NCBI RefSeq assembly: GCF_038025025.1
Contig: NW_027117353.1
Coordinates: 1 to 64,000 of the forward strand
DNA from: Phyllosticta citribraziliensis
Taxonomy: Eukaryota
Direction of reading: 5' to 3'
Length of the DNA stretch: 64,000 nucleotides
Under the pieces are notes generated by a model that searched no databases, was not told where the DNA came from, and saw only the letters and a list, made by a program, of their open reading frames with translations. Positions 1 to 64,000 of this stretch are shown in pieces. Position 1 is the first letter of the stretch, and every line of letters begins with the position of its first letter. The translations under genes were made by a program, and so were the position numbers.

Positions 1-83
1 TGTACTTCTTATAACTATATAATGCTAGGTTTATCTATACTGGCCCTGGTACTTATATAGGTATATATACGCCTATCGTGACA
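1..83 (-). mobile_element. Terminal fragment of a third copy of the LTR (element continues left of the window)
   Basis: 1-83 matches the right-hand end of the LTRs at 1582-2049 and 9415-9882 (…gtacttatataggtatatatacgcctatcgtgaca) and ends in TGACA. Confidence 0.92.
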
Positions 84-1581
84 GTTATCTATAATAGCTA
101 GGGACTATTATTTATATAGGCTAAACTAGTTATATAAGGATCCTTATCTAGACTAGGGTACTTATAAATCTAGTAATCCTAAGACTTATATAGGTATAGG
201 AGTCTAACTTAGCTAGCTCTCTATAGCTTAGCTAAATAGTAAATATACTAAGCCTTAACTAAAATAGGAGCTATACCTAGCTATTAAAGGGGCTACTAGG
301 GTTTAGAGGTATAGACTAGTTCTTAGTATTATTAGGGTATTTATACCTAGGGTAACTAGGGTACTTATACTAACTTATATATAGGATACTAATAATAGCT
401 TATATAGCTTATTATATACCTTACTTACCTACTTAATAGTATAAATAACTATACCTTTCTTATAATTACTACTATTATCCTATTAGAATAGGTAATCTAG
501 GTAGTACTATCTAGTAATATTTTATTATATTAATAGGCCCCAAGCTATTAGGGGGTTAAAGAGCTTAGTAATCTATTTTACTTATTATAGGATCTTAGGA
601 GTAAGTAGCTTATCCTTATAGGTCTAGTTCTTCCTATAGTCTATAAAGGCTTTAAACTCCTAGGCTAGTAGTATATCCTAGTTACTAATTATATTATCCT
701 TATAAGGATAGTTAGGTATAGTAGGATTTATAGTAGTAAGGTAGAATCCTAGTAGATATAGGGGTAGTTTATAATTAATACCCTAGATAAAAGATTAGAA
801 GGGTATTTTATAGTTTAGGGTAATATATTATCCTAATCCTATAATAGGCTACTAGTCTTTTAATTAGTTAGGGGAGGGTCTTAATAAGGGGCTAGCCTTA
901 TATATCTATATTACTATTATAAACTAGGGCCTTTAGGTAGGGTAGTAGAAGTAACTTTATAGTACTAGTATACTATAATATTCTAGGTAGGTACTCTTAT
1001 ATATATTCCTTATACTATAGCATTAATTAGTAGAGTTATAGCACTTTTAGCTACTACTTTATAACTTATCCTATAGATAGGCATATAAGCTAAATATATC
1101 TTAATTAGACTAACTACCCTAGCTAGGGCTAGGGGCTAACTATACAGGCTAGGGCCCCTACCTATACTAGGGCTACTGCCCTAAACGCGCTAGGCGCTAA
1201 GTAAAGATATACAGATATATAACACTTAGATAGTAATTAGCTTAGTATATTAGGGATAATATAGTTCCTCCCTAGCTAGTACTACACCTTTAAGGGATAC
1301 TAGCTTAGATATTAGCTAGCATATATTAGGTATAGATTTAGTTACTCTATAAATTAGGAGTTTCTAAAGTATAGCTAGCATATAATAGTAGTAACTACTA
1401 AATAGTTAGTAAATATCTAAGTATCTTTAGAGGCCTATATAAGTATTTATAATTTCTTAACTATCTAAATAACTCCTATTATCTTAAGCTTAGTAGTCTA
1501 GTATCTTATCTTAACTCCTAAAAGATACTAGGATAGGAAGGCTATTAGTTTAATAAACTACTTTAAGAAGTCCTTAGCCTT
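84..1581 (-). mobile_element. Older (outer) Ty3/Gypsy element, left part: end of RNase H and downstream pol sequence, RIP-degraded
   Basis: Minus strand ~1560-1235 reads IAFLS*YLLGVKIRY*TTKLK…IFTNY…IIPNILS*L. This de-RIPs to Gypsy RNase H motifs IAFLSR…AETRYWTTELE…IFTDH…PDALSRL. Confidence 0.85.
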
Positions 1582-2049
1582 TATTACGACTTATAGATTT
1601 CTCGTTACATAGGTAAGGGCTAAAGGTAAACTGCTAGAAAATGCGTATATATCTTAATTAAATCTAATAAGTTAAAAGAATAAAATATAAAAGATACTTA
1701 CTACCTATATATTTCCTAGTCCTTCCTTTATACTATTCTACCTCTCGTCCTTTATATAAGGGTCCTTAGTTATTATTAGGTAAGTTATAAAGGTGAGGTG
1801 TTAATGGGCTGTTATATAGTATCTACCTAGGGCTATAGTAGCTGGTGCCAGCCTATAGTAGCTAGTACTAGCCTGCAGGTTTTGGCCTAAGCTATAGTAG
1901 GCTACTACCTAAGGTGAGGCTTATGCTTCCTATAACTATATAATGCTAGGTTTATCTATACTAGCCCTAGTACTTGCCTACTATATAATGCCAGGTTTAT
2001 CTGTACTAGCCCTAGTACTTATATAGGTATATATACGCCTATCATGACA
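1582..2049 (-). repeat. 3' LTR of the inner chromovirus
   Basis: Starts tattacgac (RIP form of TGTCACGAC) and ends catgaca. Colinear with 9415-9882; the differences inspected are C/T or G/A transitions. Confidence 0.96.
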
Positions 2050-3899
2050 TGCCCCCCCTAAAGAGAAGCTGAAATTATAGGAATTAGCAGCTATAGGTGC
2101 TTATATAGGTATAGACTTATAATATATAATAGTGGTAATTTAGTAATTTAAGCATTCTATATAGTTATAAAGTATAATTATTAGTCTAGGTCTATTACTA
2201 TACCATCTCTTTCTATTACTATCTCTTTTACTACATAACCTATAGAAGGTTACCATCTTACTTAGCCATATCTAAAGCTCCCTATTAAAGTACATTATTA
2301 TCCTAGTCTAATTTAGCTATAATCTAGTAAACTAACTATTATACGCAAAGGTTCTAATAATTTAAATAATTTATACCCTACTAATAGTAAAGCAGACATT
2401 CCTGGCCACTATATACTTAATATATCTACTACTTATTATAGTCTAGTCTATTAGGACTCATTACTATTATACAAGAGTTACAGTATTAAGTTATTATTAT
2501 ATAGCATTATTTATAATCTATCATAGTCACTACTTACTTAGAGAGCTATTTTAGCTAGTAGTATCTATAAGGGCCATTATATAGAGTCCTAAGGTAAGTA
2601 AACTTTAATTCTATCTCTTTAGACTATTACTAATTATTATCTAGGCTATTAAGTAGTATTATATATCTAGGTTCTACTACTTTATCATCCCATCTTACTA
2701 ACCGATACAATTATAGAGGAGGACACTTATATAAATACTTAGTCAGGCTAGGCTTTACTTATTTAGCTAGGAACTACTATAGGCTTATCACTTTACCTAC
2801 AGTATACTATAGTATCAGGTTCTGCTTAATTAGTATTATTAGTTATTATACAAGGTTTATTATCCATAGCTATACAGCCTACTACTAACCAGCCTATTAT
2901 ACTATATTACTACTAGTTTACTGTCGCGCAGCCTATTTTAGAGGAAGAAGGTAAAGAGCCTACTTATATGTACTATTATTATAATCCTACAGCTTATTAG
3001 GTTCTAGCAGCTAAGTACTTACTACCTACTACTTTACATAACAGCAGCAACAGTAAGATTTATATTACAGTATTACTAGTTAGTTCTAATAAGGCGCCTA
3101 TTAAATAGGACTTTAAGTTAATACTTTACATCCCTTATAAAAATATAGAGAGTATTATATAAGTAAGTTTATCTTACTAATATAAGGGATTCTTATCTAA
3201 CTAATTATACAGGCACACCTTAGTAGTTCTAAAGTATAAGAGCGCGCTAAATATATCTTGGCCTTAGGTAATAGCATACCTCACTTACATATTATAGTTT
3301 CTACTTAGTAATTTAACTACTTATTAGTTAAAACTTAAGCCAGCTTACATAATGCTTTTCTTATCTAGTATACTAGAATTAATAACCCTATTAGCTATAC
3401 TAAGTGTTATAATAATACTAATACTCGCGCGTTTATTAGTTATTACTACCTGCCTAGTTTCTTATAGGGCTGTTGCGCCAACTGCCTTTAAGGTATAGGC
3501 AACTTAGACTATACTATTAGTAACTTAAAGGGTACTAAGCTGCCTACTTATTATAAGAGGCATAAAGATAAAATTTATATAGAGGAGTTCTAGAACTTAT
3601 ACTACTAAGCTAGGGTAGAGGATTAAACTAATTAGGCTTTAGCTAAGTAGGACATCCTACCTAATAAGCTAGAGGATCTAGAGGAGACTATCTTATATAA
3701 TAATAGTTATAATAAGAAGAAGGGAAAAGGACAGAAGTAAAGGGTAAAAAGTAAAGAAGAGAGAAGTAGGGGATAAGTAGTAAAAAGGAGAGACTAGAGA
3801 GTAGAAGTTAAGGTTAATAGTATTTATATAAGAGTAGATAGTAAACTAATTAGTCTACTTTCTATATCTTTATAATATTTACTATAGGCCTAAGTAACT

Positions 3900-6800
3900 T
3901 ATTTTATTATTACTTTCTATTTTAATCTATAGTTCTTCTTAGAGGAAGGTAGTCTTCTATTTTTCTAGATTTTTTAGTAGTCCTGCTATAGTGGGGTATA
4001 ATAAGTAGAATTCTTTAATTTTCTATAGTGCGCTGCTAAAAGAACTTGTATTATACTACTAGTTATCTTAGTTATATCTAGTCCATTTAACTTAGTATTA
4101 AAGCTTTCTATATAAGACTTAACTAGCTTAAATATAGTCTACTTCCCACTTAGGCTTATCTTAAATAATCTTAGGTTCTAGTTTAGTATATTCTTAACTA
4201 GGAAGCTATTCTATTTCGGCCTTATATAGCCTATTAGTATAGAAAAGGTTAACCATCTTTATATATAAGGGAAGATTAAGGATATAGGAGGGTCCTTCTA
4301 TTCCTATAATCTTAAAAGGTCTAGTATTAGGGAAGTCCAATTTAAGGTTTAGCTAATTAGTAGACCATCTAGTTTTCTTAATATAGATATAATCTCTAAC
4401 TGTAAAGTCTAGCGCGCGACAGTATTTATTGGCTTATTAGTATATATACTCTTAGGATTTAAGAATAAGATTCTTTATAAATTTAAAAGCTTCTTATCTT
4501 CTCTTTTATAGCATTTATACTACTATATAAGCCATCTTTTCTAGTTACTAGGGGGTCTCTATTCTTTATTACTAGTTATAGTACATTTAAGGGGAATATC
4601 CTAACTCAATCTTAAAAGGTAAAAGTCTAGTAGCTTTATAGGGAAGTATTACTTGTGCAAGGTCTATTAATAGTAGAAGATCAGACTAATTATTCTAAAA
4701 GTAATTAATAAAAGGTCTTAATCTTTATATAAGATGCTAATTAATAATCTCTATAATACTATTAGTTTAAGAGTAGTAGGATGAGTTAAAATGCTACTCT
4801 ATACTAGTCAGCTTATACAGTTTATTTATAAATGCTGAGATGAACTAAGGGCCTTAGTTAGATAGGATAGACTTAGGGTTTCTATAAATATAGTAGATAT
4901 ATTTATAAAAGAGTCTAGAGACTCCTTTAGTATTAATCTTCTTTATATAAGGTAAGCTAAAGGTTCTTTAACTTAACTAGTCTATAATAACTAGAATTAC
5001 ATTATAGCCTTTTTAGTCTTTAGGCATCTCTTTAAAATCTATAGCTAAGTATTACTAGGGTCAAGTAGGAATCTCTAGGGGTTATAGAAGGCCTAGGTCT
5101 TTATTATAAAACTCTTTTATTTAGTAGTAAATATGGCATCCTCACCTATAAATATTAATCATATAATTTATAGCTAGCTAGTAGTAATGTTACTTAAGGA
5201 GTTTTCGCATCTTTATAATACTAGGATAGGTAGTTATATAGGTAGTATATAAAGTATTAAGTATTCTTATGTGGAGGTTATTATAATCTAGTATAAAGAG
5301 GGTGCCATATTATAATAAAAGACCATCCTTTAGTTCCTAACTATTTCTTTATTTAAGGTCTTTTAAGAGGGCTTTCTATCTCTAGAGTTCTAATTTAGAA
5401 TCTTCTTAGTTTGTATAGAGAAGTTTATCTAAAAATAATACTAGAGGAGGAAGTTCTTATTCTAAAATAGAAAGAGGGATAATAGTCTCTAGTAGGATAA
5501 GGTATATCTCTTATATAGCCTTTACTTTTTCTTTTTAAGTCTTTAGGTCTTCTTATTTTTAAGTAAGGTAATTAGTAATAATATTTTCCTTTCCTAGCTA
5601 ATAGGAGAATCATATATAGAACTCTATAAAAAACTCAGACTATCTAGCTTGTTATTAATTAAGTTGTCGTTTAGTAGAGTAGTACTCTAATACCTAATAG
5701 TCTATTATTACGAGAAAAGGTTTTTTAAGGCTAATAAGTATTAGTCTCTATTCTTCTAGTCTATTCTTAATAGCCAGCAGTTCTTTATTAGATATTCTAT
5801 AATAAAGTTCTATATTAGCTATTACCTTAGAGTAGAACGCTACTAGTTTCTAATCGCGTAAAGGTTGTTAAAGCTGCATTAAAACGCCTATAGTAACTCT
5901 ATTACTTATATTAGTCTCTATATAAGTGTTAAGAGTAGGGTCATAGTTAGCTAGGAGTGTATTACTATATATTAGCTTCTTAAGTTGTTAAATTGCCTCC
6001 TCTTCTAGGGGTCCTAGTAGTTACTATTTTACCTTAGAGTATAGTTTCTCTAATAGCCAGCTGATTTATCTATAGTTGGGGAGAAATTATTAGTAGAAAT
6101 TATAGAAACCTAGGAAGGATTAAAGAGCTTTAAGGGTTTTAGGTATTAGCTAGTTTTATATAGGTTCTACCTTATCTAGGTCTATCTAAATACCTTCTAT
6201 AGAAACGATATATCTAAGGAACTTTATATAAGTAACTAAAAACTTACTCTTCTTTAAATCCACCTATAGTCCCGCTTTTTATAGTCTTACTAGTACTTTT
6301 TTTACTTGTTCCTCGTGCTCTGTAGGGTCTTTAGAGATAATGAGCATATTATCTATAAAAGCTATAATAAAATCGTCTAAATACTTAAAGAGAACCTGGT
6401 TAATAAAATATTAAAAGGCTACAGGTCCGTTACTTAATCTAAATAGTAAGACACGGTATTTAAATAAGCTATATCTTATATAGAAGGTAGTCTTATCTTT
6501 AGAATCCTTAGTAAGATAAATGTGGTAGAAAGCTTATTAAATATTAAGCTTAGTATAAATTTTACCCTTTCTAATGCGCTAAAGTAACTCTATAATAAGA
6601 GGAAGGGGGTATAAATCCTTAGTAGTTTATTTATTAAGCTGTTAGTAGTCTATATAGAATCTCTATCCCCTACCAGGCTTTTTTACTACTAGAATAGGAG
6701 AAGTGTAGGCGGTAAAGCTTTTAGTAATAAAGCCTTTCTAAATATTCTTAATAATATACTCTTTTATAGCCTTAAGCTGCTCTAGAGACATTCTATAGAG

Positions 6801-9270
6801 AGGACTTAGTAGAAGCTCTAGTAGACTATTATATATAAGAGTTATTTTATAATTAACTCCTATATAATATAGTAGTAGCTTATTAGACTCTATTTTAGAA
6901 AACACATCTTAAAATTCCTTATAAGCAGCTAGTAGCTTAGAAGCTAGTAATTCCTTAGTTTCTTTATCTTTAAGAGCTGCTTAAACTTATATAAGGTTAA
7001 TAGCGTAGATCTCTATTAGCGCAAGTTATAATTTATAGATAGAAATCTTAAAAGCATCTTAATTTTAAAATTCAATTCCCTTAATAACCTATACTAAGGG
7101 AAGAAGGTGTTTATTAAATTTTTTATCTCTATAGTCTATATCTACTTAATATTCTTTCTATAGTTCTTTACTTTATATAGAGACTTTTAGTAGGCATAAA
7201 AGATACTAAAAGGATTAGTTAACTAGTAGCTATCTCTAGACTAGTTTACATTATTTATAGTCTAGAAGAACATCATACTAGTTAAAAAACTATTACCTAA
7301 GAATTATATCATTGCGGCTAATATTATAAATAAAAGTATAAGTAGAAACTATTTAATCTTAGAAATAGAGTTAAAGATAAAAGTAAAAATTAACTTTCTT
7401 ATTTATATATTAGTTAAACCTAGTAATATTAAGCCCTTTACCTATTATTCTCTTTTTTACAGCACCTATAGACTAGAGAGTTAGTAGTAGCTTAGGGTAA
7501 ATAAAACTTATACTACTAGTACTAGTATTAGCTAGGGCATAAATTTCTAAGGCATGGCTGTTAGATATAATTAAGGTTTATATAGTAAAGGGTACACCTC
7601 TAATAAAGTAACTAAGATTTATATAAGAACCTTTAATGTGTATTACTCTAAGTTTAGACCTAAGGTAGGAGACTTTACCTAGGCCTTATTATTTTCTAAT
7701 AAAGACTAATCTCCTTTATTTATATAGACTTCTTCTATACTTTCTTCTTCTACTAACTCTATTGCCTTTATCTCTAGTTGTAGGTATTACCTCTATAAAT
7801 AGCTAAACTGGCCGCAGCAATTATATAGTCTAATCTCTATATAGACTTCTACTTTACCTTTATAGGTTATATTATATAAGGGAGCCCTAGATATAGATCG
7901 CGCCTAGGTATAACTAGAAGATAAAGTACTTATACTACCTAAGGTAGTTATCTTTACTTATTCTTATTATCTCTTCTTTACTTAATCCTTATACAATATA
8001 AGTATTGGTTTTCTATAGTTAGAATAGTAGTTACTAAGACTTTAAGTAATGGGGTAGGCTTATTAGAGGTACTTATAAAAGTTAATATCCTTATCTTACT
8101 CTATAGTAACTATATAGGTTTAAAGGAGAGGATCTATTATATTATAAAAGTCCTCTTTCTACTATTCCTAGGGAAGATCTATATCTAAGGCTAATTATAT
8201 AAAGTTTAATTAAAACTTCTAAAGGTCTGTAGGAATATAGTATATAAGAGAGCGTAACTACTTCTTTATATCCTTATATTTATATAGACTCTAGAGGAGG
8301 TTATCTAGGAATTTAAAGATATCCTTATCTAGAGTGACTTTATTGGCCTTTATATAAGAAGTAAGGAAAGGAGTTAGGTAATATAAGACTTCTCTACTAA
8401 TATAGGAAATAATATAACCTATAATATTCTATTTAGTCTCCTCTGCTATATCTTTAGTAAAGTAATCGTGGTTTTATTTAATTTTATTTTATATAAGGAG
8501 GGTCTAGTATTTATATAAGGGGTCTTCTCTATTAGTAAGAAGAGGAGGATTAGGAACCTTACTACTTTAGTATTTCTTATTACTTAAAGATAAAGTAGAG
8601 GTTTTAGTAGTAGTTTCTCTTATATAGGTAGAAGGATCTTAAGAGAGGGTAATAGGTCTTAGGTGCTAAGCTAATAAAGAGGGCCTAATATATCCTTCCC
8701 TTAGAACTTCCCTAAGTCTATTAGTATAGTTTAAGAGTATTTACTTAAGAGCCTAGTTCTGCCTTCGCGCGCGGTTTAGTTACTACTACACTTAAGACTT
8801 ATTTAAGGATGTAATCTTAGATTTAAATTAATTAATATCTAAGTATAGTACCTTTATAAACGCCTCTGTAACTAGAGCTTAAACTGTATAAGTTAACCCT
8901 AGGTCTTAGGTATATTCTTTTACCTCTACTGCTAAGACTAAGTAGAAATTATATAGGAGAATAGGGGTAGGTCCTCTCTTATTATTATTTAATAAGTATC
9001 TAGTATTACGTGAATCTTTAGTCCCTTTATATAAATCTTATCAAGTTGATTAACTAGTACTAACACCTTTAGTAGTGCCAGATATATTAGCTTTATTCTT
9101 AGCTATACTATCTTTATAGTCTTCTACTTAGAATATCCCTTAAGTAGGTTATAGATAGGATGCCTCCTAAATATTTATATACTACCCTATAGCCTTAATT
9201 AAAGACTTCTATAGTTAATATATACTTAATACTCCTTAGTCCTTAGATGACACTGATGCGCCTAATAAAG
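3900..9270 (-). pseudogene. RIP-inactivated gag-pol of the inner chromovirus (ends approximate)
   Basis: Minus-strand relics: Zn knuckle YNCCGQFSYL*R*Y (CX2CX4HX4C, ~7784-7825); protease ALANTS (ALADTG, ~7520-7538); RT FKYRVLLFRLSNGP and AFIDNMLIIS (~6333-6463); integrase GLL*PLEIPT*P**YLAIDFKEMP (~5020-5092); chromodomain KWEVDYI…L*Y*VKWTRY (~3980-4150). Confidence 0.92.
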
Positions 9271-9414
9271 ATAACTTAGGTTTACTAGGGAAAAGTAATA
9301 AGTAGTCTTATATAAGACTATAGCTATGTATAATATTACTTAGGTTAAATATTATAACACCTTTATAGGTAAAGAAGTAGGATAGAGCTAAAACTTAGAA
9401 TAATCTTTTATATC

Positions 9415-9882
9415 TATTATAACTTATAGATTTCTTATTATATAGGTAAGGGCTAAAGGTAAACTGCTAGAGAATATATATATATCTTAATTAAATCTAA
9501 TAAGTTAAAAGAATAAAATATAAAAGATATTTACTACCTATATATTTCCTAGTCCTTCCTTTATACTATTCTACCTCTTATCCTTTATATAAGGGTCCTT
9601 AGTCATTATTAGGTAAGTTATAAAGGTAAGGTATTAATAGGCTATTATATAGTATCTACCTAGGGCTGCAGTAGCTGGTGCCAGCCTATAGTAGCTGGTA
9701 CTAGCCTATAGGTTTTAGCCTGAGCTGTGGCAGGCTACTACCTAAGGTAAGGCTTATACTTCCTATAACTGCATGATGCTAGGTTCATCTATACTAGCCC
9801 TAGTACTTACCTACCGCGCGATGCTAGGTTTATCTATACTGGCCCTAGTACTTATATAGGCATATATATGCCTATTATAACA
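9415..9882 (-). repeat. 5' LTR of the inner chromovirus
   Basis: Starts tattataac, ends tataaca and is followed by the TSD gcctt. Same length as the other LTR. A TATATAAA-like box lies on the minus strand near 9584-9591. Confidence 0.96.
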
Positions 9883-9887
9883 GCCTT

Positions 9888-12800
9888 CTTAAGCTAATTT
9901 ATAGTAGGGTTTTTACCCTCTATATTCTCTATATTTATAGTAGGAGTCTAATCTTCTATAACTAGTTTAGGATTACCCTTTATATAATAGGCTATTATAC
10001 TAAAACCTAACTCCTTACTAGTATCTATATCCACAAAGAGGGGTCTCTTAGGTATATAGTAAAAATACTATTATATTTTATAAAGGGTTATCTATATAGC
10101 CTTAAATAATACTACTAATACTAGGGAGTCTAGTAATACCTATACCACTATATATTAGTAATATACTTACTTATCCTTAGGAGTACTTTATAGTAGTATA
10201 GTTTTTATAGCTTCTAATAGTTCTACTAGTTATATATAGTAGGGATAGTTATCCTATAGCTATCTAATAAGCCCTATAAAGGTTTCTAGTTCTTAAAGGG
10301 TCCTTAGGAATTTAAGGTCCTTTAAAGCTTAGATCTTAGCTTCTAATATAGTAATACTAAACCTAGATACCTACTATCCTAATAGTATAATAGATAGGTA
10401 CCCTAACTAAGACTTCTTAGTACTTAGGCTTATATTTATACTATTAAGGATGGTAAATACTTTCTTAAGGTAGTCTAGGTATTCTTCTAGTATTTTAGAG
10501 AAAATAGTAATATTATTAATATATATTTATATAAATATATAGTAGTCCTAAAGAAGAGTGTTATATTACTATTATATATACTATATAGAGTTATAGTATC
10601 CTATTAGGGCTATATTTAACTATTCTATACCCTAGTAGGTAAGTATAATTAGCTTATATTAGTTATTAGGATAGATCTACTATTAATAGAAGAAAGAGTA
10701 GTATCTACTACTAAGATATAGAGGTACCCTTAGATATTAGAGATAATATTAGTAGCTAGAAGGAGTAGCTATAAGTCCTTCTTACTAATAGTATTAAGGG
10801 CTTATATATCTATAACTACTTATCCCTTCTACTCTAGGGTCCTATTCTCTCTAGGGACTAGCTTCTATACTATAAATATAGAGAAGCTAAGATAAGTATC
10901 TCTATATACCTACTCTACCTTTCCTTATTTATATATAGGGTTAAGTATAGTGTCTTAGAATTTATAGTCCCTTTAGGATATAGGATATAGTCTTTAATAT
11001 TTAAAATATTTATACTAGCCTAGGATTAATAGTATCTTTATCTAATCCTTTTTAGAAACCTTAATAAATCCCTTTTAGTTATAGAAAAGGTCTTAAAACT
11101 AATCTACTAATTTCTAGTATAGTGACTAGACCTTAGGGGTCCTAAATATAGTAATACTATTATTAAGCTTAACTTCCTCTATAATAAGGATAGTAGGATT
11201 TAAACTAGCTAGGCTATATTCTATATCTATAAGGTAGTATACCCTATTAAATTCTACTATAATAATACTACCTAGCTATATATTCTAAGAGATTATAAGA
11301 GACTAATCTAAGTTATTTCTAGTAATAATCTAGTTTATATCTATACTAGTAACTATAGTATAAAGGGTACCTCTCTTTTATAGGAAAGGTATAGGATATA
11401 TAGTTTTATTAGGATAGAACTTATATACTTAGTAAAGGAGGTCTAGTCCTAGGATTTTAATAAGTAGCTTTACCTAAGACTATAGGGGTATTATTATATT
11501 CTTTATAGTATATATATATTAATAGATAGGAGTAGAAAATAGCTTAGTTATTATACTAGTATTTAGTCCCTTAGGCCCTATATATAGCTATATTACTTAA
11601 TTCTAACTAATATTAATAATTACCCCTTTAGGATATAGGAGGTTATTTCCTATAAGTAGAGGGATATTTAACTTATTAGTTATCTAAGTATAGTAGGGAA
11701 GAAAGCTAAGTACCTATCCTACCTTAGTTTATCTAGGTAAGTAAAGGGGAAGTATTATATAGTTAGTATATTCTATCTTATATTCTACTCTAGTAATAAT
11801 TATAGATTTCTTAAGTATTATTACCTTAATATTAGGGAGCTTTTCCTTTAAAAATATTCTATTTACTATTAAGGATAAAGTACCTATATTAAGATACCTA
11901 ATATCTACTATTCCTATAGGGGTTAGCCTAAAACTAATCTCTATAGATTAATATTTAGGAAATAGAGGTAGATTATCCCCTATACTAAGTCCTATAAAGA
12001 CTATAGATAACTCTAAGATTAGTACCTTTAGTTCTATATTAGCTATAGCCTTATCCTTTATCTTCCTAAGTTTACTATTAACTAAGTTAAACCCTAATAT
12101 AATAAGGTAGACTATTTAGTAATAGTATCCCTAACTAAGTATAGAAGTACCTTACCTATAGTACTATATTACCTATACTATAAAGCTAAGGGGAAAGATT
12201 AATACCTACTAGAGGGCTATAACTACTAGAGTAAGGATATACTAAGAGGGGATAATATATTACTTAGTTCTATTATCCTAATAGCTTTTAGATACTAGTT
12301 ACCTACTAACTAGATAGTACTCTATTTAGGTCCTAAATTCTTAAGTAGCTTAATACTTACTTAGTTTAAACTATATTTAAAACTATTATTCCTTAGGTAC
12401 TAGTATAACTTATATTTAGAAGGGAAGCTTATCTAGTAGCTATTATATAGCTTCTAGAGATTAAGTACTATTATATTACTACTAGGAGTATAGTTAAAAG
12501 TATTATCCTAGGTAAGTATATATCTATACTAGGAGTAGTAGTTAGCTCCTATTATAATTATAGGCTTACTATTATTTAACTATAGTTTCTCCTTATTAGT
12601 TATAGGGGTCTCTATACTAGCATCCTTATTACTTTTAGTATTTTTACTTTCCTTATTAGTATCCTTATACTTACTTTTAGAGCTATCCTAGGTATAGTAT
12701 TATATATATATAGTAGGTTTATAGTTATAGTTATAGTTATAGTTATAATAATCCTTAGGCTTTAAGTAGGACCTAGAACTAGACCCTTTTAGGTTAGGAG

Positions 12801-15800
12801 TAGGGAGCATACCCTACTTAGAATAGGTCACCTATTTTATATTACTTAGTCCCCTAGTACTTATATTATACTAGGATACTAAGTATACTCTATTAGATTA
12901 ATTAAAAGGCTAGCTAGTAGTCTATATTAAAGTATATCCCTAATTCTAGCCCTTAGGGAAGAATGCCTTACTAGTAGTAGTTATATTAAAATATTAGGAT
13001 AGGTATTCCTAAGTCTACTAGTAACTCTTAATATTCTTAATAAATACTTAGACTATAGTATTTACTATAGGTTTAGGGATCTACTACTAGAAGTAAGGGT
13101 TAATATATATATAGGTATTAGCTAACTAATTATATATAGTAGAGAAACTAGTAGCTTATCCTAGATATATATAGGTAATAATAAAGTCCCTTATACTTTT
13201 AGCATAGATCTCTAGGAGCCTAAAGTATACTCTATTTAGTACTTTAATAGCTTTATATTATATTATACTAAAGTCTTTATATAGTAGTAAAGTCTAATTA
13301 TTAATACTATATCTAGTATATATAAAAGCTCAGTCTTCCTCTATAAATTAGGAGGTATACTATATATTTAATAATCCTTTTAGGTACTTCTATAGGTTAG
13401 TATAGATTAGATCTACTCTATAGGTAGTATAAGCTATTAAGGTACTATTAATAAACTACTCTATAGTATAGTATAAGACCTTCCCTTATTTAGTTATACT
13501 ACCTCTATAGCTAATATCTTCTTCTAGTAGATTAGGGTTAAAGTAACTAATATTATCTAGATAGAAATACTAGGCTATCTACCCTATATATAGTCCTAAG
13601 GCTAAGGCCTAGTTATACTCCTTATTATCTCCTATACCTTATAGGGGAATAAATTAAAAGGTAGTAGACTATTTATCCTCTTTATCCCTATCCTTAGAAG
13701 GAGAGGAGCCTAGTAGGAGTAGTTCCTCTATATTATACTAGGTATACCTTTCCTAGTATTACTATTCCTAGTTTTTACTAGAGAAGTAGTTCCCTTTCTA
13801 TAGCTATAATAGTCTTAGTAGTACTCTACCTCTACCTTAAGGTATACTTATTTTAAGTATAGATAGGTATATACTAAGCTTCTTAAGTTACTTATTAACC
13901 CCCTCATTTATTATAGTAAGGTTTATTATCTATACTTTCTATTATTTAAAGAATATATCTTAGAGTATATCTAGCTTTACTCCTAAAGATTCTAAGGTTA
14001 TAATAGGCTACTAGATCTCCTTAGTCTAGTCTATAGTACTATACTAGTTATATATATATAGGAGTATTATATTATATAGGGGTAGCTAATTATAGTATAT
14101 ATACCTTAGGGGAGGATTCTAGTTTCCTAGTAGCTATTAGTAGGAGAAAGGAAGACTACTATATATATATTAGCTAGAGGTCTAAGTAAAACCTAGGCCT
14201 ATACTACTCTAGAAAATATTAGGTAGTTAACTAAAGGGTTAATAAGAATAGCTATAAGGAGGCCTATAGCTAGGTAGAAAGGGAGGTTATCTAAACTAGC
14301 CTTTATAAGTATAGCTAGTACCTTCCCTAAAGTTTAGTAGAATATACTAGTCTTTAAAATTATTATCTATAGAAGAATAGAGACTCTATAGATTATATTC
14401 TAACTTATTATCTATAGGTAGGCTACTAGTATAGGTAACTAGCTACTTTCCTTTAGAAGGTTTTAATTAGGAAGTCTAAAGAGGTATTACCTACTTATCT
14501 TAGGGCTAGTATAGCCTTATAGTTATATATATCTATAACTAGAGTTATTAATAGGTATATATAGAAGTAGAGTAATATAAAGAAGATAAATATCCTTAAG
14601 TAGATATAGGTATTAGTAAAATAGGTTATTAAGGCTCTATAGATAGTATAGGTTATAAATAAATTAATATATAGTATAGAGATTTTAATTAAGGTTATTT
14701 ATAAAGTAAGGTAATAGGTATTTATACCTAAAAAGAGGGTAGATTTACTAAATAGGTAACTAATTAGCCCTTTCCCTATTTAGGTATAGTATAGCTACTA
14801 ATAGGAAGAGTAGGTCTTAATAGTTCTTAGGTTAACCTTAGTATAACTTCTAAGGTAATTATAGTAGGTCTTAAAGGTAACTAAAGTACTATCTTAGCTT
14901 ATAGCTAGGGAGGTACTTTAAGGACTATACCTAAGGCTAGTACCTCTAGTATAGTAGGATATTCTAGTATAGTTAGAGAAAGGTACTAGAATAGATTATA
15001 TAGGGACTAGGATACCCTTAAACCTATACTTATATTATATTAGCCCACCTCCTTATATAGTATAGTTAGAACTAGATTTAGTAGTAAATCTACTATATTA
15101 GTAGAGATTAGTATACTTAGTATTATAGTCCTTATACCCTTAGCTAGAGCCTCTTCTATATATTTCTATTCTATAACTACTAGGTAATTCTCTAGGAATA
15201 GTTTAGTATAGGTAGTATTAACTTATTCTAAGACTTATTAAAAAGTAGCCTAGTTTATACCTCCTATAGAGTCCTAGTATACTAGATAATCTAGGTACCT
15301 TTAAGAGGTTATAGTTTATTAAGTAAATACTCCTATACTATCTAGGGGCTTAAATATTTCTATAATAAGGTTAATATAAGTCCTAGTTACTAGGGTAATC
15401 TATTTAAGCTATTACTTATATTTACTATAATAGAGGAAGGCCTTAAGTTATTAGATAAATAGTATATCCTCTTCTAAAACTAATATAGTAAACTTATTAT
15501 TTAGGGACTATATTATAGATAGTTCCTTATACTAGTACTAAGTATTAAAGGAAGGGGTAAGTATAGTAGAAGTAAGGGTCCTACTATAATAATACTAGTA
15601 CTAGGTTATATAAGAAAGGAGATCCTTACTAGGTACTATATAGAAGTATATTATTAGCTATTTTAAGGGGATCTTCCTAGGTTTTAGTAGAAGTAGACTT
15701 ATAGTATTTATATATTAGTAGTAATAAAGGTCTTAGATATAGAAGGGATACTATAGTAAAAGGAAGTACTATAGTACTTTTAGCTACTAAAAAATATTAT

Positions 15801-15964
15801 AAGTTTAGTTAGGATATCTTTTCTTAAGCCTAGATTATATTATTATTATTTTTATCTTAGCCCTAGGGCCTTACTTATTCTTATCTACTTACTTATACTA
15901 CTAAGCCTACTAGCTAGTACCTGCCTTACTTACCTAAGGCATCCCTAACCATCTATAGACTGCA
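9888..15964 (-). mobile_element. Older (outer) Ty3/Gypsy element, right part: RT, start of RNase H, probable gag and 5' region (right boundary tentative)
   Basis: Minus strand PLFVDIDTSKELGFS (RNase H start, ~10005-10045) continues into the segment left of 1581. RT IYINNITIFSK (VYIDDITIFSK, ~10495-10527) and VVIDI*ALN (~10795-10820). A TGCA at 15961-15964 may be the LTR end. 14000-15960 is not decodable. Confidence 0.75.
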
Positions 15965-16870
15965 ATACTTATCTAAAAGGGTACTCCTACTTTTAGCTTC
16001 TTTTATATTAATTATCTAGTAAATAATATCTAGTAGGTATATAATATAAAGTATTAGAAGCTTCTTATTAATATAGCCTATATTAAGAAGATATTATAAT
16101 ATAATTATATAATAAAGAAGATTACTTAACTTAAGCTAAACTATATAAAGTACCTACTTTAAATTAACCTAGTATAGTAGGTATTTAGCTATTAATTTAG
16201 TAATACTATATACTTTAGCTAAATAATAAATAATATAGTTAAGTTAGTTAATACTAGTATAATTAAAATATATAATAATCTTCCTTTTTAGGTACTTATA
16301 GAGGTATACTACTATATAATAGAGAAGATAGGAAGATATATACTTACTTATTACCCTTTATAACTATATTAAAATATACTAATAACTAGTTATAGCTATA
16401 AGCTATAGGAGATATATATAGCTAAATTAGTTTAATAATAGGTTATTTATAACTCTTTTATATAAAGGACTATTATCTATTCTTCTACTAAAAAGATTTT
16501 CTCTATTAAGAATATTAATAGAGGTAATATTAACTTTTATACTTATAATTATTATAAGGATATACTCTTCCTATATAAATATATATATACTTTCTATTAG
16601 GTATTAGTTAATATACCTAAGCTATAAGGGAGTAATATATAGGCTTTAGAAAATTACTATAAGGTATATAGTTACTACCTTATACCTATTAAGATAGATA
16701 ATCTAAAGGAGTAGAATATTTTACTACTATTTTTAAAGCCTTACCCTAGCTAGCCTATTAAGAAGAGAAGAGAGAGGACTATTTAAAAATAAGCTTATAA
16801 ATATAGACTTTATAGTTAATAAGGGTATAAGTATACTATATATTAAAGGAGGTATAATCTATTTTAGGCT
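15965..16870 (+). pseudogene. RIP-inactivated Mutator-like (MULE) transposase, C-terminal half
   Basis: One plus frame carries, in order: FFYINYL (CxxH, ~15998-16018); IINNIVKLVN (TNNxxESxN, 16223-16252); SWIM finger YTY…LYKYI (CxC…PCKH, 16538-16585); ILLL…PS*PIKKR (LPP…GRPxKKR); and a CX2CX4HX4C knuckle (16802-16843). All needed changes are RIP transitions. Confidence 0.85.
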
Positions 16871-16920
16871 TTAAATAAGAGTAGTAAAACTAGATTAGTA
16901 AGACTAATATTAATACTAAT

Positions 16921-17100
16921 AAAAGTAGTAAAACTAATACTAATAAGAGTAGTAAAACTAATACTAATAAGAGTAGTAAAACTAATACTAATAAGAGTAG
17001 TAAAACTAATACTAATAAGAGTAGTAAAACTAATACTAATAAGAGTAGTAAAACTAATACTAATAAGAGTAATAAGACTAATATTAATAAGAGTAATAAT
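16921..17100. repeat. 24-bp tandem repeat, about 7.5 units (aagagtagtaaaactaatactaat)
   Basis: Units start at 16921, 16945, 16969, 16993, 17017, 17041 and 17065, with a partial unit at 17089. Confidence 0.95.
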
Positions 17101-18013
17101 AGTATTACTATTTAAATATATATCTTTAACTATAAGCTAGAAGAGTCTAACCTTAGCTTTATCCTCCTTTAAGAGACTCTATTATTATTACCTTACTCCT
17201 TACCTCTCTTATTAATTATAATACTATCTATACTAAGTATCTTTATAATATCTCTATAGTAACTACTAACTCTATAATAATTACTATACTAATTAAAGTA
17301 TATAAGGTATAAGGTAGACTATAAAATATAAATAAGGTAGATTAGGAGGTAAATAGTAAATAAAGAATAGATTAAATAAGTAAGAGAGGGTAGATTATAG
17401 GTTTATTAAAAGAAGGAGGTAGATTTTATAATAAGGAGAGTATAGATTATAAGTTTTATAATAATAAAAAGTATTTTTAGATTTAATTATACTATCTAAG
17501 ATAACCCCTATTTTATACTTATTTTTATAGGAAAAACTACCCCTATTTATAAATAATAAAACTAACTAGGGTTAAGACTTCTTATATAATAAGATAGGCT
17601 AAAATTAGGCTTAATATTAATAATTAAGAAATACTAAGCCTTAGGAGGTTAAAAAATAGTAAGTATATATTTAGGAGCCTAAATAATTAGGGGGTAAAGA
17701 TATACTCTTTAAGATATAGGGGTTATATAGGGGTATTTTAGTACTAGGATTATACTAGTATAGTCTATTTCTAGAGTATAGTAATAGAACCTTAGATAAT
17801 TAAGGGGTAAATATAGTTAAAGATATATATATATAAGTAGGAGTAAGTTAATAGTAGTAGTAGTAGTAGTAGTTTTAGTAGTAATTATAAAAGAACTTAA
17901 AAATAATAAATAACTTACCTAATTAAGATAGGATATAAGGAGGGTATATTTAGTTTAAGAGGGTAGATAGTAAGTAGGGTGGTATAATATTATGTAGATT
18001 AAGAATTTAACCC

Positions 18014-18049
18014 TTTTTTTTTTCTTTTTTCTTTTTTCTTTTTTTTTTT
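18014..18049. repeat. Poly(T) tract with three C interruptions at the RIP/genic boundary
   Basis: Directly visible. Dinucleotide composition normalises immediately to the right. Confidence 0.95.
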
Positions 18050-19637
18050 ACTGCACCTATACAAAAATCCCATCAACGTCCCCTAGCTGCCCAACCCAGT
18101 CCCCAACCACGGCAAACCAATCTGGGAACACACATCCAAAAGTACCACCTCCTTAGTCAGACATTCAGATGAAACCAACCTCCCAGGGAGGTGAAGAGGA
18201 GAGTTTCCAAGTAAAAACCTCCGTCCCAACCTCCCAGTTCTCTTTGCACGTGTATATGTGTATGGGGGCCGGATGGCGGGGCCAGCACGTCGCGACTATA
18301 CGACCCCGACGTTTTGGACTTATTCTAGAACAAAACCTGGCATCTGTAGTATGGCTGTGACTTGCCACGCTTAAATGAGCGTGGCTGCGGGAGATCCGAG
18401 TCAGTCTTCCGGAACTGCGCAAGGGAGTTTTGTGCTGTACCGTCCGTGTAGGTACATACTGTATTCGTCGGGTGGTTAGAAGAGGGCTGGTGTTTTTGTG
18501 ATTGATGTGGTTGAGGTGGATATCTATGTTGACAGACTATTTTCTTCTGTCCCAGGCTGCTGCTCCCTGAGAATGTAGACGTCTTCGGATCACGGCGATC
18601 AGGATCAGCGCGTTTTGTGAGCCACATGTCGTTGAATCAAGCTTATTCCAGCCTGCTGAGCACGTCATCGACCACATTCCTTTCCGGTTCTCTAAACCCA
18701 CCGCCCTTCGTCATTAGGACATCGAAGACAACAGTTGAGGAAGATGTCAAAAGCGCAAAGAGCCACAGTCAAAAAACCAGGTAAAAAGGGGGGAGATAAA
18801 GAAGGTATCTAGTTCGGATGGACAATAATGCACAAAAATCCATCTTTCCTTCCTGCTCCTGCTTCGTCCGTCTTCTACATCCTCCTTGAACAGCTGCTCC
18901 TCGACGACACCTACTGCTTGCTGCTGATACAGAGAGTTGACCTAAAGCTAGTCACCTGTTACAGCCGGGCGAGCAAAAGTCCGATGGCGCATTCGTTCCA
19001 TCCGAGCCAGGTTGAGTAGTGAGATTGTCCTCCCCTTGAGCCATAGTAGGCATGACGTGCGTCCGAGCGAGCTCCTCAAAAGGCGCATCTGGACGCAGAA
19101 TGCGTGTCCGACTGCCTGGTGGAAGGTGTATGCGTCGACCATGGTCCTCCAGAACTTGAAAAAACCGGACACGCGGGATAGATGAAACTGCCCATGCATG
19201 CCCCCCAGATTACCCCATCGCACAAGAAAGAAAGACAAAAGCGATCCACCCACCCTTTCCATGCTGTAAATCGTGCGCGAGCAACAAGCTTCCACGCTTG
19301 TCAAAGCCACTGGTCTTCTGGTCTCTGTGACGGGACCCCGACTTTCGAAATGAAGGAAAATGCGTGTCGTCGCCACAGAGAATGCAGAATCCGAAAATCC
19401 AAAACGCTCGTCAGACCTGTCCAACGCGTCCCATGTACTCCCGAATGTAAAGAAGAAACCTGTAACCCACAATGTTCATTAAGAGTCAATGCCGAATCTT
19501 CGAGGCCCATGTGCGAGCCCGAGGCAAGGCCATCAACAACTGTGTCAACCGCCAGTTCGGCCGGATATTCCATGACGGTCGTGACATTGAATGAAACCAA
19601 AGGCGAAGAACATTCCACAGCGAACGAATCCGAGTAG

Positions 19638-22466
19638 TCAGCGACGCAAGCTGCTTTCCTTGGGTTTCCAGAATGACATCATCTTGCTTAACCTCTTATG
19701 TTTGCGACTCTTGCTCTCGTTGGCCTTGTCAGAGTGCTCACTTTGAGGTCTTTGCTCGACTGAAAGCTTGCTCCGCTCGCCACCAAACGAGCTTCCAACC
19801 AGCCTCGAAAGACTGGCAATACTCGCTCGTTTGCGACGACTCTCGATGGCAATGCTTGAAACCGACGACACCGAAGCTGTCCGATCGCCAGGACTGTGTG
19901 GCACAATGTAGGGAAAATTGGCATGAGCGGCGCTTGTCATGGTCGATCGGCTGCTGGTCAAGGAGGGGACATCGTCAACCGAGACGCGGTAGTCTGGACC
20001 GGGTTCGCCGAAGTTTGCCGCGCGCCCGTCTGTAATGGAGGAAGAAGCCGTGCCAATCCTCGGCACGTCGAAGGAACCTTTGCGAAACAGCTCGGTCGGT
20101 GGACTCAGCGAATCGGGGGTAGCGAGGTGAAGCGAAGATGACTCTCGAACTTTTTTCGGCGACTCGTGTTCCTTGGTAAAGTCCGATCCTGTCTTCGGCA
20201 TGATGGTTGACTCCGACGTCCTTGTCGTGCTTGAGCCACCGCTGTGGTCGTCACGATCCTCAGTGATGGTGCCCGGACTCGTTTCGACAGCACTCAAAAA
20301 GGGCTTGGAACCTGGAGATACGGGAGTGACAGCCCGTTTCGCTTTGGGCGAGTGATTTGCTGCCTCGGCGGTGAGAGTCGAGCTTGCACCGAAAGCACCT
20401 TCGAAATTCCAGGTGCTTTGAATCTCTGGTTGCGGTGCATCCGACTCTTTTGTTTGTGGTTCGCCGTCCGAGTCGTCAGAGCCAGACTGTTCTATTCTCT
20501 CGTCGTCCTCCTTCTTTGCAACTGAAAGGGCGGTCGTCAGTTTTCCGGCGTTCAGTGTGATGGGAGACTCGTCCTCCTCTTCCTCCTCCTCAAACACGTC
20601 AGCCATTGGCGTTGTGGCACCGGTCATGGGCGCGCTTCGAAGTTCGAACGGGACGAGTTCCGGAGCGCTCTCGGTGCGCCTATGGCTAGCAATGCCAAAA
20701 GTTCCCATGCTGCTATGCATGGGACGCTTTAGGGCCGAGGGACCCCGGTGGCGTGAACGAGGAACAGGGCCAATTGTAGGAGTGTTGAAAGGGCCAAGAG
20801 CAGCGTCCAGGTCAATCACGGGACTCATGATATCCGCGTCCTGCTTCAAAAACTCCTTGGGCTGCCATGCCGCAAGGCTAGTATTGACCTTTGGCCGAGC
20901 AGGCGCGACGGTAGCAGTTGGAGTAACAATGGTGACGGTGTCGTCGACGTCGAAATTTGGAGAAATTTGAGAGACATCAAAGTCGTGGTCCTGGTCATCA
21001 AAATGTAAACTGGACTGGCTGGGTAGCGTTGGAGTCGATCCCCGACGAGGTAAATCTTTCAATTTCGAGCCATGCCGCTTCGCCTTCCGTGAGATGATGG
21101 AAGTTGCCCAAGACTTGACTTTACGAGGCTTCTTGCCAAATCCTTTTCGCGCCGCAGGAGTTTGGCCGCCCTCGGTAGTCCCAGGAACTGGGCTTGGTTC
21201 GGCCGAAGATGGTACAGGCGAATCGGACGGGATTGAGAGGGACGAATCAGAGTTATTCGTGGCGGAGACAATGGAAGAGTCACTGTGTCGCTGCTCAGTC
21301 CAAAAGAAGCTTCTCTTTTTGAAGTGACTTGAGGGCGTTGAAGTTCCAGGGAATGGTGGCGGGGCTGCTTCATCAGGGAGAACTGCTGACCTTGGACGAC
21401 TCTCGTTTGTGTCTGTGAGGTTACCGAAACCAGAGCTGTCATTTCCTCCAAAGTCCATCATGGCACCAGCAGTGCTTGGTCGCGGAAGGTTATTTTCCGG
21501 AACTGTCAAAGGGTTGCTGGTGGGAGGCCTTGCCCAGCGAACCCCCTGAGGGCTTGACGGTCCACTCATGGTTGAAGAGAGACTGTTGGAAACCGAGTGG
21601 GCCCTCACGGTCGACATGGTGCTCTCCGTCTCGGACGAAATGGTCGAAAGAGGCCGAATAAATTCAACCGTCTCCGAGAATCCTACACGCGCACGGGAAG
21701 GGGGACGATTCTCAGCCGTATCGGAATTGTCCTGATGCGCTGTGAGGTCTTCAGAGCTGCCGGAGAGGACAATGGCGGGTGCCAGAGGCTCAGCTGGCGG
21801 CTGGGGGGAGGGCTGAGAGACGCTTTCTGCGGGTGTTGCAGGGACATTTTCGATGCGCGGCACGGGAGGAGCCTGTGTCTTTGGCTGGAGCAAAAAGGAC
21901 AAGTCGTGAGATGAAATGGCTCCTGAACGGCGGTGGGCGTGGCCTCGTCTGCCCGCAGGAGACGCAGGTTGGAGGCCTCCCGAATTTGGGGCTTCGAGCC
22001 TAGTCGGACTCGCGCTCATTGGGACGACAGTGCCCGAAGAGCGTCCTCCTCTGCCGCCAATGTACTCGCTAGCTCCTCGCTTGTGGATGGAGTGCCTGGA
22101 AGGAGTGGTCGGCGAAGTCGAGGTAGGAGTTAGAGGTGGAGTCGTCGTCGCCGTCGGGGGAGCCAGACCTCCTTGACTTGAAGGATTGAACGAGAAGTCC
22201 GGAAGGGCGCTGGCGGAGCGGCGCTTGTACTTGTCCCCGGTGTTTTGGGCGCGAATGGGATCGGGTAGCGCTTGGAGTGACGAGGGACGCCGGCTTGACG
22301 AAGCCCGAGGGTCGGCGGGCGGAGCAGGGAAGACGAAGTGAGGATTCGGAATGAGCTCGATGGGCTCGACGGCGGAGGATTTTCGCCGTTGGTACAGCGG
22401 AGATCCCATGTCGGCTGAGGTGGAGCACGGCGCTACGGGTTGCTGCGGCATGGCAATCTGCGCCAT
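19638..22466 (-). CDS. 942-aa intronless Ser/Pro-rich, largely disordered conserved fungal protein (homologues often labelled 'cell wall proline-rich protein'); function unknown
   Basis: Long ORF with short conserved-looking islands HRRSGAISSHDLS, VGFSETVEFIRPLSTISS, IDLDAALGPFNTP, HRRTESAPEL, SVDDVPSLTSS. No signal peptide. Confidence 0.9.
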   Translation of the reverse strand: MAQIAMPQQPVAPCSTSADMGSPLYQRRKSSAVEPIELIPNPHFVFPAPPADPRASSSRRPSSLQALPDPIRAQNTGDKYKRRSASALPDFSFNPSSQGGLAPPTATTTPPLTPTSTSPTTPSRHSIHKRGASEYIGGRGGRSSGTVVPMSASPTRLEAPNSGGLQPASPAGRRGHAHRRSGAISSHDLSFLLQPKTQAPPVPRIENVPATPAESVSQPSPQPPAEPLAPAIVLSGSSEDLTAHQDNSDTAENRPPSRARVGFSETVEFIRPLSTISSETESTMSTVRAHSVSNSLSSTMSGPSSPQGVRWARPPTSNPLTVPENNLPRPSTAGAMMDFGGNDSSGFGNLTDTNESRPRSAVLPDEAAPPPFPGTSTPSSHFKKRSFFWTEQRHSDSSIVSATNNSDSSLSIPSDSPVPSSAEPSPVPGTTEGGQTPAARKGFGKKPRKVKSWATSIISRKAKRHGSKLKDLPRRGSTPTLPSQSSLHFDDQDHDFDVSQISPNFDVDDTVTIVTPTATVAPARPKVNTSLAAWQPKEFLKQDADIMSPVIDLDAALGPFNTPTIGPVPRSRHRGPSALKRPMHSSMGTFGIASHRRTESAPELVPFELRSAPMTGATTPMADVFEEEEEEDESPITLNAGKLTTALSVAKKEDDERIEQSGSDDSDGEPQTKESDAPQPEIQSTWNFEGAFGASSTLTAEAANHSPKAKRAVTPVSPGSKPFLSAVETSPGTITEDRDDHSGGSSTTRTSESTIMPKTGSDFTKEHESPKKVRESSSLHLATPDSLSPPTELFRKGSFDVPRIGTASSSITDGRAANFGEPGPDYRVSVDDVPSLTSSRSTMTSAAHANFPYIVPHSPGDRTASVSSVSSIAIESRRKRASIASLSRLVGSSFGGERSKLSVEQRPQSEHSDKANESKSRKHKRLSKMMSFWKPKESSLRR

Positions 22467-23185
22467 GGCATGAGGTCGCGGTCAAAATGGACAAGGTTGT
22501 GAAGAACAGGTCGGCGCGACAAGGAGGCAAAAGGGTCGCGAGGCGAAGAGGTTGAGATGGGCGTGGTTGCGCGGAAAGTTGCAGGTGGCCTGGTGGCACA
22601 GCAGTGTTTATGGATACAGCATAGAAAGGCGAAGAGGCGAGGCGAGGCGCGGAGCGAAGAGCACGATGGAGGCGGAGAAGAGAGACGATTAACTGGAGGG
22701 AAAAGTTAGCGCTAGACAAGCGGAAGGGCGTCGGGCAGTGGTACAAAAGTTTAGGTGGGTAGTAGGCGGCGAGGCGACTTGCGCGGGAAGAGGGTGATTG
22801 AATTGGGGCGTTATCATAAAACCAAGGAGCGACTGGTGGTAAGGAACGGACGGCGCGATAGATGCAGGCGGGGCGCTGGGAGCAGCCAAGCCGATCTATG
22901 TTGCCTTTGGAGGTGGTGGAGAAGAGGGAGGGTGGGGTTGGCGGAGAGCGGAGGCTGGTGGGTGGTGTGTCGAAGAGGACGGAGAGGCGTGGTGTTGCGA
23001 GACTGACGGGCGGAGCGTGGGTAGGTGCCGTGGGTAGTCAGCACAGTTGCTCAGGCGGGCTGGGGGCGCAGGAGATGGCGGGCCCGTCGTCAGCCAATCT
23101 GCCGCGAAACCCAATCCCAGTCACTCTCCAAGAAGCACCAGATGCACATGTCCGTCCAGGTCGGGGCCCTCCCGTCGCTCATAAA

Positions 23186-23226
<41 letters not shown>
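23186..23226. repeat. (CTCAGG)n hexamer microsatellite, about 7 units
   Basis: Directly visible upstream of the 942-aa gene. Confidence 0.95.
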
Positions 23227-26218
23227 CTCTCGAGTTTCCTCGCCCGTCTCCTTTACCCTCACCCACGGTTCGTCTGTTCCCTAGTCTCAGCACGGCATTT
23301 ACGCCATGAAACCCCGTCCGTCTGCAGCAATGCCCATCCAGCCCTTTTTAGTGCGAGCCATTTCAGCTTCGGCTCCCACCCGAAGACCCTTGGCGATTGC
23401 AATCTCCCGAAGCCTTCTCCAGAAAAACAATTGCCTCGCCAACACCTTGCTTCTGGCGTCCGCATGCTGTGTTCCTCGACCGGACACAACACATGCGCCT
23501 CCCCATTCGACGTGGCATCAGTGGCGACTGCAGAAGGGAAAAGGGCTCCAAATTCTCCGTCTGGCCGTCCCTCGCCCGCCGCCTCTGTCATGAGTTGCCG
23601 ATACCTCTCTACCCAGTCTATGTATGTATGTATGTACGAGTACGTACTGTCCACGCCCAGCTCGAGCCCTCAGCGACCACATGTACCTTGCTGCACATCT
23701 CTCGACGCAGTGACGCGCGGCGGCTCTGCGACCGTGGAGAAGACGATTCTGATCACCTACATACCTGTCTGTACATGGACCAATCGACATCCCAGGGGTC
23801 GCCATGGTCGTGTCGTCGAACCTCAAAACTGCTGCTCCGTCCTGCCTCTGCCTGGCGTTGCTCCCTCTCCACCATCCTCTTCTCCACGTCCACGTCGAAC
23901 AAGACCGTCACTGCGTCTCTGCCCTTCGCTTCGGACATGTACACCGGAACTGCAGTGCCTCCGCCCGCGCTGCATCGCCTCTGCCGCTCCCAGCGCAAGC
24001 AGATAACCACACTCATGTGCGTCCACTCCAGTACCCGCCTCGCTTCGTGATCGTCAGAATCAACAAAACATAAAACATCTCGGCGCCCTTTCCGATTCAT
24101 TTGGACTCCCCGGCCTGCACCCCGTCCCACACCACGCGAGATTGCGATCTTCCACGCTGTCGACTTTCCGCTATCCGCAGCTGTAGACGCAAACAATGCC
24201 ATCATCAGCCAACGCTGCCGGTCATGTACGTGTCGCAGACGTTTTGAAAGGCGAAGGAAGCGTGCAGCACTCTGCTTGCTTCTCGCGCTTGCATCGGTCA
24301 TGCAAAGCGCCGAATCCACTCGCCACCAGAGATAACCCCCTCGTGTCTGGTCCCTTGTTGCCCGTGAACCTGACGTCTGGCTAATGCTTGGCGGCTGAGG
24401 GTCGGAGCGAGACGATTGGTTGCCGGCTTCGCGTCTCGAAATGGAAGTGGGCCTTGAGTGTGCTCCGTCTCGTCGCCAGGGCACCATCTCTCATGAGGAC
24501 CAAGCAGCCTTTTTCACTGCAGATACCGCATTCCAGTGCCGACGTGCACACATCCTGCCCGATGCGTCGGCCAAGTAGATTATTACGAGGACCCACGCAG
24601 GGCACCTCCGCATGAGCATCGACCCTGTCTCCGCAGGCGTCATCGAAAATCCTCATGGACCATCATTTCAATCTCACTCCTCTTCTTCGTCCTTTCCCCT
24701 CCTCCGCTCCTTGGTCTTCTTCATGACGGTTTTCAAGTCGCTCAAAATTCCTCTGCGGGCGTCTGCACATGCGCTCGGGTCCTCCACAAGGCGGTCAAGA
24801 CAAGGTGGTCACGCCCGGACAAAGCCGCTCTCACAAATATAGCAACCGAGCTCGTGTCTGCAGTCGGTCCGCCCTCGCCAGAGACCAGATGCTGTCCTTA
24901 TAAAGGCACGTTGAGCGTAATGCCCTCAATGTCGACGTGTACGTCGCCATCTCGCTCTCATTTCGCAAAGGCTAGGGGCACTGTTGGTAGTTTTTGTATA
25001 CATAGCAACGGGATGAGACATTGCAGCTTGGCTTCCTCGTCAACCAACAGGCAGCAGCAATCCGGAAGATCCCCGGATATTGGCAGGGGGCACTTTTTGC
25101 GTGCGAGGCTTGTCGGTTGCGAAGGCAGAGAGTAGATGGGGAGAAAACGGGGGTCTTGTTCACAATTCAGAGGTAAATGATAGGAAGCTTTGAAACTCGT
25201 AGGTATTCGTGGAATCATGTGGCTGTGGAAGCTAGATTCTGGTCACGAAGCCTCGGTACTTCCGGTGGTCTGCCTAGTTTCGATGGATCTGTCACCATCA
25301 TCTCTTTCCCGGAGAGCAGACGGTCCTTCTAGATAGAAAGCGGAATCATGCTCAAGTTGTCTCATGATACGAATTCGAGGTAGACCAAGACAGAAAGAAT
25401 GGTGACTGACAGCAGCTCGCCAGACTAGTCTCGATATTTCCAACACAATACATTTCTTGCAATTTCTGGTACGCAGAGCTCGCCTGGGAGTGCTGGCAAA
25501 AGGATCCACCAGAGCAGTAGGAGTACTGTGGAGGATTCTGGCTTCTTGCTCAGCTTCTCAGTTGGAGAGTGGTTGGTTTGTGTTTGTGTTCCCCATTGCC
25601 TGCCCTCGGCAGGATCGACGCTGGCTGTTCGGAGATAAGCGAGCGGGCCAGTGAGTGCCAGAAACCTTTCACGACCTGCCGTGACCTCACCTGCCACGAC
25701 TGTCCAGAACGGGAACAACATATGTACCTTCACGCAATACACAGAGTTGCTACGCCTCCGACTCGTCCTCTACTGCTAGCTTCTCTTCACCGGTCAATTT
25801 GCGCTTGCGATTCCCTCTGCACGCCGACATCACTACAGCCACCTTGCAGTCTTCACCTTACTTCGACCGACACCTCCTACTTACAACTCACCCAGTCACT
25901 TCGTGGCCGCCCGATTCTCTAGCCGTACGCAGTCAGCTCCTTGGCCATTATCATCCTCGGTGAATCCAACTTCAATTCCCGCGTCGTCTTCCTTGTCGCG
26001 TCAACGGGTACCTGCAGCACTCTCTCCGCACGGCTGCTGCCGTCAGATCAACTCTCTAGCGCTGTTGCTCGCATCGAGCATGTCATCCTTTTTCGCTTGC
26101 CCCACTCTCTCCCGCTGATGGCCCACGACCTTGTCGGCATTTGACACCAGTCGTCGTCGGACACTCAACAGCTGCCACATTCCCCAAGATACAGCCGTCT
26201 GCCTTTTCATTCGCCGAA

Positions 26219-28216
26219 ATGTGGACCAGCAAGGGACTCTTCAAAGAGATCATCTGCCCCATGGGCGCAGCGTGTCGAATGCCAAATTGCATCTTTGGTC
26301 ACGATTTCTTCGGCACAACGCCTTCTCAAGACAGCCGCGCCTTGGAGTCGGCGCCAAGATCCAACCCCTTGGTTGAGAAGCCCTCAACAGACCATGTTCC
26401 TGAGCCTAAGAAGCGCAAGATTGATCATAATGACGATAGCACCAGTCTTCCGCCTCAGCAGCCGGCCAAAAAAGCCTTTGTCGGGGGCTTGGTAGGGTCA
26501 GATAAGTCAAACACAAACGCCAAAGAGACTCTGACCAAGACACGTGTTTCGAAAACCACGAACACCTCCCCAAAGCATTTGGCGACTGTCCAGCGTCCCA
26601 TTTCACCGCCGCCCAAGTCAATACAGCAGAAGCCCAAAGTCTCAGCGACGGGTGCTGGTGACATCAAGAAGGAAAGTCTCAATCCTCGGCCCATAAAAGG
26701 CGAGCCTGCTCAGTGGGCAGTGCGCTACGCTCTCCTCCAAAAACTGCATGAAGCCATGTCCCTCGTCAACAAGAAAGCCAAAGAGAGTTCCGACACAGAG
26801 CTCCACACGCTTGTTCTTGGCGAAAACGAGCTCATCAAGGCCGCGCTGGACGAAGAGGAACACTTGGCAAAGACGCAGGGCAAAGTATACCGGAATGTGA
26901 CGGGGCAACGGGTCATGAGCTACAAAAAGATGAAGGTGGAGGATTGGAAGGCGCACCTTTTGAAGGCCAAAACTCCAGCAACCCATGCCGAAACGGAAAC
27001 AAAGACACCACAACGTGTCGACACTGGTTTGAGCCCGGACCAAGAGACGATGTTCCTCTCGCGGCTCACTACAAATCAAACAGGGCTGGATAGACATGGC
27101 TACGTCACAAAAGTGCCATCGTCAGAAGAGATCGAAGAAGCCAAGCAAGCAGTGAAGTGGGTAGCAAACTGGGAAGTATGTGATCGCTGTGCGACACGGT
27201 TCCAAGTGTTCCCCGACAGACGCGAAGATGGCGCTCTCACAACCGGGGACCATTGCACGTATCACCCAGGCAAGGTCATGTATCCTCAGCGCAAGAAGAC
27301 GGACAACATCACTGGACGCGAGGAACCACGATATATGTGCTGCCGCGAGCCGCAAGGCAGTCGAGGATGTGTGACTCTGAACACACACGTCTTCAAAGTT
27401 GCCGATAGCAAGCGCATGGCAGCCATCATGCCCTTCGTTGAGACTCCGCCAAACCCCAACCCTATCAAGAACAAGGCTGTCTGTTTTGATTGCGAGATGG
27501 GCTATACGGTGTATGGGCTGGAGGTTATTCGGCTGACGGCAACATCTTGGCCGGACGGAGAGTCGCTGATTGATGTTCTTGTTCGTCCACTTGGGACTGT
27601 GCTCGACTTGAACACGCGCTACTCGGGTGTCACGCCGGATCAGTTCTTCAGCGCACCAGAGTACGATGCCACAGACCCGGCATCATCAAACCCGCGAGCA
27701 TCGGCGACTGAGAAGGGCGCAATGACACTACGGATTGTGTCGAGCCCTGAGGAAGCTCGTGCGCTGCTCCTCTCGCACATTAGCCCGGAAACCCCACTGC
27801 TGGGACACGCTTTGGAGAACGATCTCAACGTCATGCGGCTCGTGCATCCAACAATAATCGATACGGTCATGCTCTTTCCTCACGTCAAGGGCCTCCCCAT
27901 CCGACACAGCCTCAAGGCATTGGCAAAGAGGGAGTTGGGCCGGGAAATCCAAACGGCAGGCGCAGCTGGACACGACAGCTTGGAGGACGCGCGCAGTACA
28001 GGGGAGCTGATCAGGGCAAAGGTCGCAAAGGAGTGGAGAAAGCTGCAGGATGCTGGTTGGACGGTGACGTCCCAAGGCTTTTGTCCACCCGAAGGAGAGG
28101 CAGCGGCGCAGCAGCCGCTTGCGTCAGCGCAATTGAGTAGCGAAAAGTCGTCGGATGCGAAGAAAAGAAGCTTCCCGGAAAGCGAGGAAGCGGGAGACGA
28201 GGCGAGCACGGTTTGA
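26219..28216 (+). CDS. REX3: RNA exonuclease 3-like DEDDh 3'-5' exonuclease with N-terminal Cys/His finger
   Basis: First ATG at 26219 (MWTSKGLFKEIICPMGAACRMPNCIFGH). CDRC…CTYHPG…CC Zn region; Exo motifs FDCEMG, GHALENDL, HDSLEDA. Confidence 0.9.
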   Translation: MWTSKGLFKEIICPMGAACRMPNCIFGHDFFGTTPSQDSRALESAPRSNPLVEKPSTDHVPEPKKRKIDHNDDSTSLPPQQPAKKAFVGGLVGSDKSNTNAKETLTKTRVSKTTNTSPKHLATVQRPISPPPKSIQQKPKVSATGAGDIKKESLNPRPIKGEPAQWAVRYALLQKLHEAMSLVNKKAKESSDTELHTLVLGENELIKAALDEEEHLAKTQGKVYRNVTGQRVMSYKKMKVEDWKAHLLKAKTPATHAETETKTPQRVDTGLSPDQETMFLSRLTTNQTGLDRHGYVTKVPSSEEIEEAKQAVKWVANWEVCDRCATRFQVFPDRREDGALTTGDHCTYHPGKVMYPQRKKTDNITGREEPRYMCCREPQGSRGCVTLNTHVFKVADSKRMAAIMPFVETPPNPNPIKNKAVCFDCEMGYTVYGLEVIRLTATSWPDGESLIDVLVRPLGTVLDLNTRYSGVTPDQFFSAPEYDATDPASSNPRASATEKGAMTLRIVSSPEEARALLLSHISPETPLLGHALENDLNVMRLVHPTIIDTVMLFPHVKGLPIRHSLKALAKRELGREIQTAGAAGHDSLEDARSTGELIRAKVAKEWRKLQDAGWTVTSQGFCPPEGEAAAQQPLASAQLSSEKSSDAKKRSFPESEEAGDEASTV

Positions 28217-28757
28217 AGTCGGTGGTCCAAATTCAATCTTGCAAGACTTGAAGTCAAAGCAGGAGGTTGGGCTGGGACGGTTGTCAGGCACCTCGCAGCG
28301 TCGGGCGAGTCATGAATGCTCGGGTCGGAAATGCGGAGAGAATGACAACCCGGTGCAGATCATATCATGCCAGTCGGGGTGATGATATGATGGTGATGAT
28401 GATGCCGACTTTGGATTTTCTTGAATTTGTCGTGATACAGGTCAGTTTTGGTGGACGAGGGGTGATGTGCTCGATGGCGACTGGTTCCACCTGCCCCTCG
28501 CTGCATGCCTGCTGCAGCTGCTTGCCCTGCCCTGCGGTGCCTGCCTTGCGAGCCTGCCTGCCCTGCCTGTTTGACACCATGACGTAGGCCATCGCCGCTA
28601 CACCACTTCCAACTTAGCCAAGGGTTCACTTCACTCCGACCTGACACTTCTTTAGCTCTTCCCTGCGGCCCTCTCTCCTGTCACCCTCGTGCTCTTCTCT
28701 CGCAACCCGCTCACGAACAACGAAACGAAACGAAACGTACATTTACCAGCAACCACC

Positions 28758-30160
28758 ATGGATACCATCTCCAACCTTGCCAACACGGCCAGCAAGCTCA
28801 TCTACGGTGACCCGCAGCAGCAATCCGGCCAGGAGCCCGTCTCGGGTCAAGCTGGTGCTGGCACCGCAACGGACCCTTACGATTCCGGCAACCTGCACGG
28901 TATGTCTCTGCTCAGCCCTTTGTTTGTCTGCCCAAGTCCATCGAGCGTTGCGTCACCAAGAATGGCGGAGTGCAGCATTTCGCCCCGTCGGCTTATACAT
29001 CTCGGCTCTCACATCACAAATCCCCCCACTACATGACTCTACACCTGCCTGCCGTGCGGGCAAACAACCTTCTCTTTCCTTCTTTTTTGAGTTTGCCGGC
29101 ATCATGAGCTCCAATCCCAACCATCAGGCTGGCGGGAAGACCAAAGTAACAATCGTGCTCGTAGACGACCCAGAAAAGGCCGGAAAGCCCGCCCAAGAGA
29201 CCAATCCCAGCGCGACTTTGAATGCAACGGCAGATGATGCGTCGGCCGAGCCTCGTGTGGATGGCGCCAACCTTGTAGATCGCACCAAGGATATCAGTGG
29301 CGCAGACAAGACTTTCGGTAATGGCGTTTTCAACACTCAGTTGGTAAGTCTCTTTGCTGACTGTCACACCAGACGCCGAGAGAGGAAGCTCGGCAGCCGC
29401 GCCGACAGAAGGCAGTGCCCGTGGCGTCAACATTACTGCGGGCCTCGACCCGTTGCACGATACTGACAAGACTGGGGTTTTGAGCGCCCACAGCAGCGAC
29501 CCTCACGGCAGCGACGTTCGCCCGAGTGAGAGGAATGCGGACCGTCCAAATGACTCCATTGGAACATTCGGCACTGCCGTGCCATCGGTCGGAGCAGACC
29601 CGACGTCCGGGCAGCAGCCGAGCCTTAAACAACAGGGCGGGGATAGACCAAGGGAGGAGCCAGCTGAAGACCAGACACACGCCATCAAGCAGAAAAAGGA
29701 GGAGGGGGAAGAGGTGTTGGCGAAACGGGACCCTGGTGATTTCTCAGGCGAGCCACTCAACGTACACAAAGAAGCAGACAAGAAAGACCAAGAGAGCACA
29801 CAAGACGTGTCCGGGCCCGGGGGTGCGGACAAGAGCCAAGAGAAGGGAACAGGGGAGAAGGTCATCAAGTCGACGGGTTTTAGCGCCGACGGGGGTGACT
29901 TCGACGCGTCCAAGCCAGGAGCGGGACGAGAGGCTGATCGTAAGCCATATTGCTTCTGTGATTGGGTGAATTTTGACTGACCATAGGCAGGATTGTTGGA
30001 GTCGAAGGGGGTTTATCGAGATGCGGGCCCAGCAAAATCCGACTTGGATTCGCCTTCCCCCTCGCCCGCGCGTTCCCAAGACAGCCACTCGAACTCGGAA
30101 CATGGCAAGACGAGCATGAAGACAAAGATCAAGGAGAAGCTGCACATCGGAAAGCACTGA
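28758..30160 (+). CDS. Hydrophilic Gly/Asp-rich conserved fungal protein (hydrophilin/stress-protein-like), 4 exons
   Basis: Exons 28758-28899, 29165-29317, 29373-29939 and 29991-30160 splice in frame via GT-AG introns. Motifs EPVSG…G…DPYDSGN, KSTGFSADGGDFDASKPGAGREADRLLE, and C-terminal KIKEKLHIGKH. Confidence 0.85.
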
Positions 30161-31073
30161 ACGAAGCCATCGGCTTCGGTGCGGCGCGTGGATCTCGCTA
30201 TGAACGACGTTGTTTGCGATATTGTCTACGATGCCTTGTTAGGAGGAGATTAGCAGGACCGTTTTCCAAATACCTTAGGCCGGACAGCGCATGCTGGGCA
30301 TTGCTTGCCGAGGACTGCTCTTTCTGGACCAACAGTGCCGGGAACTAAAACTGAGGTGAACGGAGGCTGCGGAAGGGGAAAGGTGTTTGCTACTCGTCGG
30401 CTGCAACATGACTCGCGTCCACATCTCAACTCCTAACCCTAGCTCGACAAGGCCCAACCCATCCGCCGCCTTGCAAATGCTTGCCTTGTTCGAAGACCAT
30501 GCGACACGAGAGAAGCACGGAGACACAGAGACGACTGCTTGCTCAGTACGATTGTCAGTGATGGCTGCAACGCTTCCATTTTTCAAATGTATGCTTCTTT
30601 CCACAGCTTCTTCTACAGTTGTCCATTTTGTTTCAACCACCCGCAGACCCTCTCCGCCACCATGCTTGCCCTTGGCGAGTACCTCTCATCTCCGCATTTG
30701 CAGCGCTGAGCCTGTCGGTTGTATTTACCTGCGAGTCTACATGTCCACGCCAGGCATGGCCGCTTCTCTTGGCCCGTTAGAACAACCATGCTTGACATTA
30801 AGCTGCCTTGTCCTCACTCCCGCTCCAGTACGCCTGCTGCCACCATGACCCATGGCGCCGACTCGGGTCCCGCTGCTGTGAACCTAGATCTCGGTGCACG
30901 TGTGAGTCTTATAAACCAAGGACATTGGTTTAAAAGTCATGTTCGCCGACGGATATCCCCTTTGATTGATCCGATTTCATCCCGCCATATCCCATTGTAC
31001 ATTCACTCCTTTCCGTTACTCACTGGCCGTACAAAATCTCGTGTGGTGTGTTGGGATAATTGGCGCAGACATT

Positions 31074-33845
31074 ATGCGCTCTTTAATCGCCCTGGCATTG
31101 GCTGCCACCACCGCTTTGGCGCAAAAGCCATCATGCGATGATGGGCGGAAGCTTGGGTATGCTTAATCACTACAAAGTTTTTGGGGAGATTTGTCTCCTT
31201 CTGTCGTCGACCACCCTCGCTTACAGACCTCTTCAGAACCTTTCAACCAATTTATTCTCCAGCACGGCCACCATCGGTGCCATTGGCTGTGCGGTCACCA
31301 TATACGAGTGCGTGGTCAACCACCGCACAAAATGGAACTCTCAATGGCGGTTCCGTCAAATTCTGGACGGGTGAAGATATCGGCTGGGAGGGTATCGTCC
31401 TGGTTGACGGCACGGCCTACGAATTCATGGGCGACGGAATCACTGATCTGCCATTGATGGACAACATCAAATATGCGACCCCGCTGACCGTAACCTACGA
31501 TTCTCAATATTCCAATTTCACTTTCTCGGCTGGCCCAGTCGAGCTCACGGCGTCCTTTTTCTCCCCGGTCATTCCGCAGGATTTGTGCCGGACGAGTATT
31601 CCACTGAGTTACCTTCTCGTTTCCTGGAGATCCAAGGACAACTCTTCACACAGCGTGCAGCTGTACAACGACGTCAACGCTGGCTGGAATAACTATCAGG
31701 CGAGTCAAACCATTCAGTACTCGCTGTCCGCAGACACTGCATCCGTGCAACCGAACACCACCATTAATCGGGGATCTCTGTTTACCTGGTAATTTCCCCA
31801 TGCTTCTTTTGAGACTACAAAGACTAATTTCGAAAAAGGGAATACCATCTGGGCCAGGAGTTCACATTTACGGAGCTGAACGAGTTTCCTCAATGGGGGA
31901 ATTTCACTTTGTCCACCAAGCCAGGAAGGGTCGCCAACTTTTCTTTCCAGGCCGGAGATTCAGTCAACATTCGGTACAACTTCATCAAGAATCGCTACCT
32001 CTCCAACGACATTGACAGCGGCGACGACCAAATCTTCGCTTACACACACGACTTTGGCCGCAACGCTACCCAAGGAAGCTCTTTGTACACCGTCGGCACT
32101 ATTCAAAAGCCAAACATCAACTACCTTACTCCGGAAGGTTTGCAAAGTCTCCAACCATGGTGGAGTGGCGATCAATGTTTGGGACCGAGCATTCCCAACG
32201 CTATCGCATTTCACTACGACGACTTCCAAACGGTGCAGGTCTCCGCGGCGCAGTATGAGCAAAAGCTCAAAGACGACATTGAAGCCTACTATGCTGGAGA
32301 CAGACCGGCCGATGTTGGCGCCAATCCGGTCAACCGTACCGGGCAACCGCAGGGTCCTCAGGCCAACGGTCCGCTCTTCCAAGACCAGCTTACAGGAATC
32401 CAGTATCAGACTGGACGGGATCAGTTTGGTGTTGATTACCTGTTCAACGCTTCTACTGCCTATGGGTATTTGCGTTCAACGAACAGGTCCAGCATTGCCG
32501 TTCCAGAGGTTCAAGAGGCTCAGTCGTACTACTCCATTGTGGCGCTGTCGACTCGACAGACGATGGGTGCCTACGTCTTGACTCTACCACCCCGCTTTAA
32601 CTGCGGCAACTCTTCTCAGCTTTACAGTCCGACCGAGCCTTTCATGTGGCAGAAGGAAATTTCCTCGAACGGCAACATGAATACGGTTGATGTGCTGGTA
32701 AGTGCATGAACTGATAGATTAGTAGACAGAGCTAACTACATCAGTATCCGTGCATGCCCTTTTTCCTTTACTCTAACCCCAATATGCTGAAGTACAACAT
32801 GAACCCCTTGTGGCTATTCCAGGAATCCGGATTCTACCCCAGGCTTTACGCCATTCACGACATTGGATTCCGTTTCCCGAATGCGACTGGATATGTTGAT
32901 GGCAACGACCGGACCATGCCTGTTGAGGAGTCGGCCAACATGATCCTCATGACTTATGCGTACTACAAGTACACCGGAGACTCGAACTATTTGAAGCAAC
33001 ACTACCAAAAGATGTTTCAATGGGCGCAATTCCTGATTAGGTACGCGCTTGTACCCTCGAGCCAATTGAGTACGGACGATTTTCAGGGCACGCTCGAGAA
33101 CCAAACCAATCTTGCCATCAAGGGTATTGTTGGCCTGCAAGCCATGGCTCAGGTATCCACGGTCACGGGCAACCCGGTAGATTCGGCCAACTTCTCGGCG
33201 TACTCGACAGAATACTACGACAAGTGGGAGGGCTATGGCATCGACCCCACCGGCACCCACACGCTCCTCAACTACCAGTCCCGTTACAGCTGGGGCCTGC
33301 TGTACAACACGTATCCAGACAAGTTGCTCAACCTCGGCGTCGTCAGGCAGGAGGTGTACGACATGCAGTCGACTTGGTACCCGCAAATCTTCCAAATCTT
33401 CGGCATCCCGCTCGACAGCCGCAAATCCATCACAAAGACAGACTGGGAGATGTGGACCGCGGCCACCTGCTCGCCCGAGACGCGGCGCCTGTTCGTCAAT
33501 GCCCTGGCATACTGGATCAACAGCACGAGCTTCGACAAGGCGTTCACCGACCTCCACGACACCATTGCGCAGGGCGGCACGAGGGAGGGCAGTCCGACGT
33601 TTATCGCGCGCCCCGTCGCCGGCGGCCACTTTGCGCTGCTGGCCATGGGCGCCGCCGGCCGCAATTCGCAGAGCGGAACGCTGCCCGGCGGCTTCCCGCT
33701 CAACGGGACCCAGGTCACGACCATCATCAGTCAAACGGTGCTGCAGAAGATCCCGCCGACCATCGTTCCGACTACGACGATTGAGAGCGGCACGTTTACT
33801 ACTACGACGAGTGTCGTGACGAGCACGACGTCGTCCGGCAGGTAA
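31074..33845 (+). CDS. Secreted glutaminase A (GtaA)-family protein (DUF5127/DUF4965/DUF1793-type), 4 exons
   Basis: Signal peptide MRSLIALALAATTALA. Motifs PARPPSVPLAVRSPY, KEISSNGNMNTVDV, MPVEESANM, QLSTDDFQG…NQTNLAIKG, GIPLDSR…KTDWE, ARPVAGGHF. Introns 31157-31236, ~31789-31838 and ~32698-32744. Confidence 0.9.
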
Positions 33846-36800
33846 GCAGTGACGACTTGAAAAACGGAAGAGAGCTGGGTTTTTCTTTAATGAGTGAAGG
33901 AGGCGAGGCGGCTTCTTGTCTATTCTTTTATTAATTCTTGTCGTCGCCGGTTGTAGAATACGGGAGGCTATACAGGATTTGTATGTCATTTTGGTACAAG
34001 ACTTCCCTGTGTTTGCGCCGCTCTCTTGCATTCAAAACTATTTGGCCCCTGGGTGCATTTGTACAGCCGGGCTATTCACAACCTTTGCTGTGATGGACAC
34101 AACTCCATGTGACTTCGTTCCACATGTCTGAAAAATTCCAATCCACGTGTGCGATGCGTCATGAAGCAAGACGCATGGCTGTGCGGCTCCGTCAAATAGC
34201 CCGCCCAATGCACTAATCCGCTACCATCTCTTTTCCACCCCTTCCTTACCACAAAAAGACCAACACCATCTATCACACAACTTTTCCACCAAACGCCCCC
34301 CTCTCGCATCACCAACGAGATCCAACTAGCCACACGAGCCAAGCACCACGGGGGGCGCTGAAAGGCGCAATCACGAAGTAAGCTAAAGCGCTTAAAAACC
34401 GAAAAGGTTGATGGACGAACCTTACCAACCTTATTCGCCTTGGATGTCCGTCCGCAACCCAAACCCGCAAAAAAGCAAACCCCCTACCAACCAGCCAACC
34501 GAAAGCAAACCCCAGACAGACATCCCTTCCAAATCTTAAACCTTGAATCTTGCTGCCTCTCGTGCTGCAGGCTTGGCGCGAACTGACGCGCTTCCGCTCC
34601 GCTCGTTCTCTCGTTGCCGCCAAATGCTAGTCGCATGCTAGACGCAGACAAGCTCTGGCTGTTGGCTTTTGCCGATTCCGCCAGCCCAGCCCAGTCCTGC
34701 CTGCCCCTTCTGTGCAGACAGCTCCCTGGAACTTTCCTTGCGCTGTTTGTGCTTTCGGTCTCGGACCCCCGGACCCCCGGACCCCCGATGTCCGAAAGCT
34801 TCTGCTGTGGCTGCAGCAAGTGTCTGAGTGTCGCGTTCGGTTGTGGTCTCCTCGTACCTCATCGTTAGGAACCGGAGCCGCCCCTTGGCTCAGGAGAACG
34901 GTGCCTTGATTCCGCCCATCCATCCCACCATCTCCCTTGATTCCCCGTCGCGATGCAGCGGAATGGAACCGCCTTCTTTCCGCCGCGAATGTAAATATAT
35001 GCGCCACACAACTTCGCCGCTCAGTGCGCAGTCATCAAATACTTCGCTTGCGCGCCTTGCACGCTCGCTGTCCCCGGCTCCGCTCCGCTTCTCCGGCCCC
35101 TACCCTCCGCCCCCGTCCGTCTATCCGTCCGTCCTCATGCATATCTTGTTTCGCGCGCTCACCTGTTGATCCGTTCGTTCCGCATCGTTCCGCCTTTCCT
35201 CGCTCGAAAAGGGGCGGGAAATCCGGCTTTGATGGTGTGGCGTGGAAGTTGAGAGCGTTGAGAGGACTTTGTTCCCGAGCGGGAATATGGCGCGGGCACC
35301 AAACGAGCATTTTGCGCGCTATGCGGGTGCGAGGGATGTTGGACTTGATGCGCTCTCGATGAGTAGGATATTTGCAAGCGTCCGTCTACCGGAGTCCACG
35401 GGAGGAATTATCGATCTTGAAGTCATGGCGATTGGGAAGACTCCGTGCCTCAACTAACGCGCCGCCGAGGTCGTAGTTGGCGATGTCCGGCTTTTCCACC
35501 AGTAAATGTCGGAAATGGGCAAGGAGATCAACAAGATGGACGCCATATAGGGCAATTTCGACACGCGCTCTCCAAATCTGGAAATTCACTTCGCGCTTCA
35601 AAACGCCTACCATCGTTGTGAGCAGCAGCGGCAGCGGCGTAAGATGCCAATGTAGCAAGTAGCGTTGCAGGGAGAAGAGCAACTCGCTCATTCGTAGCGC
35701 ATCTTGTGTAGATGAAGTCCGTCGGCTTCGGGCCTTGGGAGCTCTTCTCGTCCCGGACCGCTCACTCTCTTGCTGACTTGTCTTTCATCGCTGGTGGCCC
35801 AAGCAGGGAAGAAGCATCAGGGAGCGAGAGGAAGATGAGTGTAGAAACACAAAGCCTTAACTGCTTGGCCCGTTTGCCCAGCAACAGCTACGCAGGACAG
35901 GACACGAGGGAGGAATTACAGAGGTGTCATCGATGCCACGCAAGCCCGCAAGCCTACACTCAAACGTGAGCAATTGCCAAACGCCAGCAACATACGAACA
36001 GCGCGCTCATCGCACATCGAAGTCTTCCCCTGCAGGCCACCCACCCGTCTGGGACATCTGTTCCTGACTAGAAGGAACCCAGTCATCCATTTATCTCTTC
36101 AGACGACACCCTCCCCGCCAGCGGCCGCAACAGTACATAGGAGGTACGACGAGAGAGTCTTATAGCTGAAACAGGGCGGCCGAATCAATCGAACATTCTG
36201 TCGTTCCAAATTGCCATCCATCTTCCCTGTCCGATGCTGTTGGGCAGTGCCTGAAACAGCACAGCGAACCTCGTTGTGCATCCATCGCTGTCGGACTTGC
36301 GCATGCGTCGAGCCGCATTTCTTATGTTGGAGATCGTGGACAACGCCTGCAGTATCCCCAGTTCTCGGATCTTCCGACGTCCTGCAATGCGAAGGAGCTC
36401 TGCGTACTTAAGTCATTTTCCCGATTCGCAACCTCGTTGTTGACATCCAACCCATGCCGCTCGGTAGGAGACTCTTACCAAACTGGTCTGGACCCAATAT
36501 CCGCAAGGCCAGAAACTTGAACGGCCCAGGCCCGAGGACAGATGGCTCGATGCGTTTTCCGATTCGACACTCGCTCGCCGCGGACACTAGCAGGATTTCA
36601 AATGGAAGCCGTGGCCGTTGTTGTCATGATAGCTCCCTTGCGTGGAAGCAGTGGTTATCCCAGTTGCAGCCCGGCTTCCTTGTCCCTATCGACGGCAGAG
36701 GGTATGTGAATGGTTGAGAATTCAAGAGTATGACATGATTCTGATTCGTTGGAACGTTCAAATTCCCAAATACGTGCCGCGAGGCTCTGCTGCTCCGTGA

Positions 36801-37255
36801 GCCAAAAGAGCTTTGTAGCTCCAGACAAGACGCCTCTCATAGGATTGTAGAATAATTTAATGTGCTTGATTCTTTTTTGAGCCTTTCAATCGACTCTTCG
36901 GCCATGGCGAAGCGACTGGCGGGCTCATGACCTATGCTGATTAAGTAGTGGATGACAAAGGCGCGTTTTTGCAAATCTGCCGCAAGTATGCACAAAATGC
37001 AAGAGGTACTCGACTTCGAGACCTGTGTCGCTAAGCAATTACGCAGCAGAGAACCGACTCAACTCTCAAAACTGTCTTCCTCCTCTTCAGATAACGCTGT
37101 GCGAACGCGCCACGGCTGTCTCGAGCCTCCAAATGGTACAGTGCGCGAGCGGCCTGCTGTGTCCAAGAACGGCTCGGCGGGGATGATCCAACCGGGCGAA
37201 TCTCTGGAATAACGCTCGGAGGACATGTCGCATTCGACTTGCACTTTTCTCAACC

Positions 37256-38786
37256 TCACCTGACTTTCCTGCGGCTGGCGTTGGCTGCATCCATGAGCGC
37301 AGACGAGTTTCCACCATCAATAGGACTGACAGGCTCTCCATTAAGAAGCAACTGAGGCTTGCTCTCGGGGGCCAATCCATTGGTGGATGCTTGAGGCTTT
37401 TCAGTCTCCTCATCTTCATCTTCGTAGTCGCTGCGCTCGTCTTTGACTACCTCTCCCCAGGTTGCGACAAATCTCCATGCGATGCGCAAAATGAGGAACA
37501 GCCAGAAGAGGTTGACAGCCTGTAGAGAGGCCAAGAGCGAAAACGTAATGTACTGAGAAATCCAGCACTTGTACTGCTGCGTAACCCAATTGAGCTCGAA
37601 CGGTCCGACGGAGGAGAATTCGCCGTTGATCATGGACCAAAGAATCCTGAGGTTGATGTAGTGACGCAGGTACGTCCAGACGAAGATGAAGAAGCCGAAG
37701 TAAGGCCCGACCAGGGTCGAGTCAAGGTAATTGAGTGTTTTAGAAGTCTGTTTAGAAGTCAGTCGATGAGCTATTTCCAACACAAATCCAAAGAGAACAT
37801 ACCGCCAAGAAAAAGTCGCTGATGTCATGGGTGATGTACACCGCCAGTCCCATGTATGTAAAGTGGAACCGGTAGCTCAGCCAAATCAACGCAATTGTAA
37901 TGATGTGATGCATGACGAGCTCCTTGAAATCTTTTCTCGGCTTTTCCAACATGAGGAGAAGGACTATGGCCTGCTGCGCCCAGTAACTAGCTTGGAGCAG
38001 GTAGTATGCCTTGAAGATCGCCTCGTGGGTCTTGTGCGGAAATCCTTCGTACATGCCAGTCGTGTTGAAGTACCAAACCGGTGTTCGCGACATGACGTAT
38101 AGACCAAAGGGACCGAAGATGCCAAAGTAGATGGCCGTGTAGACTTGTTCCATGAAGCGGGCCTGCTTTGCGCGCGACTTTATTCCACAGTAAATGGCCA
38201 GAGGTCGGATGACGCGTTGCATGAGGAATTCCCGGGTGAAGGAAAGCACGACGATGTAGAAAGCAACAAAGGCAAAGTCCTTGCCACCCTTTCCATAGTG
38301 TATAGGAGCGCCGGGGTCGGCGCTGGGGTCCTCTGGAAGTGGGTAGGAAAGGAAGAGGGCGGCGTGGAGCGGGTTGGACTCAGAGGGGTTGACGAGGTAT
38401 AAGGAGACTATCGTCGAGACGATGAGCAGCGGATTGAGCCAGGTGTGTCGCAGGGACAGCTTCCACCATCTCCGGATGAGGGACTTGGCCTTCCGGCGCT
38501 TCGATGGACGGCCCTGTTTGCTGCTGTCGGAGCGCTGGAAAAGGCGAATCAGAGAATCGGCCGCGGCCATGCAGGAGATGCGGGTCCTTACAGCTACCGA
38601 AGATGTAGATGGTGGTTTGTTGTCGAACGCCGTGGCCAAGGCTACAGTTCCAGTGTCTCCCCTAGGATCGTCGCCGAGGTTGCTGGACTTTCTCTGGCGG
38701 CGCAAGCCTTTCGACTGGGCGTTGTTGGAGTGTTCCTTGCGCACGGGCGAGAGGGGAGGAAAGGGTTCGGTTGCAGAGTCGGCCAT
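37256..38786 (-). CDS. LAG1: Ceramide synthase (sphingosine N-acyltransferase, TLC domain), Lag1/Lac1 type
   Basis: Lag motif EKPRKDFKELVMHH…THDISDFFLA|TSKTLNY and multiple TM segments. Introns 38535-38591 and 37748-37802. Confidence 0.93.
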
Positions 38787-39156
38787 TGTCGCGGTTTCGG
38801 GCTGGTTGGATGTGGGTTGGCTGAGAGAGAAAGCGCATGTGCGGATCGGCCATGGTGTTGGAAAATGCTCAGGGCAGGCCCGCAGCCGCTACTTACCGCC
38901 GCACCGCCGCGTCTCGTCCGCCTTGCACTGCCACCAACTTACCGCAACACCCGCCCGATTACTTGCAGCTCATCACGACTGAGTTGGATTTGCATATACA
39001 GTTAATTGAACATGACGTGCCTAGTCCGCCCGGTGCTTTGTACACCTGTGGCTCCAGCCTCCTGGCCTTTTGCTTCTGCACCCCGGTTCTCTGCCTTTAT
39101 CTCCTCGCCTCCTGGCCCTCTGCACTGTGGTCTATTGCCTCTTCTTGCTCAAGCAA

Positions 39157-40680
39157 TTACTTCTCCGCCGCCTCGCGCTCTGCCTTTTCCCGCTCCCGCC
39201 TTTCCTTGTCTGCCGCCTCCCACTCCCGCCGTATCGTGGCGGCGTAATCCACCAAGTCTGGGAGCTTGGACTTGTCCACGACCACTCTGGACATGTTCGG
39301 TTTGTACCTCTCCACAGCCAAGCCCTCGTGGAAAATGGCCTCTGGCCAACTCTCAGCATGCTCCAGATCCACAATGTTTGCCCATTTGATTTCGACACCG
39401 TCGAGAGTAAACGGCCGTGGCCGGTTTTCCCGCAGCATTGCTCTTTGATGATTGGGTCCTTTCTTGGGAATCGCACCCTTTGGCTTCTGGGACGGCGGGT
39501 AGAGCGCGTCCAGTATGCTCTCATTCGTTTCCCTCAGCGCCTCTTTTTTCTCTTCCAGCTGCCTTTCCAACTCCGCCTTCTTCCAGTTGAACTCCGCGAT
39601 GGTCTTCCCGAGTTTCCGTTTTTCGACCGCCGCCTCACGGATTTCCTCCGCGAATTCGGGTTTGACATTTCCCTCGTCATCTCTCGCAGACGTTGTCTTG
39701 AGGAATTCTTTCTTGCTATCCACGAGCTTGCGCCATTGCTGCTGTTCTCGGTGGACGTTTCCCAAATGAGCGCCTAGTATGCCAAGTTGCTTCCTCAATT
39801 CCCTAACATCTTCATAGAGGTCGCGTTCCTGTCGCAGGCTGTCCAAGTATGCGAATTCTCGGTCGCGCAATTGATTCCTGATTGGCGTGTAGTCTGTCCG
39901 TATCTGGTTGATCACTTCGGCGACGTCGATAGCAGGACGGGAGAGAATTCCGTGTCTTCTGAGCAATGTGAACGCTAGACGCAATCTCTGTTGTCCCGAC
40001 TTCACGCTTTCGTCGACAGGCTCGGTTGATTTCAAGAGACTCTGCAAGTTCTCGCCCTGCCCGTTCTTCTCTAGGCGATGGAGGTTCCGGAGCAGTGATC
40101 GCAGCCAAAAGAGGTCCTCGACTTGGTCGTCCTTGGCCATGTACCTTTCGAATTGTTGCGAAGACGACTTATTCTGTAGTTCCATCGCTCTTGCAATAGC
40201 TGCGATTGAATTCGCCTTTTGGTCCATGATGATCTTTGCGCGCTCCTTCTTCGAGGGCATCCTGTCCGATCCCTGCAGCTGCTTCTGCTTCTTCTCGGGC
40301 AGCGCCCCCCAATCCTTGTTTTCGTTTTGGCTCCAATACAGTTCATGGAGCTTCTTGAAATCCAGCAGCTTGAAGTACGCATCCCGGGCCTGGTTTTCGA
40401 AAGGGAGGGTAACGACTGCGAGAGGGCGCCACACGTCCTTGCGGAGCTTTGAAGGCAACGACTTTTTGCCAGCGAACGGAAGTTGTTGCAGATGAGATCC
40501 CTACAATTCCTGGTCAGTATTTGTTGATCTTGAGTCCATTGGAATGCCTACGCGCAAAACGCGGTCGTTCAACGAGTATAGAGTCTGGTTCGTTCGAAAG
40601 TGGCAGTAGACGAATACTTGGCGAGCGGCGTCCTTGGAGGCTTCGACGCCGCGGGCGGCCTGTGTCCCTAGGCCCGACAT
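39157..40680 (-). CDS. MHR1: Mitochondrial large ribosomal subunit protein mL67 / Mhr1, ~490 aa
   Basis: Exon 1 (40680-40552) VFVYCHFRTNQTLYSL, intron 40501-40551, then QLPFAGKKSLPSKLRKDVWRPL, KKLHELYW, MDQKANSIA, IKWANIVDLEHAESWP. Confidence 0.88.
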
Positions 40681-41015
40681 TGTGTCCTCAGATGGGCCTA
40701 GGCACGTCTTGAGCTCAGAAAGGAAGACGGTGGAGTATTGTCGTGCGAGTGGTTAGGTTGTTCTGGCGCGACGGAAAATCGCTGGAGGTTCGGGGAGTGC
40801 ACGGACGGGACGGATCACTTGGAGCTAGCTAGCATGCGGAGCCCGTCGTCACCGTCGCTTGCTCCAGCAGCTTCACCAAGACGACGCTCCCAACCCAAGT
40901 GAGCTGCCGTGTCGGCGGATGAGCCATGACCCAATTGCTTCACCCAGCTCGGCCAGAACCCTCGAGCAGCTCGCTCTCCCGGTGACCCCACGCGGCACCA
41001 TCATTCACTCGCGAC

Positions 41016-43194
41016 ATGGCCAGCAGCCCTCGCAGCTCGGACGACAACACAACAAGGCGCGAGAGGCCGTGGATTCTGCCCTACGTGCGCTTACCACTTG
41101 CTGTAAATCTGTTGTTGCTCCAGCTAACCTGCCGTCAGAATCGTAGAATCAGGCATCTCCACGGCATAACCATTCGCAACTTGGCCCTGGTCCAGCCCTC
41201 ATCGAGACCCCGCGGCAAGACAATTGACGACGATGCGATCCCCTCGACCCTCAAGACGCCTGCAAAGGCCTTGGCCCAGCGTGAGAGCAGAAAATTGGAG
41301 CATGCCCGCTCATCCACTGATCTGAGGGCCAGGGACTTGCATCCCATAGGCGAGTCAGCGGACAAATCCCAGGACATCACTCTAGATGCTCCAGTGAGGC
41401 CCAGCATAAGTAGACTGCGCCGTCGTAGCACCATGACATGGTCCGGAGCCAGCCCTTTGGAGAGACAGAGGAAGCTTGAAGATGTCGCGGAAGGCCGTAT
41501 GGCCAACATCTTTTTCTCGTTGCATGTGGCAGAGAACGCAGGTCAGTCTTGCACCAACACGTCAACGTGCTAGGCTGATGATGTGATTAGATCCCATTTA
41601 TGTGAGCGAGGAAGTCGAAAAGGCAATGGTAGGTGCATCCGACATGGCAGCACCACCGCCTGGGCTAAACTTTTGCGCAGAACCCAAATTTCAAGTCTTT
41701 CGACCTCGAACCGTGGGGCCCCTCAGTCACAAGGCTTGATGAGATTACTCTAAAAGTATGGGCCAAAACTCGGGTCATGGATAATCACCAATACCTCCTC
41801 AGTCTCACTGCGAGCTTTCGTTCGTTGCAATTCATCTCCAGATCTGTAAGGCTCAACGATGACCATTGTCCCCAAGCATTTACTTACCACACTTTACACA
41901 GCTCGAAAAGTTTCATCACCCGTTCCCTCCGAACTCAATCCTCTTTCACTTCGATGATGGCATCTTTACGGCTTTCACCGACGTCGCTTCAAATGACACG
42001 CATTTCAACATGACGGAAATTCAGGCCAAGGCCTCCTCAAAACCGCAACCCTCGTCTTCCTATGACCAACTCATGCGGCTCTCAACACTCGACGACTGCA
42101 TACAGGACGCGCTGGCAACACGGGACAAGCTGACGGCAGACATAGCATCCGTCCTAAATAAAAATCAAGAGGCGCTATCCACCGAGCACAATGTCTCCGA
42201 AGGAAGAGAAAGATTAAAACTGGTTGAATCTACAGTGGCTGCCCAGCGAAAGCGGCTAGAGGCTGCTCGAAAGAAGCGGGCTGAGTTGCAAGCAAACATA
42301 GACTCGCGACGGGAAGCAATGCTTACAGGCCGAGCCTCACAGGACAGGCTTGCACAAGACATCGCCCACGGCCAGGAGCAGCTCAAGGAGCGCGTAACGA
42401 CGACACGGCAAACGGAAGAAGAAATTCTCGGCCACAGACGGCGCGTCTGCGAAGACTTGCTCAAAATATACCCCATCGAGTCGATCCAGGGGCGCCCTCT
42501 GGCTTTTACGATATGCGGACTTTACCTGCCAAACTCTGAATTCGACGACGTAGACGAAACCGTTACATCGGCTGCTTTAGGATACGCTGTCCAGGTTGTC
42601 GCCCACTTGTCGATATACCTCTCCATACCCTTGCCGTACCCTGTGCAGCCGCGCGGGTCGACATCGATAATCGAAGACCCCATCTCCATGACAGCCGGAC
42701 CGCGCACGTACCCCCTCTGGATGAAGGGCGCCGTGCGCTACCGCTTCGAATACGCCGTCTTCCTGCTCAATAAGGACATTGAGATCCTGTCCAACGCACT
42801 GGGGCTCAAGCCGCTCGACATACGGCACACGCTGCCCAACCTCAAGTACCTGCTCTACGTGGCGACGGCGGGCAAGGGCGGGATTCCAGAGAGGAAATCG
42901 GGAGGATTCAGGGCACTACTGAGGTACCCTGGTACTCCTACTACCCCCGGCGGCAGAGACAGAGAAGAGACGACGGCGGGTCTTTTTCCGAAGAACAACG
43001 CGGCTAACGGTAGTGGTGGCCATCAAGGGCGTGGAGGCAAGATAGGGAGAGACGCGCTGCCGAGCGCCACCGCTACCGCCGCGGGAGTCGATGATGTCCT
43101 CGAAGACGGCAGTAGCTTGCTGCTTGCTGGCTGTGCCGTCGCCGAGACGTCGAGCTTTAAACCGCAAAAGCCGCCTTTGAGCGGTCTGTCCTGA
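41016..43194 (+). CDS. VPS38: UVRAG/Vps38 subunit of PI3-kinase complex II, 5 exons
   Basis: RRIRHLHGITIRNL, FFSLH, IYVSEEVEKAMNPNF, coiled coil, then SAALGY…LSIPLPYPVQPRGSTS…RFEYAVFLLNKDIE…TLPNL. Four short GT-AG introns between 41085 and 41901. Confidence 0.9.
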
Positions 43195-43786
43195 TTGTGT
43201 CCGTCTCTGGCCGACTTTGGGTGCTGTGTCAGCAACGCGATTTCGACATTCATCCACCGAGAATCGCCTCGATTTGCAAGGTACCGCATCAACGGTGGAT
43301 GTGCACTGCGGATGGGTCGGGGAAGGGGTGTCGGCGTGGGGAGGGGGTTTGATCAAGTCGAGCATTGTCAATTAGGGTGGAGCAGGTTTTGGAGCGTGCG
43401 CGTTATTATACCCGGGTCATTGCGCGTTTGAAGGTTTCGATGTAGGAGTAGCGTCGCGTTTGTTGGAAAAGCGTGTGAATTTACACATTTCGAAAATCCA
43501 GTCCTCGTGCTTTGCGCGTATCTCCTGACTTGACTGGTGGCCCTGGCTGCCCGGTCTAAATTCAAATTGGGTGCATGTACACGGTGAAGCAGTAGTCGTT
43601 CGTCGACACACAATTGTTGTTCGACTTCAAGTACTGTGATTTCTGAGTTCTACAAAAGCCAAAGACGGAGATGTGCCTTTTGGAGAAAGCGAAGAAGAGC
43701 CTGACGACCGCTCGAGACAGTCCATGGAGCGCCAGACCTTGCAAACGAACAAGAGAAAGTGCCACGACGTGGCAGTCCCACCGTCG

Positions 43787-44445
43787 TTATCCGGGGCCAA
43801 TGCGAGGCCTTGAATGTCCATGTCAGCACACATACACTCCATATGCAACAAGCTTCCTCTCTCTCTAGGAGGGAGAGAGAAGGCAGAGAGAGGGAGGAGG
43901 GCGACTCACATATCATGATGCTCAGACAACGAGCTCAGATGGCGATTGAACTCCTCGACGCGCTCCTTGTGCGACTTGACGCCTTCGCGTTTGAGCCGCT
44001 CGCCCAACTAACAACGACACGCATCAGCAATCCAAACGCAGTCAAAGGGGGGGGCTGCAAATGCATGCATGCATGTATGGATGGTAGGCAAGGCAGACAA
44101 ACGCACCTTCTTCCGCCGCGCCTCCTCAAACTTGCGCTCCGCCTCCGTCTTCGGCCGCGCAGCCGCCGCCTCGCGCTGCAGCTCCTCGGACGGCGGTTCT
44201 GCGCTGCCTTCTCCTCCTGCTCGATCGACAGGCTCTGTGCCCGCCCTCGACACAACGGCGTCGCTGGCGGTAGCATTTGCTGCGGCGTCGTTGTTGCTTT
44301 TGCTTCCGCCGTCGCTGTCAGCAGTAGCAGCCTCCGGCTTGGGCTTGGGCTTCTTTTTCTTTTTCTTCTTGTCGATGGCCCCGCCGCCGACGCCTTTCAG
44401 CTTGAGCGCGCCGCCTGTGACGGCGCTGTACTCGGAGCTGGGCAT
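43787..44445 (-). CDS. FAM32A/DUF1754-family small nuclear Lys-rich protein, 3 exons
   Basis: MPSSEYSAVTGGALKLKG…KKKKKK…KTEAERKFEE, intron 44008-44106, KSHKERVEEFNRHLSSLSEHHDM, intron 43809-43909, PRIGPG*. Confidence 0.9.
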
Positions 44446-45074
44446 GCTGGGTGGGTGCCGCCGATGGGCGAGGTTGCCGTTGAACGACTGGGCCTGGCGG
44501 TGTTGTTGTCCAGTTGTTGTTGATGTTGTTGTTGTCGTTGCGCTGTTGTGCGAGTGAGGTGCAACAGGACCGATCTGACCTGAGTGACGATGCATACGGC
44601 TGTGGTGAGCGTCGCTCGGGCCGTCTGCCCCGCCACGGCCCGTGGACCCCGCGGACCCCGTGGGTGTCAGGTCCGTCTTACCGGGAGAGACTCAGACACG
44701 CACGCAACCTTATTCCTACCCACTCGCAGATACTCTTTGTGAATGCGCCATTGTGTGGGCCCTGTGTCTTTGGTCGCTTGCTGCTTGGTTCACACACTCT
44801 TCTGGATCATGTCTGAAAAGTAAACTAGTGTTACAAACTTCGAACCACTGGAGGAACGTGAAACTTTTTTGGGAGAACAGACCCCACGCCAAAAATAGTC
44901 CTTTGCATAGACACGATGCTTGGGCTGTAGTGGGCGAGCAATTGAGCATTTATTGGGTTTGTTGAGTACTGCTTCGACTGCCGCGGCCACGTCTCGAAAC
45001 TGTAGGCGTCTATGGATAGATGGTGTCGTTTGCCCACCTCAGGTGAAGAAGAGCCCGACTGACTGCGCAACCCC

Positions 45075-46067
45075 TCATTTCTTCTCAACATCAAACACCA
45101 AGCCATTCTGCGCCCTGAGATCGGTCGTGATGCCAATGACGATGCGGCTCATGTCCTCCAGCTTCTTCGCGGCCGCGCCGTCGCGCTCCTTGATGATGCG
45201 CGCAAACTCGGCCGCCTCCTCCTGCAGGTTGAGCTTTGCCTTTTCGCCGGCCAGCTGCTCGCGCGTCTTGGAGCGGGCGTCGACGAATTCGACGCTGGCA
45301 ACGTCGGTGACGGCGTTGGCGACCAGCGTGCCCTTCTCGCCGTAGACCTCGCTGGGCGCGGCCGACGTGTAAATCTTGGACGCGTTGATGCTCACGGCGA
45401 AGCGGTCGTACTGCAGCGTGATGAAGCCGCCGCCGTCGGCGCCCGTGCGGACGATGATGGGGTGGTAGCTCTGGGCCTTGGGCGCGCCGAACAGGGCCAC
45501 GGCCGCCGCGATGGGGTACACGCCCAGGTCGACCAGGCTGCCGCCCGAGAGCGCCAGGTTGAAGATGTTGGGCGTCTCGCCCGCCAGCACGGCGTTGTAG
45601 CGCGAGCTGTAGCTGGCGTAGTTGAGCGACGCGCCGTACAGCGCGCCCAGCCTCCCCAGGCTCTGCTGCAGCACCTTGAAGTTGCGCTCTTGGATGTGCC
45701 GGTTGGCCTCGATCAGGAACACGCCCTGCTGTTTGGCCAGCGCGAACAGCGATTCGAACTCGGCCACCGTCGACGTCGCCGGCTTCTCGACGATGACGTG
45801 CTTTTTGCCGTGCAGCGCCGCTTTGGCCTGCTCGTAGTGAAACGAGTTGGGAGACGCAATGTAGACGGCATCGACGTCGGGCGCCTGGCACAGTGACTCG
45901 AGGCTGGTGTACGTCGCCGTCACGTTGTGTTTGACTGCAAAGGACTGGGCGGTTTCGGCCTTGCGCGAGTACACGGCCGTGAGCTTCCACGCCTGCGTCG
46001 CGTGCGCCGACTCAATGAAGGAGTCGGTGATCCACCCGGTGCCAATGACTGCAAAGTTGATTGCCAT
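45075..46067 (-). CDS. Gfo/Idh/MocA-family NAD(P)-dependent oxidoreductase (YgjR/IolU-like), intronless
   Basis: Rossmann IGTGWIT, DAVYIASPNSFH, HVIVEKP, YSSRY…GETPNIFN…GGSLVDLGVYP. Confidence 0.93.
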   Translation of the reverse strand: MAINFAVIGTGWITDSFIESAHATQAWKLTAVYSRKAETAQSFAVKHNVTATYTSLESLCQAPDVDAVYIASPNSFHYEQAKAALHGKKHVIVEKPATSTVAEFESLFALAKQQGVFLIEANRHIQERNFKVLQQSLGRLGALYGASLNYASYSSRYNAVLAGETPNIFNLALSGGSLVDLGVYPIAAAVALFGAPKAQSYHPIIVRTGADGGGFITLQYDRFAVSINASKIYTSAAPSEVYGEKGTLVANAVTDVASVEFVDARSKTREQLAGEKAKLNLQEEAAEFARIIKERDGAAAKKLEDMSRIVIGITTDLRAQNGLVFDVEKK

Positions 46068-46748
46068 GTTGCCTCCTCTTTTCAAGGTTCAATTGATGTG
46101 TGTACGGGGCGTGGTTCTGCGTTGGCGGGGACCTGTCGGGTGTTGTTGATGTTGATCGGATTACCTACGACCGCAATGCCGCCGGCCCCAGTTTACATGG
46201 TTTACATCATGCCGGTGCCCCCATCTGCCAGCTCACACTTGGTCGTGCCATACTCGCATCAGGTTCAAAATTGTACACACGACTTTCTCGTGTCTCCATG
46301 CTTGAATGTGCGTGATGAATCTGCATTGATTGAAAGACTACCTAACAAGCCTCTTCATGCCGCGGCTGGCTAGCAACCACGTCAGATGGCAAAGCAATTT
46401 ACGATGACTGGGTATCATGGCTATCATATGCTCTGTTTGCTCCCGCGGCCGATCCGCTCGAGAGTGTAACAAACGCCCGCCTGTTGTCCAAACCGTTTAC
46501 TCGAGTACTCCTGATTGTGGTAAATGCATGGCGCCGCCATCCTTCGTACCGGATAAGAGAAAGAAGAAAGGAAAAAAGCATAACTCCATAAAGCGTCTTG
46601 ACGCTTGATGCTAACCAAATGCCGCTCGTCTGCAGCTGTGGATCCTGTTGGCATGTCCCTCGTGCGTAATCGTGGTGCGTTGATCGTAGTCCAAGCTGAA
46701 CCAAGTTCGTCATGGACGAGATGATTGCTGGGTAGAGGTTCGCCAACT

Positions 46749-47723
46749 TTAGTCTTCCCAAATGGTCTCGAGGTCCAAATCGCCCCGTTTCTCAGCACCA
46801 CAGACGCTCCATCTCTTCCTCTTGTCGCGCGAGGCCATGGCAAATCCACCTGGCCTCGCCCGGGGTACATCTAAGCTGCTCCTCCGTAGACCCTCACGTC
46901 CGCCGTCTGCAGCTTTGGCAGCGGCCTCCAATTTGGCGACGCGGTCGGCCTCGATGGCAGCTTCTTCGGCATCGGGAGAATCCGGAATGGTTTCCAGACT
47001 CGAGATGCTGGGACTTCGCGAACGCATCGAGGTGGGCGTGGAGGGCATGGACGAAGACGAGTACGAGGAGCTCGGGTAGGTCATGTCCGAGGGGAAGCGC
47101 TCGTTGAACTTGGTGGCTGACAGTGTCGGCGAAGGATGGGCGGGCGTGGGTGGGCTGGAGACCGAGTACAGCGGGGAGGTGGGCCTGCGGCGCTGGCGAG
47201 AAAACGAGTTGCCCGAGTGCATGGTGTCGGCGGGTCTGTTCCTGTCCAGGGTACGCGAGGCTACGTGCAGCTCGCGGTCTTCGGAGATGATGCCAATGTC
47301 AGAGTTGTAGGAGGACAGGGCAGGCAGATAGGGCTCGTCCAGCTTGATAGGGGTGCGGAGACGGGCGGGCGAGCGCAGGGGACTCGAGGGACGAGGGTTC
47401 AAGTAGGCGGTGGGACTCATGGGCGTGGGCGAAGAGTAGGTGCGCGTCAGGGCCGGAGCACTGAGCGAGGTTGAGCGCAAGTGAGACCTCGAGTAGGGAG
47501 AGCGATTGCGATGTTGGGGCGAAAGATGCGGCGGCGGCTGGAGGAGTCTCGAAGGAACAGGATCCGTCAGTCGACGAGGCGTCTCTGGAGGGACGGGACG
47601 AGCGTCGTCGACACTGAGGCGGCGCAGGCTCTCGAGAGTTGACGAGGTGGAGTCGGCCATGGCTGGTTGGGGTTGGGGGTGGGCGAGGACAGGCTCATGT
47701 GGTTGTGAGCCGTCGGCGGCCAT
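46749..47723 (-). CDS. Ser/Pro/Arg-rich conserved fungal protein of unknown function
   Basis: ATG at 47723 (MAADGSQ). Conserved-looking C-terminal motifs RSRSPSISSLETIPDSPDAE and RDKRKRWSVCGAEKRGDLDLETIWED*. Confidence 0.85.
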   Translation of the reverse strand: MAADGSQPHEPVLAHPQPQPAMADSTSSTLESLRRLSVDDARPVPPETPRRLTDPVPSRLLQPPPHLSPQHRNRSPYSRSHLRSTSLSAPALTRTYSSPTPMSPTAYLNPRPSSPLRSPARLRTPIKLDEPYLPALSSYNSDIGIISEDRELHVASRTLDRNRPADTMHSGNSFSRQRRRPTSPLYSVSSPPTPAHPSPTLSATKFNERFPSDMTYPSSSYSSSSMPSTPTSMRSRSPSISSLETIPDSPDAEEAAIEADRVAKLEAAAKAADGGREGLRRSSLDVPRARPGGFAMASRDKRKRWSVCGAEKRGDLDLETIWED

Positions 47724-48270
47724 TGTTACGTGGTCGGCGCAAGTGAGGACTTGTGCATGACAAGGAGGAGGCGGCGGTGGTGGTGTTGACTTGTCGGGGA
47801 CCGGGAGCGAAGGGGTGAAGCAGGCGGCGAGAGACAACAGAGCAGGAGCGAGCGAGGGAAGCGGTGGACTTTGTACCTTTTTTTATTTTTGATGGTTAGG
47901 AGCAGAAGACGGGTTAGGTTGGGTTTGGGTTTTTGGCGGTGCCTGATGTCAGCAACGAGTAACAATGCTAATGTAGGTGCAGCTGAGCAGGGCAGCCTCC
48001 AGCCTCCAGCCTCTACATACATGTACCTAGCCCACCGGGCGCCCGCCCTCCACTCACTGCCGGCCGTGCCCTGCAGGTGGTCCCTGCATCCACCTGGACC
48101 TTGTCCTCCCTCTGTCCTCTGCTCTCCTCTCTCCACACCCACCACTCCACCGCAGTCTTCACCACGCCGTCAGACGACACACACCTACACGATCCCCGCG
48201 ACATTGTCAAGTCAAACCCACAACCATCTCGCTCTCCATTCTCCCCGTCTACCACTCAACTACGTGTACC

Positions 48271-50421
48271 CTACTGCAGCCCGCCTCCCCATTCCTCCCC
48301 CTCTCCCTCCCCCCGCGCCTTCACCCACCGACGATCATACTGGCTGATCCGGTTCAAAGGCCGTCTCGCGCTGCCGAAGCCGCCGCCCAAGTCTCGCGTC
48401 TTCATCTTGGCTGCTACAACATTGCCACAGTCGGGCACCGTCAAGTTCTGGCCAAACAAGTCGGCTAGCCAAATCAGCAGTCCGTTGCTCCACCCAAAGC
48501 CCTCTACCACTTCGTACTCGCCGCCACCCCCGACCGCGTTGATGCTGGCGTCCGAGTACTTTTCGAATATTATCCCGTTCGCCTTCGCATTCGCAACCCG
48601 CGCCCTGCTCTGCGTCGACCCGCCCGTAGCGAGCCACGTGCAAAATGTCGAAGCCACGAACCGCTGCCCTATCTCCAGCGCGTACGACTGGGCCCACTCG
48701 TACGCATCGTCGTTCGTGCCCAGCGCCGCCGGCACCGCCAGCAGGCCCTTGATGGCGACGTACTGCAAAGGCGCCCAGACGTTTGGCTCGTCCCACTGCT
48801 GTCCCGTGATCACGTTGCTTGCCGCGATGCCCCCTGGTTTCTGTTCCAAAAGCTGCGCCACGTGCGAGTAGGCACTTCGCACCGCGTACGGGTCGTCCTT
48901 GAGTTCGTGTGGAGCTGCTCCTGTCCAAAACGGGTACAGCTGCGCCGGCGAAAAGAAGAGCTGCTTGCCAGCCGGCGCATTGGCCTCGGTCGTCTCGAGC
49001 ACCGACGACGTGTTCTCGGCTGGCACAAAGACGTTCTGCTCCCCGGACGTCAAGTTGAAGTCAAAGTAGGACCAATGAGTGTAGTTCCACATGAGTTTGA
49101 ACATGGCCTCGCTGCGTTCGACTGCCCGCTTCTCCCATGCCGCCGCCTTTACGTCGTCGCCGGTCCTGTTGAAGAACTCGGCCAAAGTCTGTTCGTTGGC
49201 GTAGAGGATCGAATTGAGGTCTACGGGCACAATCTCCCGAGTATTGAGGCTTCTCAGGGGGAAATAGCTGTCCGTAACGGCGTCGTCCACGTTTGCAATC
49301 CACCTAGAAGAATAGTCCCATCCAGACTCGGCACCGCTAGCCAGGTTGGCGTACAGGGTGCGCCGGGTCTCATCTGACAGAGCCGGCCCCGGATGCTGAG
49401 TGCCGTCCTTGGCGTAATACGACGCATTGTTGGCCGTCTCGTAGTCCTCGACATAAGACTCGGGCCGAGGCTGCGTGTTGCTGACCGAATAGTGGTTGAG
49501 CTTGTAAGTCGTGCCGTCCTGGGGGTCGACGACGTCGACGGAGCGGTTGTTTTTCCAAAAATCATACTCCTTGACCAAAATGGGCAAGGCGCGCTTGAGG
49601 ATTGTTGCGTTTCCCGTGTAATCGACATAGATCTTGACCATTTGCGTCAACAGGGGCGGCTGCGACCTGTTGAGGTAGTAGACGCGAGCGCCGTTCGGCA
49701 CGAACCCAAATTCCTCAACCAGGTCGAGAAAGTTTTCAATGATGTTCTCCGCCACCTGAGTGAAGGAGCCCCGCGTCCGCAGCAGGCCCTCGATGATCCA
49801 AAACGAGTCCCAGTAGTAGGCCTCGCGGAACCGGCCTCCGGCTACGACAAACGTGCGGTTTATGGGGATGAAGGAACTCACGCAACCATCGCACGCCGAC
49901 CCTGCACCCACGTAACTGCGCGTCAGGTCCGGCCATATGTCAATTACCTTTTTCACAAACTCGCGGATTTCGGGCTCGCGGACCGAGTCGAGAAACGCGG
50001 GCTCCGTCGTGAGTTGCGCCGGAGGCACCACAGCGATTTCTCCTCCGGCGGGACCAAAGTTCTTGTCGAGAAAATTGCGCAAGGCGGAATCGTTCTTGAC
50101 CGGTTTGGGCAGCTGGTCGAAGGCGGCTATGACGTCGTCCAGAGGCCGAATCGTGGGTCTGACGCGGGCGTGTCAGAAGCACTGAACCAAGGGAAGAAAA
50201 CTGAGAGACCCGACTAGAGCGGAGGGAGAGGCATACTGGTCAACAAACGTCTTGGAATCATCGTATGGTTTGGCGAGCTGAATGGCCTTGAGAATCTCGC
50301 CTTGGCAATAGAGCGGGGAATCGCAAGGCGTGGTTTCGACGCCATTGTCGAAGACGGCAGAGACGCGTGATAAACAGAGGAAAAATATGGTGGCAGTCCG
50401 GAGCAAGCTGCAAGGCGCCAT
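48271..50421 (-). CDS. Secreted alpha,alpha-trehalase, glycoside hydrolase family 37, 2 exons
   Basis: Signal peptide and CDSPLYCQG…DSKTFVD, intron ~50159-50236, then GGRFREAYYWDS, NRSQPPLL, ASGAESGWDYSSRW, PVDLNSIL, QQWDEPNVWAP, EKY…GGGGEY…GFGWSNG. Confidence 0.95.
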
Positions 50422-52350
50422 GACGTTCGGAATGGTAGTAATAAAATTATGGATGGACGCGCAGAACCATGGGACTACGCAGCATCAAAGACGTTGTCCC
50501 CGCCGCCGGTAAGCGGCTGTGGGTATGCAAGGGATAATATCCAACCAAGGCCGTGTGCGGAGAAGACGAGAGAGACTAAAATACTGAGTGAGCAGCGGAC
50601 GCCACGGGCAAATCAGACGCCCTCGTCATGCACCGGGAGAATGTTGCGAACCAACAGCCATGATGCCACCGTGCATGGTGTTGAAAAGAAAGCACGAGAA
50701 ACCTTGTCACAAAGCCTCTCCCGCCGAGCGGGAAGCAGCGGCAGCCGCCCTTGCCTACCCAACTTGTCTGTATAGGCAATTGGTTTTGCGGGGCTGATCC
50801 GAAAACGAAGGACTTCGGTTTGGTTGGATTCTGGTGTCCTTGTCAGGCAGGTACCACCTGCGGGGTTCTGTTCGACTCTGCTCATGTCAAATGCAACGCC
50901 ACATTGGAGCCGCTTACACCATGTGCGACTTGAAGCTGACTACATGTCTACCTTGGCTTTCCTCCGCACCCGTCGGTCTATCTTGTCCCTATTCAAGAAC
51001 TATTACGAATTAAACTTTCGGTTAATTTTCTTGATCCGACTATTCTTAGCTATTCGCATGTTCCCCTTGGTTATTTACAACGTAACTATTCCTCCATCTG
51101 GCTCATGTGAAGTCAGTAGCTTTGCGGTTCATCCAGATTGTAGTGGCGGACGTCTATGACTGACTGAAGAGGTGAGGAGTTGACAGCATTTAGACTGTTC
51201 GCTCGGGCTGTTCCTACACCGAAGCAAAGTATCGCAATTACCAAGATTTTCATCAACAAACGTCGAGGCTGACCATGCAAGATCGGAGCGTCCAAGGTGT
51301 CGCGACTCAACCTACGGACGGGAGAGTAACCAATGTGTGCTGTCGACTAAGGTTTCCGCCTTTTCCACCATGCTGGCAACCTGTGCGGGCATCTTCTATT
51401 CCACGCCGTGGGCCTCTGTTATTTGAGAATTTTGACCAGTAAAGAGTTCGTCTGTCAAATTCTGAGCAGCAATCTCATCAGCTAGCAAACATGGCCATCC
51501 GGACAGGAACAGTGCGCGTTCGAAGCTGCGAAATGTCCGCCGAACAATCCAAAAGAACCCCGGGCATGTCGTCAGATAGTCAAAGCGCGTTTGCAGCAGC
51601 GCTCTGGAAGCTCATCCTTGAACAGCACATGGCGGCGAGCGCGGGCGGGGACGGCGGCCAGGGGCGCAGGATGATTTATGGCGTGACTTGATAGTAATCA
51701 TTGTGGTGGGCGCCAGTGTTGTAAGAAACCGGCATCCGCAAGGTCAAAAGCAAGCTATCGAGCGTACTGTCTTTATACTCTAGAAGGTTTCTTTTTTTTT
51801 TTTTTTTTTCCCCGGACACATAAGGGAGAAGACGGATGATGATTCATCAGAATTCCTAGCGTTCTTCTGGAAAGTATTGCAGGATATCGACTTGCATTGT
51901 CCAGAAATCTCAAGGTAGGATTGATGCCTGCTAAGACATGCTTTGTTGCGGGCAGCTACTTGCGTCCATGTGTTGACCCTGCGACCAATCACCTTCTGGC
52001 ATGCATCTTGAGCTGTCGTTCACCTCACGTCGTCCTTCGTTTGCTGGTGGCTCATCTCCGCGTCCAATGGAACAATCGAATTGCAACGTCCTTAGGGCCA
52101 GTTGCTCCAGGGACAACCACAAGAATTGTCTGGCAACGGGGCTTCCACAAAGTAATTCAGGACAGCTGGGCGCGCTCGACCGCCGCATGCTCCCACGGTC
52201 AACCCATGTCCTCGAAAAACACATACACAAATAATATACTGTACTCATTTTGATGCAGCTACTCACATATACATATTTCATAGGAAAGGATCCCAAAGGC
52301 TCGCTGAATGAGTGCCTGGAGCCAACGGATTCGCAAAGCTAGAAGCCGTC

Positions 52351-53507
52351 CTAGACCTCTTGCCTGACCTGCAGCTTCTCGCGGGAATCAACACCCAGCC
52401 AAAGAAGGTCAGGACGGCTGTAGTGCCCGTGAACGTCAAGCAAAGCCTTGAAATTCATGATTTCGGACATGTTGCAATCAGCGATGACCAGGCCTTCCTC
52501 CTGTTCGCCAAGGTCCTCGGTCAACTTGCGGCCATCTGGCCCAATGACGCAGGAGTGGCCGCCGCCGCCGGTGCGGTAGATGGGGTTCTCGTCGCCCATC
52601 TTCATGAGATCAAGGCCCTCCTTGGTGTAGAAGGTTGAAGCAAGGACCACGAAGGTGTTTCCCTCGATGGCGTGAGTGGTGGAGAGAGTTTGGGCGCCTG
52701 GGACATCAGTGGAGTTCAGGTGCACGAGGATGGGAAGGTTGTGTGCATACCCTCGCGGCACATGGCAAAACTGATGGTGCCTTCAGGGTAAGACTTGTGA
52801 GAGCTCATGGGCGGCCAGGCGGCCACGTGGATCTCCTCGCCTTGGGAGTAGGTGTGGTAGCGCAGCAGTGGCTGAGAATGCTCCCAGCAAGAAAGAGCGC
52901 CAATACGACCTGTGCACAGAATTAGCCCAATGTCGAGGTACCGTTTTGACGGATTTCTAGTGTTGCTCACCGACACCGGGCTCATCAGCAACATTGAGCA
53001 GCGACGCGCCGCTGCCATCACCGTAAATCGTGCGTTCAGCGTGCGTGGGCTTGATCTTGCGCCTGTGCATCTTGATCTTGCCATCTTTGCCAATAAGAGA
53101 CTGAGAAATGTACAACGAGTGCTTGTCGTTTTCCGAGTAACCCAGGCAGACGGCGACCTTGTTCTTGGCCGCAGCAGCACAGATCTTGTCCATTTCGGGA
53201 GACTCGCGACGGAGCGAGTTCTTCATGTAGAGCTGCACCATCTCAGTGTCGAGCGGACGCTGCCTATCCGGCGGAATTTGGTTCCATCAAAACAAAGTCA
53301 TTCTGCGCATTGGGGGAGATGCGGCACTCACCAGATCCAGGCAGGGTACTGCGGTATCCATACCTCGGGGAAAGCGATCAGGTCGCATCCTTTGGCGCCG
53401 GCCTCTTCAATCAGGCGAATGGTTTTGGCCACTCCGCCCTGCAAGTCGAAGTAGCAGGGCTCTGCCTGGACGGCAGCCACACGAACATGGCTCTTTTGTT
53501 CAGTCAT
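52351..53507 (-). CDS. Nitrilase (branch 1 carbon-nitrogen hydrolase; aliphatic/arylacetonitrilase-like), 4 exons
   Basis: [15 protein letters not shown] (catalytic Glu), [11 protein letters not shown] (Lys), LSCWEH (Cys), C-terminal [11 protein letters not shown]. Confidence 0.95.
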
Positions 53508-54012
53508 TGTCGATGTTTTTGGTTTTTTTTGCGCGCCCATCTCTGGCAGCTCAACGCCCTTTAAATATGTCGTCTTATCATGCATCTTGAGGATCCTTCT
53601 GCGCCAAGCTGGTCACAGCAGATAAGAAGGTGGGGTTTGGGCGCATATAAACCTACTTGTTATTCAATCTTCAAGACTAGTGTGGACATCCTTTTCGAAC
53701 TTGCTTCTCTACACAACACTTGAAAATCCACGATACGCAGGCTCTTTCTTTGACTAAGCCATGTATTCCACAATGTCTTGAAGTCTCTCGAAGTTCTCAG
53801 AATTCAAACTTTGTTAGTACACTTGATTTGGTCGGCAACTTCGGCATGTTCGGCATTTTTGACATCACGTTACCCATTCCCGTTAGTGAACTCAATCGAT
53901 CGCCGTGCAATTGGCCTGATGATTACCAAGCATCGTGTAGACGCGTATGCTATTTATGCGGGTTGCCAGGTGCTTCTTGAGATGGCACAGAATTTGCTGT
54001 CAACAGATTACC
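53508..54012. promoter_or_regulatory. Shared divergent promoter of the nitrilase and Rid genes, with two GATAAG sites and a triple CGG direct repeat
   Basis: CTTATC 53574-53579, GATAAG 53621-53626, and TCGGCA at 53832, 53841 and 53850. Function is inferred only. Confidence 0.45.
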
Positions 54013-54503
54013 ATGGCCCACTTGAAAACTTACGCGTACGAGGGCCGCGGTGAAACGTCCCGGGTGCAGTATTGGTATAGCCAAGCGGTCCGCGTGGGTG
54101 ACCGCATCGAGTGCGCCGGGCAGGGTACGTCGACTCCCTGAACAACTCTGCCGCACAGAATGGAGAACTTATTGAATCAGGCGGATGGGATCCCAAGAGC
54201 GGAGTGATCCATGCCGATCGAGACGACCAGATCGACCAAGCCTTTGCCAATGTCGAGCTGGCTCTCAAGACAGCCGGAGGAAAAGGATGGTCGCAAGTAT
54301 TCCGGGTCAACTCGTATCACGTTCCTATGAGCGAAGACGCCTTGGAGGCGATGGTCCGGAACTTCAAAAAGTACATGCCCAATCACCAACCCATTTGGAC
54401 ATGCATCGGCGTCCCAAAACTTGGTGACCCGGATATGAAAGTGGAAATCGAGGTCGTAGCTCACGATGAGGAGGGTGCGAAGGCGGCCAAGGCAGGGAAC
54501 TAA
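54013..54503 (+). CDS. Rid (YjgF/YER057c/UK114) family protein lacking the catalytic Arg, 2 exons
   Basis: YSQAVRVGDRIECAGQ|GGWD…DQAFANV…PIWTCIGV…MKVEIEVVA. Intron 54125-54180. Confidence 0.92.
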
Positions 54504-54575
54504 AGGCATGGACCGAGGAAAAGTCGAAGATCGAAAATGATGGGAAAAGTTGTTATTTGCTGTTCATGCCTCTTT

Positions 54576-56177
54576 TCATGAATCCACAATCATCATGGTA
54601 TCATCGCCTCCGTTGCCAGCTTCCGGTTCAATAATTGTACCACGGCCTCTACCCGCAAGCAATTCCTTCCGAATCTCCGGTCCTATTGCCCTGTGACCCT
54701 TGACAAGGAGGAGGTCGAGCAACGCTTCTCTCTGGTCTTCGGTAATGTCGTTGCGATAGCGTTGCGCGAACGCGAGTAGGCATTGGTGCCACAGAACGGG
54801 CAATTGTCCATCCTTTGCCCTCGAGTCACCGACGTCCATCATGTCATCGTCTGCAGAAATATTTGCAGCCCGGAAGCGGAGGAAGTGGAAGACCAGGGAG
54901 TCGACGACCTTGTACGGCAATGCGTATTTCTTTTCCAAAAGTACGCGGATGAAGATGTTCGTGGCACCGCCGGCCGCAGTGTCTACCGACATTTGTTCCG
55001 CGGCGATTTCGCAGAGTCGATGGAGAGCCGCAGCCGAGTGCAAGACAGGTATCGATACCCGAGCAAGCACACTGGCTACAATGTGGGCCTCTCTCAATGT
55101 ACAGTCGCCGTCCCCAACAAGCGGGAAGAGGATCCCTTTGAAGAATGTGGCGGGCTTGTAAAGAGCCTTCTTCAAGGCTTTGTAGAGGTGCACATTGAGC
55201 CGTTTCTGTGCCGAGTCCTGAATGTCTGAACGAACGCGCTCGAGGAGTATGGTGTTGAGGTAGGTTTGAACGGTTTGCGGGTTCGAGGAGACAAATAGTT
55301 TTGTGGCTTCGTAGCAGACGTGCGGCGTCCACGAATCGGGGCGTGTGATAGCGATCAATGTCTCCCATTCTGGTAGTGTTGGGAGAATCTTGAATGGCTT
55401 GGGCAGCTTGCCCGATTTCCACCGGGACAGGATGAGACCAACCCTATTCACATGTTAGGAACGAGTCCCGAATTGATGCTGCAGCGATCTTGACTCACTG
55501 AGAATAGACCTCCACGACCTTGGCAGGCAACTCGACTGCATCTTCGGGCAGGCCTCCACCCAGGATCTCCGGTCCACTTGCATTTCCATTTCCTGCTGCT
55601 TGCGCCTCTTGTTGTGCAATCTTTTCTAGAATCAATTCCGCAAGATTTGTTCCTTGACCAGAGTCATCGCCACTTCCTCCGCTACGGAAGAGCTCAGAGG
55701 GGTCGGAAACAGGGTTGAACTTGTTGAACAGGTCGAGATCCTCGGGGTCGATTTCATCCTGTGCACATAGTCAGCACAGACAACTCCAAGCAAAATACCT
55801 TGGTGTTGACCAACTTCTTCAATCACCAGTTCTTCTTCTTCGTCGCCCCATGCATCGTCATCGTCTCCGTACTGCACCTCGTCTTCCTCCGACTCGGCGC
55901 CTCCATCTAACCTGGTCTCGAATGCGAAGGCCGGGTTGGGAGCTTGGGGTCTTTGAGCGCTAAGCTCCGCCTCTTCTTCATTGGCCAAGTCCTGGCCGAT
56001 TTGTAGGATTTTTCGCGAAGCCTTGGAGTCGACAAAGCCTTCGGCGTCGGCGCTGTTCCGTTTTGACTTCTTCTTGGGAGCCTTTTGCTTGAGCGGGTTC
56101 GATGGGGCGTAGTCGTCCGCGAGTGGATTGTGTCGCCTGGCCTGGCGCACATCTGCAGCCGTCGTTGCTTTGGGCAT
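54576..56177 (-). CDS. ENP1: Bystin / 40S biogenesis factor Enp1, 3 exons
   Basis: RRHNPL, SKASRKIL, SGKLPKPFKILP, LKKALYKPATFFKG, LEKKYALPY, LPVLWHQCLL, IGPEIRKEL. Confidence 0.96.
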
Positions 56178-56392
56178 GGTCGCTGGGAAGATCTGAGTTG
56201 CGCGTGGTTGATGTTGTTGGCTTGTGGGGAGTGAAATTTACTGCGCGCTTTCCTTATCGATTGGCTCGCGACAAACTCACCCTCACCGCCCTCGGCAGAG
56301 TCATGAACCCTGTCCGACTCGAGCTTCCGTTGTGAGCTCGCGTCTCTTCCTCGTCGTCGCCGCGTCGCAATCCCATTCGAAACGCGTTTCCC

Positions 56393-58097
56393 ATGGCAGA
56401 CAATCAACCCTCTTCGCGGGGAACCACTCCCGCAGCTCCTGCTGGCATCAAGCGTCCGCATGAAGAGGACCATGTACCTGTCTTCCCGTCGCCGCTCAAC
56501 CCGGACTCGGCGGCGCGTCCGCGTACTGCTCCGCGACCTCCACCAAGAGAGCAGCGAGAGAAGAGGGAGACTTTGAAGAAGCGCGAGGCTACTGGAAGCT
56601 CCAGGTCCAACACGCCCGACGTAAAGACCAAGGCCAAAGCCTCCTCAGTATTGGCTCCTCTCAACTACGCCGTCGACACTCTGCGCCCTTCGGATTTTGA
56701 AGCGCCCAAGGATCCCACATTCATATCTCACGAGCCACCTTTATTCACCCCAGACGGCGCAAGGGAGCTCAAAAGGCCATTGGATCAGTACTGATGCCAA
56801 ATAATCAAATCTCTTAATTAGCAGCTAACAATTATGTAGTGCCTCAAATCGAAGACAATTTCGATACTACCCTTGCGTCGCGGATCCGCTCTTTCGGCAC
56901 AAGCACTACTACCGCCAGTCAGACGTGAAACCATTCGAACCTCGATTAAGCTTCGAAGATAGCGACAAATGGATTCATTTTGACGATACCGCGACTGTTT
57001 TCACCAACGAGCGGGGCTGGCGCATGAGCAGAGGCAATGTCGTTGCCCGAGAGGGTAGGCATTACTTTGAAGTCCAAATAATAAGCGGTGTACCCAAGGA
57101 AGGGCCCCCAGTGCCAAAGGGCCAGGAAGAGAATCCGCAACCACACATCCGCGTGGGCTGGGCACGGCGTGAGGCACCATTGGACGCACCCGTGGGATTC
57201 GACGGCTACAGCTACGGCATCAAAGACATCAACCTTGAGTCTATGCACAAATCCCGTCCCAGTAAACTTTACAATCACAACTCAAAGAGCGCTAAGAAGG
57301 GGAAACCTGCCACCAGCGTTGTTGAAGATGACCACCTTCGGGAAGGCGATGTATTAGGACTTGAGATCAAGCTCCCCTCGATAAACCTCCACAGACGAGT
57401 AGTTGAAGGCATCTACAATCCAGCGGTGGATACGACTGACGGGTTCGGGGAACCAGTGGAAAGCGCTCACGACATAATACGCGACAGAATCGCCGTTCCT
57501 TTCAAGGGAAACAACTGGTTCGAGGTAAACGAGTATCAACCCACGAAACCCATGGAGACGTATGCCGACCGCGGAGCTCTGAACGTTGTCCCTCCAAACC
57601 CCAACCACTCCGAGGCTGCTTTGCGATCGCTGCCACACTCGTCAATAAGGGTATTCAAGAACGGGAAGCTTGTCGGCACAGCCTTTGAAGGATTAATGTC
57701 TTTCCTGCCGCCAGCATCTTCGCCCGTGGCTTCATCCAACCCACTAGTCAGAGCGGGACTCGACGATGGTATGGTCGGCTACTTCCCAGCCGTGGCTGCA
57801 TTCTGTGGTGGCGTCGCCCAAGTCAACTTTGGTCCCAATTTCTGGTACCCTCCAGCCGACCTGGACACGCAAGACTCGGGGGACAAGGAGGACCAGGAGC
57901 CCAATGGCAGGAAGCTGTGCGCGCTGGGGTTGCGCTACAAGGAGCAGATTGCGGAGGATGTTTTGTGGGATATCATTGACGAGGTTGGGTTCTACGTGGC
58001 TCGGCCTGGAGACGACCCGAGTGATGGTCGAAATGGAGGCATGGCACCTCCAACGGCCCGTGGTATCGCAAGCCTGAAGGAAGACGAGGGATTCTAG
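56393..58097 (+). CDS. BRE2: COMPASS (Set1C) SPRY-domain subunit Bre2/Ash2 (CclA), 2 exons
   Basis: Intron 56788-56839. GWRMSRGNVVAREG, HIRVGWARREAPLDAPVGFDGYSYG, YFPAV…NFGP, RYKEQIAEDVLWDIIDEV. Confidence 0.93.
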
Positions 58098-58385
58098 AAG
58101 CGATTATCCTAGTTGGAGTTAGTGACAGCTGACTGCTGACGCTGCTTAGATTGGTGCTCGTTCTGATTGGCGGAGCAAGCAGTTGCGGGAAGAGCTAAGG
58201 AGCTGAAGCGGGGCAGCTGACGGCGCTGTGGTTGGGCCCATGCTTCGAAATAAAAAGAGCAACAAACCCGAACCTCCTCAGCCTGACTTGTTATCATCTC
58301 TGTCAAGACTTGCGCAGTCCAAAGGAAAGAAGCTCAGATTCAAACACGACCAATCTCGCCGCCTCAGAGCACCAAAGCAGCAACC

Positions 58386-58551
58386 ATGCAGACCACCATC
58401 CACCTCGTCAACTCTCACGACTCGGCGTGCCCCAAGTGCGGAGCCTCGATCAGCGGCGGCGCCAAAACCTGCGGCTCCTGCGGTGCTGTGCGTGCCAAAG
58501 ACTTTCTCGATTTGACATTTGCTCACACCAATCTAGACTTGCCCTGTCTAA
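58386..58551 (+). CDS. 38-aa Cys-rich zinc-ribbon-like microprotein, 2 exons
   Basis: caaccATG context; exon 1 58386-58487, intron 58488-58536 (GTGCGT…GCTCAC…TAG), exon 2 58537-58551. Product MQTTIHLVNSHDSACPKCGASISGGAKTCGSCGATCPV. Confidence 0.75.
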
Positions 58552-59224
58552 AGGATAAAATAACCCGCACCTCTGACACACGAGGCTTACGACTGAACGA
58601 CAAGGGACTTTTACGGCGGAACTTTTGCTTGGGGGAGTGGAGCACATATACCCTTTCGAAACTCAAATGTTGTGGATTAGAAGCGGCGGACGGAATGGTG
58701 GTGATAATTCAAGAGGTCTCTAAGCAACGCGGAAACAGACGTGAAAAGTGAAAAGGTCTCGAGTGCTGAAGACGAATATATGGTCAGACCATGTCAAACC
58801 ACATACTGGAGTTCCGCGGTTCGTCAGCATCCAAGCCAAGTACCTGCCTACTTTGGTTGCGTGTTTGCCCATAAATACAGCGGGCCCGGTCCGTGCCCCG
58901 CTGCTCACCGCCCAAGACCCTGGTCAATTCCAAAGGCCAGCTGGCGAGGAAGGTGACAGCGAGCATCTGAATATGGCGTAACAACTCCCTCAAGTCGACT
59001 GCACTTTGTCAGATCTTTTCATGTCATGGGCAAACATTCCCTCTCTTATCACGGACTCTCCCGTCGCACGCCCTACGCCCTATAGTTGAATGTCGTGATG
59101 CTGAGCGGAATTTGTCCGCTAACCTGCCGCTTGTCGGAGAAGCCTTGAATCAATAAATTCATCACCTTCTCGCAAACATTCTCAACACCAAGCCCTCTTT
59201 CACCCATCACATCGCCTCGTCGCC

Positions 59225-60928
59225 ATGGACTCGAATCAGTTTCGTGAAGCAGCACATGCTGCAATTGAAGAAAGTTCGTGCCGATGACATTTCCAGGCCC
59301 TCAGACCATACTAATTCGGAAGCCTAGTTATTCAATACTACGAGGACATCTCCTCGAGACGAGTCTTGTCCGACGTATCACCTGGCTATCTCAGGGACTT
59401 GATTCCAAGTGAAGCCCCTCGCAACCCCGAGCCATGGTCTGCAATCCAACCAGACATTGAGCGAGTCATCATGCCGGGACTCACTCACTGGCAATCCCCC
59501 AACTTCATGGCTTTCTTTCCTGCGCATGCCACATACCCAAGCATGCTGGGCGAAATGTACAGCGCGGCTTTTACTGCGCCGGCCTTCAATTGGCTGTGCT
59601 CGCCAGCAGTGACTGAGCTCGAGACCGTGGTCCTGGACTGGCTCGCCCAGCTGCTCGGACTGCCCGAGAGTTTCTCCAGCAAGGGCGAGGGCGGCGGTGT
59701 CATCCAAGGCAGTGCGAGCGAGGCTATCGTCACGGTCATGGTGGCGGCAAGAGAAAGAGCGTTGAACCTTTTGAGCGAAGGGCTCGAGGGGAAAGAAAAG
59801 GAAGACAGAATCGACTCGTTGAGGGGTAAGCTCGTTGCGCTGGGCAGCGAGCATGCCCACAGTTCAACGCAAAAAGGCGCGATCATCGCCGGTACCAAGT
59901 TTCGGACGGTGCCTGGTCTCAAAGAAGACAACTTTGAGGTGACTGGAAAATCCCTGCAGTCGGTGTTGGACCAGTGCAAGCAGGACGGCTTGATTCCATA
60001 CTACTTGACAGCGACCTTGGGAACCACGGCGACTTGTGCCGTTGATCACTTTGACGAGATTGCGCAGGTGGTCAAGGAGTTACCTCTGAAGCCCTGGATT
60101 CACGTGGACGCTGCTTATGCCGGCTCGGCTCTGGTCTGTGAGGAGTACCACTATCTTTCCAAGCAAATGGAAGCTATGGATAGCTTTGATGTCAACATGC
60201 ACAAGTGGTTGCTCACAAATTTCGATGCCAGGTGAGTACATATCTGATGAAAATGGGTCTGTGTTGACCATCTGCGCAGCTGTCTTTTTGTCAAACGGCG
60301 GTCCGATCTGGCATCTGCTCTGTCCATCACGCCATCATATCTGCGCAACAGCTTCTCCGACTCTGGCCTGGTAACAGACTACCGCGACTGGCAAATCCCC
60401 CTTGGCAGAAGATTCCGCTCGCTCAAGATCTGGTTCGTTCTGCGCTCGTACGGCGCCGAAGGCGTCAAGGCACACATCCGCAAGCACATTGGGTACGGCG
60501 AGATTTTCCACGAGCTGGTCAAGTCACGACCGGACATTCTGGAGCATGTCACCGGCCCGCAATTCGCGCTCAACGTGTTGGCCATCGCACCAACGAGGAA
60601 GTGGCTGAAGGACCGCACGCGACGAACCTCAGCCAGCCAGCCAGATCCAAGCCACGAGGCATTCCTGAATGACTTTACTCCCGATGCGGAAAGGCAAGCA
60701 CTGCTTGACGCCAACGAAATCACGAAAGAGGTCTACGAGACGATCAACAAGAGGGGAGAAATCTACCTCACCAGCAGCGTCATTGCTGGGAAGTACGTCA
60801 TTCGAGTCGTTGCCGCTACGCCTCAGACGGAGGAAAAGCATGTGAGGAGGGCTTTCCAGATTATCGTCGACACTGCCGAGGAGATTCTGGACAAACATAC
60901 GCCAGCGGACGCGAATGGACAGGCTTAG
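59225..60928 (+). CDS. Aromatic L-amino acid decarboxylase (group II PLP-dependent), 3 exons
   Basis: MDSNQFREAAH, PGLTHWQSPNFMAFFP, SPAVTELE, GGGVIQGSASEA, HVDAAYAG, NMHKW (PLP lysine), DYRDWQIPLGRRFRSLK. Confidence 0.96.
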
Positions 60929-61747
60929 ATGAAGATACCAGGCGGTTGCAAGGAGCACTGTACATGTGGACGGAGCATGTGTTCGACTAGTTTCCAAGAA
61001 TCTCCACTATTTCTGAGCTCATCGTAAATACGAGTAGTGCAAGTAGTGCAACAGAGGAGCCAACTTCGTGCGCAATGGATGCTGGTTTGCGGGGAAAGGT
61101 TCCTTTACAGAATAGCACTTACCCAATACGACGGCCACGGATGATTGCATATCAAGGAGGCACTGAGAGAACTCGCACGTCAAGGCGCTGCCGGGTGTTG
61201 TATCTAGAATAGGCAGTGTCGGTGTATTTTCCCTCGGGTTGCTTGATCTTGGACGGCTTGACCGCGCTGTGGCGGTCGCTGAAGAGGTCTAGCTGGACGG
61301 CACAAAGACCGACACGCTCAATTTAGATATGTCTCCCATGAAGACGCCATGAGGTGTCCACTTTTCATGGAAAGCAAGCCAGCTGATGGCGCAGAGTCAG
61401 AAAGAGGCAGAAAACAAGAATCCAAGAGATGCTTGCTTTGTGCTTGTGGCATTGCACAAGATGCTTAACGACGCCTGCGTGATGTTTGGCCCGAAGCAAA
61501 GACACCTGGAGGCGAATTGGACAGGTACACAGGACATGTAGAACCAATGCCAGGTGGACCGCGGTATGCATCATGTTCTAAAACCTCTCGCGAAGGTAGT
61601 TGAGTGAGGTCAACCGGAAAATCGGCCAGTCGGCGCTCCGAACATCCTTGGCACGGCAGGCCCGCGCGCGCAACGAGCTAGAGATTCTTCGGCATCGATT
61701 AGGTACAGCACTGAGCTGCACCCGCCAAACTCTCCAGCCCAAAGCCA

Positions 61748-62767
61748 ATGCCGCCCCGGTCGAGCGTCTTCCGAGCCTGCTGCTCCCTCGTCGCGTCTGC
61801 GCGGCCAGGTGTCGTCGCGCGGCAGCCGCTCCTCGCCCCATCAACATTCCTGCAACGACCGCCGCAGGCCCGCCACGCCTCGATCCTCGCCTCGCTCTCC
61901 GACGTGCCGAGCGCGTACAACAAGCGCAAGAAGCTAGGTCGCGGTCCGGCTTCTGGCAAGGGCAAGACGTCGGGAAGAGGTCACAAGGGACAGAAGCAGC
62001 ACGGCAAGGTGCCGCGGGGATTCAATGGAGGTCAGACACCGGACTCGGTGGTGAACCCGGAGAGAGGAAGGGGAAAGGCCAACAAGTACGTGATGGGGAA
62101 GAGTGGGCAAATTTGTGGGTGGAAGGCACGGCTAATGCGGTGTGGTGTAGCTTCGCGGTGGACATGAGCCCGCTCAACTTGGACCGGGTGCAAGACTGGA
62201 TTGACCAGGGACGCCTCGACCCTTCGAAGCCGATCACTATGAAGGAGCTCCACGACTCGAGGTGCTTGCACGGAGTAAAGGACGGAGTGAAGCTTTTGGC
62301 GAGGGTGAGCAGAACCACACTGATGGAGAGAGTAGTGAGATAACCCAAGAGCGCAGGGTGCAGACCAAATCCGCACACCCATCCGAATAATCGTCTCGCG
62401 TGCGTCAGCGGCCGCCATCGAGGCCGTTGAAAACGTAGGCGGAAAAGTGGTGACGAGATACTACTCGGAAGCGTGTCTTCGACGCGTGCTCAAGAGCCAG
62501 ACGGACCCCATCCGCTCGAGACTGCTCGTCACGCCCGCATTCGGACACTTCCCACAAGCCAATGCAAAACCGTACCCGTACCGCCTGTCGGAGCCCACGG
62601 ACCGCAAGGACATCGAATACTACAGAGACCCGGCGCATCGCGGTTACCTGTCTTACAAGCTCAGGGACGGCTCCGGACCCAGCTTGTTCTTCAAGACGCC
62701 GACACAGCCCAAGAGCAAGAACAAGACCACCAAGACCAAGGAGAAGACGGACAACAGGATTTGGTAG
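61748..62767 (+). CDS. MRPL10: Mitochondrial ribosomal protein uL15m, 3 exons
   Basis: Presequence-like N-terminus, [21 protein letters not shown]…[34 protein letters not shown]. Introns 62086-62150 and 62305-62356. Confidence 0.95.
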
Positions 62768-63654
62768 GCGGGGGCGCGGGGCGGGTTGCGACGACGGGGG
62801 CCGGGCCCGCTTGTTGGTTGCTGTGTAGGATGAATGATGGCATGTGTCACTATGGTCGAAACCAGTGTGGAAACTCTCGTTGTCGCTCGCGCTCGCGCAA
62901 ACGGAGGGAGCGACGAGCGAGCGAGCGAGCGAGCGAGGGAGCCAGTGTGCCACATCAGAATCAGAGAATAAAGCATCACTCCCCCAACCATGGGCATTTC
63001 AAGGCATTCGTATCCGGGGTTGTAGCCATGTCTCATGTCAAAAGAAGAAGTTGTGGATTGGGGGGGGGGGGTTTTGGGGGCTTTCCTGCGCCGGCCGGCC
63101 CCCGTCATCTCCATTTCCTGAATTGAGCCTCTCGTATTTCGGGACGTGGCAGAGGCGCAAGCAAATCCCAGATGGCTTTAGTATGTAGCCGGCTCACTCC
63201 CATTTAGTGCGATGTGGTCTGGGGGCTGGCTGCTGCAAGTAGTGACGCAGCGGGCGAGTGGTGGCGGCGAAATCCCATCTCCGCGTTGTTGTCGTCGTCG
63301 TCAAGCACGTTCCCGAAAGCAGGAGGAGAGAGCAGGCGCCTTAGATTAGACCGCCCGGAACGAGGCGCAAAAAGAGCGAAATGTGCGGAGCGAGCGGTCG
63401 AAAAAGGTGCTGCTGATTCTCGCTTGCTTGCGCTTCGGTTCATATCACACACGGCTGCCGCCGGCTGGCTGGCAGCGCGGCCATCAAACAGTCCGTGTCT
63501 GGCACAGCGTCAAAGAATGGATGCCTGTGTCTGTCTGTGTGTTGGTGTGCGTTGTGCATCACCAGCACCAAAACACCCAGACCATCAGCATTCCCGACCT
63601 AGCCCCAGCCGGGGGGGAGGGGGGCAGCTGATCTGTATGAGGACATGATGCTGC

Positions 63655-63672
63655 GGGGGGGGGGGGGGGGGG
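63655..63672. repeat. G18 homopolymer within a G-rich region (further G runs at 63060-63072 and 63611-63624)
   Basis: Directly visible. Confidence 0.9.
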
Positions 63673-64000
63673 ACTACTACATGTACTGGGAGGGGAGGGT
63701 TAGAAGCAGGCGCGCCACCGCACGACGCGGACGGAGAAGAGGGCTTTTTGTCAGATGCGTGTCCGACTCGGTTGGTTCCTTGTCTCCAGAGAGCAGCCGG
63801 CCAGCCAGCCGGCTCCAAGGGAAGGGCTCGGCTTGCTTGCGGCATGTTGGTGTCGCCGCATCTGGAAAGACATGGATGATGGGAGGGACGGAGGGACGGA
63901 GGGAGGCAGGCAGGCAGGCAGCATGAGCATACATAGATACAGACATACATATCAGGCAGGCCCGGCTGGGGGTGGGCGGTGACACGAGCGCAACCGCCCA

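Follow-up and report, generated by a model that had tools for sequence, protein, structure and literature searches.

What is the stretch of about 1.8 kb that separates the end of pol from the 3' LTR in a dead retrotransposon of Phyllosticta citribraziliensis, and did it once hold a gene on the strand opposite to gag-pol? A reading made from the bare sequence had proposed that a spliced, antisense accessory gene lies there. The locus is part of a stretch of 64,000 nucleotides that was analysed as a whole (contig NW_027117353.1, positions 1 to 64,000; hereafter the window). The first 18 kb of the window form an AT-rich block with a GC content of 0.21-0.33, and the remainder is gene-rich (GC 0.49-0.64). 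CpA and TpG are nearly absent from the block and TpA is over-represented, which is the pattern that RIP makes. Apart from the element described below, the block (84-1581 and 9883-18000, six frames) gave no Pfam match at E <= 0.01. A trehalase ORF in the window (48271-50172) matches a protein of P. citribraziliensis at 100% identity and its P. capitalensis counterpart at 86%.

The element on the minus strand is a complete, RIP-degraded Ty3/gypsy chromovirus (Table 1). Its LTRs form a pair in direct orientation whose plus-strand ends read TA...CA, and the TA fits a TG that would have been altered by RIP. The 3' LTR includes a 45-nt tandem duplication at 1935-2020, and contigs of other runs link position 1582 to the sequence preceding 9415. 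The pol frame (codon starts mod 3 = 2) covers RT, RNase H, integrase and chromodomain; gag lies in the mod 3 = 1 frame of the minus strand and retains a CCGQ...-type zinc-knuckle remnant that was spotted by eye. With X placed at the stops, Pfam recognised RVT_1 (1.2e-18), RT_RNaseH_2 (4.8e-13) and RT_RNaseH (2.3e-12) in the minus frame of 2050-9413; rve and Chromo were not detected by Pfam in the RIPped pol translation. A search of a large protein library with the pol frame yielded 1082 matches, the best (1.6e-214) being 38% identical across 99% of the query. The matching proteins carry PF00665 and some also PF00385, and in an alignment with the four best intact relatives pol extends across the columns of integrase and chromodomain. 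For the gag frame, matches were obtained in 45 of 80 related loci (best E 2.7e-16). A scan of viral contigs with the RIPped pol gave 66 pattern matches, of which 0 were confirmed. The pol end of the four closest intact relatives aligns to about 3855 and not to ~3900, where the sequence-only reading had put it; together with the position of the PPT this alignment confirms the ~1.8 kb between pol and PPT from which that reading had started.

Table 1. Features of the degraded chromovirus and of the putative antisense gene (window coordinates).
Feature	Position	Strand	Basis or remark
TSD, left copy, GCCTT, 5 bp	1577..1581	.	matches 9883-9887
3' LTR, 468 nt	1582..2049	-	90% identity to 9415-9882
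PPT (presumed), G-rich	2050..2062	-	minus strand ...TTTAGGGGGGGCA, directly before the LTR's TGTCA; role suggested by position
Extra region between pol and 3' LTR, about 1.8 kb	2063..3854	.	family-wide; missing from closest pol relatives
Putative fossil exon A	2341..2593	+	codon starts mod 3 = 1; low frame +1 stops, host-trained DP path
Intron-like motif 1, GTAAGT...TACTAAT...CTAG, 51 nt, frame kept	2594..2644	+	sequence read
Putative fossil exon B, frame +1	2645..3162	+	codon scores, DP, stop fraction
Intron-like motif 2, GTAAGT...CTAAC...ACAG, 50 nt	3163..3212	+	blind pattern scan; shifts +1 to +0
Putative fossil exon C, frame +0	3213..3740	+ (uncertain)	DP segment, RY score
gag-pol	3855..9414	-	Pfam, protein matches, alignment to intact relatives
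5' LTR, 468 nt	9415..9882	-	90% identity to 1582-2049
TSD, right copy, GCCTT	9883..9887	.	matches left copy 1577-1581

As had been supposed, the extra region belongs integrally to the family of this multi-copy element: contigs of all four DNA runs that were aligned (four organism labels, at least 80% likeness) cover it. The contig pieces over the region numbered 1170, 270, 14 and 17 in the four runs; when 1500-4500 was divided into 30 bins, the pieces reached 30, 30, 24 and 26 of them, continuously with LTR and pol. In X1, 213 places vary, 201 of them by transitions, again the pattern that RIP makes, and all copies observed are now dead through RIP. Within the window there is no second copy of the region (best non-self match 54 nt), and Rfam gave no match at E <= 1 on 1500-4000. 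For a comparison with relatives we used 80 related loci from metagenome contigs, 28 of which had enough flank; a repeat pair around pol was present in 20 of these 28. Of the loci with such a pair, 14 had no more than 152 nt from the pol end to the downstream repeat. In L001, one of the closest relatives, the pol stop is separated from the next gag start by only 1073 nt, a figure that includes the LTR. The region is thus missing from the closest un-RIPped relatives by pol and is therefore lineage-specific.

Direct searches for a coding function were negative. No intact ORF is present, the longest stop-to-stop run overlapping 1900-4100 being 84 aa. Pfam found no family at E <= 1 in six frames of the region (plus frames over 2050-4000), and Transposase_28 (PF04195) had no match in the three plus frames of 2050-4000; RIP had hidden rve and Chromo of this element from Pfam as well. 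Frame +1, translated into 617 aa with X at the stops, gave 0 matches at E <= 0.001 when phmmer was run against 1.84 billion representatives, and a word search with the same frame gave 0 matches among proteins. The six-frame translations of 2050-3860 reached a best E of 0.08 against the 80 related loci. Unlike the extra region, the equally RIPped pol and gag were readily found in comparable protein and locus searches.

Statistical traces of a former reading frame are present nevertheless. The period-3 chi-square over 2050-3900 was 20.2 (p 0.0025) and was reached by 10 of 1000 Markov shuffles; gag-pol yielded 29.9 over 5.4 kb, so that the signal per base in the extra region at least equals that of gag-pol. 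In 2062-3162 the stop fraction of frame +1 was 0.060, compared with 0.085-0.169 in the other five frames and 0.128-0.169 in the minus frames among them. In 3213-3854 frame +0 and the minus pol frame had the same stop fraction of 0.070. The low stop content is partly a strand-wide composition effect, since in 2401-3000 all three plus frames had only 6.5-8.0 stops per 100 codons, whereas the minus strand had 14-17.5. Taken by itself, stop density is not discriminating: one antisense frame of the pol region equalled the true frame in stop fraction (0.088 each), and the chromodomain part of pol contained as many stops as the wrong frames.

Codon tables were made RIP-aware by training them on ORFs of intact relatives and of the host after simulated RIP. 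For pol and gag these tables returned the correct frames; applied to the 3' region, they always ranked +1 first, with a negative total. When stops were left out, frame +1 scored 16.7 against a null of 15.7 +/- 3.5 (p 0.35) and thus did not exceed the null, so its support largely amounts to the stop deficit that the sequence-only reading had noted. We did not rely on maximum-segment scoring with Markov nulls, which marked several frames of either strand as well as the presumed negative flanks. As RIP makes transitions only, a string of purines and pyrimidines (RY) is identical to the ancestor's, and a codon model in this RIP-invariant alphabet was used in addition. TE-trained RY models recovered pol and gag and gave a strong, frame-specific signal for frame +0 in 3231-3860, with scores of 16.8-18.3 against a null of 4-5. 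Host-trained RY models failed the pol control, picked the correct frame for just 14 of 24 host ORFs, and scored the nonsense reversed string (8.4 and 6.1) above the plus reading (1.4 and 2.4).

A further analysis was a frame-switching DP that had been set beforehand to cover the whole of 2062-3854 on both strands, with models from TE and host ORFs together. In the RY model the plus strand scored 5.8 and the minus strand 0.0 (null 0.1 +/- 0.3; 0 of 100 shuffles reached the plus score), and in the RIP-simulated nucleotide model the values were 5.6 and 0.0, again reached by 0 of 100 shuffles. The true gag obtained 6.1 (RY) and 11.4 (nucleotide) in the same tests. Under a block-shuffle null the score was reached in 0 of 300 cases (p = 0.003). 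Among the controls, the RY test missed the integrase part of pol, and the flank 84-1581, taken as negative, also scored in the nucleotide models; this flank may itself be TE-derived. The DP path followed frame +1 up to about 3156 and then frame +0. With host-trained models the +1 segment was placed at 2068/2194-3156; the top plus-strand segment was frame +0 at 3222/3348-3851, and host-trained models also flagged frame -2 at 3327/3351-3845/3854. Length changes within the putative exons in other copies were multiples of 3 in four of the five cases listed (-6, -12, 123 and 84, versus 94), and these numbers are small. The distribution of RIP-polymorphic sites over codon positions (40 of 309 variant rows) was not significant when the CAG/CAA repeat at 3042-3051 was counted once. 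The extra region consequently carries a weak but frame-coherent, coding-like signal on the plus strand, and some of the controls failed. Beyond 3213 the strand is ambiguous: there, frame +0 does not differ from the minus pol frame in stop fraction (0.070), and the last third could be a remnant of a sense-strand sequence.

Intron-like motifs of the class GTAAGT..YTRAY..YAG number five on the plus strand and three on the minus strand within the 18-kb AT-rich block, for a Markov-1 expectation of 6.4 +/- 2.6 per strand. The class is thus at chance frequency, and the 51-nt motif (motif 1) alone is no evidence of splicing. Its excision brought no gain in coding score; among the indels listed for other copies, two independent clusters fell within it, at 2607-2622. 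The 50-nt motif 2 came from a blind pattern scan and is located at the frame switch of the DP (3156/3159), which had been found independently of that scan. Exon B would close on a codon boundary at 3162 and the first +0 codon begins at 3213. Excision of motif 2 raised the best single-frame score in four of four models, and among all possible 50-nt cuts 1.1-2.2% equalled it, all of them at 3139-3204. Skips of 123 and 84 nt in the putative exon B, both multiples of 3, appeared among those listed for other copies, in one contig each. The putative exon C ends with a Lys/Glu/Gly-rich tail and a TAA at 3738-3740, and ATA at 2341 is possibly an ATG start mutated by RIP.

These results leave the gene structure suggested by the sequence-only reading altered in several places. 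The plus-strand peptides it quoted are present in the translations, and its impression of protein-like plus frames holds to the extent that +1 followed by +0 was best in the RIP-aware models; none of these frames is open. The frame change, which it had put at 3490-3575, is placed by the codon scores at about 3156-3222. The sequence of its 51-nt intron exists as described but gained nothing from the frequency and excision analyses, its two weaker intron candidates (3268-3327 and 3490-3555) do not match the GTAAGT..YTRAY..YAG pattern, and the junction motif at 3163-3212 was missing from its list. Nothing in the analysis supports a role as an anti-silencing factor. A captured host gene is unlikely because no homologue was found with Pfam, with phmmer and the word search for frame +1, or in the 80 loci. 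On the whole, what the sequence-only reading observed was largely correct, and its interpretation as a spliced antisense gene is supported in part.

We tentatively propose that the region is the fossil of a spliced antisense accessory gene, lineage-specific and destroyed by RIP, a reading that we regard as quite possible while falling short of probable. Its splicing, transcription and function are inferred. The gene would have consisted of three exons with the approximate limits given in Table 1, together 1299 nt, and of two introns that coincide with motifs 1 and 2; the model CDS contains 26 internal stops in 433 codons. Transcription would have started from a promoter of its own in the about 280 nt beside the 3' LTR and have proceeded towards pol while the family was active. 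Introns in antisense orientation cannot be spliced from the genomic RNA of a retroelement and hence survive retrotransposition. Those assumed here could have persisted in this way. The product would have been an orphan of some 430 residues whose tail is rich in Lys and Glu. If Grande gene23 is taken as a model, it may have been a nuclear or nucleic-acid-binding protein that regulated the element's own cycle.

The same stretch may instead be a long non-coding 3' part of the element, such as a UTR, a regulatory sequence or a source of small RNAs, with signals that come from chance and local composition. This is a realistic possibility, although in our judgement a rather doubtful one. It agrees with a region in which the searches run found no ORF, homologue or domain, in part of which the stop deficit is common to all three plus frames, and in which the significance of frame +1 disappears once stops are ignored; the intron motif is at chance frequency and several controls behaved badly. 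Long non-coding regions between pol and 3' LTR, and non-coding antisense transcripts, have been described in other retroelements (passages in PMC7264820). A non-coding origin does not readily explain why the period-3 signal is phase-coherent (p about 0.003-0.01), why the DP signal, specific to strand and frame, is as high as for the true gag when scored in the RIP-invariant alphabet, why a 50-nt motif whose length fits modulo 3 is placed precisely where the frame switches, or why most length changes listed for other copies are multiples of 3.

A coding remnant of another kind, be it a C-terminal extension of pol, a sense ORF3 that covers at least 3213-3854 or an inert, functionless fragment of a gene that entered with the founder element, seems unlikely to us. 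The pol of the four closest intact relatives stops at the position that aligns to about 3855, the minus frames of 2062-3162 have stop fractions of 0.128-0.169, and the models trained on TE and host ORFs together score the minus strand 0.0. The high density of minus-strand stops is not decisive, since RIP turns Gln codons into stops and a Gln-rich sense ORF would end up with many TAA and TAG codons. Within 3213-3854 frame +0 is no more open than the minus pol frame (0.070 each), the host-trained models flag -2, and a subgroup of related elements does have a sense ORF3 behind pol. Neither the ORF3 of L026 nor any of the 80 related loci is similar to the extra region, and had a conserved host gene been captured, it should have shown up in the searches, as gag and pol did. 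That the 1.8 kb are a separate element nested in one copy is extremely improbable: the unusual length of the region, and nothing else, speaks for it. The continuous contig cover with pol and LTR in all four runs refutes this explanation for practical purposes, and neither terminal direct or inverted repeats, nor an internal TSD, nor a transposase or other TE domain (Pfam) was found in the region, which also disposes of a private insertion with its own TSD, considered by the sequence-only reading.

The proposed antisense gene has counterparts in known retroelements, and the proposed layout fits the class with an antisense ORF between pol and 3' LTR. An antisense accessory gene in a fungal retroelement is already a known idea, as Boty of Botrytis/Sclerotinia carries the antisense gene brtn (2011, Virology 417:248, as cited in PMC8365987, PMC7264820 and PMC4227169). 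According to these citing papers, Boty resembles the present element in being a fungal chromodomain Ty3/gypsy element with an extra gene, antisense (here putatively so), between pol and 3' LTR. However, the hosts of Boty are Leotiomycetes and Phyllosticta belongs to the Dothideomycetes, and all observed copies of the present element are RIP-dead. The likeness to brtn concerns the proposed layout; frame +1 matched nothing among 1.84 billion proteins. Since the nearest pol relatives lack the region, an acquisition separate from that of brtn is argued for. It is conceivable, if somewhat doubtful, that the Phyllosticta chromovirus independently gained an orphan two-intron antisense gene, unrelated to brtn and missing from its nearest relatives, and kept it during amplification and in several species until RIP destroyed all copies.

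Antisense ORFs between pol and 3' LTR are also reported for maize Grande (gene23), rice RIRE2, and Silene and other Retand elements; those of Retand encode a TRP28 domain, and the antisense gene of Grande has its own promoter and a nuclear product (statements in PMC7264820 and PMC11963269). Beyond this, what the plant antisense ORFs do is not known according to the same two papers, which mention a regulatory role as a proposal. To go by their passages on these elements, the plant elements share with ours an unusually long region between pol and 3' LTR and an antisense ORF (here putative) in most copies of the family. They belong to the Tat/Retand lineage, whereas the present element is a fungal chromovirus; their pol-3'LTR regions measure 2.9-6.6 kb in the data quoted there, compared with about 1.8 kb here, and the plant Retand elements have a Transposase_28 domain, whereas the present region has no Pfam match at all. 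The word 'intron' is absent from the main text of these papers (PMC7264820, PMC11963269). Among the papers listed by literature searches, none was relevant to fungal antisense ORFs with introns and none dealt specifically with transposable elements of Phyllosticta.

A sense ORF3 stands behind pol in some related fungal chromoviruses known from metagenomes. In L026 this ORF spans 6825-8513 (563 aa), and matches to it occur in L019, L039, L033 and L030. Here too an extra ORF follows pol, in elements whose pol is related to that of the present one, but it has the orientation of gag-pol and no similarity to the extra region. It is rich in Lys, Asp and Glu and has no Pfam match.

If the antisense gene proposed here is real, it would be the second, independent case of a fungal LTR retrotransposon with an antisense accessory gene, in this instance with introns, and would back the repeated gain of regulatory genes behind pol in retroelements outside the retroviruses. 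Together with the ORF3 of the sister lineages it would suggest that fungal chromoviruses repeatedly recruit genes behind pol, as do complex retroviruses and the plant Tat/Retand elements. On the side of method, codon statistics in the purine/pyrimidine alphabet, which RIP does not alter, are able to bring out reading frames even where the DNA is fully RIP-mutated, as they did here for the true gag frame, and such statistics may aid the annotation of fungal AT-rich isochores.

Within the putative fossil antisense gene, the window's own copy retains a CAG CAG CAA CAG repeat at 3042-3053, whereas the other copies of the family, when aligned to the window, carry T at 3042, 3045, 3048 and 3051. This difference shows that CAR was converted to TAR by RIP in most copies. 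A third open reading frame downstream of pol, on the sense strand, is present in a subgroup of related fungal chromoviruses recovered from metagenome contigs (loci L026, L019, L039, L033 and L030); the Lys/Asp/Glu-rich product of the L026 frame gave no Pfam match.

The first 83 nucleotides of the window are the end of a further LTR of the same family, in the same orientation and with 93% identity to 1980-2049. This LTR is cut by the left edge of the window, and the sequence from 84 on, past its end, does not resemble that from 2050 on. The LTR either stands alone, as a solo LTR, or belongs as 5' LTR to an adjacent copy. Both LTRs of the chromovirus itself contain a 45-nt tandem duplication.

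RIP-aware codon models detected coding-like segments on the minus strand on either side of the element (396-824 and 9885-10667), which fits an insertion of the element into older, degraded transposon sequence. Elsewhere in the AT-rich block, RIP-like DNA shows a very strong period-3 signal (z up to 13.9) at 12301-13200 and likewise at 11101-12000 and 14401-15300. None of these three stretches has a Pfam match at E <= 0.01; they probably either derive from other coding elements, now degraded, or consist of repeats whose period is divisible by 3. The block also holds a tandem array at 16857-17144, with about 12 units of a 24-nt period and start-to-start spacings of 9 and 15. Host genes adjoining the block, named by Pfam, lie at 37752-50172.

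Coordinates of features in the window and, for the sense frame, in locus L026
Feature	Sequence	Position	Strand	Remarks
Third ORF	L026	6825-8513	sense	563 aa
45-nt tandem duplication	window, 3' LTR	1935-2020		1.9 copies, 95% matches
45-nt tandem duplication	window, 5' LTR	9768-9853		counterpart of 1935-2020
TLC-domain protein	window	37752-38888	minus	Pfam
Mhr1-like protein	window	39157-40500	minus	Pfam
ATG14/VPS38	window	41863-43194	plus	Pfam
Trehalase	window	48271-50172	minus	Pfam
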